Positions 1 to 64,000 of a DNA stretch of 64,000 nt are shown in pieces. The stretch lies in contig OX597814.1 in NCBI GenBank assembly GCA_951406725.2, positions 113,708,001 to 113,772,000 on the forward strand, in the 5' to 3' direction. Under the pieces are notes generated by a model that was given only the letters and a program-made list of their open reading frames with translations, was not told where the DNA came from and made no database searches. The position numbers and the translations under genes were made by a program. Position 1 is the stretch's first letter; every line of letters starts with the position of its first letter. Origin of the DNA: Octopus vulgaris. Taxonomy: Eukaryota.

Positions 1-422
1 GTTAAGCAATAGTTAATCTAGATCAGATACGAAATAGAGAGTGAAGTAGCGGAATGAAAATAGATGTGAGATATGCAGGGATATTGCATTTGTAGAGCCA
101 TTATTTAGGTAGAATGGTATACATATAAGATTCTAATACCTTGTGAGTAAATTCCAACGATATTTAAAAATTGGTCATTCTAAGTATAGAGTTTGTACAC
201 AGTGCAATAAAATAAATAAAACTCTTGATTCAATAGCACTGTGTACAAACTCAATACTTGGAATGACCAATTTTAAATACTACGCATCCTCTTCCGAGTA
301 AGTTTTATCTCTCTCTCTCTCTGTCTCTCTCTCTGATATATATATATATCTATATATATACATATATATATCTATATATGTATATATATATGTATATATA
401 TATATATGTGTAGGTATATATG

Positions 423-462
<40 letters not shown>

Positions 463-1347
463 CATACACGTTTACACACATACACACACGTTTATATATT
501 CGTTTTGCAAGATTCTTGATGTGAATTCGTGTGTTGAAACAGATATTGTTGTATTTGGGGATGGTCATGGTGTGTTTTCATTGGCTAAACTGGCAACATG
601 ACCATCCCCAAATACAACAATATATCTATACATATAAATTTGACATGGGCGATTCTTTCTTGTCTTGGGATCCACGGTCAAACGACTGGGTGGAATTGCG
701 CAAAAAATTACACAGATGTGTAGAATGATCCGGTGGTGATGCTGAGCTTTGTATTTTTTCATAGCTCCCATGATTAGTGAGATAATCTACTATAACAATA
801 CGGTTGTGTTTATGAATGAGAAAGGAATGCGTGATAGATGAATAAGGATGGAAGTGGCAATGTAATATTCTTTTCGTAGCTCCCATGGTTACCGAGATAA
901 TCTCCTATAATGATACTCTTGTGTTTATGAATGAGAAAGGAAGGGGTGATGATATACTTGGTAGTGGATGATGAAAATTGTACGCTGAAAAATAAATCAA
1001 GCAGCGCTTCAACTCTGCGTGAATATATGTGTGTGTGTATGTAAAAGGGGTGTATGTGAATGTGTGCGAGCGTGTGCGTGTGTGTGTGTTGTGCATGTGC
1101 GCGCGCAATGGAAGTGGGATGGATCGTCTTTGCTTGCTTAGTATTTGGGTTTATTTTTTGATTTGGTTGAATCTTGGTTGGTTTTCTTTTCTTGATGGTT
1201 AGTTATTTTAGCGTTTTGATAGAAAAAAGTCATTCTTATATAATTTTTTTAATGGAAGCGTGCCCAGAACAAGACGAATGCTTACACAGAGCAGGCTTCA
1301 CAGTCACATCATCCAAACCGACCGGGTGAAACCGGGCTTAGCTGCTA

Positions 1348-1461
<114 letters not shown>

Positions 1462-2690
1462 CTAAAGTGTAACACCGTAACCACTTCAGTGCTCACCTCT
1501 CCACCTTTACTGTGATCACCACGAAAATCTACAAGCGTGCAGGAACAGACTGGACAATAGGAAAAGTCTATGGTAAGCCATTGTATATGGGAGTGTGCAG
1601 TTTGGGCCTCGGTTTTGTGTAAGTAATGGTTTATAACTGGGCAGAAGGATTTCTGGGTTGTACCTCGATGTTCGGTTGACTTCGTGGTGGGTTAAGGACT
1701 GGTCGGTTTGAGGACAGCTGGAGTTACGAAACAACAAAAGAATCAAGTGTCATACTACGATGATTACCACCACCACCACCACCACCATCACGAGCAACAA
1801 CAATACCAGCAACAAAAACAACTGAAATCGCAGCAATAGCAACAGTTTTATTATTTTATTTATGCGCCCTTTTCAAGCCTAACCAGGCTCATGGGCTCGG
1901 TTTCCCGGTTTCTGTGGCTTATGTGTTCCTCCCAGTTGGACGGGACGCCAGTTCATAGCAGCGTTACTCAAGAAACAGGAAGAGAGAGTGAGAGAAAGTT
2001 GGGGTGAAAGAGTACAACAGGGATGGCCCCCCCCCTGCCGGAGCCTCGTGGAGCTTTAGGTGTTTTCGCTCAATAAACACACACAACGTCCGGTCTGGGA
2101 ATCGAAATCGTGAGTCCGCTGCCCTAACCACTGGGCCAATGCACCTCCACAATAGCAACAGTAGCAACACTATTACCGATGTTACCACTACCATCAATAC
2201 TGCAACATCAACGATGATCACCACCAACGTATCATCATCATCATCATCATCGTCGTCGTCATCATCGTTATCATCATCATCGTCTCCTCAACACCATGAG
2301 CACCACCGCCACCCCACCACCACCACCATGAGCACCACCGCCACCCCACCACCACCACCACCACCACCGCCACCGCAGTTATAACCATATTAACCATTGC
2401 CACTACCATAACGATCGCCATCACCGTCTCCATCTCTATCACCACGACCACCACTGCGTCATCATCATGACCACAACAACAACAGCAGCAGCAAGAACAA
2501 CAGTTGACAGTGTAATTTGAGCCGAGAGTGAGTCTATATCTAATCTCCACCTGTTTATTTAGTGAGATTAAAACACCAATAACTGGCTAATGTTGGTTAT
2601 GTACTGGCTGATGGCATGGTTATTGTTAGGGTGGTCGCGGCAGAGGTGGTGTCGATTTAGCACCAGCTGAGTCACCACCGAGCAGAACTT

Positions 2691-2776
<86 letters not shown>

Positions 2777-2853
2777 TTCCTTCATATGATACTAGGATAC
2801 AATTTGATTGAAATTTGATTGTTGTTTCTAGCTGCTGGTTTGCCCACGTAGTT

Positions 2854-2893
<40 letters not shown>

Positions 2894-3819
2894 GGTAGCC
2901 ACCACTGCGTGTATGGATGTATACCTGTGTTTCTTCGATTATTTGGATTAAAATTATTTGAATTAATTTGCAGAAAGAAAAACAAGGTTAAAAGTTAGAA
3001 AACAAATAGCGATTAACACTTCTCAAGAGCAGCTGGCGAATGTATTAATTTGATTTCTTATTCCAGACACGTGATTTTTGTTATACTCTGCAGTGCCTGC
3101 ATCCTGAGTAAATAAAAATTCCCGCCTCGGTCTCTTGATCTACGTTCTTCTACTCTATCACGCTGTCATCCATAAATAATTGTTATACTCTATTTACATG
3201 TGGTTTATATTTCTCGATAATTACTCCTTATTTGGAAACACTTGATATTTTGGCAATTTATTCACTCTAGTTAAAATTCAAATATTCACTATCGGGCATT
3301 TGTCTGGTACTAGGGCCACTGATTTGTTGTCGATGGCACGTCACTTTTTTGGGGAAAGAATTATAATCGTAAAGCATTCTCGGATAGCAGTATTACTACA
3401 CAGCACGGCTAGAGGAAGTGGTACTATCGTAAGGTGTCGAAACCGATGTGAAACCGATGTGTCGAAACCGATGTGACAAAGGGCGTGTCTCTCTATAAAC
3501 CTGAGTGTAAAATATAGTTCAAGCCATTATTCTTTATTTATGTTGCTCACTCTTCTGGAAAAAACATCCCATTTCCATTTTCTGCCCAAAATACTGGGAT
3601 GAACTGAACACTAAAATATCTATTGAAAAGAAAAACAATATTCATTAAAGAACCAAGGATCAAACATTCATAAAAACTGCGCAGCACTGGACTAAACCTA
3701 TCGCCATATTTAATTGCAACATTTCAACTTCTGATTCGTTTATCACCGGGGTTGATTATTCTTTTGGTCTCTAAATTTTTAAGACAGCAACAAGTAAAGT
3801 ATCAATACTACAATAAGTT

Positions 3820-4345
3820 TAAGGAGGTGACCTAGCAGAATCGTTAGCGCGCCGGGCGAAATGCTTAACGGTATTTCGTCAGTCGCTATGCTCTGAGTTC
3901 AAATTCAACCGAGGTCGACTTTGCGTTTCATCCTTTCGGGGTCGATTAAATAAGTACCAGTTACGCATTGGATATAATCGACTTAATCCGTTTGTCTGTC
4001 CTTGTTTGTCCTCTCTGTGTTTAGCCCCTTGTGGGTAGTAAAGAAGTAGGTACTTCGTCATCCTTTATGATCTGAGTTCAAATTCCGCCGAGGTCACTTT
4101 TGCCTTTCATCCTTTCGGGGTCGATAAAATAAGTACCAGTTGAACACTGGGGTTGATGTAATCAACTCATCCACTCCCCACAAATTGCTGCCCTTGTGGC
4201 AAATATTGAAACCATTATTTTCGTTACGTTCTGATTTCAAATTCCGCCGAGGTCGACTTTGCCTTTCATCCTTTCGGGGTCAATGAATTAAGTACCAGTT
4301 GCAATCGACTTAATTGCTGGTCTTGTGCCAAAATTTGAAACCGTT
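3820..4345 (+). mobile_element. tRNA-derived SINE family B, multimeric copy
   Basis: Repeated GTTCTGAGTTCAAATTCCGCCGAGGTCGACTTTGCCTTTCATCCTTTCGGGGTCGATAAAATAAGTACCAG core (x3). Other copies lie near 10665, 12815, 15410-15770 and 29935. Confidence 0.85.
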
Positions 4346-4454
4346 ATAATAACTGGTCTTGTTAAGATAAATGATTCTTCATCAAACTGTCAGAGGGCGC
4401 TAAGATCGTGGAATCAATATATCTTCTGTACAATTGTCCTCAGTGTTCTGTGGT

Positions 4455-4837
4455 ATTCTTTTATTTGTTTGTCATTTGACTGCGGCCATGATGGAGCACA
4501 GCCTGTAGTCAAGTAAATCGATCCCAGGACTTATTCTTTGTAAACCTAGCACTTATTCTATCGGTCTCTCTTGCCGAACCGCTAAGTGACGGGGACGTAA
4601 ACACACCGCCATCGGTTGTCAAGCGGTGTTGGAGGGACAAACACAGACATGTAAACATATACATACTTATATATATACGACGGGCTTCTTTCAGTTTCCG
4701 CCTACCAAATCCACTCACAAGGCTTTGGTCAGCCCGAGGTTATAGTTGAAGACACTTGCCGATGTTGCCACGCAGTGGTACTGAACCCGGAACCACGTGG
4801 TTAGTAAGCAAGCTACATACCACACAGCCACTCCTGC
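4455..4837 (-). mobile_element. tRNA-derived SINE family A (representative full copy)
   Basis: Head GCAGGAGTGGCTGTGTGGTA...GGTTCAGT (A/B-box-like), internal (TA)n and AAAAGAAT tail. Other copies or pieces lie near 8313, 11725, 12600, 15150, 18730-19170, 19986/25360, 31805-32230, 45300, 49590, 54955-55360 and 57752-58088. Confidence 0.85.
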
Positions 4838-5647
4838 GATTATGATATTTTCTTTGTAGAGTCAACGAAAGGACCTTCACATGGTCATTGGGCATGTTAG
4901 AAACAGCAGCTAAAATTTTCCCAAAGCAACACCTTTCTGTCTTAGAACGAAGGATAATCTTGCTGCAAAATGATTTGGGATGGTTTGAATGGAGCACTTT
5001 GACCACAGTTTGGCCTTGTGAATCTGACATGACAAGATGCCAACAACAACAGCTATTGTTGTGATTGTGTAAAATCACAGAGAACATCTAAAATAAAGTC
5101 TTGGATACATTTCAGCAAAATGATGGAGGGTGGACATAGATAGACCGCTATGATCATATATGGGTTTACATGATCAGACATGACATGAAGCCCAACAAGA
5201 CAACAATAATAGCGATGAAAACAGCTGCTCTTGTTGTCATTGTTCTGTAGAATTACCAACAGTTAAAAAGACATCTACGCACTTGTATCTTTCTACCTCC
5301 GCCTTTTCATATATAGCTCTATTTTCCGTAATCTTCCCATGTGGTCCGAGCCGTACAAACGAATCATAAACCAACAGCAGAGTTTCTTACTAAGAGAATT
5401 CCCAGGCGTGAACTGTCATCGAATTTACCCTCACACATCCCGATATATATATATATTTGACAAGTCACAAGCTACACGTGTACGTTTTCCTTTGATTTCT
5501 CAGCCATCTCCCTTACATTGCTTATTTCTTCCTTATACATCCTTTGTTTTCAGGTCTTTATGTATATTTATACACATATATACACACGCTATATATATAT
5601 ATATATGTACATATGTATATATGCATGTATGTGTGTGTATATATATG

Positions 5648-5680
<33 letters not shown>

Positions 5681-6087
5681 GTATATGTATATATATATAT
5701 ATGTATATATATGTGTATATGTATATATACATATGTATATATACATATATATATATGTATATATACATGCATGTATATACATGCATGTAGATAAACGTAA
5801 GTGTATATATACAGGCGAAGGCACACCCATACATGCATAAGTGTTTGTGTGTGTTTATATAACTACATGTATACAAACATGTATACATATATGCATATAT
5901 CTATTTATATATGTTTACATGAACACATGTGTGTATATGTATGATCATGCATGTATGTATAATACTTGTATTCATACATATATACACTTATATATACGTA
6001 TCTATACATGTACAAATGTATATGTATATGCATGTACACACACACACACACACGCGCGCATACATACATGCATTCCTAGATATACAA

Positions 6088-6126
<39 letters not shown>

Positions 6127-6227
6127 AGGATGTGTATACAACGATAAACAAACACGTATCTTTCTGTACATCTAAAGAGAGACACATAAGGTCTTTGTAA
6201 CTCTGTCTGTATGTCTATCGCATCGCG

Positions 6228-6281
<54 letters not shown>

Positions 6282-6408
6282 ATATATGTGTGTGCGTGCG
6301 TGCGTATCCAGATACGCATTCACATTAAGTCATATATGTATATGAGTGTGTGTGTGTGTATATATATACACACACACTCATACGTGTGTGTGTGTACTTA
6401 CATGTATG

Positions 6409-6455
<47 letters not shown>

Positions 6456-6935
6456 GTGTGTGCGTGCGTTTTTGTGTGTATACACATTTATTCTCACGTA
6501 TATTTGCGGAAGTTTTTGCAATATTGACTCATAAGTGATCTCCCAGGCTCTGTCCCTCTCACATATACATACATACACACAAACGTACATACGTACATAC
6601 ATATACCCATGCATACACACACTCACACACACTCACATACATATATGTACCTATATAGACTGATCCCATGAAAGGGGTTTTGTATTCCGTTGGCTATATA
6701 TTCGTGAATTGTAATCCAATAAAATTTAGTAAGGAAAAAAAAAAAAAACAACAAACGAAAAAACAAAAACAAACACCCTTACCACACACACACACATACA
6801 CACACACACACACACAGAGAAGGACTCATGTTCTTGAAAAAGGGCGAACAGGATCAGCCATATTTAAATCAGATTGCAATGAACTTGTATAGCACAATAG
6901 ACTGTTTATGGAACTGTTTTAGATGTGTAGAATGA

Positions 6936-6988
<53 letters not shown>

Positions 6989-7146
6989 GTGTGTGTGTGT
7001 GTGTGTCTAGCAAAGAAGACACAAACACAAACATACATTCTGTTAACTGTTTCAAGCGGGACACAACGTCATGTAGTACTTATCTCCCCTTCAAATCTCT
7101 GAGGTTTCCTCCTTCAACGTTGTTTCTGTCTATTGTATTTTTGCTG

Positions 7147-7321
7147 GTCGTCGTTCTTTTGTTTAATTCTTCTTCTTCTTCTTCTTCTTCTTCTTCTTCT
7201 TCTTCTTCTTCTTCTTCTTCTTCTTCTTCTTCTTCTTCTTCTTCTTCTTCTTCTTCTTCTTCTTCTTCTTCTTCTTCTTCTTCTTCTTCTTCTTCTTCTT
7301 CTTCTTCTTCTTCTTCTTCTT

Positions 7322-7377
<56 letters not shown>

Positions 7378-7478
7378 CATCATCGTCATCGTCGTCGTCG
7401 TCGTCGTCATCATCATCATCATCATCATTATTATTATTATTATTATTATTATTTTAATTTTTATTATTATTATTATTA

Positions 7479-7514
<36 letters not shown>

Positions 7515-7552
7515 TATTATTATTATTATTTTTATTATTATTTTTATTATTA

Positions 7553-7609
<57 letters not shown>

Positions 7610-7635
7610 CATCATCATCATCATCATCATCATTA
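7147..7635. repeat. Compound trinucleotide microsatellite (TCT)n-(TAT)n-(CAT)n
   Basis: Directly visible; source of spurious poly-S/Y/I/L ORFs. Confidence 0.97.
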
Positions 7636-8045
7636 TTTCAGTTGTTGCCGTTGTCGTTGTGGCTTTCAGGGTTGGTAATTTTTTTTATTTACTGTTTATT
7701 CAAGACTAGAATAGGGAGTTTGTTTATAAGATTATGGATACTCACATAAAACAAGCACGGAGAAAACACGTGCTAGCCAAAACACGTCCGCACACACACA
7801 CATACGTACACAGACACTTCTATCTGTCTAGCCATCTCTCTCTCTTCCCCCCTTCTCTCTCTCACATGCATATGTTTCTTTTCATGTTCTGTTATAATAA
7901 AAACAATTTTTCATTAATCTGATGGCCGACTCTGTACTTTTGTAGAGTAAAAATTTATCATTCTTAAACAAGAATATTGTTGACAGTGACTTCGAAGTTT
8001 CGGGCAGTTAAGCCATCGTTTGCTAACAATATTCTTGCTTGAGAA

Positions 8046-8097
<52 letters not shown>

Positions 8098-8099
8098 CC

Positions 8100-8305
8100 A
8101 TTCTGTCCGACAGTCGCCATAATAGATCGGTAGCCACTACACACATTTTTTTCTCTCCTTGTCTCTCTCTGTGTCCCTTTCTGTAGAAGAGCGTAGGCTC
8201 GAAACGTAAAAGACTTTCAATTCCTGAGCGTTATACTAATACATCTGTTTGTTTTGTACACCGCCTGTCTTCGTCTTTTGTTTTTTTTTTCGTGAACTCT
8301 CCCTA
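8100..8305 (+). mobile_element. Solo, diverged PLE pseudo-LTR fragment with hammerhead-like motif at 8177-8212
   Basis: Aligns by eye to the reverse complement of 20175-20380. Contains CTTT-CTGTAGAA-GAGC(GTAG)GCTC-GAAAC-GTA-AAAG and ends in (TA)n. Confidence 0.75.
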
Positions 8306-8424
8306 TATATATAGGCGCAGGAGTGGCTGTGTAGTAAGATGCTTGCTTCCCAACCACATAGTTCCAGGTTCAGTCACACTGTGTAGCGCCTTGACCAAGT
8401 ATCTTCCACTATAGCCTTGGAAGT

Positions 8425-8772
8425 AACGTGTGTAGCGTGTGATCGTCACATGACAGAGACAGTTGAAAGTGACCGTGACAGAGAAAGTTGAGCAGAGAAA
8501 TCTACATTAAATTTTGTTAAAAGCTTGGCGATATCGGTTCAGATGCCTATGCAAAGTTTTCAAAAAGTTTTCATCGTTCTCGACACAATCAAAGAGATCT
8601 TGTGCAACTGAAACCCGAGTGTCTTTTTGGTCAGGTAAAAGCAGTTTTGGCAGAAGCCTGGTAGACACGTGTCTCATACCTAAATCTTCTGTAATAATTG
8701 ACTGAACTAAACCGTAACTAATCTGCACATCCTCTGATAACTCACGGATGGTGATTCGACAACTTCCCCTCA
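8425..8772. pseudogene. Rearranged mariner transposase remnants
   Basis: The plus strand gives EQR..IKFC*KLG (N-terminus). The minus strand gives RITIRELSEDVQISYGLVQSIITEDLGMRHVSTRLLPKLL...QK (HTH and WVPxxL-like region). Confidence 0.8.
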
Positions 8773-9382
8773 TGAGGTCTGATCAATAAGTATCTGGACT
8801 GTTGTCATAGTAACGAAGCTAAAGCACGCAGTGTAAAGCTGCTTGGCAAAGGTTAATCTTCAACTCTGCTATGCATATGCACTAAGTTTTAACGTTCTAG
8901 CTCACTTCTGCTGTTTACGGCAGAACTTGGAAGGAGGGTGTGTAGCGTGTGATCGTTGCATTGACAATAACAAGGAAAGTTGTCATGGCGATATCTGCCA
9001 TGTTTTTCTCAGTTCTGCTGGTTGCAGGGCTTTCAGAAAGTTCATCGATATCGACATTTTTCGGCCATCTTGGAAACATCTGAACGACACGAACACTTAT
9101 GTGCGGCTCATACACTCCTCTCTATATACTTTCTGCAACGTTGCATAGGCCTCTGAGCAGGTATCGCCATGATATGTTTCCCTGTCATGGTCAATGCAAT
9201 GATCACAAGCTACACACCTTCCTTCTAAGTACTGCCGTAAACAGCAGAAGCAAGCTAGAACGTTAAAACTTAGTGCGTATGCCTAGCAGAGTTGAAGGTT
9301 AACCTTTGTTAAGCAGCTTTACTCTACGTGCTTTAGCTTCGTTATTACGGCAATAGCCCGGATACTTATTGATCAGACCTCG
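8773..9382. mobile_element. Mariner-derived MITE with long (~200 bp) inverted ends
   Basis: YGAGGTCTGATCAATAAGTATCYGG at 8773 and its reverse complement ending 9382, followed by TA. Confidence 0.85.
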
Positions 9383-9434
9383 TATTAGTATGGTGACATA
9401 GTATGATGAGAATAGACATGCCTATACCTCTAAA

Positions 9435-9832
9435 TCTCTCTATATAAAGCTGAAGTTGTCTGTGTATGGCAGGTTTGGTAGCCTTCAACTAACACCATCA
9501 TCTCCGAGACCCTGCGGCGCAAGTTGACCAAAATTGAAAGTATGATAGAAGAAGGCTTGTTCTTCATTCCGTAGAAGGAAAAATTCAAATCGGACCATAT
9601 TAACACCAAAAATTATTTACATCAAAAAGGTACTTTTTTTCTATGAAAATCCCTATTTTTTTTACAATTTTTTGACTGCTGTGTCTCCATTTCTCGGTGT
9701 ATTTCAACCAGAAAAATGTTCACTTAAAGAGAATAACAAGCTACATAATGCAAAATTTTTACTTTTCAAAAATTTCAATTCTAAAGGCTCGAAAAGAAAA
9801 CAAACCCGAGCAACGCCGGGCTGTACTGCTAG
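9435..9832 (+). mobile_element. Non-autonomous Helitron
   Basis: A|TCTCTCTATATAAAG 5' end; 3' hairpin CCCGAGCAACGCCGGG and CTAG|T end. Confidence 0.82.
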
Positions 9833-9959
9833 TTTGAGTATAAAATTGGGCTTCGACAATGTAAAGTGTTTGCATAAGAAGTTCATAGTTTAAGTCTGCT
9901 CTCCTTTTCTTCATAGGAGTAGACTGACTTGTAGTGGTCTTCGTCCGTCGCCAGATTTA

Positions 9960-10542
9960 TCAGCACCACCTGCCCTTGGGCACTTGTGTGCATTACCTGT
10001 TCGGGACAAACTCTTTAGGCATGGTGCTTCAGCCATGCCAATTTGTCCAAGATGCGATCAGGACAATGAAACTGTCCTGCACGCAATTGTGCAACGTCCG
10101 AAGATATCGGAACATTTGGGTTTATGTCGAACAACTGTTGTCGCATCTGAGTACAACTGTCAACCGAGTCTATAATTAAGATTGTTCCGCCGTCTTCCTT
10201 CTATAGGTAAGAGTAGGCTTGTTTCCGCTGGGTAGTAGCTACCGCGAAGGAGGCAGTGTGGAAGACGAGAGTGAAAGGGATCGTGACAGGCGCTTTCATT
10301 TCCAGCCTTTTCATCTCCAGCAAGAGCGTTGAGAGTAAATGAACTTGTTTGAGCGAGAAATTAAAGAATCAACCAAAGGATTCAGTGTTAGCATGTGGTT
10401 TGTGGGGTTGCCCACGTACCTCACTTCTCATCCGAATTTTATACTTATTTATCATTGATTATATGTTCCATTCGTCCCCCGACCCCTTGTCTGTCATTGT
10501 ATCGGCCACTCTATTTTTTTGACCTTTATGGTTAATAAAAAA
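9960..10542 (+). pseudogene. L1/Tx1-type LINE 3' remnant (zf-RVT-like zinc finger)
   Basis: ALPVRDKLFRHG...PICPRCDQDNETVLHAIVQ; AATAAA and A-rich end near 10534-10542. Confidence 0.65.
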
Positions 10543-10829
10543 GACAGACTTGTAGTTGAGTTTAAACTTTTTGATTCAAACAAAATAATTATTCTCGTTT
10601 ATATTATAATAACAATTACGCGGTAAATTCTAATTAGATGGTAAAATTAATTAGGAAGTTGGAGACGTTGAGCTGGCAGAACCGTTTGCTCACCGGACAA
10701 AATGCTTAACGGCATTTCGTCCGTCTTTACGCTCCAAGTTCAAATTCTGCCGCGGTCGATCAAATAAGTACCAGTTGAGCACTGGGGTCGATGTAATTAA
10801 CTTACCCCTCCCCCGAAATTATTGGCCTT

Positions 10830-11262
10830 ATGTCAAAATTTGAAGTCAATATTAATTGGAAGGTAGATTTAATGGACGATTAATTTAATTACGTAGATTT
10901 AATTAAGCGGTAGATTTAAGAGCTAAGTTTGTTGATTTAATTAGTTTGTTGATATAATTAAGATGCTGATGTAATAGGATGACTGATATAATTGCGTGGT
11001 ACACTTAATTAGATGGACGATTTAATTAAGCGGTAGAATTAATTGAGTGGAAGATTTAATTGGCTGATTGATTTAATTGGGTTGTAGATGTAAGTAATTG
11101 GTAGAGGTGATGGCATAATTGATTAAATTCAGTGGTAGACTTAATTAGATGTTTGACTTAATTGGATTATTGAATTAATTGGAAGATAGATTTGACTAGG
11201 TGAAAGATTTAATTAAGTATTAGTCCTAATTATTTGGTAGACTTAATTAACTAGTAGACTTT
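10830..11262. repeat. Degenerate AT-rich minisatellite (GATTTAATT-type units, ~20 bp)
   Basis: Recurring GATTTAATTA/GACTTAATT motifs throughout. Confidence 0.6.
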
Positions 11263-11364
11263 ATCCGTCTACTAGTCAAACGGTACAATTATGGATCTTT
11301 TGTGCTTTTAACGGAGACCAACTGTGCTGCAGGTAACCTGTCTTTCCCTGTATATACGACTTCA

Positions 11365-11590
11365 CAAGCCTAAATTTATGGCCTCCTAATTCCCACCATT
11401 GTAATTCCACAGATTGCTATGTGTGGGGCGCGATTGAGAAAGACACGAAGCACTCTGCCTGCAACGCTAAGACCGAACGTGTAGCCAAGATCAATGTCTT
11501 CGAAGATGCTCTCAGGGACAGAGTAAGGAACACAGATGCAAAGTTCCGGAGCCGTCATCGGAGCCGAGGGCAGCTAATTTGAATAAACAG
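11365..11590 (+). pseudogene. Tc1/mariner-superfamily transposase C-terminal remnant
   Basis: Translates LWPPNSHHCNSTDCYVWGAIEKDT, a degenerate WPPxSPDLNPxDxxVWG motif, and later AVIGAEG. Confidence 0.65.
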
Positions 11591-11959
11591 TTATCTTCGA
11601 GCTATAATTCTAGTTGTGATTTCTTGATATTCAATAATTTTTGGATGGGAGATGTGTTTTCTTTGCCTTTTATGCAAAACTGTCAAATTAAACCCGAACA
11701 TCCTGTATATTCTCATATTCTTTAATTCTTTTATTCTTTTATTTGTTTCAGTCATTCGACTGCGGCCATGCTGGAGCACCGCTTTTAGTCGAACAAATCG
11801 ACCCCAGGACTTATTCTTTGTAAGCCTAGGACTTATTGCATCGGTCAGTTTTGCCGAACCGCTTCGTCGCAGGGATGTAAGCACACCAACATCGGTTGTC
11901 AAGCGACGGTGAGGGGACAAACACACACACACAAATATATATATATATATATATATACA

Positions 11960-12270
11960 TCACCGTGATCACCGTGACCGATCAGGCTATCAGATCTTGT
12001 TACACATCGCTGGTCACAATGAACTTCGCATTGTTTTAGCCTCCAAATGACGCCATCCCGCTGGCTAAGCGAGCAGGCCAACAGAACAAAGAGTGAGAAA
12101 AAGTTGTGCCGAAAGAGTACAGCAGGGTTCTCCACCACCCCCTGCCGGAGCCTCGTGGTGCTCTAGGTGTTTTCGCTCAATAAACACTCACAACGCCCGG
12201 TCTGGGAATCGAAACCGCGATCCTACGACCGCGAGTCCGCTGCCCTAACCACTGGGCCATTGCGCCTCCA
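11960..12270 (-). mobile_element. tRNA-derived SINE family C
   Basis: Minus strand GGAGGCGCAATGGCCCAGTGGTTAGGGCAGCGGACTCGCGG...GGTTTCGATTCC. Related copies at 1865-2149 (-) and 42895-43190 (+). Confidence 0.82.
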
Positions 12271-12543
12271 CATATATATATGTGCAGAGCTGGGCGTAAG
12301 TCCGTTAATCTGTTAAGCGTTAATTAACGAAGTTAACATTTTCGATGGCTTTTTTGAGGGTATTATTTTTATTTGAATCTTAACAATATTTACAATCACT
12401 GTAATCATTATTATTAAGATACAAATAAAAATTATCCCCACAAAAAAGCCATCTCTACTCATACTTTCAAATATATATAATACTGTACCAAGAACTTTCT
12501 CTTTACTATTTTACACACACATATATATATGTGTGTGTGTGTT

Positions 12544-12597
<54 letters not shown>

Positions 12598-13402
12598 CAT
12601 ATAGACACGACAGGCTTCTTTTGGTTTCCGTCTACCAAGTCTATTCACAAGGTTTTGGTCAGCCCAAGGATATAGTAAAAGGCACTTGCCCAAGGTGTCA
12701 TGCAATGGGACTGAACCTGGAACCATGTTGTTGGGTAGCAAGCTTCTTACCACACACCCATATGTTGATTCACCGGGACTCGATTACTGAAGCTAATATG
12801 GAAGTGTAGAGTAAGGCGTCTGAAGCGTTAGCATGCCGAACAAAATGCCTGGCGGTATATCGTCCGTCTTTAAGTTCTGAGTTCAAATTCTACCGTCATT
12901 TCGGGGTGGATAAGGTAAGTACCAGTTGGACCCTGGGGGTCATCGTAATCATCTTAACCCCATCCTAGAATTTGCCGGCCTTGTGCTGAAATTTGAAAGC
13001 TATACCTGAACGAACTTTTTGGTCCACAGATTGAACTCTTGTTTCATTCGTATCCGGTCAAAACTGTTACAGGTTCAATTCCTAGCACAAATATGTACCC
13101 TTTAAATGTACTGGGAGAGCGGTGCGATGGTGGGGGCTACCATGCTGAATAGCTGTGTCGACGTATGTTGCAGCAGTGCAGCTCGTTACAGTGGAAAATC
13201 GCATAAGGGAACATTGCGTATTATCAAAACTGCAGTACGGTGCTTTCTGAAACCTGTAAATCTCTTGGGAGCCCGTCTTGTATTCCCTTTCCGTTATAAA
13301 CCTTGCGATATATTCAACCACTCAGTCTGCAGTATTTTTGAGTAACATGTGGGAATAAAAGTAGTGAAATATTTTATTCATTTGAGAGTGCACATGCGTG
13401 TG

Positions 13403-13451
<49 letters not shown>

Positions 13452-13510
13452 ATGCATGCATGCTTATATATAAATGTACATGTATATACACATATGCATA
13501 TATATATATA

Positions 13511-13559
<49 letters not shown>

Positions 13560-13657
13560 GTGTGTGTATATATATATATATATAATCATGTATAAATATA
13601 TTTGTGTGGGTGGTTAGAGAATGTGCATTTTAGCGTATACATATGTATATGCATATA

Positions 13658-13734
<77 letters not shown>

Positions 13735-14523
13735 ACACACCACATAAACATAACCCCCACGCGCGCGCGCGCACACATGTACCCATATATATATACATAT
13801 ATACATACATACTCGCACACATATTCTTACGGTCGTCCATGCATATATATATACACACACACACACATACACAAAATCACAGATATACACACGCATACCC
13901 ACACACGCTCGCACACACATGTATAGAAAGTGTGTAGGAAGGTCTATGTACGTGGTGGTGGTGGTGGCGGCGGTGTAAGATAGCAAGGATACTTCGAATA
14001 ACTTATGTCAAATCAGATATTACAAATGATACATTATTTCTACCCGGCTATCTTTGCCCGTCAAGCTTATCTCATTCATACATACTTATGGTGAAAAAGA
14101 AACTCTACTTCATTATCATGCACTGACGTTACTACTTACTATTGTCAAAACGAGCAATGAGCCAACGAGCCAGCGAGGAAGCCCTGACGCAGTCACTCAC
14201 TGTGCTAGAAGAAGCAGCTAAATTGTTTTCCAATCGCATGATTCTGTGAGCAAGTATTTTCTACTCTCCCGCGACAATCGCGGGTGTTACGTTCCAAAAC
14301 TCCCAGCGATAGGGGAAAATCCGCGAAGCAGAAACAGTACTATATATTTTTTTGTTATTTTTATAATTTGTATTTATTTATTGGTTGTATACTGTCAACT
14401 TAACATGACAGTAAGGGAATTACTCCACCGCTGTTTAGCCCTAGGAAACATCGACGCTTCCTGTCGGCCTCGAAACATTTGCTGTGTCCTTATATATTTA
14501 CGAAGGGGAGACAAATACCCCCA

Positions 14524-14606
14524 ACAGCTAGGCCTGCATCTAGAGACACGCATGTTTCAGGGTCTTTGCCCATCATCGGTCTAGAGTAGCAGAAGCCTGC
14601 TAGCTG
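14524..14606 (-). ncRNA. Type I hammerhead ribozyme (U4C variant) with extended stem I
   Basis: Minus strand: TCTAGA-CCGATGA-T-GGG(CAAAGA)CCC-T-GAAACA(TGCG)TGTC-TCTAGA. Stem I extends through CAGCTA/TAGCTG. The cleavage triplet is GUC. Confidence 0.72.
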
Positions 14607-14902
14607 AAGATATCTGTCTAGACTTCGCAAATATATATATATATTTTCAGAGAAATGTATTCACTGATCACCAAAATCAGAAATATTGAATTTCTAAATA
14701 TCTCATAGAGATATGTACGGTGACAGTATACAACCACTCTATCGCCCCACCATCGTACATATCTCTATGAGATATTTAGAAATTTAATATTTCTGATATT
14801 TATTTATTTTATTTTATAAATGCAAAACAACACCACGGAGGAATTGACGTAAGCTTAAATAATAAACCGTGATAGGTGAACCGCGATATGGTGAGGTATT
14901 AC

Positions 14903-14996
<94 letters not shown>

Positions 14997-15098
14997 TGTG
15001 TGTATGTGTGTGTGTATGTGTGTGTGAAAGAAGTCCGTTGTATATACATACATACATACGTATATAATACATATAATATATATGTATGTGTGTGCGCG

Positions 15099-15149
<51 letters not shown>

Positions 15150-16512
15150 TTGTTTTCCACCACCGTTGGACAATCGGTGTTGGTGTGTTGGCATTTTAGC
15201 AGCTCGGCAAAAGAGCTCGATAGAATAAGTACCAGACTTAGAAAAAAGTAAGTGCTGGGATCGATTTCTTCGACTAAAAATCTTTCTACAAACCGGTGCT
15301 CCAGCATGGCCGCAGTCTAATGGCTGACACATGTAAAAGATAAACGAGCATCTACAGTTTATTTTAAGATAATGCAACTCTCTATATAATCCTTTCTGAA
15401 GCACAATGCCTCAAATTTGGGGAAAGGTATTAAGTCGATTATATCGACTCCAGTACGCAACTGGTACTTAATTTATTGACCTCTAAAGGATGAAAGGCAA
15501 AGTCGACCCCGGGGGAATTTGAAGACAGACGAAATGCCTATTTATTTACTACCCACAAGAGGCTAAACACAGAAAGGACAAACAAGGACAGACAAACGGA
15601 TTAAGTCGATTATATCGACCCTAGTTCATAACTGGTACTTATTTAATCGACCTCGAAAGGATGAAAGGCTAAGTCGACCTCGGCGGAATTTGAACTCAGA
15701 ACGTAACGGCAGACGAAATACCGCTACGCATTTCGCCCGGCGTGCTAACGTTTCTGCTAGCTCGCCGCCTTGCAACCCTCTAATGCAGAGGTTCCCAAAG
15801 TGCGTGGTATTACCCTCGTGTGGTGGTGGAAAGTTCCAAGGGGGCGTTGAGGAAAAGTGGGTTGATAATGAGGTAGCGATTCATGTGAAAAGTAGGGTAT
15901 TACAGGGTAGCGATTCATGTAAATAACGAGTCGTACATTCTGAGTGCAACGAGAAATAAAGTGTCTTGCTCAAGGACACAACTGGCTGCTGGGGATCGAA
16001 GTCATAACCTTAGGATCGCGAGCGTATTACCCTAACCACTAAGCCACGCGCCTTCACCCATAATCCAATAACAAGAAGCTGCATCCAAGATTTTAGCGAG
16101 AAGGGCAATGATCAATATAATCAGCTTCTCTTCTTGAGCTGTTGCTACCTGGAACTTACTATCATCGTCTTGGCTTCCTCTGGTCTTTGATGTTTATTCC
16201 TTTAAGCTTTCTGTGTATCAAATTCTTTTAAATTCCTATGCCCCATTTCCTCTCCCCACCACTTTTTCGTTTTTGAAGTCCCTTACGCTAAAGCCTTGCC
16301 TCAGACAAAATCCTATTAAAAAATGGTAAGTGTTCTTGTAGTGAACTGAAAGAGGTACTTTCTCGGTCAACCAGGATGTGTGGACTTCCTTGGTTGGCTC
16401 TGGATGGAACTCCACACTTTTGGGGAAATTTTAATTTTTTAATTATCGTTGTTAATTGTTATTATTTTTATCATGTAGACATAATTTTGCACTAAGCCTC
16501 AAATTCCGCTGA

Positions 16513-17073
16513 TGTAGGTATTGATACATCAATTAGAAAGCATTTTTTTCCTTCATGATCTCTGACAACTATATCTGGCCTGTTGGCCTTAATTTCTCTA
16601 TCTGTGTGTATCGGCATATCCCAGAGTATGGTTACTTTCTCGTTTTCTGTGATCTTTTCTGGTGTGTGCCTATACCATCTTTTTTCTGTTGTTATTCCAT
16701 AATGTTGGCATAGCTTCCAATGTATGTAGGTTCCAACTCTGTCATGTCTGTGAATATATTCCTTCTTAGCCAGGACTGGGCAGCTAGAGATAATATGATT
16801 TATTGTTTCTTGTCCATCTCCACATATTCTGCAGTTACTTGTAATATTTCTTTTCATTACATGTTTTTGGTAATTTCTGGTGGGGAGGCTTTGGTCTTGT
16901 GCTGCAATTAAAAATCCCTCTGTTTCTGCTTTGAGTCCTGAACTTCTCAACCATTGCTGGGATTTTTCTTTGTCTATTTCTTTTGCATTTGGTTTAGTCC
17001 AGTATTTACCATGAAGGGGCTTTTCTTGCCATCGTTTTATCATGGCTCGTTGCTGTTCTATTTTTAGTTTTAG

Positions 17074-17075
<2 letters not shown>
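16513..17075 (-). pseudogene. R4/Dong-clade non-LTR retrotransposon fragment (CCHC finger and start of restriction-like endonuclease)
   Basis: ETEGFLIAAQDQ; CRICGDGQETINHIISSC; RHD; ILWDMPIHTDREIKANRPDIVV. Abuts (TAA)n. Confidence 0.88.
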
Positions 17076-17148
<73 letters not shown>

Positions 17149-17703
17149 GAGTGAGAGAGCAGTGCATGCCATCAAAGTGACACTGGGGTACAAATATACG
17201 AAGCCCAGTATACCCATCATGACTACCCGTCTGATAAGGGTACACCAGGCACATGCATCACAACCATATGTGCGCGACATGGTGATCTCATATCAAGATA
17301 AACAGCACATGACCTTGCAGGTGGGGCCCAGTTAGAATTTTCTTCAGGTTGAGTAGCCCATCCCGCTCAAAAGGTCCCTGAATAAGGGTTGTTTAAGGAT
17401 GTTGAAAGAACCACCCATGTTTCCAGAGGTGAATCATTCAAACCCTAAAGAATCCCTCTCAACACATGGCTATGATGCTCCCCCACTACTTCTACTCGTG
17501 ATCAGATTTGCACATATCGTCAGCCACTAAGGGACATGCTCAACTGGTTACGGTCAAACAACTGACAAGCAAATCTGTGGTATTGAGCAGAATATTTGCT
17601 GTAGCCCATCTTTTATACCAAGACAAAACAATATACATGATAACACTTCCAGTCAGTTAAGATCAGAAGCCATGAGAGCCGATGCCTGGTACTGCATTAG
17701 GGC
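17149..17703 (-). mobile_element. ~555-bp non-coding repeat inserted in (TAA)n
   Basis: Highly similar to 26588-27050. Both copies are bounded by (TAA)n and share the same left end. Confidence 0.8.
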
Positions 17704-17711
17704 ATTATTGC

Positions 17712-17913
<202 letters not shown>

Positions 17914-18007
17914 ATCATCATCATAATTATTATTATTAATATAATAATTATTACTATTATTATTATTATTATTATCATTATTACTATTATTATTATTTTT
18001 ATTATTA

Positions 18008-18065
<58 letters not shown>

Positions 18066-18067
18066 CA

Positions 18068-18122
<55 letters not shown>

Positions 18123-18440
18123 CATCATCATCATCATTATTATTATTATTATTATTATCAGCAGCAGCAGCCTTAATACACCTTTAAAATGAAACACCTC
18201 ACCCCTTTCGGCTTCGCCAATCCTTCCCGCTGCTTTCGCCATTACAACCACTTCATAGTCGTCAGCACTAATATCGTTTTTCCTCTCCTTGTCTCTCGTT
18301 ATCATCTCCTAACTTGACCTTTCACTAAAACGCCGCTGTAAACCCTCCACTTATTGATTGGGCCACCGCTACGTACGATAAGATTCATTATTTCCAGACT
18401 CCACTTCTTAGAAAGGGAATGCCACACGCACACACACACA

Positions 18441-18491
<51 letters not shown>

Positions 18492-18540
18492 GTATACACA
18501 CACATACAAACATCTATACATACACATACATATATACAAG

Positions 18541-18576
<36 letters not shown>

Positions 18577-18625
18577 GATATATATATACACACACACACT
18601 GACATATATGTATACGCACATATGT

Positions 18626-18680
<55 letters not shown>

Positions 18681-18962
18681 ATATATATGTGTATATCTAT
18701 CTATCTATCTCTCTATATATTTATATGTATTCTTTTATTCTTTTATCCTTTTATTTGTTTCAGCCATTTGATTGCGGCCATGCTGGAGCACCGCCTTTAG
18801 TGGAGCAAATCGACCCCAGGACTTATTCTTTGTAAGCCTAGTACTTATTCTATCAGTATCTTTTGCCGAACCGTTAGTGTTACGGGGACGTAAACACCAC
18901 ACCAGCATCGGTTGTCAAGCGATGTTGGGGGGACGAACACAACACACACACACACACACACA

Positions 18963-19003
<41 letters not shown>

Positions 19004-19169
19004 AGACATATATATGTAGGACGGGTTCCTTTCAGTTTCCGTCTACCCAATCCACTCACAAGGCATTGGTCGGCCCGAGGCTATAGTAGAATACACTTGT
19101 CCAAAGTACCACACAGTGGGACTGAACCTAGAGTCATGTGGTTGGTAAGCAAGCTCCTTACCACACAGC

Positions 19170-19233
<64 letters not shown>

Positions 19234-20273
19234 ACATCTATATTTACACGCATATATATGCGTTATTAACGTAAATGTGACCATATTTATGCTATTCCGA
19301 AATGACTTTTTCCGTCCATTTGAACATTGAGAGCTGTCAGTCTCACTAAATAACCAAATTGAAAACTCTTTGGCGAAGGAAAAGCATTAGTGCTCCAGCT
19401 GAAAACCCAATAACTCAGCTACTGGCGAAAAACAAGAACAAAAAGAACTGGCGATTGTTGTAAATACTAAGGAGGCTGCTGATTGCTCTGCCACGCCCCA
19501 GAAAGACTTCCATCTGACCTCAACCGTTAACAAAAGTTACTATCTGATACAGGAAGCAGAATCCGTTGAATTGTTGCCGTGTTAATACATATATGATGTC
19601 TAGAGGCATAAAGTATGTACGTTAAAATCATAAAACAATTGATATTTTTCTTTTTCTGTTTTATGCAGTTGATGGATGGTGTGGGTGTCTAGACTCATAG
19701 TAAATCTAACAAGCTTTATGATATCTTGGTTTTAATGCACTTATGGCTTTCCATACATAATTCACTCTTGAGGGGACTTGGATGCTCATCAATAATACGT
19801 CAAAGGGTTTTTCATCAAAGATTGATTATCTTCGGTTTCTGACATTCGGTTTGTTCCACTTGGTGTCACGAATTCTGTCGACCAGACTTCTTAAAAAAAC
19901 AAAAAAAAAAAAACCCAGTTTCTTTTAGTGTTGCTGTATTGATAATTTCTGTGTTTTTAACAAAATTTCCGTAATATTTAATAATAGGCGCAGGAGTGGC
20001 TGTGTGGTAAGTAGATTGCTTATCAACCACATGGTTCCAGGTTCAATGTCACTGCGTGGCATCTTGGGCAAGGGTCTTCTACTATAGCCTCGGGCCGACC
20101 AAAGCCTTGTGAGTGGATTTGGTAGACGGAAACTGAAAGAAGCCCGTCGTATATATGTATATATATATATATATAACGGGAAGCTTTATGAAGATAGACA
20201 AAAGACGAAGGCAGGTGGAAAACAAACAAACAATTGTATTAGTATGGCGCTCAGGAAATATAAATAAAACAAG

Positions 20274-20311
20274 TCTTTAACGTTTCGAGCCTACGCTCTT
20301 CAACAGAAAGA
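20274..20311 (-). ncRNA. Minimal hammerhead-like motif (variant core) in the 3' pseudo-LTR
   Basis: Minus strand: TCTTT-CTGTTGAA-GAGC(GTAG)GCTC-GAAAC-GTT-AAAGA. Stem I is 5 bp, stem II is 4 bp and stem III is the palindromic ACGT. The core departs from CUGANGA. Confidence 0.6.
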
Positions 20312-20553
20312 TACACAGAGAGAAAAAAAACACAGAAAGAAGGAGAGAAAAAAAATGCGACTCAACATGGCGATCTGATTTCGACCAGAGGTCAAAGATC
20401 AAACATGAGACGCGAGAACGAAATAAGGGGAGATAATAGGGTTGATAATAGGGTTGATAATAGGGTTGAATGACCAGCTATTAGTGCGTAGGAGGGGTCT
20501 GGACGTGTGTATGTATAGGGTTGGTGTATGTATTAGTATGTATTAGTATGTAT

Positions 20554-20588
<35 letters not shown>

Positions 20589-21170
20589 AGAGAGTATTAG
20601 TGCGTAGGATAGGTCTGGACGTGCGTATGTATGGGGTTGGTGTATGTATTAGTATGTATTAGTATGTATTAGTACGTATTAGTATGTGTGTGTGTGTGTG
20701 TGTGTGTATGAGAGAGTATAAGTGCGTATGAGGGGTCTGGACGTGTGTATGTATAGGGTTGGTGTATGTATTAGTATGTATTAGTATGTATTAGTACGTA
20801 TTAGTATGTATTAGTTGGTGTATGTATTAGTATGGCACATCATATATGATGTGATGTGTAAAGTCGTGTGGTGTAGTGAGGAGAAGAGGGGGAGAAGAGG
20901 GGGGAAGAACGGGGGGAAGAAGAGGGGGAGGAGAGGGGGAAGAGGAGATGAGGGGGAGAATGAAGGGGAGGAGGAGGGGGAGGAGTAGGGGGGAGGAAGG
21001 AGGAAAGAGGGAGAGGGGGAGAGATAAGGGGAGTGAGGGAGCAGAGGGAAGGGGAAGAGGGAAGGAGGGAGGGAGAAAGAGGGAAGAAGGGAAGGGGAGT
21101 AGGGGTGAAAGGATGAAGGACTGAAGAAGTAGGGGTCGGGGGGAGGATAGGTGAGGAGGGGGAGAGGGGG

Positions 21171-24081
21171 TTAGATGAGGAGGGGGGGAGAGTTGAGACC
21201 AAATGGCGTATAAGAGCGAAGAGAGAAGATTAATTCCTGTTCACGGCGCAAACGGGAATCCGGATGGCCTCTGTGTAAGGACAAACCGAACACAGATAGG
21301 TGTTGCAAGGAGTGGCCGGTGGAGCGGAAATGGCGTGAGACCGGTGTGTCGTTCGCAAGGTGGATGTCACGAAGGTGTTCCGCGAACCGGTCAGCCAAGC
21401 GGCGTCCCGTTTGTCCGATGTACAAGGAATTGCAGAGAGAGCAAGAGACGCAATAGATAATATTGCTGGAGGTGCAGGTGAAGGAGTGGATGATGGGATA
21501 GGGTCGATGGTGTGTGCTAGTGAGGCGGGTGGTGTTGGAGAGGTAAGGGCAAGTGCGGCAACGTGGGCGGGAGCAGGGGGAACGAGCCGGGTTGGGAGGT
21601 AGGGTCAGGGAAGGAGCTATGGACCAAAAGGTCTCGAAGGTTGTGGGCTCGTTTGAAAGAGGGGAGGGGTCGGTTAGGGAAGAGGTGTGAAGTGGACGGG
21701 TCGGACTGGAGATGACGGAAAGCTCGAAGAATGGTGCGTTGGAGACGTAGGGTCGTGGGGTGGTAAGTGAGGGGAAAAGGGAGGCGGGAGACTACAGGGC
21801 GGGTTCGGGGAGAGAGAGCAGATACACGGTCCACGGACCGTGCTCTGGCAAGGGCGGTGTGGATAGTGGTGAGGGGGTATCCACGTAGGGTGAAGTGGTG
21901 AGCCATACGTTGAGACTGAGTCTCAAAGTCATGGTCGTCACTACAGAGCCTACGTAGACGGAGGAATTGGGAATATGGGATGGAAAGCTTGGTGTGTTCT
22001 GGGTGGGAGGAAGAGAAGTTGAGGTATGAGGTATGAGTGTGAGTCTGTGTGTTTGTAGTGAATGGAGGTGGTAAGAGTGGAGTGAAGAATGCTAACCGAA
22101 ATGTCGAGGAAGGAGACAGAGGTGTTGGAGATAGTGGAAGTGAAGTGGAGGGCTGGATGGAAAGATTGGACGAAAGAGAGGAAGGAATCTAGATGTTCAC
22201 GGGAGAGTGAGGTGGCACCGATAATGTCGTCAATGTAACGACCATATAGTTTAGGAGTGGGACCAGTGAAATTAGAGAATATTTGGGCCTCAACATAGCC
22301 AACGAACAGGTTCGCATAGTTGGGGCCCATTCGCGTTCCCATGGCCACTCCCGAGATCTGATGGTAGAACTCGCCCGCGAACGAGAAGCAGTTCAGAGTA
22401 AGGACAAGTTCGGCCAGACGAATGAGTATGGAGGTGTCAGGTACAGGGTTAGAGCGGAGGTCAAGAAAGTGTCGAAGGGCCTGCAGTCCTTCGTGGTGAG
22501 GGATAACAGTATAGAGGCTTTGGATGTCCATAGTAAAAAGGATTTTGGAGGAGCCGGGAGGAAAGGAGAAAGAGTTGAAAAGCCGGAGAGCATGGTTGGT
22601 ATCGTGGATGTGGGAGGGAAGAGATGCCACTAGGGGGGAAGTACACGGTCGAGGTATTTAGAGATGAGCTCCGTGGGGCAGTTACAGGCGGAGACGATGG
22701 GGCGGCCAGGGTTGTTGGGTTTGTGGATTTTGGGGAGGAAGTAAATGGTGGGGGTACGTGGGGTTAGCACAATTAGGTTGGATGCGGTGCGGGGGAGACG
22801 GGAGGACGAGATGAGGTCGCGGACAGTAGAGGATACCGTCTGTTGGTAGCTACGTGTGGGGTTAGAGGGCAGAGGGGAATAGAAGGAGGTGTCATTGAGT
22901 TGGCGGAAAGCCTCGGCCCTATAGAGGTCCGCGCGCCACACCACTACAGCTCCACCCTTGTCAGCCGGTTTGATGATAATGTCAGCGCGCCGTTGGAGGG
23001 AACGAAGAGCCAAGAGCTCAGCCGGGGAGATGTTGAGGCGGCGTTGGCGCCTGGAGAAGTTGAACCGCTCCAATGCACGCTGACAAGCGCCCGCGAAAAG
23101 ATCCACTGCTAGGATCTGGCCAGGGGCAGGCGTCCACGGGGATGGTCGGCGGCCCAGGCCAGTGAAGCAGTCCTCTTCGTTGGGTGTGGGTGGCGAGTCG
23201 TGGTAATGCGCACCCAACCGGACACGGCGCACAAAGCTGTGGACATCAACTCGCGTCTGGAATTCCTTACAGGATGGAGTGAGGGGGATGAAACGCAGAC
23301 CCCTACCAAGGACGGAGCGTTCAGCCGCAGAGAGGGAAGATCGGGGGGAATGGTAACAACAGACGGAAGTGGAGAAGGGGTGGGTGGAATAGAAGTAGGA
23401 GGGGTGGTAGGTCTCGTGGAGGTCTTAGGGGGAGGGATTGGGGTGGTGTGTGGGGGGTGGTTGGGGGGCAGTAGGGTTAGGTGTAGGTGGATGGAGCCTA
23501 TCGGGAGGGGAGAAGGGGTTGTAGGGAGGGGCAGTGGGGTTAGGTGTGGGTGGATGGAGCCTATCGGGAGGGGAGAAGGGTGGTGGAGGAGTTGGGGTAG
23601 TGGCGTCGGGTAGGGTGGAATGGAAGAGTGATTGGAGTTTACGAAGTTTGGTATCAGAAAGAAATTGATGGAAGAGTTGATTCAAATGGATAATGAAGCG
23701 TAGCGTGTTTGGAGCATAGAGAGGCGGCAGAGAGGAGAAGAAGGTGGAGAAAGCAGGAGGAAGAAGGCGGTTGATGGCATGTAGTTTAGAGAGATTGGAG
23801 CGAATGGTGGCCCGCATAAGGCGGTAAGATGTGGTGCGGAGTATGGGTAAGATGGAAGAATCCGAGTGGAGAGCAGGGTGGAAGTGGAGGCGGAAACCTT
23901 TAGGGATGAGTCGGTGATGTAGGCAGCGGCTTAGGAAAGAGACATGGCTAGAGAAGCGGGTTTTTTTAAAAAGAAGTAGAGAGAGATTAACGGACGGCTG
24001 AAGGCAATATACAGGAAGTGAACGGAGATGATCCTTCAAACGATGATGGAGGGTGAGGAGGTAGGACCTAGGATCCGGCAT
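21171..24081 (-). pseudogene. PLE polyprotein (reverse transcriptase + Cys linker + GIY-YIG endonuclease), split by several frameshifts
   Basis: Motifs: N-terminal FLSRCLHHRLIPKGF; IIIKPADKGGAVVVW; IYFLPKIHKPNNPGRPIVS; FTMDIQSLYT; GVAMGTRMGPNYANLFVG; YGRYIDD; C-x4-C-x2-C near 21550-21580; IIYC...YIGQTGRRLADRFAEH...REQELIFSLRSYTPFGLN. Frameshifts fall at G runs and a 7-bp duplication (~22020-22035), so some may be sequencing errors. Confidence 0.92.
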
Positions 24082-24798
24082 GATGGGATAGCGGAAAAAA
24101 ACAAACGTTCGAAAAAACAAAAAACAAAAAATTATCGTATGAAAAAAATAGAAAAAAAAGGATAGCGAAAAAAGGGGAAAAAACAAACGTTCAAAAAAAC
24201 AAAAAAATAATAATCGTATGAAAAAACTAGATAAGTAAGCGATAGGGGCAGAAAAGACGGGGCAAACGGAAAAGGGAAAGAAAGAAGGGAAGCAGAGAGA
24301 GGGGGAGGCAAAAAAAAGGGGGGTGCAGGCAGAGGAAACAGAGTATGGACATCCAGAGAGGAAGAAAGACGGAAAGGAGAACAAAAATGCAGGAAAATGT
24401 GGAAAGCATGAAATGAATGTAAAAAAAGTGGTAATATATGAGAAAATAAAAATACAACAAACGGGACAGTTTATGCGAACAAGTTCAAGGTTGAAAGTTC
24501 AAGGTGAGAAATGTGTAGACGTCGTGGTATATTTTTTAAGGATTTCACATCAATGCAAAGTCACTTTGATCCGCGAAAGAGAGGTGCAGCCAATGGTAAG
24601 TATCCAAGAGGTAAAGAAAATCCAAGGTAGAGGTAAGTGTTGATAGTGGTATTGGTAGAATATAGGATGAAAGTGAGACCACGTGAGCGCATAATATATA
24701 ACGGGAAGCTTTATGAAAATAGACAAAAGACGAAGGCAGGTGGAAAACAAACAAACAATTGTATTAGTATGGCGCTCAGGAAATATAAATAAAACAAG

Positions 24799-24836
24799 TC
24801 TTTAACGTTTCGAGCCTACGCTCTTCAACAGAAAGA
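24799..24836 (-). ncRNA. Minimal hammerhead-like motif (variant core) in the 5' pseudo-LTR
   Basis: Identical copy of 20274-20311 in the second pseudo-LTR. Confidence 0.6.
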
Positions 24837-26455
24837 TACACAGAGAGAAAAAAAACACAGAAAGAAGGAGAGAAAAAAAATGCGTGCAGTAACTAACGAA
24901 TCAACATGGCGATCTGATTTCGGCCAGAGGTCAAAGATCAAACATGAGACGCGAGAGCGAAATAAGGGGAGATAATAGGGTTGATAATAGGGTTGAATGA
25001 CCAGCTATTAGTGCGTAGGAGGGGTCTGGACGTGTATATGTATAGGGTTGGTGTATGTATTAGTATGTATTAGTATGTATAAGGGTGTGTGTGTGTGTGT
25101 GTGTGTGTATGAGAGAGTATTAGTGCGTAGGATAGGTCTGGACGTGCGTATGTATGGGGTTGGTGTATGTATTAGTATGTATTAGTACGTATTAGTATGT
25201 GTGTGTGTGTGTGTGTATGAGAGAGTATAAGTGCGTATGAGGGGTCTGGACGTGTGTATGTATAGGGTTGGTGTATGTATTAGTATGTATTAGTATGTGT
25301 TAGTACGTATTAGTATGTATTAGTTGGTGTATGTATTAGTATGGCACATATATATATATATTATGTGTGTGTATGTGTTTATGTGTCTGTGTTTGTCCCC
25401 CTAGCATTGCTTGACAACCGATGTTGGTGTGTTTACGTCCCCATAACTTAGATGCTCGGCAAAAGAGACCGATAGAATAAGTACTGGGCTTACAAAGGAT
25501 AAATCACGGGGGCGATTTGCTCGACTAAAGGCGGTGCTTCAGCATGGCCGCAGTCAAATGACTGAAACAAGTAAAAGAGTAAAAGAGTAGACTAATATTC
25601 GTGTCTGTTATTTGCTCCGATTATGGCTGGTTCTGTCTGGAATTCTTTTTGGGTTATAATTCCTGTTTCTTTGTGTCTGTTGGAATCCTCGATTCCTAGA
25701 TATTTCTGTGTTGAGGAAGAAAGGCTTTTAGATTCTTTTAGTGGAGTTGCTATGGTGTCTAAATATCTTTTGTTATTTTGGCGTTTTTGGCGGATATAAA
25801 TTTGATATTTTGCTCCTTGTTTTACCGTTTGTGAATTATCTTCGTAGATTTTAAATTTCATCAGGAATTTCGTTTTACTTTCTGTAAGTTACAATCTTTG
25901 AACCTGGCAGGTACTGTCTTGAAAAAGAAGTGATTCTTCTAGTGGCGGTTGTCAAAATGTTCTAGAATGTTCTGGTATTATTTTTCGTGTCTTGACGATT
26001 ATGAAACAAACTGTGAAACATCAAAATATCAAAATATTTTGATAAATGTTTTACAGTTTTTGAGGAACGTTTCTTAGTTCTAACTTACTTCAGGAATGGA
26101 TCATCAGTTCATATCCCGGGATCACGTGATCGGCCAGACTATCCGATGTTGCTATACGACACTGGTCACAATACGCTTCCTATCGTTTTAGTATTCGATT
26201 GACACCACCCCACTGACTAGGTGAGCAGGCCAACATTACCCCCCACTGATCGGAAGGCTAGTCCGTCACAGGGTGACCCATTTACGGTCGAGTGGACTGG
26301 AGCAACGTGAAATGTAGTGCTTTGCTCAAGAACACAACGCGTCGCCCGGTCCAGGAATCGAAGCCACAGTCTCACGCACAACGCGCCTAACCACTAGGTC
26401 ATGCACCTTCACATCAATATAATATAGTATAGTATGGCTTCTTCTTCTTCTTCTT

Positions 26456-26587
<132 letters not shown>

Positions 26588-27050
26588 GAGTGGGCGAGCA
26601 GAGCATGCCATCAAAGTGACACTGGGGTAAAATATACGAAGCCCAGTATACCCATCATGACTACCTGTCTGATAAGGGTACACCAGGCACATGCATCACA
26701 ACCATATGTGCGCGACATGGTGATCTCATATCAAGATAAACAGCACATGACCTTGCAGGTGGAGCCCAGTTAGAATTTTCTTCAGATCGAGTAACCCATC
26801 CCGCTCAAAAGGTCCCTGAATAAGGGTTGTTTAAGGACGTTGAACGAAACACCCATGTTTCCAGAGGTGAATTATTCAAACCCCAAAGAATCCTTCTCAA
26901 CACATGGCTATGATGCTCCCCCACTACTTCTGCTCGTGATCAGAGATGCACATATCGTCAGCCACTAAGGGACATGCTCAACTGGTTAAGGTCAAACAAC
27001 TGACAAGCAAATCTGTGGTATTGAGCAGAATATTTGCTGTAGCCCATCTT
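26588..27050 (-). mobile_element. Truncated second copy of the (TAA)n-inserted non-coding repeat
   Basis: Matches 17149-17612 and lacks the last ~90 bp. Confidence 0.8.
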
Positions 27051-27178
27051 TATTATTATTATTATTATTATTGTTGTTGTTGTTATTATTATTATCATTA
27101 TTATCGTTATTATTATTGTTATCATTATTATTATTATTATTATTGTTGTTGTTGTTGTTATTATTATTATTATTGTTG

Positions 27179-27212
<34 letters not shown>

Positions 27213-27223
27213 CGTTATTATTA

Positions 27224-27260
<37 letters not shown>

Positions 27261-27262
27261 TA

Positions 27263-27309
<47 letters not shown>

Positions 27310-27311
27310 GT

Positions 27312-28297
27312 GGATCTTTTCCTTTTGATGGACGGAATTTTCAAGTTAACTAAACAATTTGAAACTTCGTATACTGGTAGAATGTGTAAAAAGAAAACAT
27401 TATTGTAAACAAAATTGAAAACAAAATTGTAATTTGTAAGTTTAACGTAGTTTAATTCTTCGAATTTTAACCAATGAAATGCCAGCATTTGAGCTCAAAT
27501 CATTTGCTGCGTTATCGATATTGATAAATAAACATAGCAGACGCACGCCGCATACACACACACACACACACACACATATATATTCAGATACATACACACG
27601 TACACTTGCACACACACACACACACACTCTGTCACTCTCTCTCTCAAACACATGCACAAGCACATAGTAATTAATATATAAGCGTACACACACATAAAAT
27701 TAATATATAAGCGTACACACACATACAAACGGAGATATACATACACACACATACGCACACAAGCATACATACACGTTCGTGAGTTCGCACTGGTGTCGAT
27801 AGAATCGACTTAATACTTTTGTATCTCATGCTTTGTCCCCTCTGTGTTTTGCCCCTTGCCGCAACAAATTTACACAAAAGGTAAATAAACCAGAGGCGGG
27901 GGTCAATGTTTCATCGTTTCGGGGTCGATAAATTAAGTACCAATTACATACTGGTGTCGAGGATTTTTTTCCCAATTTATATCACTGCCTCCGACAACCT
28001 GGGGCATCCTTTTATGAAAAAATATTTCGCAAATTTTTACAATACGACCCACACTCCACCTGCACCCACTCGACCGATTTAGGCATATTATTGTTTTGTT
28101 TTTGTTGTTTCTGGCCCTTCAAAACCATGGGAGAAGCCTTTTCGGTAAAAAAAAAGGAAAGAAAATATTCAAAATATATCGTTAATATTGGGCGACGAAA
28201 TTCATCGATTTAAGAGAGATAGCTGTTATTTCCAGCACATGCAGAAGACAGAAGAGAGAAAAGAGAAGGATGAATAACACACACACACGCGCGCGTG

Positions 28298-28330
<33 letters not shown>

Positions 28331-28570
28331 CCGTGTGTGTGTGTGCTGTTTACGTTCAACAGGATATTGTCTGAGTTTTTAGACGCAGCAAATGATTTCG
28401 GCTCAAATGCTGGCATTCATTGGTTAAAATTCGAAGAATTAAACTACGTTAAACTTACAAATTACAATTTTGTTTACAATAATGTTTCCTTTTGACACAT
28501 TCTACCATTATACGCAGTTTCAAATTGTTTAGTTAACTAGAAAATTCCGTCCATCAAAAGGAAAAGATCC
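27312..28570. mobile_element. Non-autonomous DNA transposon with ~200-bp TIRs and 8-bp TSD (Merlin- or MULE-like)
   Basis: TIRs GGATCTTTTCCTTTTGATGGACGG... at 27312-27512 and the reverse complement at ~28383-28570. TSD ATTATTGT at 27304-27311 and 28571-28578. Confidence 0.85.
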
Positions 28571-28599
28571 ATTATTGTTATTATTATTATTATATTATG

Positions 28600-28641
<42 letters not shown>

Positions 28642-28660
28642 GTTGTTGTTGTTGTTGTTG

Positions 28661-28696
<36 letters not shown>

Positions 28697-28704
28697 GTTA
28701 TTGC

Positions 28705-28770
<66 letters not shown>

Positions 28771-28774
<4 letters not shown>

Positions 28775-29882
28775 TAGTTTTATTTTTATAGCGTGCTTTC
28801 ACTTCACTACCGAGCGCAGCTCTGTGTGCCTTGGGTATGTGCTGTGATTTGTTGTGATGCTCTGATGGTTATTGTATGGAAAGTGTTCTGTGTAGGATGT
28901 GTGCAGTGCCTAGTAGTGCAATTTTCTGTATGTTATATGTGTTTGTAAGTCCTGGTGTTTTTGTTATGTATTTGTCTGAATATTTTTTTATCATGCCTAA
29001 TGCACCTACTTTGATAGGAATTGTTTCTGTTTTCAGGTTCCACATTCTAGTTATCTCTATTTGCAGGTTTTTGTATTTTGAGAGTTTCTCCATTTCTTTT
29101 AGAGATACGTTGTCATCTGCCGGTATTGATACATCAATTAGAAAGCATTTTTTTTCTTCATGATCTCTGACAACTATATCTGGTCTGTTGGCCTTAATTT
29201 CTCTATCTGTGTGTATCGGCATATCCCAGAGTATGGTTGCTTTCTCGTTTTCTGTGACCTTTTCTGGTGTGTGCCTATACCATCTTTTTTCTGTTGTTAT
29301 TCCATAATGTTGGCATAGCTTCCAATGTATGTAGGTTCCAACTCTGTCATGTCTGTGAATATATTCCTTCTTAGCTAGGACTGGGCAGCTAGAGATAATA
29401 TGATTTATTGTTTCTTGTCCATCTCCACATATTCTGCAGTTACTTGTAATATTTCTTTTCATTACATGTTTTTGGTAATTTCTGGTGGGGAGGCTTTGGT
29501 CTTGTGCTGCAATTAAAAATCCCTCTGTTTCTGCTTTGAGTCCTGAGCTTCTCAACCATTGCTGGGATTTTTCTTTGTCTATTTCTTTTGCGTTTAGTTT
29601 AGTGCAGTATTTACCATGAAGGGGCTTTTCTTGCCATCGTTTTATCATGGCTCGTTGCTGTTCTATTTTTAGTTTGGATTTCACCCATTTTTTATAGCTT
29701 TTGTTGTTTCTTCATCATCTTCTTCTTCTTCTTTGTGTTTATTAGGTGGTATGATTTCTTGTTTGTATTTGTCAGCTTCCTTAAATACTGAGAACAGTTT
29801 TTTGTTTTGCTCGTGTTTTGCTGCTATCTGGATCAGTTTTCCTTCCTTCTGAAGTAGGTATTTTTGCAGTCCTATGGTGGTT
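28771..29882 (-). mobile_element. 5'-truncated R4/Dong-clade LINE with intact C-terminal RLE domain (ORF piece 28869-29684) and 3' UTR, embedded in (TAA)n
   Basis: CCHC finger, RHD, NRPDIVV...IDVSIP...EKLSKY...IPIKVGALG; ~100-bp 3' UTR; (TAA)n on both flanks. Nearly identical to 16513-17075. Confidence 0.92.
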
Positions 29883-29898
29883 ATTATTATTATTGGTG

Positions 29899-29936
<38 letters not shown>

Positions 29937-30371
29937 GGCAGTGAGCTGGCAGAATCATTAGCACGTTGGGCGAAATACTTAGCGATATTCCTCCCGTCGC
30001 TACGTTCTGAGTTCAAATTCCGCCGAGATCGACTTTGCCTTTCATTCTCTCGGGGGTTCACAATCTAAGTACCAGTTGAATACTGAGGTCGATATAATCG
30101 ACTTGCTCCTCACCCGAAATTGCTGGCCTTGTGTCAAAATCTGAAACCAACATTTTGGTAACTAATTTGCTTTATTCGTCAAGTAACAAGAAAAGCAACC
30201 GAGCATTGAAAGTAGAGGCCATCGTGCTGCACCGTCTGAAGCCAACTTTCGACCAGTTCTTTGATTCCATGCTGATACCGGTTCTTCTCCGTCAAGGCAA
30301 AGAATTACTTCACTGAAGCTTCCAACTCCTCCGATTGATAAAGCGTCGCGAGCGAAGGGAGTGAGCCATGG

Positions 30372-30459
<88 letters not shown>

Positions 30460-30464
30460 GTCTA

Positions 30465-30507
<43 letters not shown>

Positions 30508-30582
30508 GATTGTCTGTCTGTCTGATTGCCTATCTGTCTGTCTGTCTGTCTGTCTACTTATCTGTCTGTCATAATCTTTCTT

Positions 30583-30711
<129 letters not shown>

Positions 30712-32546
30712 GTCTATCTATCTATCTATCTATCTGCCTGTCTATCTGTCTACTTATCATCTATCTGTCTGTCATCACCATTCATCATCATTACCACCAT
30801 CATACCACCACTACCACCGCCACAATCATCGTCATCGTTATCATTATCGTATCATTATCATCATCATCATCATAGTCATCGTCTTTATCATCATCATCAT
30901 CACTCATCATTATCACCACCACCACCACCACCCTCAGCATAGTTGTCGTTATTGTCATCATTATCACCATCATCATCATCATAGTCATCATTATCATGAA
31001 CGTATCATCCTCATATCATTATCATTACCGTCATCATAATCATCATCATCATCGTCGTCGTCGTCATCATCGCTTCGTTATTTTTATGTCCATTTCTTAT
31101 CTATTTGTGTCTGCTTCTTGTTCAAGCGCCTGGTTTTGTCCAAGGGACACCTGACCTGTCTCTTCAGTCTCCATCTTCTGACGCTGTCTGGCAATAAGAT
31201 GTGTCAGTTGTAGTTTGTCCAGCCTCCCTAAGCCTTTACTAAGACCTCTCGCCTGGCCACTGCCGTCTGGTCAGAATGGCGGCAAACCAAACAGCTGACG
31301 GTCCACACGCCATCGTTTCTTTTGCGGCTGGAACGCAAAACATTAACGACAACTGACTAATGGTTTCGATCACCACCACTACTACCACTTCCACTTACCA
31401 CCACTTCCACTTACCACCACTGCCACCACCACCACCACTGCCACCACCACCACTACCTCTACCACCATCACCGCCACCACCAACATGATCATTAGCATCA
31501 TCACCACCATCACCGTCACCCCATCGCCAGCACTAGAATGAGCACCACTGCTGCCACCATCACCACCACTATCATCACCACAATTGCCACTAGCACAACT
31601 ACCATCACGATCACCAGCACCGCCATCACCAGCACCACCATCATTGACACCACCACCACTACCACCGTCAAGGTAAAGTGGATCTGAATGGGATTTGAAC
31701 TCTCAATATAAAATAGAGATAACTAAATATTACAAAGCATTTTGTTCGACGCGCGATCTCAGTACGTCAGTGCAGGTAAAGATATAGGCGCGACTTGAGT
31801 TTATAGGTGCAGGCGCGGCTGTATGGTAAGAAGCTTGCTTCCTCACCACATGGTTCCGGGTTGCGTCCCACTGCGTGGCACTTTGGGCAAGGGTCTTTTA
31901 TTACAGCCTTGTGAGTGGATTTAGTAGACGGAAACTGAAAGAATCCCATTGTATCTATGTGTGTGTGTGTGTTTGTTTCCCCTCGAACGTTTGACAGCCG
32001 ATGTTGGTTTGCCTCCTTCCAACCCGCCCCATAACTTAGCGGTTCGGCAAAGATACCGATAAAATAAGAATCAGTCTTAAAAACAAAACAAAAAAAAACC
32101 AAAAAAAAAAAAAAACCAAAGACAAACAAATCTAAGCACAGGGTGTCGATTCATTCGACAAAACTATTCTTCATGGCGGTGCCCCAGCTTGGCCGCAGTC
32201 TAATGACTCTAACAAGCAAAAGCTAAAAGACACACGCACACACACATACATGCGTTCACCCCATTACCAAAGCTTTGATCTATTATTATCTCTGGCAGTT
32301 ATGGGCCCCAAGTTTCTAATCCTTACATTTGCCCTTTAACCCCGCATCCTTAATATCTTTCACACTTATTTCTCTCCAGCCTCACACTTCATCCACTTAT
32401 TTGTTTGTTTGTTTGCCTTTTTCCTGTGGTTTTGTTTATCAAAATATATTCGCTCAAAATTGCTTTCTTTCCTTATCTTTTCCTTCTCTCGTTCTTTCTG
32501 TCTGTGTTTGTGTGTCTCTCTGCCTGCTTGTCTATCTCTCGGTCAG

Positions 32547-32577
<31 letters not shown>

Positions 32578-32606
32578 TTGTCTCTTCCTTTCTTTCTTTC
32601 TTTTTT

Positions 32607-32674
<68 letters not shown>

Positions 32675-32902
32675 TTTGTCTCTTCCTTTCATCTATCCTT
32701 TTGCTCTTTCCTTCCTTCCTTCCCTTTTTCCTTCCTTCCCTTTTCCATTTTGCTCTTACTTTCCTTCCTTCTTTCCTTTGCTCTTTCTTTCTTTTTCTTT
32801 TGCTCTTTCTTTCTTTTCTTTCTTTCTTTTCTTCCTTCATTCCTTCGTTCATTCCTTCCTTTTGCTCTTCCTTTCTTTCCTTCTTTCTTTCTTACTTCCT
32901 TC

Positions 32903-32956
<54 letters not shown>

Positions 32957-33473
32957 CACTTTCCTTCTTTCATCTCCTCTCCCTTTCTTCCTCATTCTTG
33001 CTTTTCCCCCGTTCTTCCTTCACTTTCATTCATTATTCTTAACCTTTCTCCGCTTCATTCTTCCTCTTTCTCTCCCCCTTTCTTTCCCTCTGTCTCTCCT
33101 TCCCTCAATGACGCCATACTCGTCTTTTCTTTCCTCCTCTGTTCTTAACCCCTTAAGACCTAAATTTGCATCTACTTAACAGTTCTTCAGAGAGACCCTC
33201 TACCAAGTCATTCGACATCCTAAAAATAGCAGCCGAATATCTTTACAACCACATTCTACCATTACAGAAACATTTAATGGATAATGTATGTCACAGATAA
33301 TCGTAAAATAGTGCCGATGATCATGGATGGAATGCTTTTTTCAAAAAAGAGATATAAGATCTACTCCATAAGTGTTGATCTGAATCTTAGTAAAAACAAC
33401 AAAGCCACAACAAGGCCACCACCACCACTACCATCACCACCACTACCATCACCACCACTACCACCAATAACAG

Positions 33474-33510
<37 letters not shown>

Positions 33511-33645
33511 CACTACCAACACCGCCACCACCACCACTCCCTTCATCATGACCAACACAAGAACAACCACTACCACTACTACCGCCACTACCACCGTCAT
33601 ACACCACCACCACCACCACCACCACCACAACAACAACTACCACCA

Positions 33646-33679
<34 letters not shown>

Positions 33680-33978
33680 CTTGACAGTTCTCATTTGCTG
33701 ACCCAACTCTTACTTCTCTTTTTCTCTTCATCCACCACAATATTTCCTCTACGTACTTTCATCCCCTCTGTCAACATTCCCACCTTCTATTCCTCCATTT
33801 CGTTTCTACTCTTCCTTCCTGTTTACCCGCTTTTCTTCTTGTTCCCTCTCTCTTTCTTTCTTCATTTTACTTCTCTTTCTCTCACACTTCAACTAAAAAA
33901 AAATCCTTTACTCTTTTGCTCTTATCTAATCTCTGTTTACTAAGAAACGTGTTGAACTGTAATTTCTGGATATACACA

Positions 33979-34011
<33 letters not shown>

Positions 34012-34014
34012 GCA

Positions 34015-34057
<43 letters not shown>

Positions 34058-34082
34058 CAGACATGCACACATATATATTTAA

Positions 34083-35543
<1,461 letters not shown>

Positions 35544-35859
35544 TAGATATATATACCCACACACATACAAAGATAAATTAATAGATACAACTGAGTGGGC
35601 AAACAAAAATATGAGACAGAGCCTAGTGCTTTTTTTATGTTGATAAGCCTGGTACTTAGCCTGGTACATATTCTATTAGTTTGTTCTTGTGAAACCAGTA
35701 AGCTATGTTGATGTAAATAAATGAACACCAGTTGTGAAGCAGTGATGAGGGCGAAACACAGACACAAAAACACACACATACACTTACATATATATACGAT
35801 TGATTTGTTTCAGTTCCTGTCTACGAAATCCATATATATTGAAATTGTGCATAAAATAA

Positions 35860-38505
35860 TCTAGTCCGGCTTTTACATTTCATGTCCTAATGCATCTCCT
35901 GCTGTGGCTGTGTAGTCCTATCCTGGACAAACTCTCCGCAAATGTAGCGAAGACTTTGCCTGGCTGGTTGTAATGTCAGTTTCTTGTTGACGTCTTTTCT
36001 TGTCTTACCATTTCTCCTCTCTTTCTATGTCACTCCTTTGTGTTCCCTCTTTTACGGTACGTCGCCAATCTCCACGGTTGCTGGCAACTGCTTCCCGGTT
36101 GGTAATATTGATGTTGCAGGCATTCATGTTCCTTTTGCAAACATTCTTGTATCGTAAGAACGGTCTTCCCACAGACCTAGTGCCCCTAGCAAGCTCTCGT
36201 TGAGTATGTCCATGGGAATTCTGCCATCTTCCATACGGCTAACATGTCCAAGCCATCTCATACATCTTTGTGTGAGGAGTGCAAACATGCTTGGTATTCC
36301 TGCTTGCTTATCTTTGTTGGGGACATGATTCTGCCATTTGATACGAAGGATTTTCCGGAGGCAGCGCAGGTGAAAGATATTTAGGCGACGCTCTTGGCGT
36401 GTGTATGGCGTCCAAGTCTCACTTCCATACAGTAGAGTGCTAAGTACACATGCCTGGTAAATCTTCATTTTTGTGGTTTTGGTCAGCTTATTGTTGTTCC
36501 ATGCCCGTTTGGAGAGTTCGGCCATCACAGCAGCTGCCTTGCCAATGCGTATATTGAGCTCAGCACCAAGGGATAGGTTGTAGGTAACGGTAGACCCAAG
36601 ATAGGTAAACTTCTCCACCTCCTGTAGTCTGTGGTCTCCAATATGTATGTTTGGGATGTCCTATGTAGCCTGACCCATGATGTTGGTCTTCTTGAGGCTG
36701 ATAACTAAGCCAAAGTTGCCACATGCTTGCTCAAAACAGTTGATGAGCCTTTGTAGGGCTTCGTCTGTGTGTGATACCAGAGCGGCATCATCGGCAAATA
36801 GCATCTCCTTGATCAGGACACTTCTGATTTTGGTCTTGGCAAGCAGACTCGAGAGATTGAACAGTTTCCCATCACTTCTTCCGTGCAGAAACACTCCATC
36901 ATCTGATGTCTCAAAGGCATGTGACAGCAACAGCGAAAAGATGCCAAATAATGTAGGAGCAAGGACACAACCTTGCTTTACCCCATTTTTTATTTGGAAG
37001 GCGGCTGATGTTGAACCATTGTGCTGTATATTGCCTTGCATATCATCATGGAAAGATTTGATGATCCTCAGCAGCTTTGGTGGACATCCGATTTTTTGGA
37101 GCAGGATGAAAAGGCCGTTTCTACTTACCAAGTCAAAGGCCTTTGTCCGATCAATGAAGGCCATATATAACGGCATTTTCTGCTCTCTGGACTTCTTCTG
37201 AAGTTGGCGTATGGAGAATATTATGTCAATAGTTGATCTGCTTCTTCTAAAGCCACACTGCGATTCTGGATAAATTCGAGAAGCAAGCAGTTGTAGCCTG
37301 GACAGGATAATGTGAGCAAAGGCCTTTCCAACAGTGCTTAGAAGAGATATTCCACGGTAATTGTTACAATCACCACGGTCACCTTTGTTTTTGTAAAGCG
37401 TAATGATGTTAGCATCCCGCATATCTTGAGGGACTGTATCCTCTTCCCAGCACTGACACAGACGCTCTTGAAGGTGCCGAAGCAGGATGGTGTTTTTGCC
37501 GGTTTTGATGATCTCTAAGGGGATGCCGTCTTTTCCCAGAGCCTTGTTACTTGCTAGAGTGTCAATTACCTTGGTGAGCTCTGCTATAGATGGCAGACTG
37601 TCAAGTTCCTACATGACTGGCATGATCTTGACACCCTCAATTGCAGCCTCAGCTACCGTGGACCCCGTGAGTAGAGATCTTGGTAGTACTCCACCCATCT
37701 ATCCATTTGCTTGCTTTGGTCCTTGATGAGATCTCCAGTAGTTGATTTTAGAGGGGCTGACTTGGTTGCGGATGGACCGAGGGCCTTCTTCAAACCAGCA
37801 TACATCCCATGGGTGTCGCCACTGTCAGCAGCTGATTGGATACTCTGACAGATTTCCTGCCAATACCTATTTGCACAGCGTCTGGAAGTCAGTTGGGTTT
37901 TATTTCTTGTCTTTCTGAGTTCTTAGAGTATCTTTGTAGAAGAATCACTCTTGTATTGCATCAGAGCTGTAAACTTTTCTTCGATAACTGTTTCCGGCTC
38001 TGAGAGTCCAGCACTGAACAAAATCTGGGTTTTGCCTTTCTTTCATGCCGAAAGTATCTATTGATGTAGTATACAAAGCTTCCCTGATATAATTCCACCT
38101 ACTTTCAGCAGAGGAGGTTGGGCAGCTACTGAGGGCAACCTTGATAGAAACAGCAAAACATTGTCGCAGTGTAGGGTCCAAGGCTCTGGCAGTGTTAATG
38201 CGTGGACGGCCCATTTTCTTGGAGTGATGAACTTTTTAGGCAGAATCCTCACCCTGCTTCTTATTAGTGAATAATCTGTGTCATAATTCACGCTGTGGTA
38301 ACTACGTGTCAGTTGAGCAGAATTCAGAAAGGATCTTCGTGTAATGATGAGATCCAGCTGATGCCAGTGGTGAGATCTTGGATATCTCCAAGATGCCTTG
38401 TGGGATGTCTTGTCGGCAAAGAATGTGTTGGTGATGCACAGGTTATGGTATGTGCAAAATTCAAGTAGTCTCTGACCATTGTCATTCATGTTCCCAATAC
38501 CAAAA
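35860..38505 (-). pseudogene. Degenerate RTE-clade (BovB-like) LINE: APE endonuclease C-terminus + RT
   Basis: NDNGQRLLEFC...ITNTFF; WHQLDLII; YKNKGDRGDCNNYRGISLLS; PESQCGFR; KAFDLV; GVKQGCVLAPTLF; LFADDAAL; FTYLGS; LLYGSETW. Contains stops and frameshifts. Confidence 0.92.
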
Positions 38506-38661
38506 CACAAAACCAAGTTTGTTACCACACAACCACACCTGCACCTGTGTATGTGTATGTGTGTGTGTGTGGAGGGTGGATCGGTGTGTATGTATGTGTA
38601 TATAGGTGTATATATGTATGCATGCATATATATGTGTATATATATGTGTACATATTACATG

Positions 38662-38709
<48 letters not shown>

Positions 38710-38714
<5 letters not shown>

Positions 38715-39360
38715 GTAGTAATGGTGACCTATTTGGCTGCTATTTCTAATATTTTCGGTATGTGGTTTTGAGCAACTTGTTGCAATTAACCCTTTATTAT
38801 AATTATATATAATCCTTACCGAATATGGTCATTTCCATATTTAGGTGAAATTTATTAATTTTATTAAATTAATTATGTTTCACCCTTTATGTGTATTAAA
38901 TACTATTACTCCCATACAATGAATCTGCAAAACTTTGTTTCGGTGGTACTGTTTTTGTAACTCACGTGGTAAAATTTTGGAGGGAGATACGAATTCGCCT
39001 GTCCATATAAATGTGGAGATGCTGGCAGACCGTTATATCGTTCGATGTCGCCTGGTCGAGTTGATGTAATGGGTAAGTTTTTTCCTAGCATTTCTAGATT
39101 TATAGGAAATATTATGTTGATAAGGAAATGAACTTTCGATTCTAATCCAGAAACGAATTCGTCCATAATTAATCCAAGTAGGCTGGGATTTCGTTATCTT
39201 CTTTCTCTTTACCATATACGGGTTACAAATTCTGTTTGTTTGTGGAAACTTATTTTTCTAGTAGTAGTAATGGTGACCTATTTGGCTGCTATTTCTAATA
39301 TTTTCGGTACGTGGTTTTGAGCAACTTGTTGCAATTAACCCTTTATCATAATTATATATA
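38710..39360 (+). mobile_element. Non-coding HHR-bearing element: 549-bp unit plus ~100-bp terminal redundancy, flanked by (TA)n
   Basis: 38710-38811 is repeated at 39259-39360 with 2 mismatches. HHR at 39111-39169. (TA)n on both sides. Confidence 0.72.
39111..39169 (+). ncRNA. Type I hammerhead ribozyme, variant core (UUGAUAA)
   Basis: ATTATG-TTGATAA-GGA...TCC-A-GAAAC(GAATTC)GTC-CATAAT. It has a 6-bp stem I, a palindromic loop 3 and a GUC site, and is homologous to the canonical motif at 45765-45826. Confidence 0.7.
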
Positions 39361-39368
39361 TATATATA

Positions 39369-39883
39369 GTAATACACAATCTTTTCATTCACACATTGAA
39401 TTTGGTGATACTAGTTGCGGATTCTAGCTCGCTCTGATACTGAGTTGAGTTGATGCCTTCTAGTATCTTAAAGTTCAATATATAATCATTTATGATTATA
39501 GTATTCTACGCTGAAGAGAAAAGAAGTTCTTGGTAAGATAGAATTATTTAATATTTAATTCTTATGCTTTCCTAAAAACTTGATTTCGAAACGTACGTCC
39601 GTAGATAACTTAAAATTGTATGATAGATTGCCGTCAATTCATTCTCTCTTACCTGTTTGTGTCTGCCTTCCAATTGCTGTTTTTACTGAGATCTCCTTTT
39701 TAGTAGAAGAAATAGCTATAACTCTTTGACTGCTATTTCTAAATTCGGTATGTGGTAAGGCAATTCGTTGCTAAACCCTTTATTGCTTAGTATTACTTAA
39801 ATTTTCCTCGAATGAGGCTTTTACATGCCGAAGACTACTTGGTGTAATTGATAATTATTCCAAATTAATTAATTTCACCCTTC

Positions 39884-39885
<2 letters not shown>
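39369..39885 (+). mobile_element. Non-coding HHR-bearing element (~515 bp) flanked by (TA)n
   Basis: HHR at 39505-39605, hairpin at 39708-39740 and TTCGGTATGTGGT at 39744-39756. Ends TTTCACCCTTCA then (TA)n. Confidence 0.7.
39505..39605 (+). ncRNA. Type I hammerhead ribozyme with canonical core and long (~70 nt) stem II
   Basis: TCTACG-CTGAAGA-GAAA...TTTC-GAAAC(GTAC)GTC-CGTAGA. Stem II continues via AAGTT/AACTT and AGAATTA/TAATTCT. Predicted cleavage is after C39599. Confidence 0.85.
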
Positions 39886-39940
<55 letters not shown>

Positions 39941-40024
39941 GTAGACATACATGTATACATATATACATCTACATTTATACATCTAGATGTATACATCTAC
40001 ATGTATACATCTACATGTATACAT

Positions 40025-40068
<44 letters not shown>

Positions 40069-40943
40069 ATATACATACAATAGAGAGATGGTTTTCTTTC
40101 ACTTTTAACACGTAATACTGAAATAGTGTAGAAGATGTGGTATTGCTGTGGGCTCGCCCTAGGCAAGAAGTTTTAAAAATTTTTTGCCCATGACACTCCT
40201 TGGACTCTAAGTAAGGCATGTGTAAAATTTGAATGAAATTGGTTGTGTAGTTCTCAAGTTTTAGGGATTCACACAGACACACATTCTCAGTTTTATAGAG
40301 AGAGATATATGTATACATATGTATCATATACATATGTATACATACATATATATACATATATATGTATATAATTTATAAATATATATGTATATATATAATG
40401 TATATGTATACATATATTATGTGTATATATATTATATATACATATATATGATATACATATACACACATATATATATATAAATATATACATATGTATTCAT
40501 ATATACATATACATATATTCACATGTATATACATATATACCTATACATATACATATACACAAACACATATATATACATACATGCATATACATAATATATG
40601 TATACATACATATATACGTATGTATACATATATACATATATATATGCATACATATATACATACGTATATACATGTATATATACATACATACATATATACA
40701 TATACATATATACCTACACGCACACACACATATATATATATACACATACATACGTATATAATATATATTCATTTACATACATATACATACATATATACAT
40801 ACATATATATACACATACATATATATACATATATATATACACATATATGTATACATACATGCACATATATATACATATACATGCATACATACACACACAC
40901 ATACACGCAAACATATATATATATATATGCATATCCACACAGC

Positions 40944-40991
<48 letters not shown>

Positions 40992-41380
40992 ATTGACCTT
41001 ACGTTTTATTTACACCTACAGTAACAGGTTGTGACTCGGACAAATAATGAACACACTTAAGCGCATAGACCCAAAGAAAACACACACACACACACAAACG
41101 AACAAACATGACGTTAGCTCCAATTTCTTGAAAGCTAATAATAAAAATCACTTAATGACTTTTACAGTTCCAACTTATATCTTCTGGGGCTGCGTAAATA
41201 CATTAATGGAATATATTTGTAACCTTATTTTGAGTCTGTTTTCCAAAGTTGATATTGGAAATTTTATGTGAATGTTATGAACCTTTAAAAATCAATAAAT
41301 AAAAGCGAAACCAACAACAATCTTTCAGTTTCCCACTCAAAGAAATCTCAAGAAAGCACTAAAAAAACAAAACATGAAAA

Positions 41381-41966
41381 CAAGAGCACTCAGAGAGCGC
41401 AAACCTTCGCTAGGGCAACACCAACGTCCTCTCAACCATTACCCAGAAATGCTTTATAAAATGAGAATATCTGAAATAAATTCGACTGCTCTCACAAGCG
41501 AGAATACGAAAAACGAAGCCGACTGCTCTCAAAAATTAAGTAAAATGCCGAAAAAATAATCCATAATCCTTGTCCGGTACCTAATTGATCCCAATGGTAG
41601 CTATGGAATTTAAAGGTGGCTGTAGAAAATTTAGCAACAGTAATAGATTGTTTATCCTTATCTAATACAAGTCAAAGTTAACAAATTCACCATTCAAAAT
41701 AGTTACAGTCTAAAGGGAGAAATTGAGAAAGGCTTGAAATTTAACGTAAGATCGTAATCATGTAAAGTAAATTATAACATATCCAGAATTCTTGTCTGGT
41801 ACCAGATCGATCCCAGAATCTAATCACTTTGTGCCAGTTACGAGGTCAAACAACCCTGAAAGTCTCATCCGAATCCATCCAGCGGTTCTTGAGATATCTT
41901 GTCCACGGACAAACAAACAAACACGACTAGACACAATACCCCCACCTTCGCACAGGCGGAGGTAAT
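41381..41966. mobile_element. Helentron/HINE-like non-autonomous element
   Basis: Left end CAAGAGCACTCAGAGAGCGCAAACCTTCGC; right end hairpin ACCTTCGC-ACAG-GCGGAGGT-AATAA; internal ACAAACAAAC repeat. Confidence 0.5.
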
Positions 41967-42155
41967 AAAACAAAATAACGCATCCCACATGGTTCTGTGT
42001 CTGAGGTGTAAGAACTTTGCTTTGCAACCGTATGGTCCCGGGTTCCGTCCCACGCTGCGCCAACTTGGGAACTTGAGAGAATGTCTTCTATTATGGCTGT
42101 GTGCCAAATCTGTGTCTGTAAGTGAATCTGCTCGACCGAACTGCGTGAGAATCCG

Positions 42156-42227
<72 letters not shown>

Positions 42228-42573
42228 TTGCAATTATGTTAAAAACTCTCGTATGTCCAAATTTGGCCAAATGCGTTTTTTCTTTTCAATATTTACTTTT
42301 GCTTGCAATAGCCGGTTCTTTTAGTCAAACTATCGTATCTCCAGTTGCTTCAGTTGCAAAGACATCAAAACTTGTCAAAGTGTAGAACAACAGTTTTGCT
42401 ATCGAATGGTGAATCTTTTTCGTTTTCTGAGAAAGCAACGTTTTGGACTTACGACACTTTTGCATAATAGCAACGATATATATATATAGTTCAAATTTAC
42501 AGAAAAGAAAAGACGAAGACAGGTGAGAGAACAACAAGCAGGCGACGCATATATGAACACACACACACACAAA

Positions 42574-42650
<77 letters not shown>

Positions 42651-43694
42651 CAATATATAAAGGTAAAATTCAAGGATCCAAGTGTAGGAAGTTTGTAAGC
42701 TTTAAACAGTCTGAGGCAGGTATAGAAAACAAAAACTGGACCGCGTGCAGTCAGGAAAAATAACAATTTGTTGGCGTCAGAGGTTGCACACTTGTTCCAC
42801 ATCGAAGTTACGAGGGAATTCGATGAGCTGAAAATGTCTGTATAGGTGACGGTTAACAACTAAAATTGCTATGAATGCGAATGAAAATCCAAATGGTTAA
42901 AATGGCCTAGTGGTTAGAGCAGTGGACTCGCGGTCGAGGGATCGCGGGTTCGACTCTCAGACCCGGTGATGTGTGTGTTTATGAGCGAAACACCTAAGCT
43001 CCACGCGGCTTCTCCATGGCGAACTTGTGCTGACACTTTCGCCATAACTTTCTCTCACTCTTTCCTCCAGCATCTAGCAGCTCACCTGCGACGGACCGGC
43101 GTCCCGTCCAGGTGGGGAGCCTATACGCCAGGGAAACCGAAAAACCGGCCCTTATGAGCCAGGTGTTGCTCGAGAAGGAACAAACAACAATAAATAACGG
43201 CTATAATCCAAGCTACATATGTTTCTTAGCTAGCTGATTCTCTGATGTATTAATTACTTAACAAGGGGGAATTAGCTATCCACTTCTCAGGTCGAAGATG
43301 CCTTAATTACATGAATGTTACATTGTCGTTTCGGGATCCCAAGTTGACTCATCGTAAATGTAATTTGGAATGAGCCGGTAAAAATGAATACCCCCCCCCA
43401 CACACAAATGTCTGAAAAAATTAAATGGTCAAGGAAAGGATGAGCTCAAATATTTGGGATAGGGAACCGTATGAAGTTGTTGGGAATAAAGAAAAGGAGA
43501 GGATGAAGAAAGGAGTGAGGTTGGGTTAGATGGTTGCTGACTTTAAGGGGAAAATGTTACAAAAATTAATGGGGCAACTTTGCTATGTCAGCAGTAACAA
43601 AACCCCACCTCGGTGCACTTATGGATGAGTATCTGAGTACCCCTCGTTAAAGTATAATAATTCTGCTTGTCATTACGTTGCTTAGCCCGTCGGT

Positions 43695-43720
43695 AACGCT
43701 TTCATGTGATTAGAGAAAAA

Positions 43721-43757
<37 letters not shown>

Positions 43758-43910
43758 AGTAGTGTCCATGGCGTGAGGTAGAGGGAATATAATTGTAACA
43801 CTTTTAAGTGATGAGCTGAAGGGAAAGAGAGGAGAAAGAAAAAGGAGAGAGAAAAAGAGGGTAAGGTGAAGAATGAGACAGAAAGAGGGAGAAGTAAAAG
43901 AAGGAGAGAG

Positions 43911-43945
<35 letters not shown>

Positions 43946-44125
43946 GTCCATGACGTGAGGTAGAGGGAATGTAATTGTAATGCTTTCAAGTGATTAGTTG
44001 AAAGGAAAGAGAAGAGAAAAAAGGAGAGAGAAAAAGAGGATAAGGCGACAAGTGAGACAGAAAGAGAGAGAAAGAAAAGATGGAGAGAGAAAAAGAGCGT
44101 CCATGACGTGTGGCAGGGGGAGCGT
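43695..44125. repeat. Purine-rich tandem repeat, ~155-180-bp unit, about 2.5 copies
   Basis: GTCCATGRCGTG recurs near 43764, 43946 and 44099 with shared GA-rich spacers. Confidence 0.7.
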
Positions 44126-45532
44126 AATATTTATTACATAGTTAAAACAGTTAGCTGGAGGTAGTGAGGATATAGAGGAGGAGAGTTAAAAACATAATTT
44201 TAGCAGAGGAGTGATGTTCTGACGCTGAGGTTAAAGAAAGGCAAAGAGAGGGGAGAGAGGGAGAGAGAATGGAGAAAGAGGGAGAGAGAGGATGGAGGGG
44301 GAGAGGGAGATGATTATGATGATGGTGGTAGTGGAGATGGTGGAGGTGGCGGTGTTGTGTGGATAGTGAAAAGTGTATTTTTTAAAACTGAACTAAGTTT
44401 TTTATATCACCGATCACTGTTAAGTGATCAAGCGTGTAAGTGAAATTCCGTGGTATATTCAGGCTTATTTACGTGGCAGATATATGTAATTTAACAACAG
44501 GTTGTATCATATGAATGGGATATGTTTTTTGTTTATGGGGGAAAATGGCAAAATATGTATGTATCTTATGAATGCTGTGTATTAAATCTATAAAATTGTG
44601 CATAAAGTATATAAAGTGCATTAAGTAATCATCGTATTCCAATTTCCTTCACTTTTCAAAGAATCGTAGATGAGCAATTATCTTTCAATACAGACACAAC
44701 ACAGGCTACGCTTTCAGGTTTTTAGATTAAGTTTTCAGAAATAACCCAATTGGTTTACCATTAATTCCGCGAAATATTCACGGGTCTCGCTATTTACTAA
44801 TTATTACATCAGAGGATCAGCTAAGTAGGAAACATATGTAGCACACACACACACACACATAAATGTGTGGTTATATAGACGTCGATTTAGAGAATTGTGT
44901 GGCTGTCATAGACTAATTATTTGTGTAACCATAATGTTCCGGTGATCTGATGAGCTAGCTTTCTTTATTTGCATTAATTCGTGAATATAAAATTATGTTG
45001 TATTATACTGAGCATACATATTCTTATAAAGATGTACGCATTATTTCTTCCCTGCTGAAATTAATACTATGTGAAAAGGTTGCGAAACAGCTGTAACCCA
45101 ATGGGAGTCATGTGGTTAAATAAATATATATTCACCTAGCTAACCTCCTGCCTTTTATGCTTTTACACACACACACACACACACACATCTTATTTAATCG
45201 TGTATAAGTTGCACAATTTTCTACTTATTTTGAACTGAAAAAAACTGGGGTGCGGCATACACGCGAGTGCCATTTATACATAATTAAAATCAATATATCT
45301 TTTATCTTTTACTTATTTCAGTCTTTCGTATGCGGCCATGCTGGGGCACAGTCTTGAAGAATTTTTAGTCCAACGAATCGACCCCAGGACTTATTCTTTG
45401 TAAGCCTAGTACTTATTCTATCGGCCTCTTTTACCGAACCGCTAAGTTACGAGGACGTAAACGCACCAGCATCGGTTGCCAAGCGATATTGGGGGGACAA
45501 ACGCAAACACATACATACATATAGACACACAC

Positions 45533-45579
<47 letters not shown>

Positions 45580-45585
<6 letters not shown>

Positions 45586-45960
45586 AAAAATATGGTAAAG
45601 TAAAAGAATTCACTTTACCACACACCGAACTTTTCAGAAATAGCAGCCAAAAATTTGGCTATTTCTTCAACTGCAAATAAAAGTCTCCAGACAATGCATG
45701 CTCAGAAAAATAACCCACATAGGTATAAGGGAAAAACAATGAAATACCACATCCATATACGATACCCGAGGACAGTCTGTTTCTGGATTTGTGGGTAAAA
45801 CGCCACTTTTCCTTCATCAGCTCAGAGATTTCTTCTGATTTAGATTTGAAAATACTAAGAATCAAACATACCCGTCCGATATCTGTAACATCGGACAAAC
45901 CATGCCAGACACCCAGTACTAGCGAATCCAAAAATACGAATGAGATCTATTATTCTCCCT
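45580..45960 (-). mobile_element. Non-coding HHR-bearing element related to 38710-39360
   Basis: HHR at 45765-45826, hairpin at 45636-45666 and TTCGGTGTGTGGT (minus) at 45617-45629, then (TA)n. The other end is cut by the CR1 tandem array. Confidence 0.7.
45765..45826 (-). ncRNA. Type I hammerhead ribozyme with canonical core
   Basis: Minus strand: TCTGAG-CTGATGA-A-GGA-aaa-GTGG(cgttttac)CCAC-aaa-TCC-A-GAAAC(AGACT)GTC-CTCGGG. Stem I is 6 bp including G-U pairs. Confidence 0.85.
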
Positions 45961-46811
45961 GTGGGCCATAGTGCCCAAATTCTGACTTGAAAGACTTCAC
46001 CAGGTGGTGCTATTAAGTTAGACATGGCCTGGGCCAATAATGGCCGAAACCTATCAAAGTAGGTTCAACACACGAACTCATATAAAGAATCTTGCAAACA
46101 CACGAACTCATATAAAGAATCTTGCAAACCAAATCCAAAAACGAAATACAATTTTGTTGCTTTCAAATTTGGCATATGGATTAAGTTTTGTATACTGATT
46201 ATGAAAATGAAATTAATTTTTCTATAAATCCATAGTTAAAAAGTTATTAGCCTTTAAAATTTGCATAATTTGGGTATTTTAGCCAATAAGAAGCGAGTAT
46301 TTTACACATCACCGTGGCGAAAAACTCTGTTTCCACAGTAACGAAAGATGCTGCACATGCACACAAGAAGGAGAAGGAGATACGACAAAGATAATCTTCT
46401 ACTATAATAATATTCTTGTGTATTTCTCCGTCACAACATATGAATGAGTAAGGAAGGGGTGATAGATGAATAAGGAACAAAGAGGTGATGGCAAACTGGG
46501 AGTGGGAGCGTTTCAACTCTGTGAATATGTGTGTGTTTGTAAAAGAGATGTGTGTGTGTGTGTGTGTGCAATGGCACGGGGCCAGCTAGTTTATTGTATA
46601 AAATATTTGAGTATATAGCAAACTTTCGTTCTTGAATTTTTTAAACTAAAGTCTGTTTTAAACAATGTTTTGTTTGTTATTTCTAGCAAGTCTTGTTGGT
46701 TTGTTTGTTCGTAGCTTTTAAACATTCAATTTGCTCGCGAATGTTTTCATATTAACTTCATTCGTGTATATGTTAACGTTTTTACTGTTATTTCTAGCAA
46801 ATATTATACAT

Positions 46812-47635
46812 CTTTGGAAAAGAGGATGCCCTGAAACTCCCATACTCCCTTCCTTCAGGTGAAACTCTCGCGGCGTCCAACAACATCAGAGACTTGGGAG
46901 TAATTGTGGACAACAACATAAGCTGGGCCACTCATATAAACACCAAAGTTGACATGGCCCGCAGAATGTGTTCCTGGATTCTCAGAACTTTCCAGTCGAG
47001 AGATATCCACACCATTATCCTTCTCTTCTCCACTTTTGCCCGACCCCACCTTGAATACTGTTGTCCACTGTGGTCTCCCCACACAATACAAGGTATCATA
47101 AAAGTTGAAGCACCTCAAAGGGCAATCACAAAAAAGATAGATGGCATGACAGGCCTCGACTATTGGGGTCGACTAGAAAAGCTAAAACTCTATTCTCTCC
47201 AACGTCGTCGTGAGCGCTACATCATCTGCATGATGTGGAAAATATTCCATCAGCATTGCCCAAATGATGTTGGCATCACCTTCAAGGTACATCCAAGGCT
47301 TGGGCCCCGTGCCATCCGCCCAAAACAAAAATCGCACTCTCATCTCATAACAACAATACGGCACAATTATTTCACCTCAATTGGTCCCGCTCTCTTTAAC
47401 ATTACACCAAAACACATTAAAACAGAAACTGACCCTATAGGGTTCAAGAAGTCTTTGGACAGATTCCTTCAAGAAATCCCGGATAAACCCCCTACACCCG
47501 GATATGTCTCTGTAAACAATAACTCTCTACTTGAGTGGGCCATAGTGCCCAAATTCTGACTTGAAAGACTTCACCAGGTGGTGCTATTAAGTTAGACATG
47601 GCCTGGGCCAATAATGGCCGAAACCTATCAAAGTA
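46812..47635 (+). mobile_element. CR1-clade LINE 3' fragment, copy 1 (ORF piece 46894-47559)
   Basis: RDLGVIVD; RPHLEYCCPLWSPH; QRAITKKIDGMTGLDYWGRLEKLKLYSLQRRRER. Ends in ATCAAAGT. Confidence 0.9.
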
Positions 47636-48385
47636 GGTTCAACACACGAACTCATATAAAGAATCTTGCAAACACACGAACTCATATAAAGAATCTTGCA
47701 AACCAAATCCAAAAACGAAATACAATTTTGTTGCTTTCAAATTTGGCATATGGATTAAGTTTTGTATACTGATTATGAAAATGAAATTAATTTTTCTATA
47801 AATCCATAGTTAAAAAGTTATTAGCCTTTAAAATTTGCATAATTTGGGTATTTTAGCCAATAAGAAGCGAGTATTTTACACATCACCGTGGCGAAAAACT
47901 CTGTTTCCACAGTAACGAAAGATGCTGCACATGCACACAAGAAGGAGAAGGAGATACGACAAAGATAATCTTCTACTATAATAATATTCTTGTGTATTTC
48001 TCCGTCACAACATATGAATGAGTAAGGAAGGGGTGATAGATGAATAAGGAACAAAGAGGTGATGGCAAACTGGGAGTGGGAGCGTTTCAACTCTGTGAAT
48101 ATGTGTGTGTTTGTAAAAGAGATGTGTGTGTGTGTGTGTGTGCAATGGCACGGGGCCAGCTAGTTTATTGTATAAAATATTTGAGTATATAGCAAACTTT
48201 CGTTCTTGAATTTTTTAAACTAAAGTCTGTTTTAAACAATGTTTTGTTTGTTATTTCTAGCAAGTCTTGTTGGTTTGTTTGTTCGTAGCTTTTAAACATT
48301 CAATTTGCTCGCGAATGTTTTCATATTAACTTCATTCGTGTATATGTTAACGTTTTTACTGTTATTTCTAGCAAATATTATACAT

Positions 48386-49207
48386 CTTTGGAAAAGAGGA
48401 TGCCCTGAAACTCCCATACTCCCTTCCTTCAGGTGAAACTCTCGCGGCGTCCAACAACATCAGAGACTTGGGAGTAATTGTGGACAACAACATAAGCTGG
48501 GCCACTCATATAAACACCAAAGTTGACATGGCCCGCAGAATGTGTTCCTGGATTCTCAGAACTTTCCAGTCGAGAGATATCCACACCATTATCCTTCTCT
48601 TCTCCACTTTTGCCCGACCCCACCTTGAATACTGTTGTCCACTGTGGTCTCCCCACACAATACAAGGTATCATAAAAGTTGAAGCACCTCAAAGGGCAAT
48701 CACAAAAAAGATAGATGGCATGACAGGCCTCGACTATTGGGGTCGACTAGAAAAGCTAAAACTCTATTCTCTCCAACGTCGTCGTGAGCGCTACATCATC
48801 TGCATGATGTGGAAAATATTCCATCAGCATTGCCCAAATGATGTTGGCATCACCTTCAAGGTACATCCAAGGCTTGGGCCCCGTGCCATCCGCCCAAAAC
48901 AAAAATCGCACTCTCATCTCATAACAACAATACGGCACAATTATTTCACCTCAATTGGTCCCGCTCTCTTTAACATTACACCAAAACACATTAAAACAGA
49001 AACTGACCCTATAGGGTTCAAGAAGTCTTTGGACAGATTCCTTCAAGAAATCCCGGATAAACCCCCTACACCCGGATATGTCTCTGTAAACAATAACTCT
49101 CTACTTGAGTGGGCCATAGTGCCCAAATTCTGACTTGAAAGACTTCACCAGGTGGTGCTATTAAGTTAGACATGGCCTGGGCCAATAATGGCCGAAACCT
49201 ATCAAAG

Positions 49208-49209
<2 letters not shown>
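48386..49209 (+). mobile_element. CR1-clade LINE 3' fragment, copy 2
   Basis: Same translation as copy 1 at an offset of 1574 bp; followed by (TA)n. Confidence 0.9.
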
Positions 49210-49284
<75 letters not shown>

Positions 49285-49288
<4 letters not shown>

Positions 49289-49546
49289 TTGGGAGAGTCA
49301 TTTTCTTTTTGTGCCGTATAATGTAACACAGTCATCGGTAAAATTTCCACTTATTTCATATTTTTATTTTTCTAAAATTTTCGTTGCGTCTTGCAAACTT
49401 TTTAATAATCTTGACTCAAGACTATTGAAAAGGTTGCAAGATGCAACAAAAATTTTAGGAAAATAAAAATAAGAAACAAGTGGAAATTTTACCTGTGACT
49501 GTGTTAAATTATAAGGCACAAAGAGAAAATGACTCCCCACAGACAC
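49285..49546. repeat. Fold-back (MITE-like) palindrome with ~125-bp arms
   Basis: GAGTCATTTTC...TCTTGCAA mirrored by TTGCAAGA...GAAAATGACTC around a short centre at ~49410-49422. Confidence 0.8.
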
Positions 49547-50089
49547 AAGAGAACAAAATGGTAAAAACTGGCGAAAACCACGAAGACCCTAGACACACAA
49601 ATACATACACACATATATACGACGGGCTTCTTTCAGTTTCCGTCTACCAAATCCAAGTGTCTTCTACTAGGATCAGCCCGAGTATATAGTAGAAGACACT
49701 TGTCCAAGGTGCCAAACAGTGGGACTAGACCCGGAACGATGTGCTGGAGAAGTAAGCTGCTTACCACACAGCCACACTTATAACTTCTAAAGGTTTTGTC
49801 GATTTGCTGAGCAATAAACTAATAGAAAAACCCTCGATATTAACATATAGAATCAGCTCGAAATTTTGATCTCACAAAGCTCCAGGAACTTCGTAAAAAG
49901 TTGAGTAAACGCCAAGAGGAATAAAGGCTGCCGGGGAAGCAATATATTACAAGAGAACAATCTTCCCAAAACATGTTTCTACTTTTTAATTAAATTATGT
50001 CGTGCTTGTATTTTATAGGTGGCGCTCACTGTGATCTTTGAAACATACACCGGAATATAATGGGTGGTCTCCGATTTACAACCACCATG

Positions 50090-50173
<84 letters not shown>

Positions 50174-50232
50174 GTTTGTTTGTATGGATATATATATATA
50201 CACATATATATATATATATACATATATATATA

Positions 50233-50277
<45 letters not shown>

Positions 50278-50310
50278 ATATATATATACATATATATATA
50301 TATAAGTATA

Positions 50311-50351
<41 letters not shown>

Positions 50352-50354
<3 letters not shown>

Positions 50355-51212
50355 TTTGATACTTTGATAGGTTTCGGCCATTATTGGCCCAGGCCATGTC
50401 TAACTTAATAGCACCACCTGGTGAAGTCTTTCAAGTCAGAATTTGGGCACTATGGCCCACTCAAGTAGAGAGTTATTGTTTACAGAGACATATCCGGGTG
50501 TAGGGGGTTTATCCGGGATTTCTTGAAGGAATCTGTCCAAAGACTTCTTGAACCCTATAGGGTCAGTTTCTGTTTTAATGTGTTTTGGTGTAATGTTAAA
50601 GAGAGCGGGGCCAATTGAGGTGAAATAATTGTGCCGTATTGTTGTTATGAGATGAGAGTGCGATTTTTGTTTTGGGCGGATGGCACGGGGCCCAAGCCTT
50701 GGATGTACCTTAAAGGTGATGCCAACATCATTTGGGCAATGCTGATGGAATATTTTCCACATCATGCAGATGATGTAGCGCTCACGACGACGTTGGAGAG
50801 AATAGAGTTTTAACTTTTCTAGTCGACCCCAATAGTCGAGGCCTGTCATGCCATCTATCTTTTTTGTGATTGCCCTTTGAGGTGCTTCGACTTTTTTGAT
50901 ACCTTGTATTGTGTGGGGAGACCACAGTGGACAACAGTATTCAAGGTGGGGTCGGGCAAAAGTGGAGAAGAGAAGGATAATGGTGTGGATATCTCTCGAC
51001 TGGAAAGTTCTGAGAATCCAGGAACACATTCTGCGGGCCATGTCAACTTTGGTGTTTATATGAGTGGCCCAGCTTACGTTGTTGTCCACAATTACTCCCA
51101 AGTCTCTGATGTTGTTGGACGCCGCGAGAGTTTCACCTGAAGGAAGGGAGTATGGGAGTTTCAGGGCATCCTCTTTTCCAAAGTGGATTAGCTCAAATTT
51201 ATCCTCGTTCAG
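50352..51212 (-). mobile_element. CR1-clade LINE 3' fragment, copy 3 (inverted)
   Basis: The 221-aa piece differs from copies 1 and 2 at two residues. Tail (ATCAAAGT)2. (TA)n on both sides. Confidence 0.9.
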
Positions 51213-51213
51213 G

Positions 51214-51245
<32 letters not shown>

Positions 51246-51743
51246 TTATGTATATATGTAAATATACATACATACATACATATATATATATATATAGATA
51301 GATAGATAGATATAAGCTAATACCACTCTTGTGTCCGTCCTCACGTTTCGTTTTTTCTTTTTTCTTCATTTATTCGAACTGTTTGTTTATTTGAATTAAC
51401 TGTGTGTGTGTGCGCGTGTGCGTACGTGCATGCATGAACGTATGTGCGTGTGTGAGTAGAGATATATTTACATTCACACAGACACACACACACACACACA
51501 CACGAACACACACACACAGATATACACAACACGCACGTATCAACAATTTTTCATATGCTTCAGTCATGCGGTTGCGGTCAAACTGGAGCACACACATACA
51601 TGCACACACACACACAAACATATACACACATGCATACATACAGACATATGAGCATATATTTATCATTAAGATTACCGTTTAATGCGTTAATGAAATTAAT
51701 TCGTTGCGCTTTTCTATGTTCTCCCAATGTTAGATGCCTGCCC

Positions 51744-51798
<55 letters not shown>

Positions 51799-52006
51799 CA
51801 TACATATATATATATGTATAAAAAATATATATAAAAATACAAAATGGGACAAGAACGCAAAACATACCTACATATATATATATACATATACATATATATA
51901 TATGTGTGTGTATATATATATGTATATGTATATACGTATATATATGCATCTATGTATATATACATATGCATATATGTCTATATATACACATATATATGTA
52001 TCTATG

Positions 52007-52038
<32 letters not shown>

Positions 52039-52204
52039 CATATACATATATATTTATCTATGTATATATACATGTATATACATATATATGTATATATGCA
52101 TATACATATATATATACATATGTATATATATATATATGCACTTATATATATAAATATATGTACATACATATATGTATATGTATATATATATATATATGCT
52201 TATA

Positions 52205-52857
52205 AGGTAGAGAACGTCACAAAACGTAAACACCATTGAAATACGAAAGCAACATGAAATACAAAGACAGACATGGGTATCCGGCCACGAGAGAAACAAA
52301 TGGAAAACAAGACAAGTAACATAAAGAACGACCCTTCATCAGTTGTTGGCTGCCCATCTACACTTCATTTCGAGCAATTCACGACTATGTGAGGCTTCAA
52401 ATGGCAGTTGCTCCCGCGAACCAAAAATAAAATTTGGGATTTGCGGAGGGTCAAAGTTGGTAACAAAAACAGGACAGTGAAGGCATACAACGAACCAAAC
52501 GAAAACAAACATGGATGGCCGTTAGGTTAGACGAGGCAAGGTAGTGAACGGTGGGGGAATATTGTCTTTAACAAGAGAAAAGATAGAAGAGGAGATAGAT
52601 AAGAATGCGTTTGGTCTGTAAGACAGACTAAAAGAAAAGAAGATGTTACCGACTTTGACCCTCTGCAAATCCCAAATTTTATTTTGGTTCACGGAGGCAA
52701 ATGCCTTTCGAAGTCTCACATTGTCGTTAATTTCTCGAAATGAATAGATAGACAGCCGACAACTGATGAAGGGTCGTTCTTTATGTTGCTTGTCTTGTTT
52801 TCCATTTGTCTTTGCATTTCATGTTGTTTACGTTTTGTGATGTCCTGTAACCATATA

Positions 52858-52858
<1 letters not shown>
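52205..52858. repeat. Diverged inverted-repeat pair bounded by (TA)n
   Basis: Arms at ~52215-52465 and ~52645-52840, e.g. AAAGAACGACCCTTCATCAGTTG / CAACTGATGAAGGGTCGTTCTTT. Confidence 0.8.
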
Positions 52859-52935
<77 letters not shown>

Positions 52936-52979
52936 TATGTATGAATGTATGTATGTATGTATGTATGTATGTATGTATT

Positions 52980-53077
<98 letters not shown>

Positions 53078-53134
53078 CATATATTATATGACTGAACGCC
53101 ACGCATCCATTTCCATGTAAGTTTATTTTTATAT

Positions 53135-53193
<59 letters not shown>

Positions 53194-54089
53194 CATAAAT
53201 ACATACATACACACATAAATACATACATACATGAATACATATATATGTGCATGTATGTATGTGAGTAGTGTTGTGAGTGGAGGTGTATATGTCTGCTCAT
53301 GTGATTTTTTTTTTTTTTTTGTAAACTGTAGCCGTATCACGAGGGATGTCAAAAATATCCAATTTCATTCTCCTAAACAACTTAATAAACAAAGAGAAAC
53401 TGAATTACGGAGGCCTTCCTAAATACTTAGTGCAGTCCTTAGGACGTGGCCTGAAATCTTGATATATGGGACGTCATTTAGTTGTTGGGTCACAATCAAC
53501 ATATCAAATTAATTAATATTGAAAATAAAACATAGATAAAGAAGAAGAAAACTCCACTAAATAGTTATATGTCTATACTCTTTTATCATTATGATTCGTA
53601 AAAAAAAAAAAACGGCAGTGATAAATGAATCAGTGATTCATTTATCACTGTTGTTTTTTTCTATCACGCACTTTGTATATGGAAACGAATGGAATATGCA
53701 GTGACACTGCGCTTGCGGCCCACAGCAGCGTTTCTTGACGATGTCTTCCTTTCCATGGAAAGAATTCACTCGGCTGTGTTGTTTGTTAGAATCAGAAATG
53801 TTCATTTATCCCATGTTGTTCGGAAGGATATGTAAATCATTATAAAAGATAAGCAGCCTCGCAGCGCTTCCATATAAGTACAAGCGATAGTCAATGCTTT
53901 CTCGGAAGCTGGGCACATTGTGGGTAGTCAATGGGGCGCGTTTTTGCGATACAAGCAGAATTTTCGACTGATCGCCTACCCGTGTTATCACAGATCAACG
54001 CGTAGTGAGCTTAAAATAGTTCACAGTTGACCGTACCATGTTATCCAGGATCAGTGATTAATAAATCAGTGATAAACGAGGCTACATGT

Positions 54090-56590
54090 ATTTTTTTTCT
54101 ACTCTAGGCACAAGGCCCGAAATTTTCGGGGAGCGGGGGTCAGTCGATTAGATCGACCCCAGTACGCAACTGGTACTTAATTTATCGAGCCCCGAAAGGA
54201 TGAAAGTCAAAGTCAACCTCGGCGGAATTTGAACTCAGAACATATTGACAGATGAAATATCTATTTCTTTACTACCCACAAGGGGCTAAACACAGAGGGG
54301 ACAAACAAACGGATTAAGTCGATTACATCGATCCCAGTGCATAACTGGTGCTTAATTTATCGACCCCGAAAGGATGAAAGGCAAAGTCGACCTCGGCGGA
54401 ATTTGAACTCAGAACGTAAAGGCAGACGAAATACGGCTACGCATGTCGCCCGGCGTGCTAACGTTTCTGCCAGCTTGCCACCTTACGAGGGTACATGTAT
54501 TGGAAAGAAATATTGACTTCAATTTTTTGGCCCATGGCCAGCAAATTCGGTGAGTGGGGACTAGTCAATCACATCGACCCAAGTACTCGACTTGTACTTA
54601 TTTTATTGACGCCGAAAGGGTGAAAGGCGAAATTTGTACTCACAAGCACGAAATGCCTCTAAGCATTTTCCCCGGCGCGGTAACAATTCTGCCTGCTCGC
54701 CGCCTTCTTAAAGACAATATTAATAATAATGGTTTCAAATTTTGGCACAAGGCCAGAAATTATGGGACCGGGTGTTTGTCGATTACATCGACTCGCAGTG
54801 TTGAGCTGGTATTATTTTATCCCGAAAGGATCAAAGGCAAAGTCGACCTCAGCGGAATTTGAATTTAGAACGTAAAGACGAACGAAATATCGTTAAGCAT
54901 TTTGCCCGGCACTCTAACGATACTGCCAGCTCCTCGCCACCTTAACTACCTACACTCTTTTACTTGTTTCAGTCATTTGACTGCGATCATGCTGGAGCAC
55001 CACCTCTAGTCGAGCAAATCGACCCCAGGACTTATTCTTTGTAAAGCCTAGTACTTATTCTATCGGTCTCTTTTGCCGAATCGCTAAGTTACGGGGACGT
55101 AAACACACCAGCATAGGTTGTCAAATGATGTTGGGGGATAAAGAAAGACACACAAACATATACACATACACACACACATATATATATATATTTACACATA
55201 TTTACGACTGGTTTCTTTCAGTTTCCGTCTACCAAATCCACTCACAAGGCTTTGGTCGGCCCGAGGCTATAGTAGAAGACATTTGCCCAAGATGCCACGC
55301 ATTGGTAATGAACCCGGGACCATGTGGTTGGTAAGCAAGCTACTCACCACACAGCCACTCAAATATTGGTTTTAAATTTTTGGCACAAGGCCAGCTATTA
55401 CATGGGAGGAGTAAGACGATAAAATCGACCCCTATGCTCAACTAAGAACTTTGCCCAGCGCTCTGACCATTCAGCGAGTTCGCCTCTTCATGGACATCAG
55501 AATCCCCTACATTATAAGCACAAAGTCTGAAATTTCCGGTGAGTGGGATGGTCGAATACATCGACGCCAGTGCTCAAATGGTACTTCTTTTTTTATTGAC
55601 CTCGAAAGAATGAAAGGCTAAGTAGACCTCGGCGGAATTTCACCTGAGAACGTAAAGACGGACGAAGCGCCGCAAAGCATTTCACCCGGCGTGCTCACGA
55701 TTCTGCCAGGTCAATGCCTTCATGAATAATATAATATTCTTTTCTACTCTAGGCTCAAGGCCCGAAATTTTGGAGGAGGTGTCCAGTCAATTAGATCGAC
55801 TCCAGTACGCAACAGGTACTTAATTTATCGATCCCGAAAGGATGAACAGTAAAGTCGAATTTGAACTCAGAACGTAAAGACAGACGATATACCGCTATGC
55901 ATTTCGCCCGGCGTGCTAACGTTTCTTATTTCTTTATTGCCCACAACGGGCTAAATATAGAGGGGACAAACAAGGACAGACAAACGGATTAAGTCGAATA
56001 TATCGACCCTAGTGTGTAACTGGTACTTATTTAATCGAACCCGAAAGGATGAAAGGCAAATCGACCTCGGCGGAATTTGAGCTCAGAACGAAAAGACAGA
56101 CGAAATACCTATTTCTTTACTACCCACAAGGGGCTAAACACAGAGAGGACAAACAAGGACAGACAAACGGATTAAGTCGAATATATCGACCCCAGTGCGT
56201 AACTGGTGCTTATTTAATCGACCCCAGTGCGTAACTGGTACATATTTAAACGATCCCGAAAGGATGAAAGGCAAAGTCGACCTCGGTGGAATTTGAACTC
56301 AGAACGTAAAGACAGACGATATCCTCCTAAGCATTTCGCCCGGTGTGCTAACGTTTCTTATTTCTTTATTGCCCACAAGGGGCTAAAGATAGAGGGGACA
56401 AACAGGGACAGACAAAGGGATTAAGGTGATTAGAGCGACCCAGTACGTAACTGGTACTTATTTAATCGATCCCGAAAGGATGAAAGGCAAAGTCGACCTC
56501 GGCGGAATTTGAACTCAGATCCTTAACGCCAGACGAAATGTCGCAAAGCATGTCGCCCGGCGTGCTAACGTTTCTGCCAGCTCGCCGCCT
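54090..56590 (-). mobile_element. Cluster of SINE family B concatemers (plus one family A copy)
   Basis: About nine copies of CGAAAGGATGAAAGGCAAAGTCGACCTCGGCGGAATTTGAACTCAGAAC, all in the same orientation. A further dimer lies at 58370-58785. Confidence 0.85.
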
Positions 56591-57184
56591 TGAATAATAT
56601 AATGTTAAAGAGAAAGATGGTCAGTTAAACCGCAAGCGCTGTCGTGGGTAATGGGATGGGGATGTCGAGGGTTTCACTTTGAACAGAAAGACCTCCCTGG
56701 TTCATTTATTTTGCTTGGGCAGAATTAGTGTCTGTTACCAATGTTCGGGATAATAGGGGTGGCGAAGAAGTGGGATTGGGTGAGCCATCTATAATTGAAC
56801 CAGAAGCAGTTAAGCTTGAAATTAATATAGCGCACGTGCACGTACATATACATATGCTGTCTGAATCAGCACGCACACACATACACACACGCACACTCAC
56901 GCACTATCTATTTATGTGTGTATACATACAAACACATACACATATGTATACACATTTACATATACATTATATATAACATATGTATTATACACACACACAC
57001 ACACACACATATTTATATACACACACACATGCGCGCACATACACACACACAAACACACATATATATGTATATAGGTATGTATGCATATATATAACGAAAA
57101 GAGAGGGGGAGGGAAGGTGCATCAAAATATGGAGATAGATAGAGAGTGAGTGAGTGAGAGAGAGAGAGAGAGAGGGTGAGAGAA

Positions 57185-57222
<38 letters not shown>

Positions 57223-58256
57223 AAGGGAAAAATTAGTAACGAATGGGAAAAGTGGAGGACAGAAGAAAGAAAACGAGAAAAAATAAGGAAAGACGGTGAT
57301 TGAGTATTTGAGTGAACGAGGGAGAGAGAGAGAGAGAGAGAGAAAGAGGGGAGAGAGAGAGTGAGAGAGAGAGAAGGGAGAGAGAGACAGCAGGAGTTTC
57401 TTAGCAACATTAAAGATCCATCTTTGTGTAAAGGAAAGCTGGAAGGCATTTCATATATATCTATTGAGAGCAAACTACAGAATAAAGAGATTGGTACCAG
57501 GTCCCTTGAACCGTGGTGACCTCGAGTAACTGACTGCCCAGTGTGATGTTCATGTTTGGAAAGAGAGAGAGAGAGAGAGAGGAAGAGAGAGAGAAGTGGT
57601 GGGAGTGAGAGAAATAGTGAAAGAGAAACAGAGAGAGGGCGAGAGAGAAAGTGGTAGGAAGGAAAGAAATAGAAAGAGAGAGAGGAAAGAAAAGAGGGAA
57701 CAAATAGAAGAATAGAAGGTAAAATGAGAGTGAGAAAGACGGTATATATACGGTTCTGGGTTCAGTCCCACTGCGTGGCACCTGGGGCAAGAGTCTTCAA
57801 CTATAGCCTAGGGCCCACCAAAGCCTTGTGAGTGGATTTGGTAGACGGAAGCTGAAAGAAACCCATCGTGTATATATATATTTATATATATATATCTGTT
57901 TGTGTCAGTGTTTTTACCCCCAACATCGATGGTGTGTTTACGTAACTTAGCGATTCAGCAAAAGAGTACGACAGAATAAGTACTAGGCTTACTGAGAATA
58001 AATCCTGGGGTCGATCTGTTCGACGAAAGGCAGTGCTCCAGCATGGCTGCAGTCAAATGACTGAAACAAATAAAAGAATAAAAGAATAGCGGCCGAGAAT
58101 GCTAGAAATAAGAGTCAGAGCAATAACTGTGCGTTACTGTAGCTATGAGTTGTTTTAACTCTTATTTCTAGCAATAATGATGCTAAATAGCGCCCTCAGT
58201 CGCTTTAGAGACATATATATTTTTGCCTTTCGGTTGAAAAATTGCTAACAAACCAC

Positions 58257-58316
<60 letters not shown>

Positions 58317-58794
58317 GTACATAATGTTTGGCGTACCCGCTGATGAGAACTTCGCCTACCAAATTATTTTATTTGTTTATTGCCCACAGGGGTCCAAACG
58401 TAGAGGGGACAAACAAGGACAGACAAACGGATTAAGTCGATTAGATCGACCCCAGTGCGTAACTGGTACTTATTTAATCGATCCCGAAAGGATGAAAGGC
58501 AAAGTCGACCTCGGCGGAATTTGAACTCAGAACGTAGCGGCAGACGAAATATCTATTTCTTTACTACCCACAAGGGGCCAAACACAGAGAGGACATGCAA
58601 GGACAGACAAACGATTTAGTCGATTATATCGACTCCAGTGCGTAACTGGTACTTATTTAATCGACCCCGAAAGGATGAAAGGCAAAGTCGACCTCGGCGG
58701 AATTTGAACTCAGAACGTAACGGCAGACGAAATACCGCTAAGCATTTCGCCCGGCGTGCTAACGTTTTTGCCAGCTCGTCGCCTTGACAATAAA

Positions 58795-59360
58795 TATTAA
58801 TATTGAAAGAAAGAATACGAAGAAAGATGGATGTATGAATAATTTATTTGTATGAGATATATTAATACATTTCAACATCTTTATAAGTTGCAAAGCTCCA
58901 AAAGAAATGGGAGATGCGAAAAAATCTACATATATGTTTCGGTTCTAGCTCGTGGTTGATATGTAATTCTAAGCATTTGGTTATATGCTTCTTCGGGTTT
59001 TTTTTATCAGCTTATAGAACGAAGGTTAACATATTTCATGAAAGGATGCATGCAAAATCCTTTCAAGAAATATGTTAACCTTTGTGCTATAAGCTGATAA
59101 AAACCCTGAAGATGTTCTACTCCATATACTTAAAAATGATACTATTCTTAGCATATAACCAAATACTTAGAATTACATATCAGCTAGGGGCTAGAACCAA
59201 AACTTATATGTAGGTATTTTTCCAATCTCCCATTTCTTCTTTGAGCTTTACAACTTATAAAGATGCTGAAATTTATTAAAAATAACAATACAAATAAATT
59301 ATATCATACAAATCAATTATTCATACATCCAGCTTTCTCCATTTTCAATCTTTCAATATA
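58795..59360. repeat. Long diverged palindrome carrying decayed hammerhead motifs
   Basis: Centre near 59050 (CATATTTCATGAAAGGAT...ATCCTTTCAAGAAATATG); arms align out to ATATTGAAAGA / TCTTTCAATAT. Confidence 0.8.
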
Positions 59361-59486
59361 CAGGGTGATTCAAAAGTCACCATATATAGAAAAATTTATT
59401 TTTTTATAAGAAACAGATAAAAAACTGTTTCTTATAAAAATAAATAATAAATTGCTCTTATGTATGGCAACTTTTGAATCACCCTG
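59361..59486. mobile_element. Tc1/mariner-type MITE (126 bp) with TA TSD
   Basis: TA|CAGGGTGATTCAAAAGT ... ACTTTTGAATCACCCTG|TA; palindromic interior. Confidence 0.88.
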
Positions 59487-60313
59487 TATGTATAGATAAC
59501 GTATAAATAATGGTCACTATACTTTTATTTTAGTATTTTCGACTTACAGCTGTTTCCGATAACCATTAAAGGTTCGTTCACTAATTGGTAATTCAAACGA
59601 ACCATTCATCTGCTGAGAAAAATTGAACTGATGCTACCGCCATTAGAGTCGTATTATTCTGATGATCATTATTTATACCTTGTCTAGTATATTACTCTGT
59701 GTAAAAAGAAAAACCCAGTCTAACTAGCAATACAACAATGCGTTTCCAATACAGACTGAGTTGTCAAACATTTAAACCAAATTTTCTAAAAACAACTTGT
59801 CCAACCGTCCCATAGGCCTCCTCTTTGAGAAACACTGATTTAACCTAAATTTGAGACACCAACAAAAGAAGAAATAAAGATAGACTTTTTTCTATTCCAA
59901 AGAAAAACGATTTTATTCACACAAATATGCAACCGAAGAGTTTAAAGTACCAGTAATGATAAGGCTGTTGACTGGGAGAACACAAACATGGTTTAAACAA
60001 AGAGCTTGGCAGGAAAGAAACGAGCCATTAAACAGTACAAACACAACAAAAAAATGGAAGGTGCAGTTATGTACAGGTTGACAGAAGAAAAGCAGGAGAA
60101 AGACGATGCATGAAATGGGTTAGATGAAGGTAAATCTAGATGGAAAAGCATGATGAATTTATGAGAACGTACCTGGAACAATAATAAGTTTATCCGATAA
60201 AACATGTAGGAAATCAACTTGAGGCAATTTTTGATGAAAAGCAACAACCTAGGGAACTAAGTAACTAATTTTAAACTAACTTACTTTACGGGATGTTCAA
60301 GGGCATGGAAAAG

Positions 60314-60975
60314 CTAGTGGAGCGCAGCCTTGTAAACCGCATTCCTTGTTACTCCGTCTGGAGCGTAGTAGAAAAGGTTTGTCGAACAGCCAACCCTCGG
60401 ACAGCCCACATACAGTTGTCCGTGCGAAAAGCAAGGAGTGCTGAGGTCCAACCCCACGACTTTCAATGACTGCCCCTGTGCTTTGTTGATGGTCATCGCG
60501 AAGTTTAGGCGAATAGGGAATTGAACGCGTTTCATCGGGTAAACACAGTCCGACGGAATCAATGGCATGCGGGAAATAAAAACATCCCCTGCCCCTTAAC
60601 CCGTGATAACTTTTGCCTCTAGAACGTCATCCAAAAGTTGGGTGACAATCAACCGAGTGCCATTGCAAAGTAGTGAAGGTTCCAAGTTTCGGAGAAGAAT
60701 GGGACTTCGAACCTTGAGGCAGAGTTTATGGGGTGGCAGACCCGGTGGTTCTTGTGAGTTAAGAAATTCGGTCGGGTATACCATGACTTGCTCTGGGTCA
60801 GTAATTGAATCGATAGATGTGTAGATTCGTTCCTGGGTCGGCAGTTGACGGAGGCGAGTGTTAAGCGTATTGACGTTGGCATTGGTTGGCGCTAAAATGG
60901 CTCTATCACACAACCATTGATGGTCACCGAAATTAGAAGATAGATCGTGGTAAACTGTCTGACAAAGTTTAGAAA
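60314..60975 (-). pseudogene. Helitron PIF1-like helicase C-terminal fragment
   Basis: WLCDRAILAPTN; YPTEFLNS..PPGLPPHKL; LLRNL...LCNGTRL; RVQFPIRLNFAMTINKAQGQSL; FSHGQLYVG. Confidence 0.92.
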
Positions 60976-61596
60976 ATGCAAATATTACACGATTAAGAAG
61001 CAAGCAAATAGTCTTTTGTTTCTAAAATTGAAGTATTTTGACTACGTTCACCTTGAAATAAAGCTCAATCAATCTTGATTGAATACAATAATGGTTTTCT
61101 TTCACTAAAAAACACACTTCTTTTGGTTTGTCCATTCATAATAAATGAAAACAATAAGTTCGACTGTAGAGTAACTTCTTCAAGGAATATATCCATGCAG
61201 GGACACCGGAGAACATCCACGCAGAATGCATCGCCTCAGACTGTAAAGGGAGGTAACTAAATTGAGTTTGGCAAACAGTAGTTTAAAAATAAAAACAAAG
61301 AAAAATGATCGACTGTGTATGAAATATGCATGCTTGGTGTTAAGGGAGGCAACTTCTATCAGCACCATATAGTCGATTGTGCAACCAAAGAAAAACGATT
61401 TCCCACGGCTTTATCGATCGCATTCTCACCTGGAATCGATATTTGAAATTTTTTCAAGACTTATACATGCCCTGATACCGTCGGTATCTACATATCAAAT
61501 TTGAGCGCAATCGGATGGAGGATGCCCGAGATCTGAGAAGACACACACACACACACACACACGCGCACACACACAGAGAACGGATTTTATATAATA

Positions 61597-61990
61597 CTAG
61601 CAGTATCGCCCGGCGTTGCTCGGGTTGTAAGGGAAATAACTATATAAGCATTTTTAGAGAGTTATAGCCAAAAAATAGCAAAAAAAATGCATTAAAAATT
61701 GAAAAAAAATTAAGGTAAATTTTTTTTAAATCGTTGACACATCGTAGATATTTTAGAGAGTTACTTCCCTTATATAAAAGCGAAAAAAATACATTAAAAT
61801 GGAAAAATATGATGGTAAATTTTTTAAAAATCGTAGACTCATCGTAGACGTGCGCTAATACCCAGAAGGGCTCGATATGAATCACGACTATAAGATACCC
61901 GCTTTTGGTTAAACTGCACCGCAAAATGTGGGAGTAATTACGAATGTAAATCGAAGGGGACAGACACACAACTTCACTCTTATATAAAGA
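61597..61990 (-). mobile_element. Non-autonomous Helitron
   Basis: Minus strand A|TCTTTATATAAAAG ... CCCGAGCAACGCCGGG...CTAG|T; same 3' hairpin as 9435-9832. Confidence 0.82.
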
Positions 61991-62936
61991 TGCTTTTTTT
62001 TTTCAGTCATAGAGTTAGATTTATGAAGGTCTTCAGTAGAAAATCCTTCGAATTCTGACTCGCTGCTTGATATAATGAAATTCGTATCCATTTTTTGTCA
62101 GAATTACAAATTTTGAAAACACAATAGGAACAAATTTCGGAAAAAAATCTCCCATAATTCACGGAATTAAAATTACACTTCGATTTTTGTACAAAACTGT
62201 ATTTGAAGTGTTTACGAAGTATAATACGTGTTTTCACGAATGTACTAAAGAGATTTACTCTGATATTCTCATTTAAATATGAATAGGTAAATTCGGGCGG
62301 TTTGGTAACGAAAGGGTTTATATAAGTGTCGTCTGTTTATACATAAACACTGTTTCATAGTTTCAGTTTAGTCTTCCTCAAATCACTGTCGCTAATTTAC
62401 TCTCTTCCAAGAACATTTTCACTCACTGTTATCTGTTAGCTTCCCATACATTTTACTCATGTATCTATCAGCGTGATAGACAGAAACAAATATTACATTT
62501 ACTTTCATTTTATTCGTTGCCCACTGTGTGTGTGCGTTTGCGTGTGGTGTAAACCAGACTAAGAAAAGCATTTGACACACACACCAGAATGTGAGTTTTC
62601 TGTAAATTTTGCTTAATTGGAGTTTAAATTTTAAAAACTGGACCTGGCATGACGCGATGCATTGTACTCTTAAAACTGCTAGGTAAATTGTAATTGAAGA
62701 AATCCTATATTGTAGATTTGTATAACTCCCAAAGGGAGGCAGATAAAATCTGCCTTTTATAATAAGAGATATATATACATATATTCATATATGCCTACAC
62801 ACCCACGTGAATACGTATACATATACCCAAACGCATGTAGTTGTCTATCCATCCATCCATCCGTCCGTCCGTCCGTCCGTCCATCCATCCATCCATCAAC
62901 CTACCTACCTACCTACCTACCTACCTACCTACCTAC

Positions 62937-62997
<61 letters not shown>

Positions 62998-63484
62998 AGA
63001 GACGGTCAGCAGCATCGATGAAGTCATCGTAATCCTCGTCACCAGAACCATCATTATCAGCACCATCACCATCAATGTTGATTGTCGTCATCTTCGTCAT
63101 TCACGCATCATCATCATCATCATCATCATCAACATCATCATCATCATCATCTATCTATCTATCTATACACACATACATACACACACACAAATTAATTTTG
63201 TTTCGTCTTTGATGAAAAGTTTACTTAATTTGTAAAATTATTTTAACTTTTAGCAATTTTTACATGTGTGTGTGTGTATGTGTACGTGTGTGTGGATGTA
63301 TATGTGTGTGAGTGTATCTATATATATGTGTGTGTTTGTGTATATGTTTGTGTTTGTGTGTAATTACGTATGGATGGGCATGCATTTGTGTGTAAGGGTG
63401 TATAATCTAAATGAGTGTATATGACGAAATAACTAACATTGATATTACAAAAGTATTAATACGAAAACCATCATCACCACCACC

Positions 63485-63516
<32 letters not shown>

Positions 63517-64000
63517 CAACACCAACAACACCAACAACATACACATAAGACAAAATATTTCAAAAAGTCTGAATGAAAACGATGATTGTTGACCGTGGAA
63601 ACATGGCATCTAATCCACATGGTGATTGAGGTGATGAGATGATGTCGACGAAGATGATGTTGTGACGGAATATAGCACAGGAATAACATTAAAAAAAAAA
63701 ACCCTCACTAGTCTACCAGGGTACGGTGGGGTTGGTGTGGGGGTGGGGATGTTCTCAGAAGAATAGTGTCAACAACTGTTACGATCGCTTGTTGATTGAG
63801 AAACTCGTCAAATACTAACTAAAATTTGAACTTTCTCACGTTTCGACAGAATTTTTAACACTAAACATTTGAATGCTTGCAAAATGTTGATGATTAGTAA
63901 GAAAAGGGTGTGGAGGCCATGGAAGGAGGCAGAGAGGGTGATAGAAGCACTGGTTGCGATGATGGTGATGGTGGTGGTGGTTATAGTGGTAGAAACAGAG

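Follow-up and report, generated by a model that had tools for sequence, protein, structure and literature searches.

Two kinds of mobile element come closest to the repeats described here. The animal non-LTR retrozymes of Cervera and de la Pena (2020, PMC7229834), in the parts of that paper drawn on here, are non-coding tandems with one type I hammerhead per unit and thousands of dispersed copies; their predicted folds are highly self-paired, they are without LTR, PBS or PPT, and Penelope-like elements (PLEs) were proposed as their helpers. The PLE-derivative retrozymes of Li, Clavereau and Pollet (2026, bioRxiv 10.64898/2026.07.22.740005) fall in the same class with the same proposed helper, on evidence from co-occurrence and pseudo-LTR (pLTR) homology, mostly in vertebrates and in no mollusc. 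Both the class and its link to PLEs are already in print, and the enzyme that moves animal retrozymes has hitherto been argued from co-occurrence and partial homology. For PLEs themselves, the portion of PMC11167929 considered here describes a PLE protein that initiates reverse transcription from two positions within the RNA, producing a tail called unique to PLEs, and hammerhead cleavage that is dispensable for insertion in vitro; the portion of bioRxiv 10.1101/2021.04.23.441226 considered describes for PLEs an arm in inverted orientation and a tail confined to one end. The families described below bear on the choice of internal start sites by a PLE enzyme.

We note that repeats in a 64,000-nucleotide stretch of the Octopus vulgaris genome (contig OX597814.1; hereafter the window) resemble the animal non-LTR retrozymes in all of these respects, and the 51-972 bp units of Li et al. 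span theirs. They differ from the retrozymes of PMC7229834 in unit length (538-594 nt as compared to ~170-400 nt), and circles were demonstrated for the latter whereas the octopus families are known here from genomic sequence. That paper mentions neither octopus nor cephalopods, and its results and discussion do not describe fixed ends, a tail or a cross-family fold. As compared to the families of Li et al., no pLTR homology was found here and the PLE link rests on insertion ends. What is new is how these repeats end, namely at two fixed sites and in the PLE-specific pattern, the animal non-LTR retrozyme class being already known. Plant LTR retrozymes are likewise non-autonomous, hammerhead-bearing and of a similar size range, and the descriptions of them drawn on here give type III hammerheads, LTRs, PBS/PPT and 4-bp target duplications; none of these was seen here, where duplications are unreadable in (TA)n, and type I topology and tandem units led us to reject this assignment.

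Results

Three repeat families in the window

The three window elements come from three families, A, B and C (units of 558, 594 and 562 nt, respectively), of non-coding repeats that occur both dispersed and in tandem (Table 1). Rather than whole elements, the window holds fragments of longer units; (TA)n adjoins the 3' end of each fragment, and the family B insertion is located inside the TA run that terminates the family A copy. The original prediction of three non-coding, retrozyme-like, (TA)n-targeted elements with a common RNA architecture is borne out by the family analysis and by these (TA)n ends, as is that of a hairpin ~100 nt past the cut, which starts 103-109 nt after the predicted cut. 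The linkers do diverge as proposed, those of families A, B, E and G being 45-54% identical as compared to a shuffled mean of 49% and maximum of 55%. A fourth element, at 58090-58260, had been proposed as a 3'-only relative; it is instead a separate family with a ~325-nt unit and its own hammerhead motif, and we rejected its membership as the motif common to the other families is missing from it and its "hairpin" is an artefact of inversion, in which a direct segment abuts an inverted copy of itself.

Table 1. Positions of the repeat features in the window
Feature	Position	Strand	Remarks
Family A insertion	38710..39360	+	From unit position +95, one full unit (549 nt here), end at site 1 (+195) in (TA)n
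Family A hammerhead motif	39111..39169	+	Non-canonical core TTGATAA; predicted cut after 39163
Family A helix P1 (hairpin)	38717..38747	+	First copy; second copy 39266-39296
Family A shared motif (P2 5' arm)	38754..38766	+	Second copy 39303-39315
Family A helix P5	38844..38884	+	Site 2 immediately after
Family A CTCACGTGG box	38961..38969	+	Unit position conserved
Family B insertion	39374..39888	+	From +369, across the cut site, end at site 2 (+290) in (TA)n
Family B type I hammerhead motif	39505..39605	+	Core CTGAAGA with a long stem II; cut predicted to follow 39599
Family B helix P1	39708..39740	+	
Family B helix P2	39744..39831	+	Arms 39744-39756 and 39823-39831
Within family B P2	39744..39831	+	Small hairpins P3 and P4, and an A/U-rich loop holding site 1 (~39794)
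Family B helix P5	39841..39879	+	Then site 2 and (TA)n
Family C insertion	45578..45962	-	From +371, across the cut site, end at site 1 (+193) in (TA)n
Family C type I hammerhead motif	45766..45825	-	CTGATGA core; predicted cut between 45771 and 45770
Family C helix P1 and shared motif	45617..45666	-	P1 45636-45666; shared motif 45617-45629

The motif TTCGGTRTGTGGT is found exactly at 38754, 39744 and 45617 and with one mismatch at 39303, although at two mismatches its frequency in the window (7 observed as compared to 2.8 expected by chance) is weak alone. Genome-wide, an extended motif gave 7,265 + 5,909 = 13,174 exact matches and its reversed controls none; a metagenome scan for the shared motif returned 0 matches. 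Four more families (E, G, H and I) have the same layout, giving at least seven in total, and the 234 motif-bearing full units recovered fall in seven clusters, all of them non-coding repeats, with tandem and dispersed units of 538-594 nt. Loci were chosen by similarity or motif and not randomly. There was no PLE protein match inside the units, where the longest stop-free frame noted was 171 aa (family C); LTR, PBS and PPT were absent from the units as judged by reading the sequence, and no poly(A) or 3' simple-repeat tail was found within a unit. LINE fragments are common in the window. The CTCACGTGG box of family A is a possible promoter element.

Copies of families B and C are mutually 97-99% identical. 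Units of one insertion, inverted arms included, differ by 2.3 substitutions as compared to 9.1 between insertions, a comparison in which one locus was entered twice (L010, L255).

Hammerhead motifs

A type I hammerhead had been proposed for each of the three window elements. This holds with a canonical core for families B and C and with a non-canonical one for the family A element, in which the core is TTGATAA rather than CTGANGA. The suggested descriptor search, run on both strands, found exact-core type I hammerheads in the window only at 39505-39605 (+) and 45766-45825 (-), the latter with an A.A mismatch at the base of stem II. The companion Rfam check gave no hammerhead match at E<=10 in either element region, and the whole-window Rfam scan was flooded by microsatellite matches, so that the hammerhead call rests on the descriptor and stem pairing.

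One hammerhead motif per unit is present in all seven family representatives, with a canonical core in B, C, E, G, H and I and a U3/A8-type core in A, where TTGA-N-AA occurs in 27 of 31 copies and the canonical core in 0/31. Stem I of family A shows a compensatory swap (13 G-C, 18 A-U, 2 other). A 594-nt contig in run X1, whose run type is presumed RNA, holds a full family C unit plus ~30 nt across the cut site, a layout to be expected of a circle, of a tandem transcript and of tandem DNA alike; contigs of runs presumed RNA cover parts of B and C and are uninformative on ends, strand and level.

Two fixed insertion ends

Of 195 3' ends, from 128 distinct A/B/C insertions, 169 lie at two sites, ~+195 (site 1) and ~+290 (site 2) from the predicted cut, in two windows that cover about a tenth of the unit, and TA runs adjoin 170 of the 195. 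The 5' ends are variable: 36/61 adjoin TA and 4/61 lie within 3 nt of the predicted cut. Inverted insertions make up 67 of the 128, and in 45 of these one arm ends at site 1 and the other at site 2, as compared to a single site 1/site 1 and no site 2/site 2 pair. The same pairing recurs in the other families (G 9/12, H 4/4, I 4/4, E 4/8), and in family G, where P5 is longer, site 2 is at +312..319. The resulting tail is ~100 nt, or ~120 in family G. The exactness of these junctions is blurred by the TA-containing sequence in which both sites lie beside (TA)n, and target duplications are unreadable inside (TA)n.

Opposite-arm site 1/site 2 ends are the "tail" signature described for PLEs. These two-site ends and the second half of the architecture were missing from the original description, and they are the most informative features of the repeats. 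As in canonical endonuclease-bearing PLEs (Poseidon PAc and the Neptune clade, as covered by the portion of PMC11167929 considered), there are two internal start sites, a tail on one end and an inverted 5' arm, together with partial tandems, A/T-rich or (TA)n targets and start sites downstream of the hammerhead cut. Unlike the PLEs in that portion, the octopus repeats are without a coding frame and have a full-size hammerhead and a strongly folded predicted start region; the RNA at their junctions shares the TA-richness of the target, while priming by PAc takes place where homology to the cleaved DNA is lacking.

A conserved predicted fold around both sites

Both sites lie on a conserved predicted fold, with complementary arms conserved around both, and sequence conservation clusters near these ends, the remainder of the unit being at chance identity. 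Monomers are predicted to fold much more stably than shuffled sequences (z -5.5 to -7.0), with the exception of one, a decayed E copy, that is no better than shuffles (z -1.2). P2 is formed in the predicted structure of family A, although its 3' arm is mostly lost near 38838 in the window copy. Compensatory changes are found at pairs in P2, in P5 and in stem I of family A; covariation is modest, with both-side changes in 3/22 pairs, a level reached by 108/500 shuffles, in a count from which helices P3 and P4 were left out as they are not in register in the alignment. When applied to this alignment, RNAalifold predicted P1 and P2 but missed P5, and its covariation term was just -0.1.

Resident PLEs

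A (TA)n-targeting PLE had been put forward as the source of spread, with the PLE at 20175-25349 as an example. The general link is supported by ends that carry the PLE signature; the particular element is not an evident partner, its end being without motif and fold. Neither motif nor fold was found at the ends of the window PLE family (30 loci), of a young PLE family and its relatives, or of PLEs at 30 GIY-YIG loci and 20 longer stretches, nor in the octopus Naiad consensus sequences, for which a motif broken between two lines could escape the text search of the supplement; two of the Naiad sequences were also read by eye at their ends, and another in its 3' part. The genomic sampling was done with two single proteins and one Pfam family and covered the best-scoring candidates of each search, and no pLTR homology to an autonomous PLE was found in this incomplete sample. 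Matching regions of the sampled PLE ends show no folding beyond that of shuffled sequences (z +0.6 and -0.8). The (TA)n target preference is common to resident PLEs and these repeats; for instance, the young PLE, with an 876-aa open frame, has two ends ~43 nt apart and also inserts into (TA)n.

We also considered whether the repeats are pLTR or UTR stumps attached to coding PLEs, and found this not to be the case: they form full tandem units, and none examined is in pLTR position. A truncated pLTR stump was rejected as each unit is preceded by a further unit, by an inverted arm or by flanking DNA. The PLE fragments in the vicinity are separate insertions, as viewed for L125, L199, L202, L274 and L401 and as judged by position only for L068, L087, L113, L254 and L294.

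Discussion

As the ends match the pattern left by PLEs, it is likely that the repeats travel as passengers of a PLE that copies them. We put at roughly 0.8 the probability that they are hammerhead-bearing non-autonomous passengers, in at least seven related families with two fixed end sites, that are copied into (TA)n by a PLE enzyme. A unit or array would be transcribed and cut by its hammerhead into monomers, which would probably be ligated into circles. A Neptune-type PLE protein might then nick (TA)n and bind the conserved P1-P2-P5 domain, with reverse transcription beginning internally on the RNA, one DNA end being primed at site 1 and the other at site 2; copying round the circle, or along a multimer, could yield the partial tandem arrays. 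Several observations run against the passenger reading: covariation is modest, one monomer folds like its shuffles, loci were chosen by similarity or motif, hammerhead cleavage was dispensable for insertion in vitro in PMC11167929, the tail is long as compared to the 30-40 bp reported for PLEs (in the portion of PMC11167929 considered) and the 43 nt measured here, no sampled PLE end has the motif or fold, and family A has spread despite its non-canonical core.

Alternatively, the template might be a linear multi-unit transcript and not a circle, with the same PLE-type priming and a hammerhead that is secondary or partly dispensable, a scenario that we regard as a serious possibility while leaning against it. 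For instance, of 28 5' ends in family B, 3 are placed at +1 to +3, as would follow from run-off at a cleaved linear end, an excess with P ~0.004 if ends are uniform and 0.075 if density there is three times higher; moreover, family A has spread with no canonical core among its 31 copies and only 1/9 frog dimers was cleaved in vitro (bioRxiv 10.64898/2026.07.22.740005). However, all seven families have kept the hammerhead motif, with the stem I swap in family A, and the coral, mussel and axolotl retrozymes in the part of PMC7229834 considered form circles. Private variants common to the units within an insertion fit one monomer copied repeatedly, although a homogeneous source array would also do.

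It is also conceivable, and we hold it at less than even odds, that the families are internally deleted pseudo-LTR derivatives of an unsampled or extinct PLE, in which case the fold would be that element's protein-binding site. In frogs, 24/57 retrozyme families match known elements and 21/22 of those matched are PLEs (bioRxiv 10.64898/2026.07.22.740005), and the octopus genome has many PLE families, of which the best-scoring candidates of each search were covered. Against this, the motif is in none of the PLE ends sampled, all 234 full units are non-coding, and the near-identity of B and C copies implies that a live partner should be abundant. Still more tentatively, and on balance doubtfully, we speculate that the repeats are a long-lived, parent-free lineage of circular RNA parasites with their own folded landing pad for Penelope reverse transcriptases. 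If so, P1-P2-P5 would fix both start sites without copying PLE sequence, would have been kept across at least seven families as the remaining RNA diverged to chance identity, and would amount to a naturally occurring map of the RNA structure behind internal priming at two sites.

That the fold was kept for a role outside retrotransposition (host protein binding, RNA stability or RNA-to-RNA copying) and overlaps the priming sites by chance seems to us unlikely; its absence from the sampled PLE ends, whose matching regions do not fold beyond shuffles, would suit such a role, whereas the concentration of conservation around the two ends and the movement of site 2 with P5 would not. We consider it very improbable that these are satellite-like repeats spread by DNA-level mechanisms or a LINE, with breakage or priming at A/T-rich spots, as the TA-containing sequence at both sites, the TA beside many 5' ends and the LINE fragments of the window might suggest, since many other A/T-rich stretches in the units are unused, sites 1 and 2 alternate between inverted-insertion arms, site 2 tracks the end of P5, and a poly(A) or simple-repeat 3' tail is lacking within the unit.

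Returning to the passenger reading, the families are natural variants of a compact fold at both sites, one with a longer hairpin that moves the site, and start-site choice is therefore testable with short RNAs. The hammerheads of these families also present recurring variants, namely the U3/A8 core, A.A at the stem II base and a GUU triplet.

Results

Two-site insertion ends on a shared predicted fold

The original prediction gave each of three non-coding elements in the window (elements 1 to 3) a type I hammerhead, a hairpin, a shared motif and flanking TA. The window is dense in microsatellites and retroelement fragments, and a descriptor scan of it returned two type I hammerhead motifs with an exact core, at 39511-39599 (+) and 45820-45771 (-). 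The positions of the hairpin, motif and TA flanks agree for all three elements; the hammerhead motif of element 1 keeps the layout of the other two, with TTGATAA in place of the exact core. An Rfam check run on the regions did not detect these hammerheads.

Each element pulls out a separate family genome-wide (2.8-Gb assembly, 227 contigs), with 1,879 candidates for family A (identity 83-95%), 1,911 for B (best copies 97-99% identical) and 977 for C (98-99%), each identity referring to 40 candidates scored. Copies are single or stand in head-to-tail arrays, with units of 558, 594 and 562 nt, respectively. Four further families (E, G, H and I) emerged from public contigs with loose ends, from flanking sequence and from a pattern built to exclude A-C. 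The 234 full units recovered form seven clusters, 53-76% identical as against 52% for shuffled controls, and every cluster has the hammerhead motif at the equivalent place. In their middle regions A, B, E and G show only the identity expected by chance from shuffled controls, and C, H and I are related to each other. With two disjoint patterns the core motif gave 13,174 exact genome-wide matches, a count of units and not of insertions; reversed controls gave no match. Some further core variants are close to none of the seven clusters, and the superfamily probably extends beyond them.

The predicted hammerhead core is canonical in all 41 family C contexts, CCGATGA in 15 of 74 B-type copies and TTGA-N-AA in 27 of 31 family A copies. 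U3/A8 hammerhead variants exist in nature, and in the family A core the 3-8 pair may be read as swapped. The accessible text of PMC11167929 documents that pair through a different rescue. At the base of stem II, the representatives of families C, G, H and I carry A.A; the predicted hammerheads of G, H and I also contain a GUU triplet.

The shared motif, the 5' arm of predicted helix P2, lies at +139 to +146 from the predicted cut in A-C, with its pairing partner at +220 to +226 and an additional hairpin ending near +270. This paired pattern has 1,333 genome matches versus 2 in the control. Monomers folded with z of -5.5 (A), -6.1 (B) and -7.0 (C) relative to shuffles, helices P1, P2 and P5 all being formed, and circular folding gave -4.7 to -10.5 for 7 of 8 monomers against a cruder shuffle. 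When 11 sequences are aligned, pairing holds in 89% of cells, versus 40-54% for slid partners, and of 22 pairs only 3 change on both sides. Counted over the copies, position 3 of P2 is G-C 207 times, A-U 13, G-U 5 and A-C 5, and one P5 position takes G-C, C-G, A-U or G-U. The shared fold is a predicted one, to which covariation lends modest support.

Most 3' ends of insertions fall at two positions on this fold: site 1 (about +195), within the A/U-rich loop closed by P2, and site 2 (about +290), directly after P5. Among 128 distinct complete A, B and C insertions, from loci drawn by similarity or motif searches and excluding those clipped by the fetched stretch, there are 195 3' ends; 169 of them lie within +186..210 or +280..308, and TA adjoins 170. 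In 45 of 67 inverted insertions the two arms ended at different sites, one at site 1 and one at site 2; both arms ended at site 1 in one insertion and at site 2 in none, and 21 had at least one end elsewhere. The same pairing occurs in family E (4/8), G (9/12), H (4/4) and I (4/4); in G, P5 is longer and site 2 is displaced to +312..319.

Template and RNA form

Units of family B differ by 2.3 substitutions within an insertion versus 9.1 between insertions (49 units from 16 fetched loci, one counted twice), a likeness that fits either a single monomer copied several times or a homogeneous array. Of 61 5' ends, four are no more than 3 nt from the predicted cut (P about 0.007 on a uniform model, and weaker in view of selection). 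None of the public sequencing runs is on record as RNA; one of them, X1, yielded a 594-nt contig comprising a complete C unit and some 30 nt more. Assemblers return a closed loop as a unit plus a short overlap, as in this contig; a circle, a tandem transcript and tandem DNA are all compatible with it, and it does not separate them.

Penelope-like elements and the 58090 element

The Penelope-like element (PLE) of the window had been proposed as the partner. Its family has 19,819 genome candidates; the window copy gives an RT match and would be Neptune-like, judging by its linker cysteine motif. A 108-122 bp minisatellite lies in its pseudo-LTR (pLTR), and its frame is interrupted by stops and shifts, other genome copies having open frames of up to 1,119 aa. 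Its end, about 102 nt past its minimal hammerhead, is without the shared motif, which tells against that role. The motif was likewise absent from a young PLE family (whose 3' region is about 1.2 kb of TA/TG microsatellite-like sequence), from 30 GIY-YIG loci, from 20 longer stretches and from the Naiad consensus sequences of octopus; no sampled PLE having it, none of the sampled families stands out as the putative helper. Folding of the matching regions of two PLEs was not unusual. The sequence CTCACGTGG occurs at 38961-38969, a position that is constant within the retrozyme unit, and at 24679-24687, immediately past the point where the pLTR of the window's PLE ends, and is possibly a promoter box common to both.

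The element at 58090-58260, initially taken for a relative of the three, belongs instead to a separate family (D) with a unit of about 325 nt and without the shared motif; its supposed structural hairpin is an inversion junction. Family D is a tandem repeat that has a type I hammerhead motif of its own and frequent inverted arms, and is a predicted second retrozyme-like lineage.

Features of the window and of loci fetched for comparison (L-numbers)
Feature	Position	Strand	Description
Isolated pLTR end	8193-8310	+	relative of window's PLE; minimal hammerhead; ends in (TA)n
Hammerhead-like motif	14345-14650	-	~300 nt between TA runs; motif 14545-14579, core CCGATGA, GUC triplet
Window's PLE	20176-25343	-	both pLTRs; a minimal hammerhead near 24803 and another near 20278
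Element 1	38710-39360	+	family A
Element 2	39374-39888	+	family B
Element 3	45578-45962	-	family C
LINE-like 3' fragment	45961-51245		two tandem copies (period ~1,574 nt), third inverted; first copy adjoins element 3
Family D, window copy	58096-58259	+	
Family D copies	L122:1491-1968; L125:1175-1661		83-89% identity to window copy
Inverted repeat	58880-59300		long, imperfect; possibly MITE or inverted retroelement insertion
141-aa frame	60596-61021	-	presumably resembles Pif1/Helitron helicase fragment
Young PLE family	L191:3061-5691; L207		unit 5.8 kb; 876-aa stop-free frame
Further core variants	L199:3380-3800; L202:3308-3660; loose ends of public contigs		close to none of the seven clusters

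Discussion

The families are real and fit the established retrozyme class, already described in the accessible parts of PMC7229834 and of bioRxiv 10.64898/2026.07.22.740005, whose supplements could list further families. Literature searches on retrozymes and hammerheads in octopus and cephalopods and on Neptune tails (subscription journals, Repbase and Dfam lying outside this scope) listed nothing that describes these families or reports retrozymes with two-site ends.

According to the accessible text of PMC11167929, a PLE protein has two internal start sites, the stretch between them being equated with the genomic tail, and that of bioRxiv 10.1101/2021.04.23.441226 describes PLEs with an inverted arm and, at one end, a tail of 30-40 bp. 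In a young PLE of the octopus genome the two ends lie about 43 nt from each other. Because the two-site ends resemble these start sites, tail, inverted arm and paired ends, we infer that a PLE probably mobilises the retrozyme families. Two-site ends on a conserved predicted fold link retrozymes to PLE chemistry and make the choice of start site testable.

Words of family B (L008:539-1726) occur in runs with three different organism labels, and this family is therefore probably common to close species.
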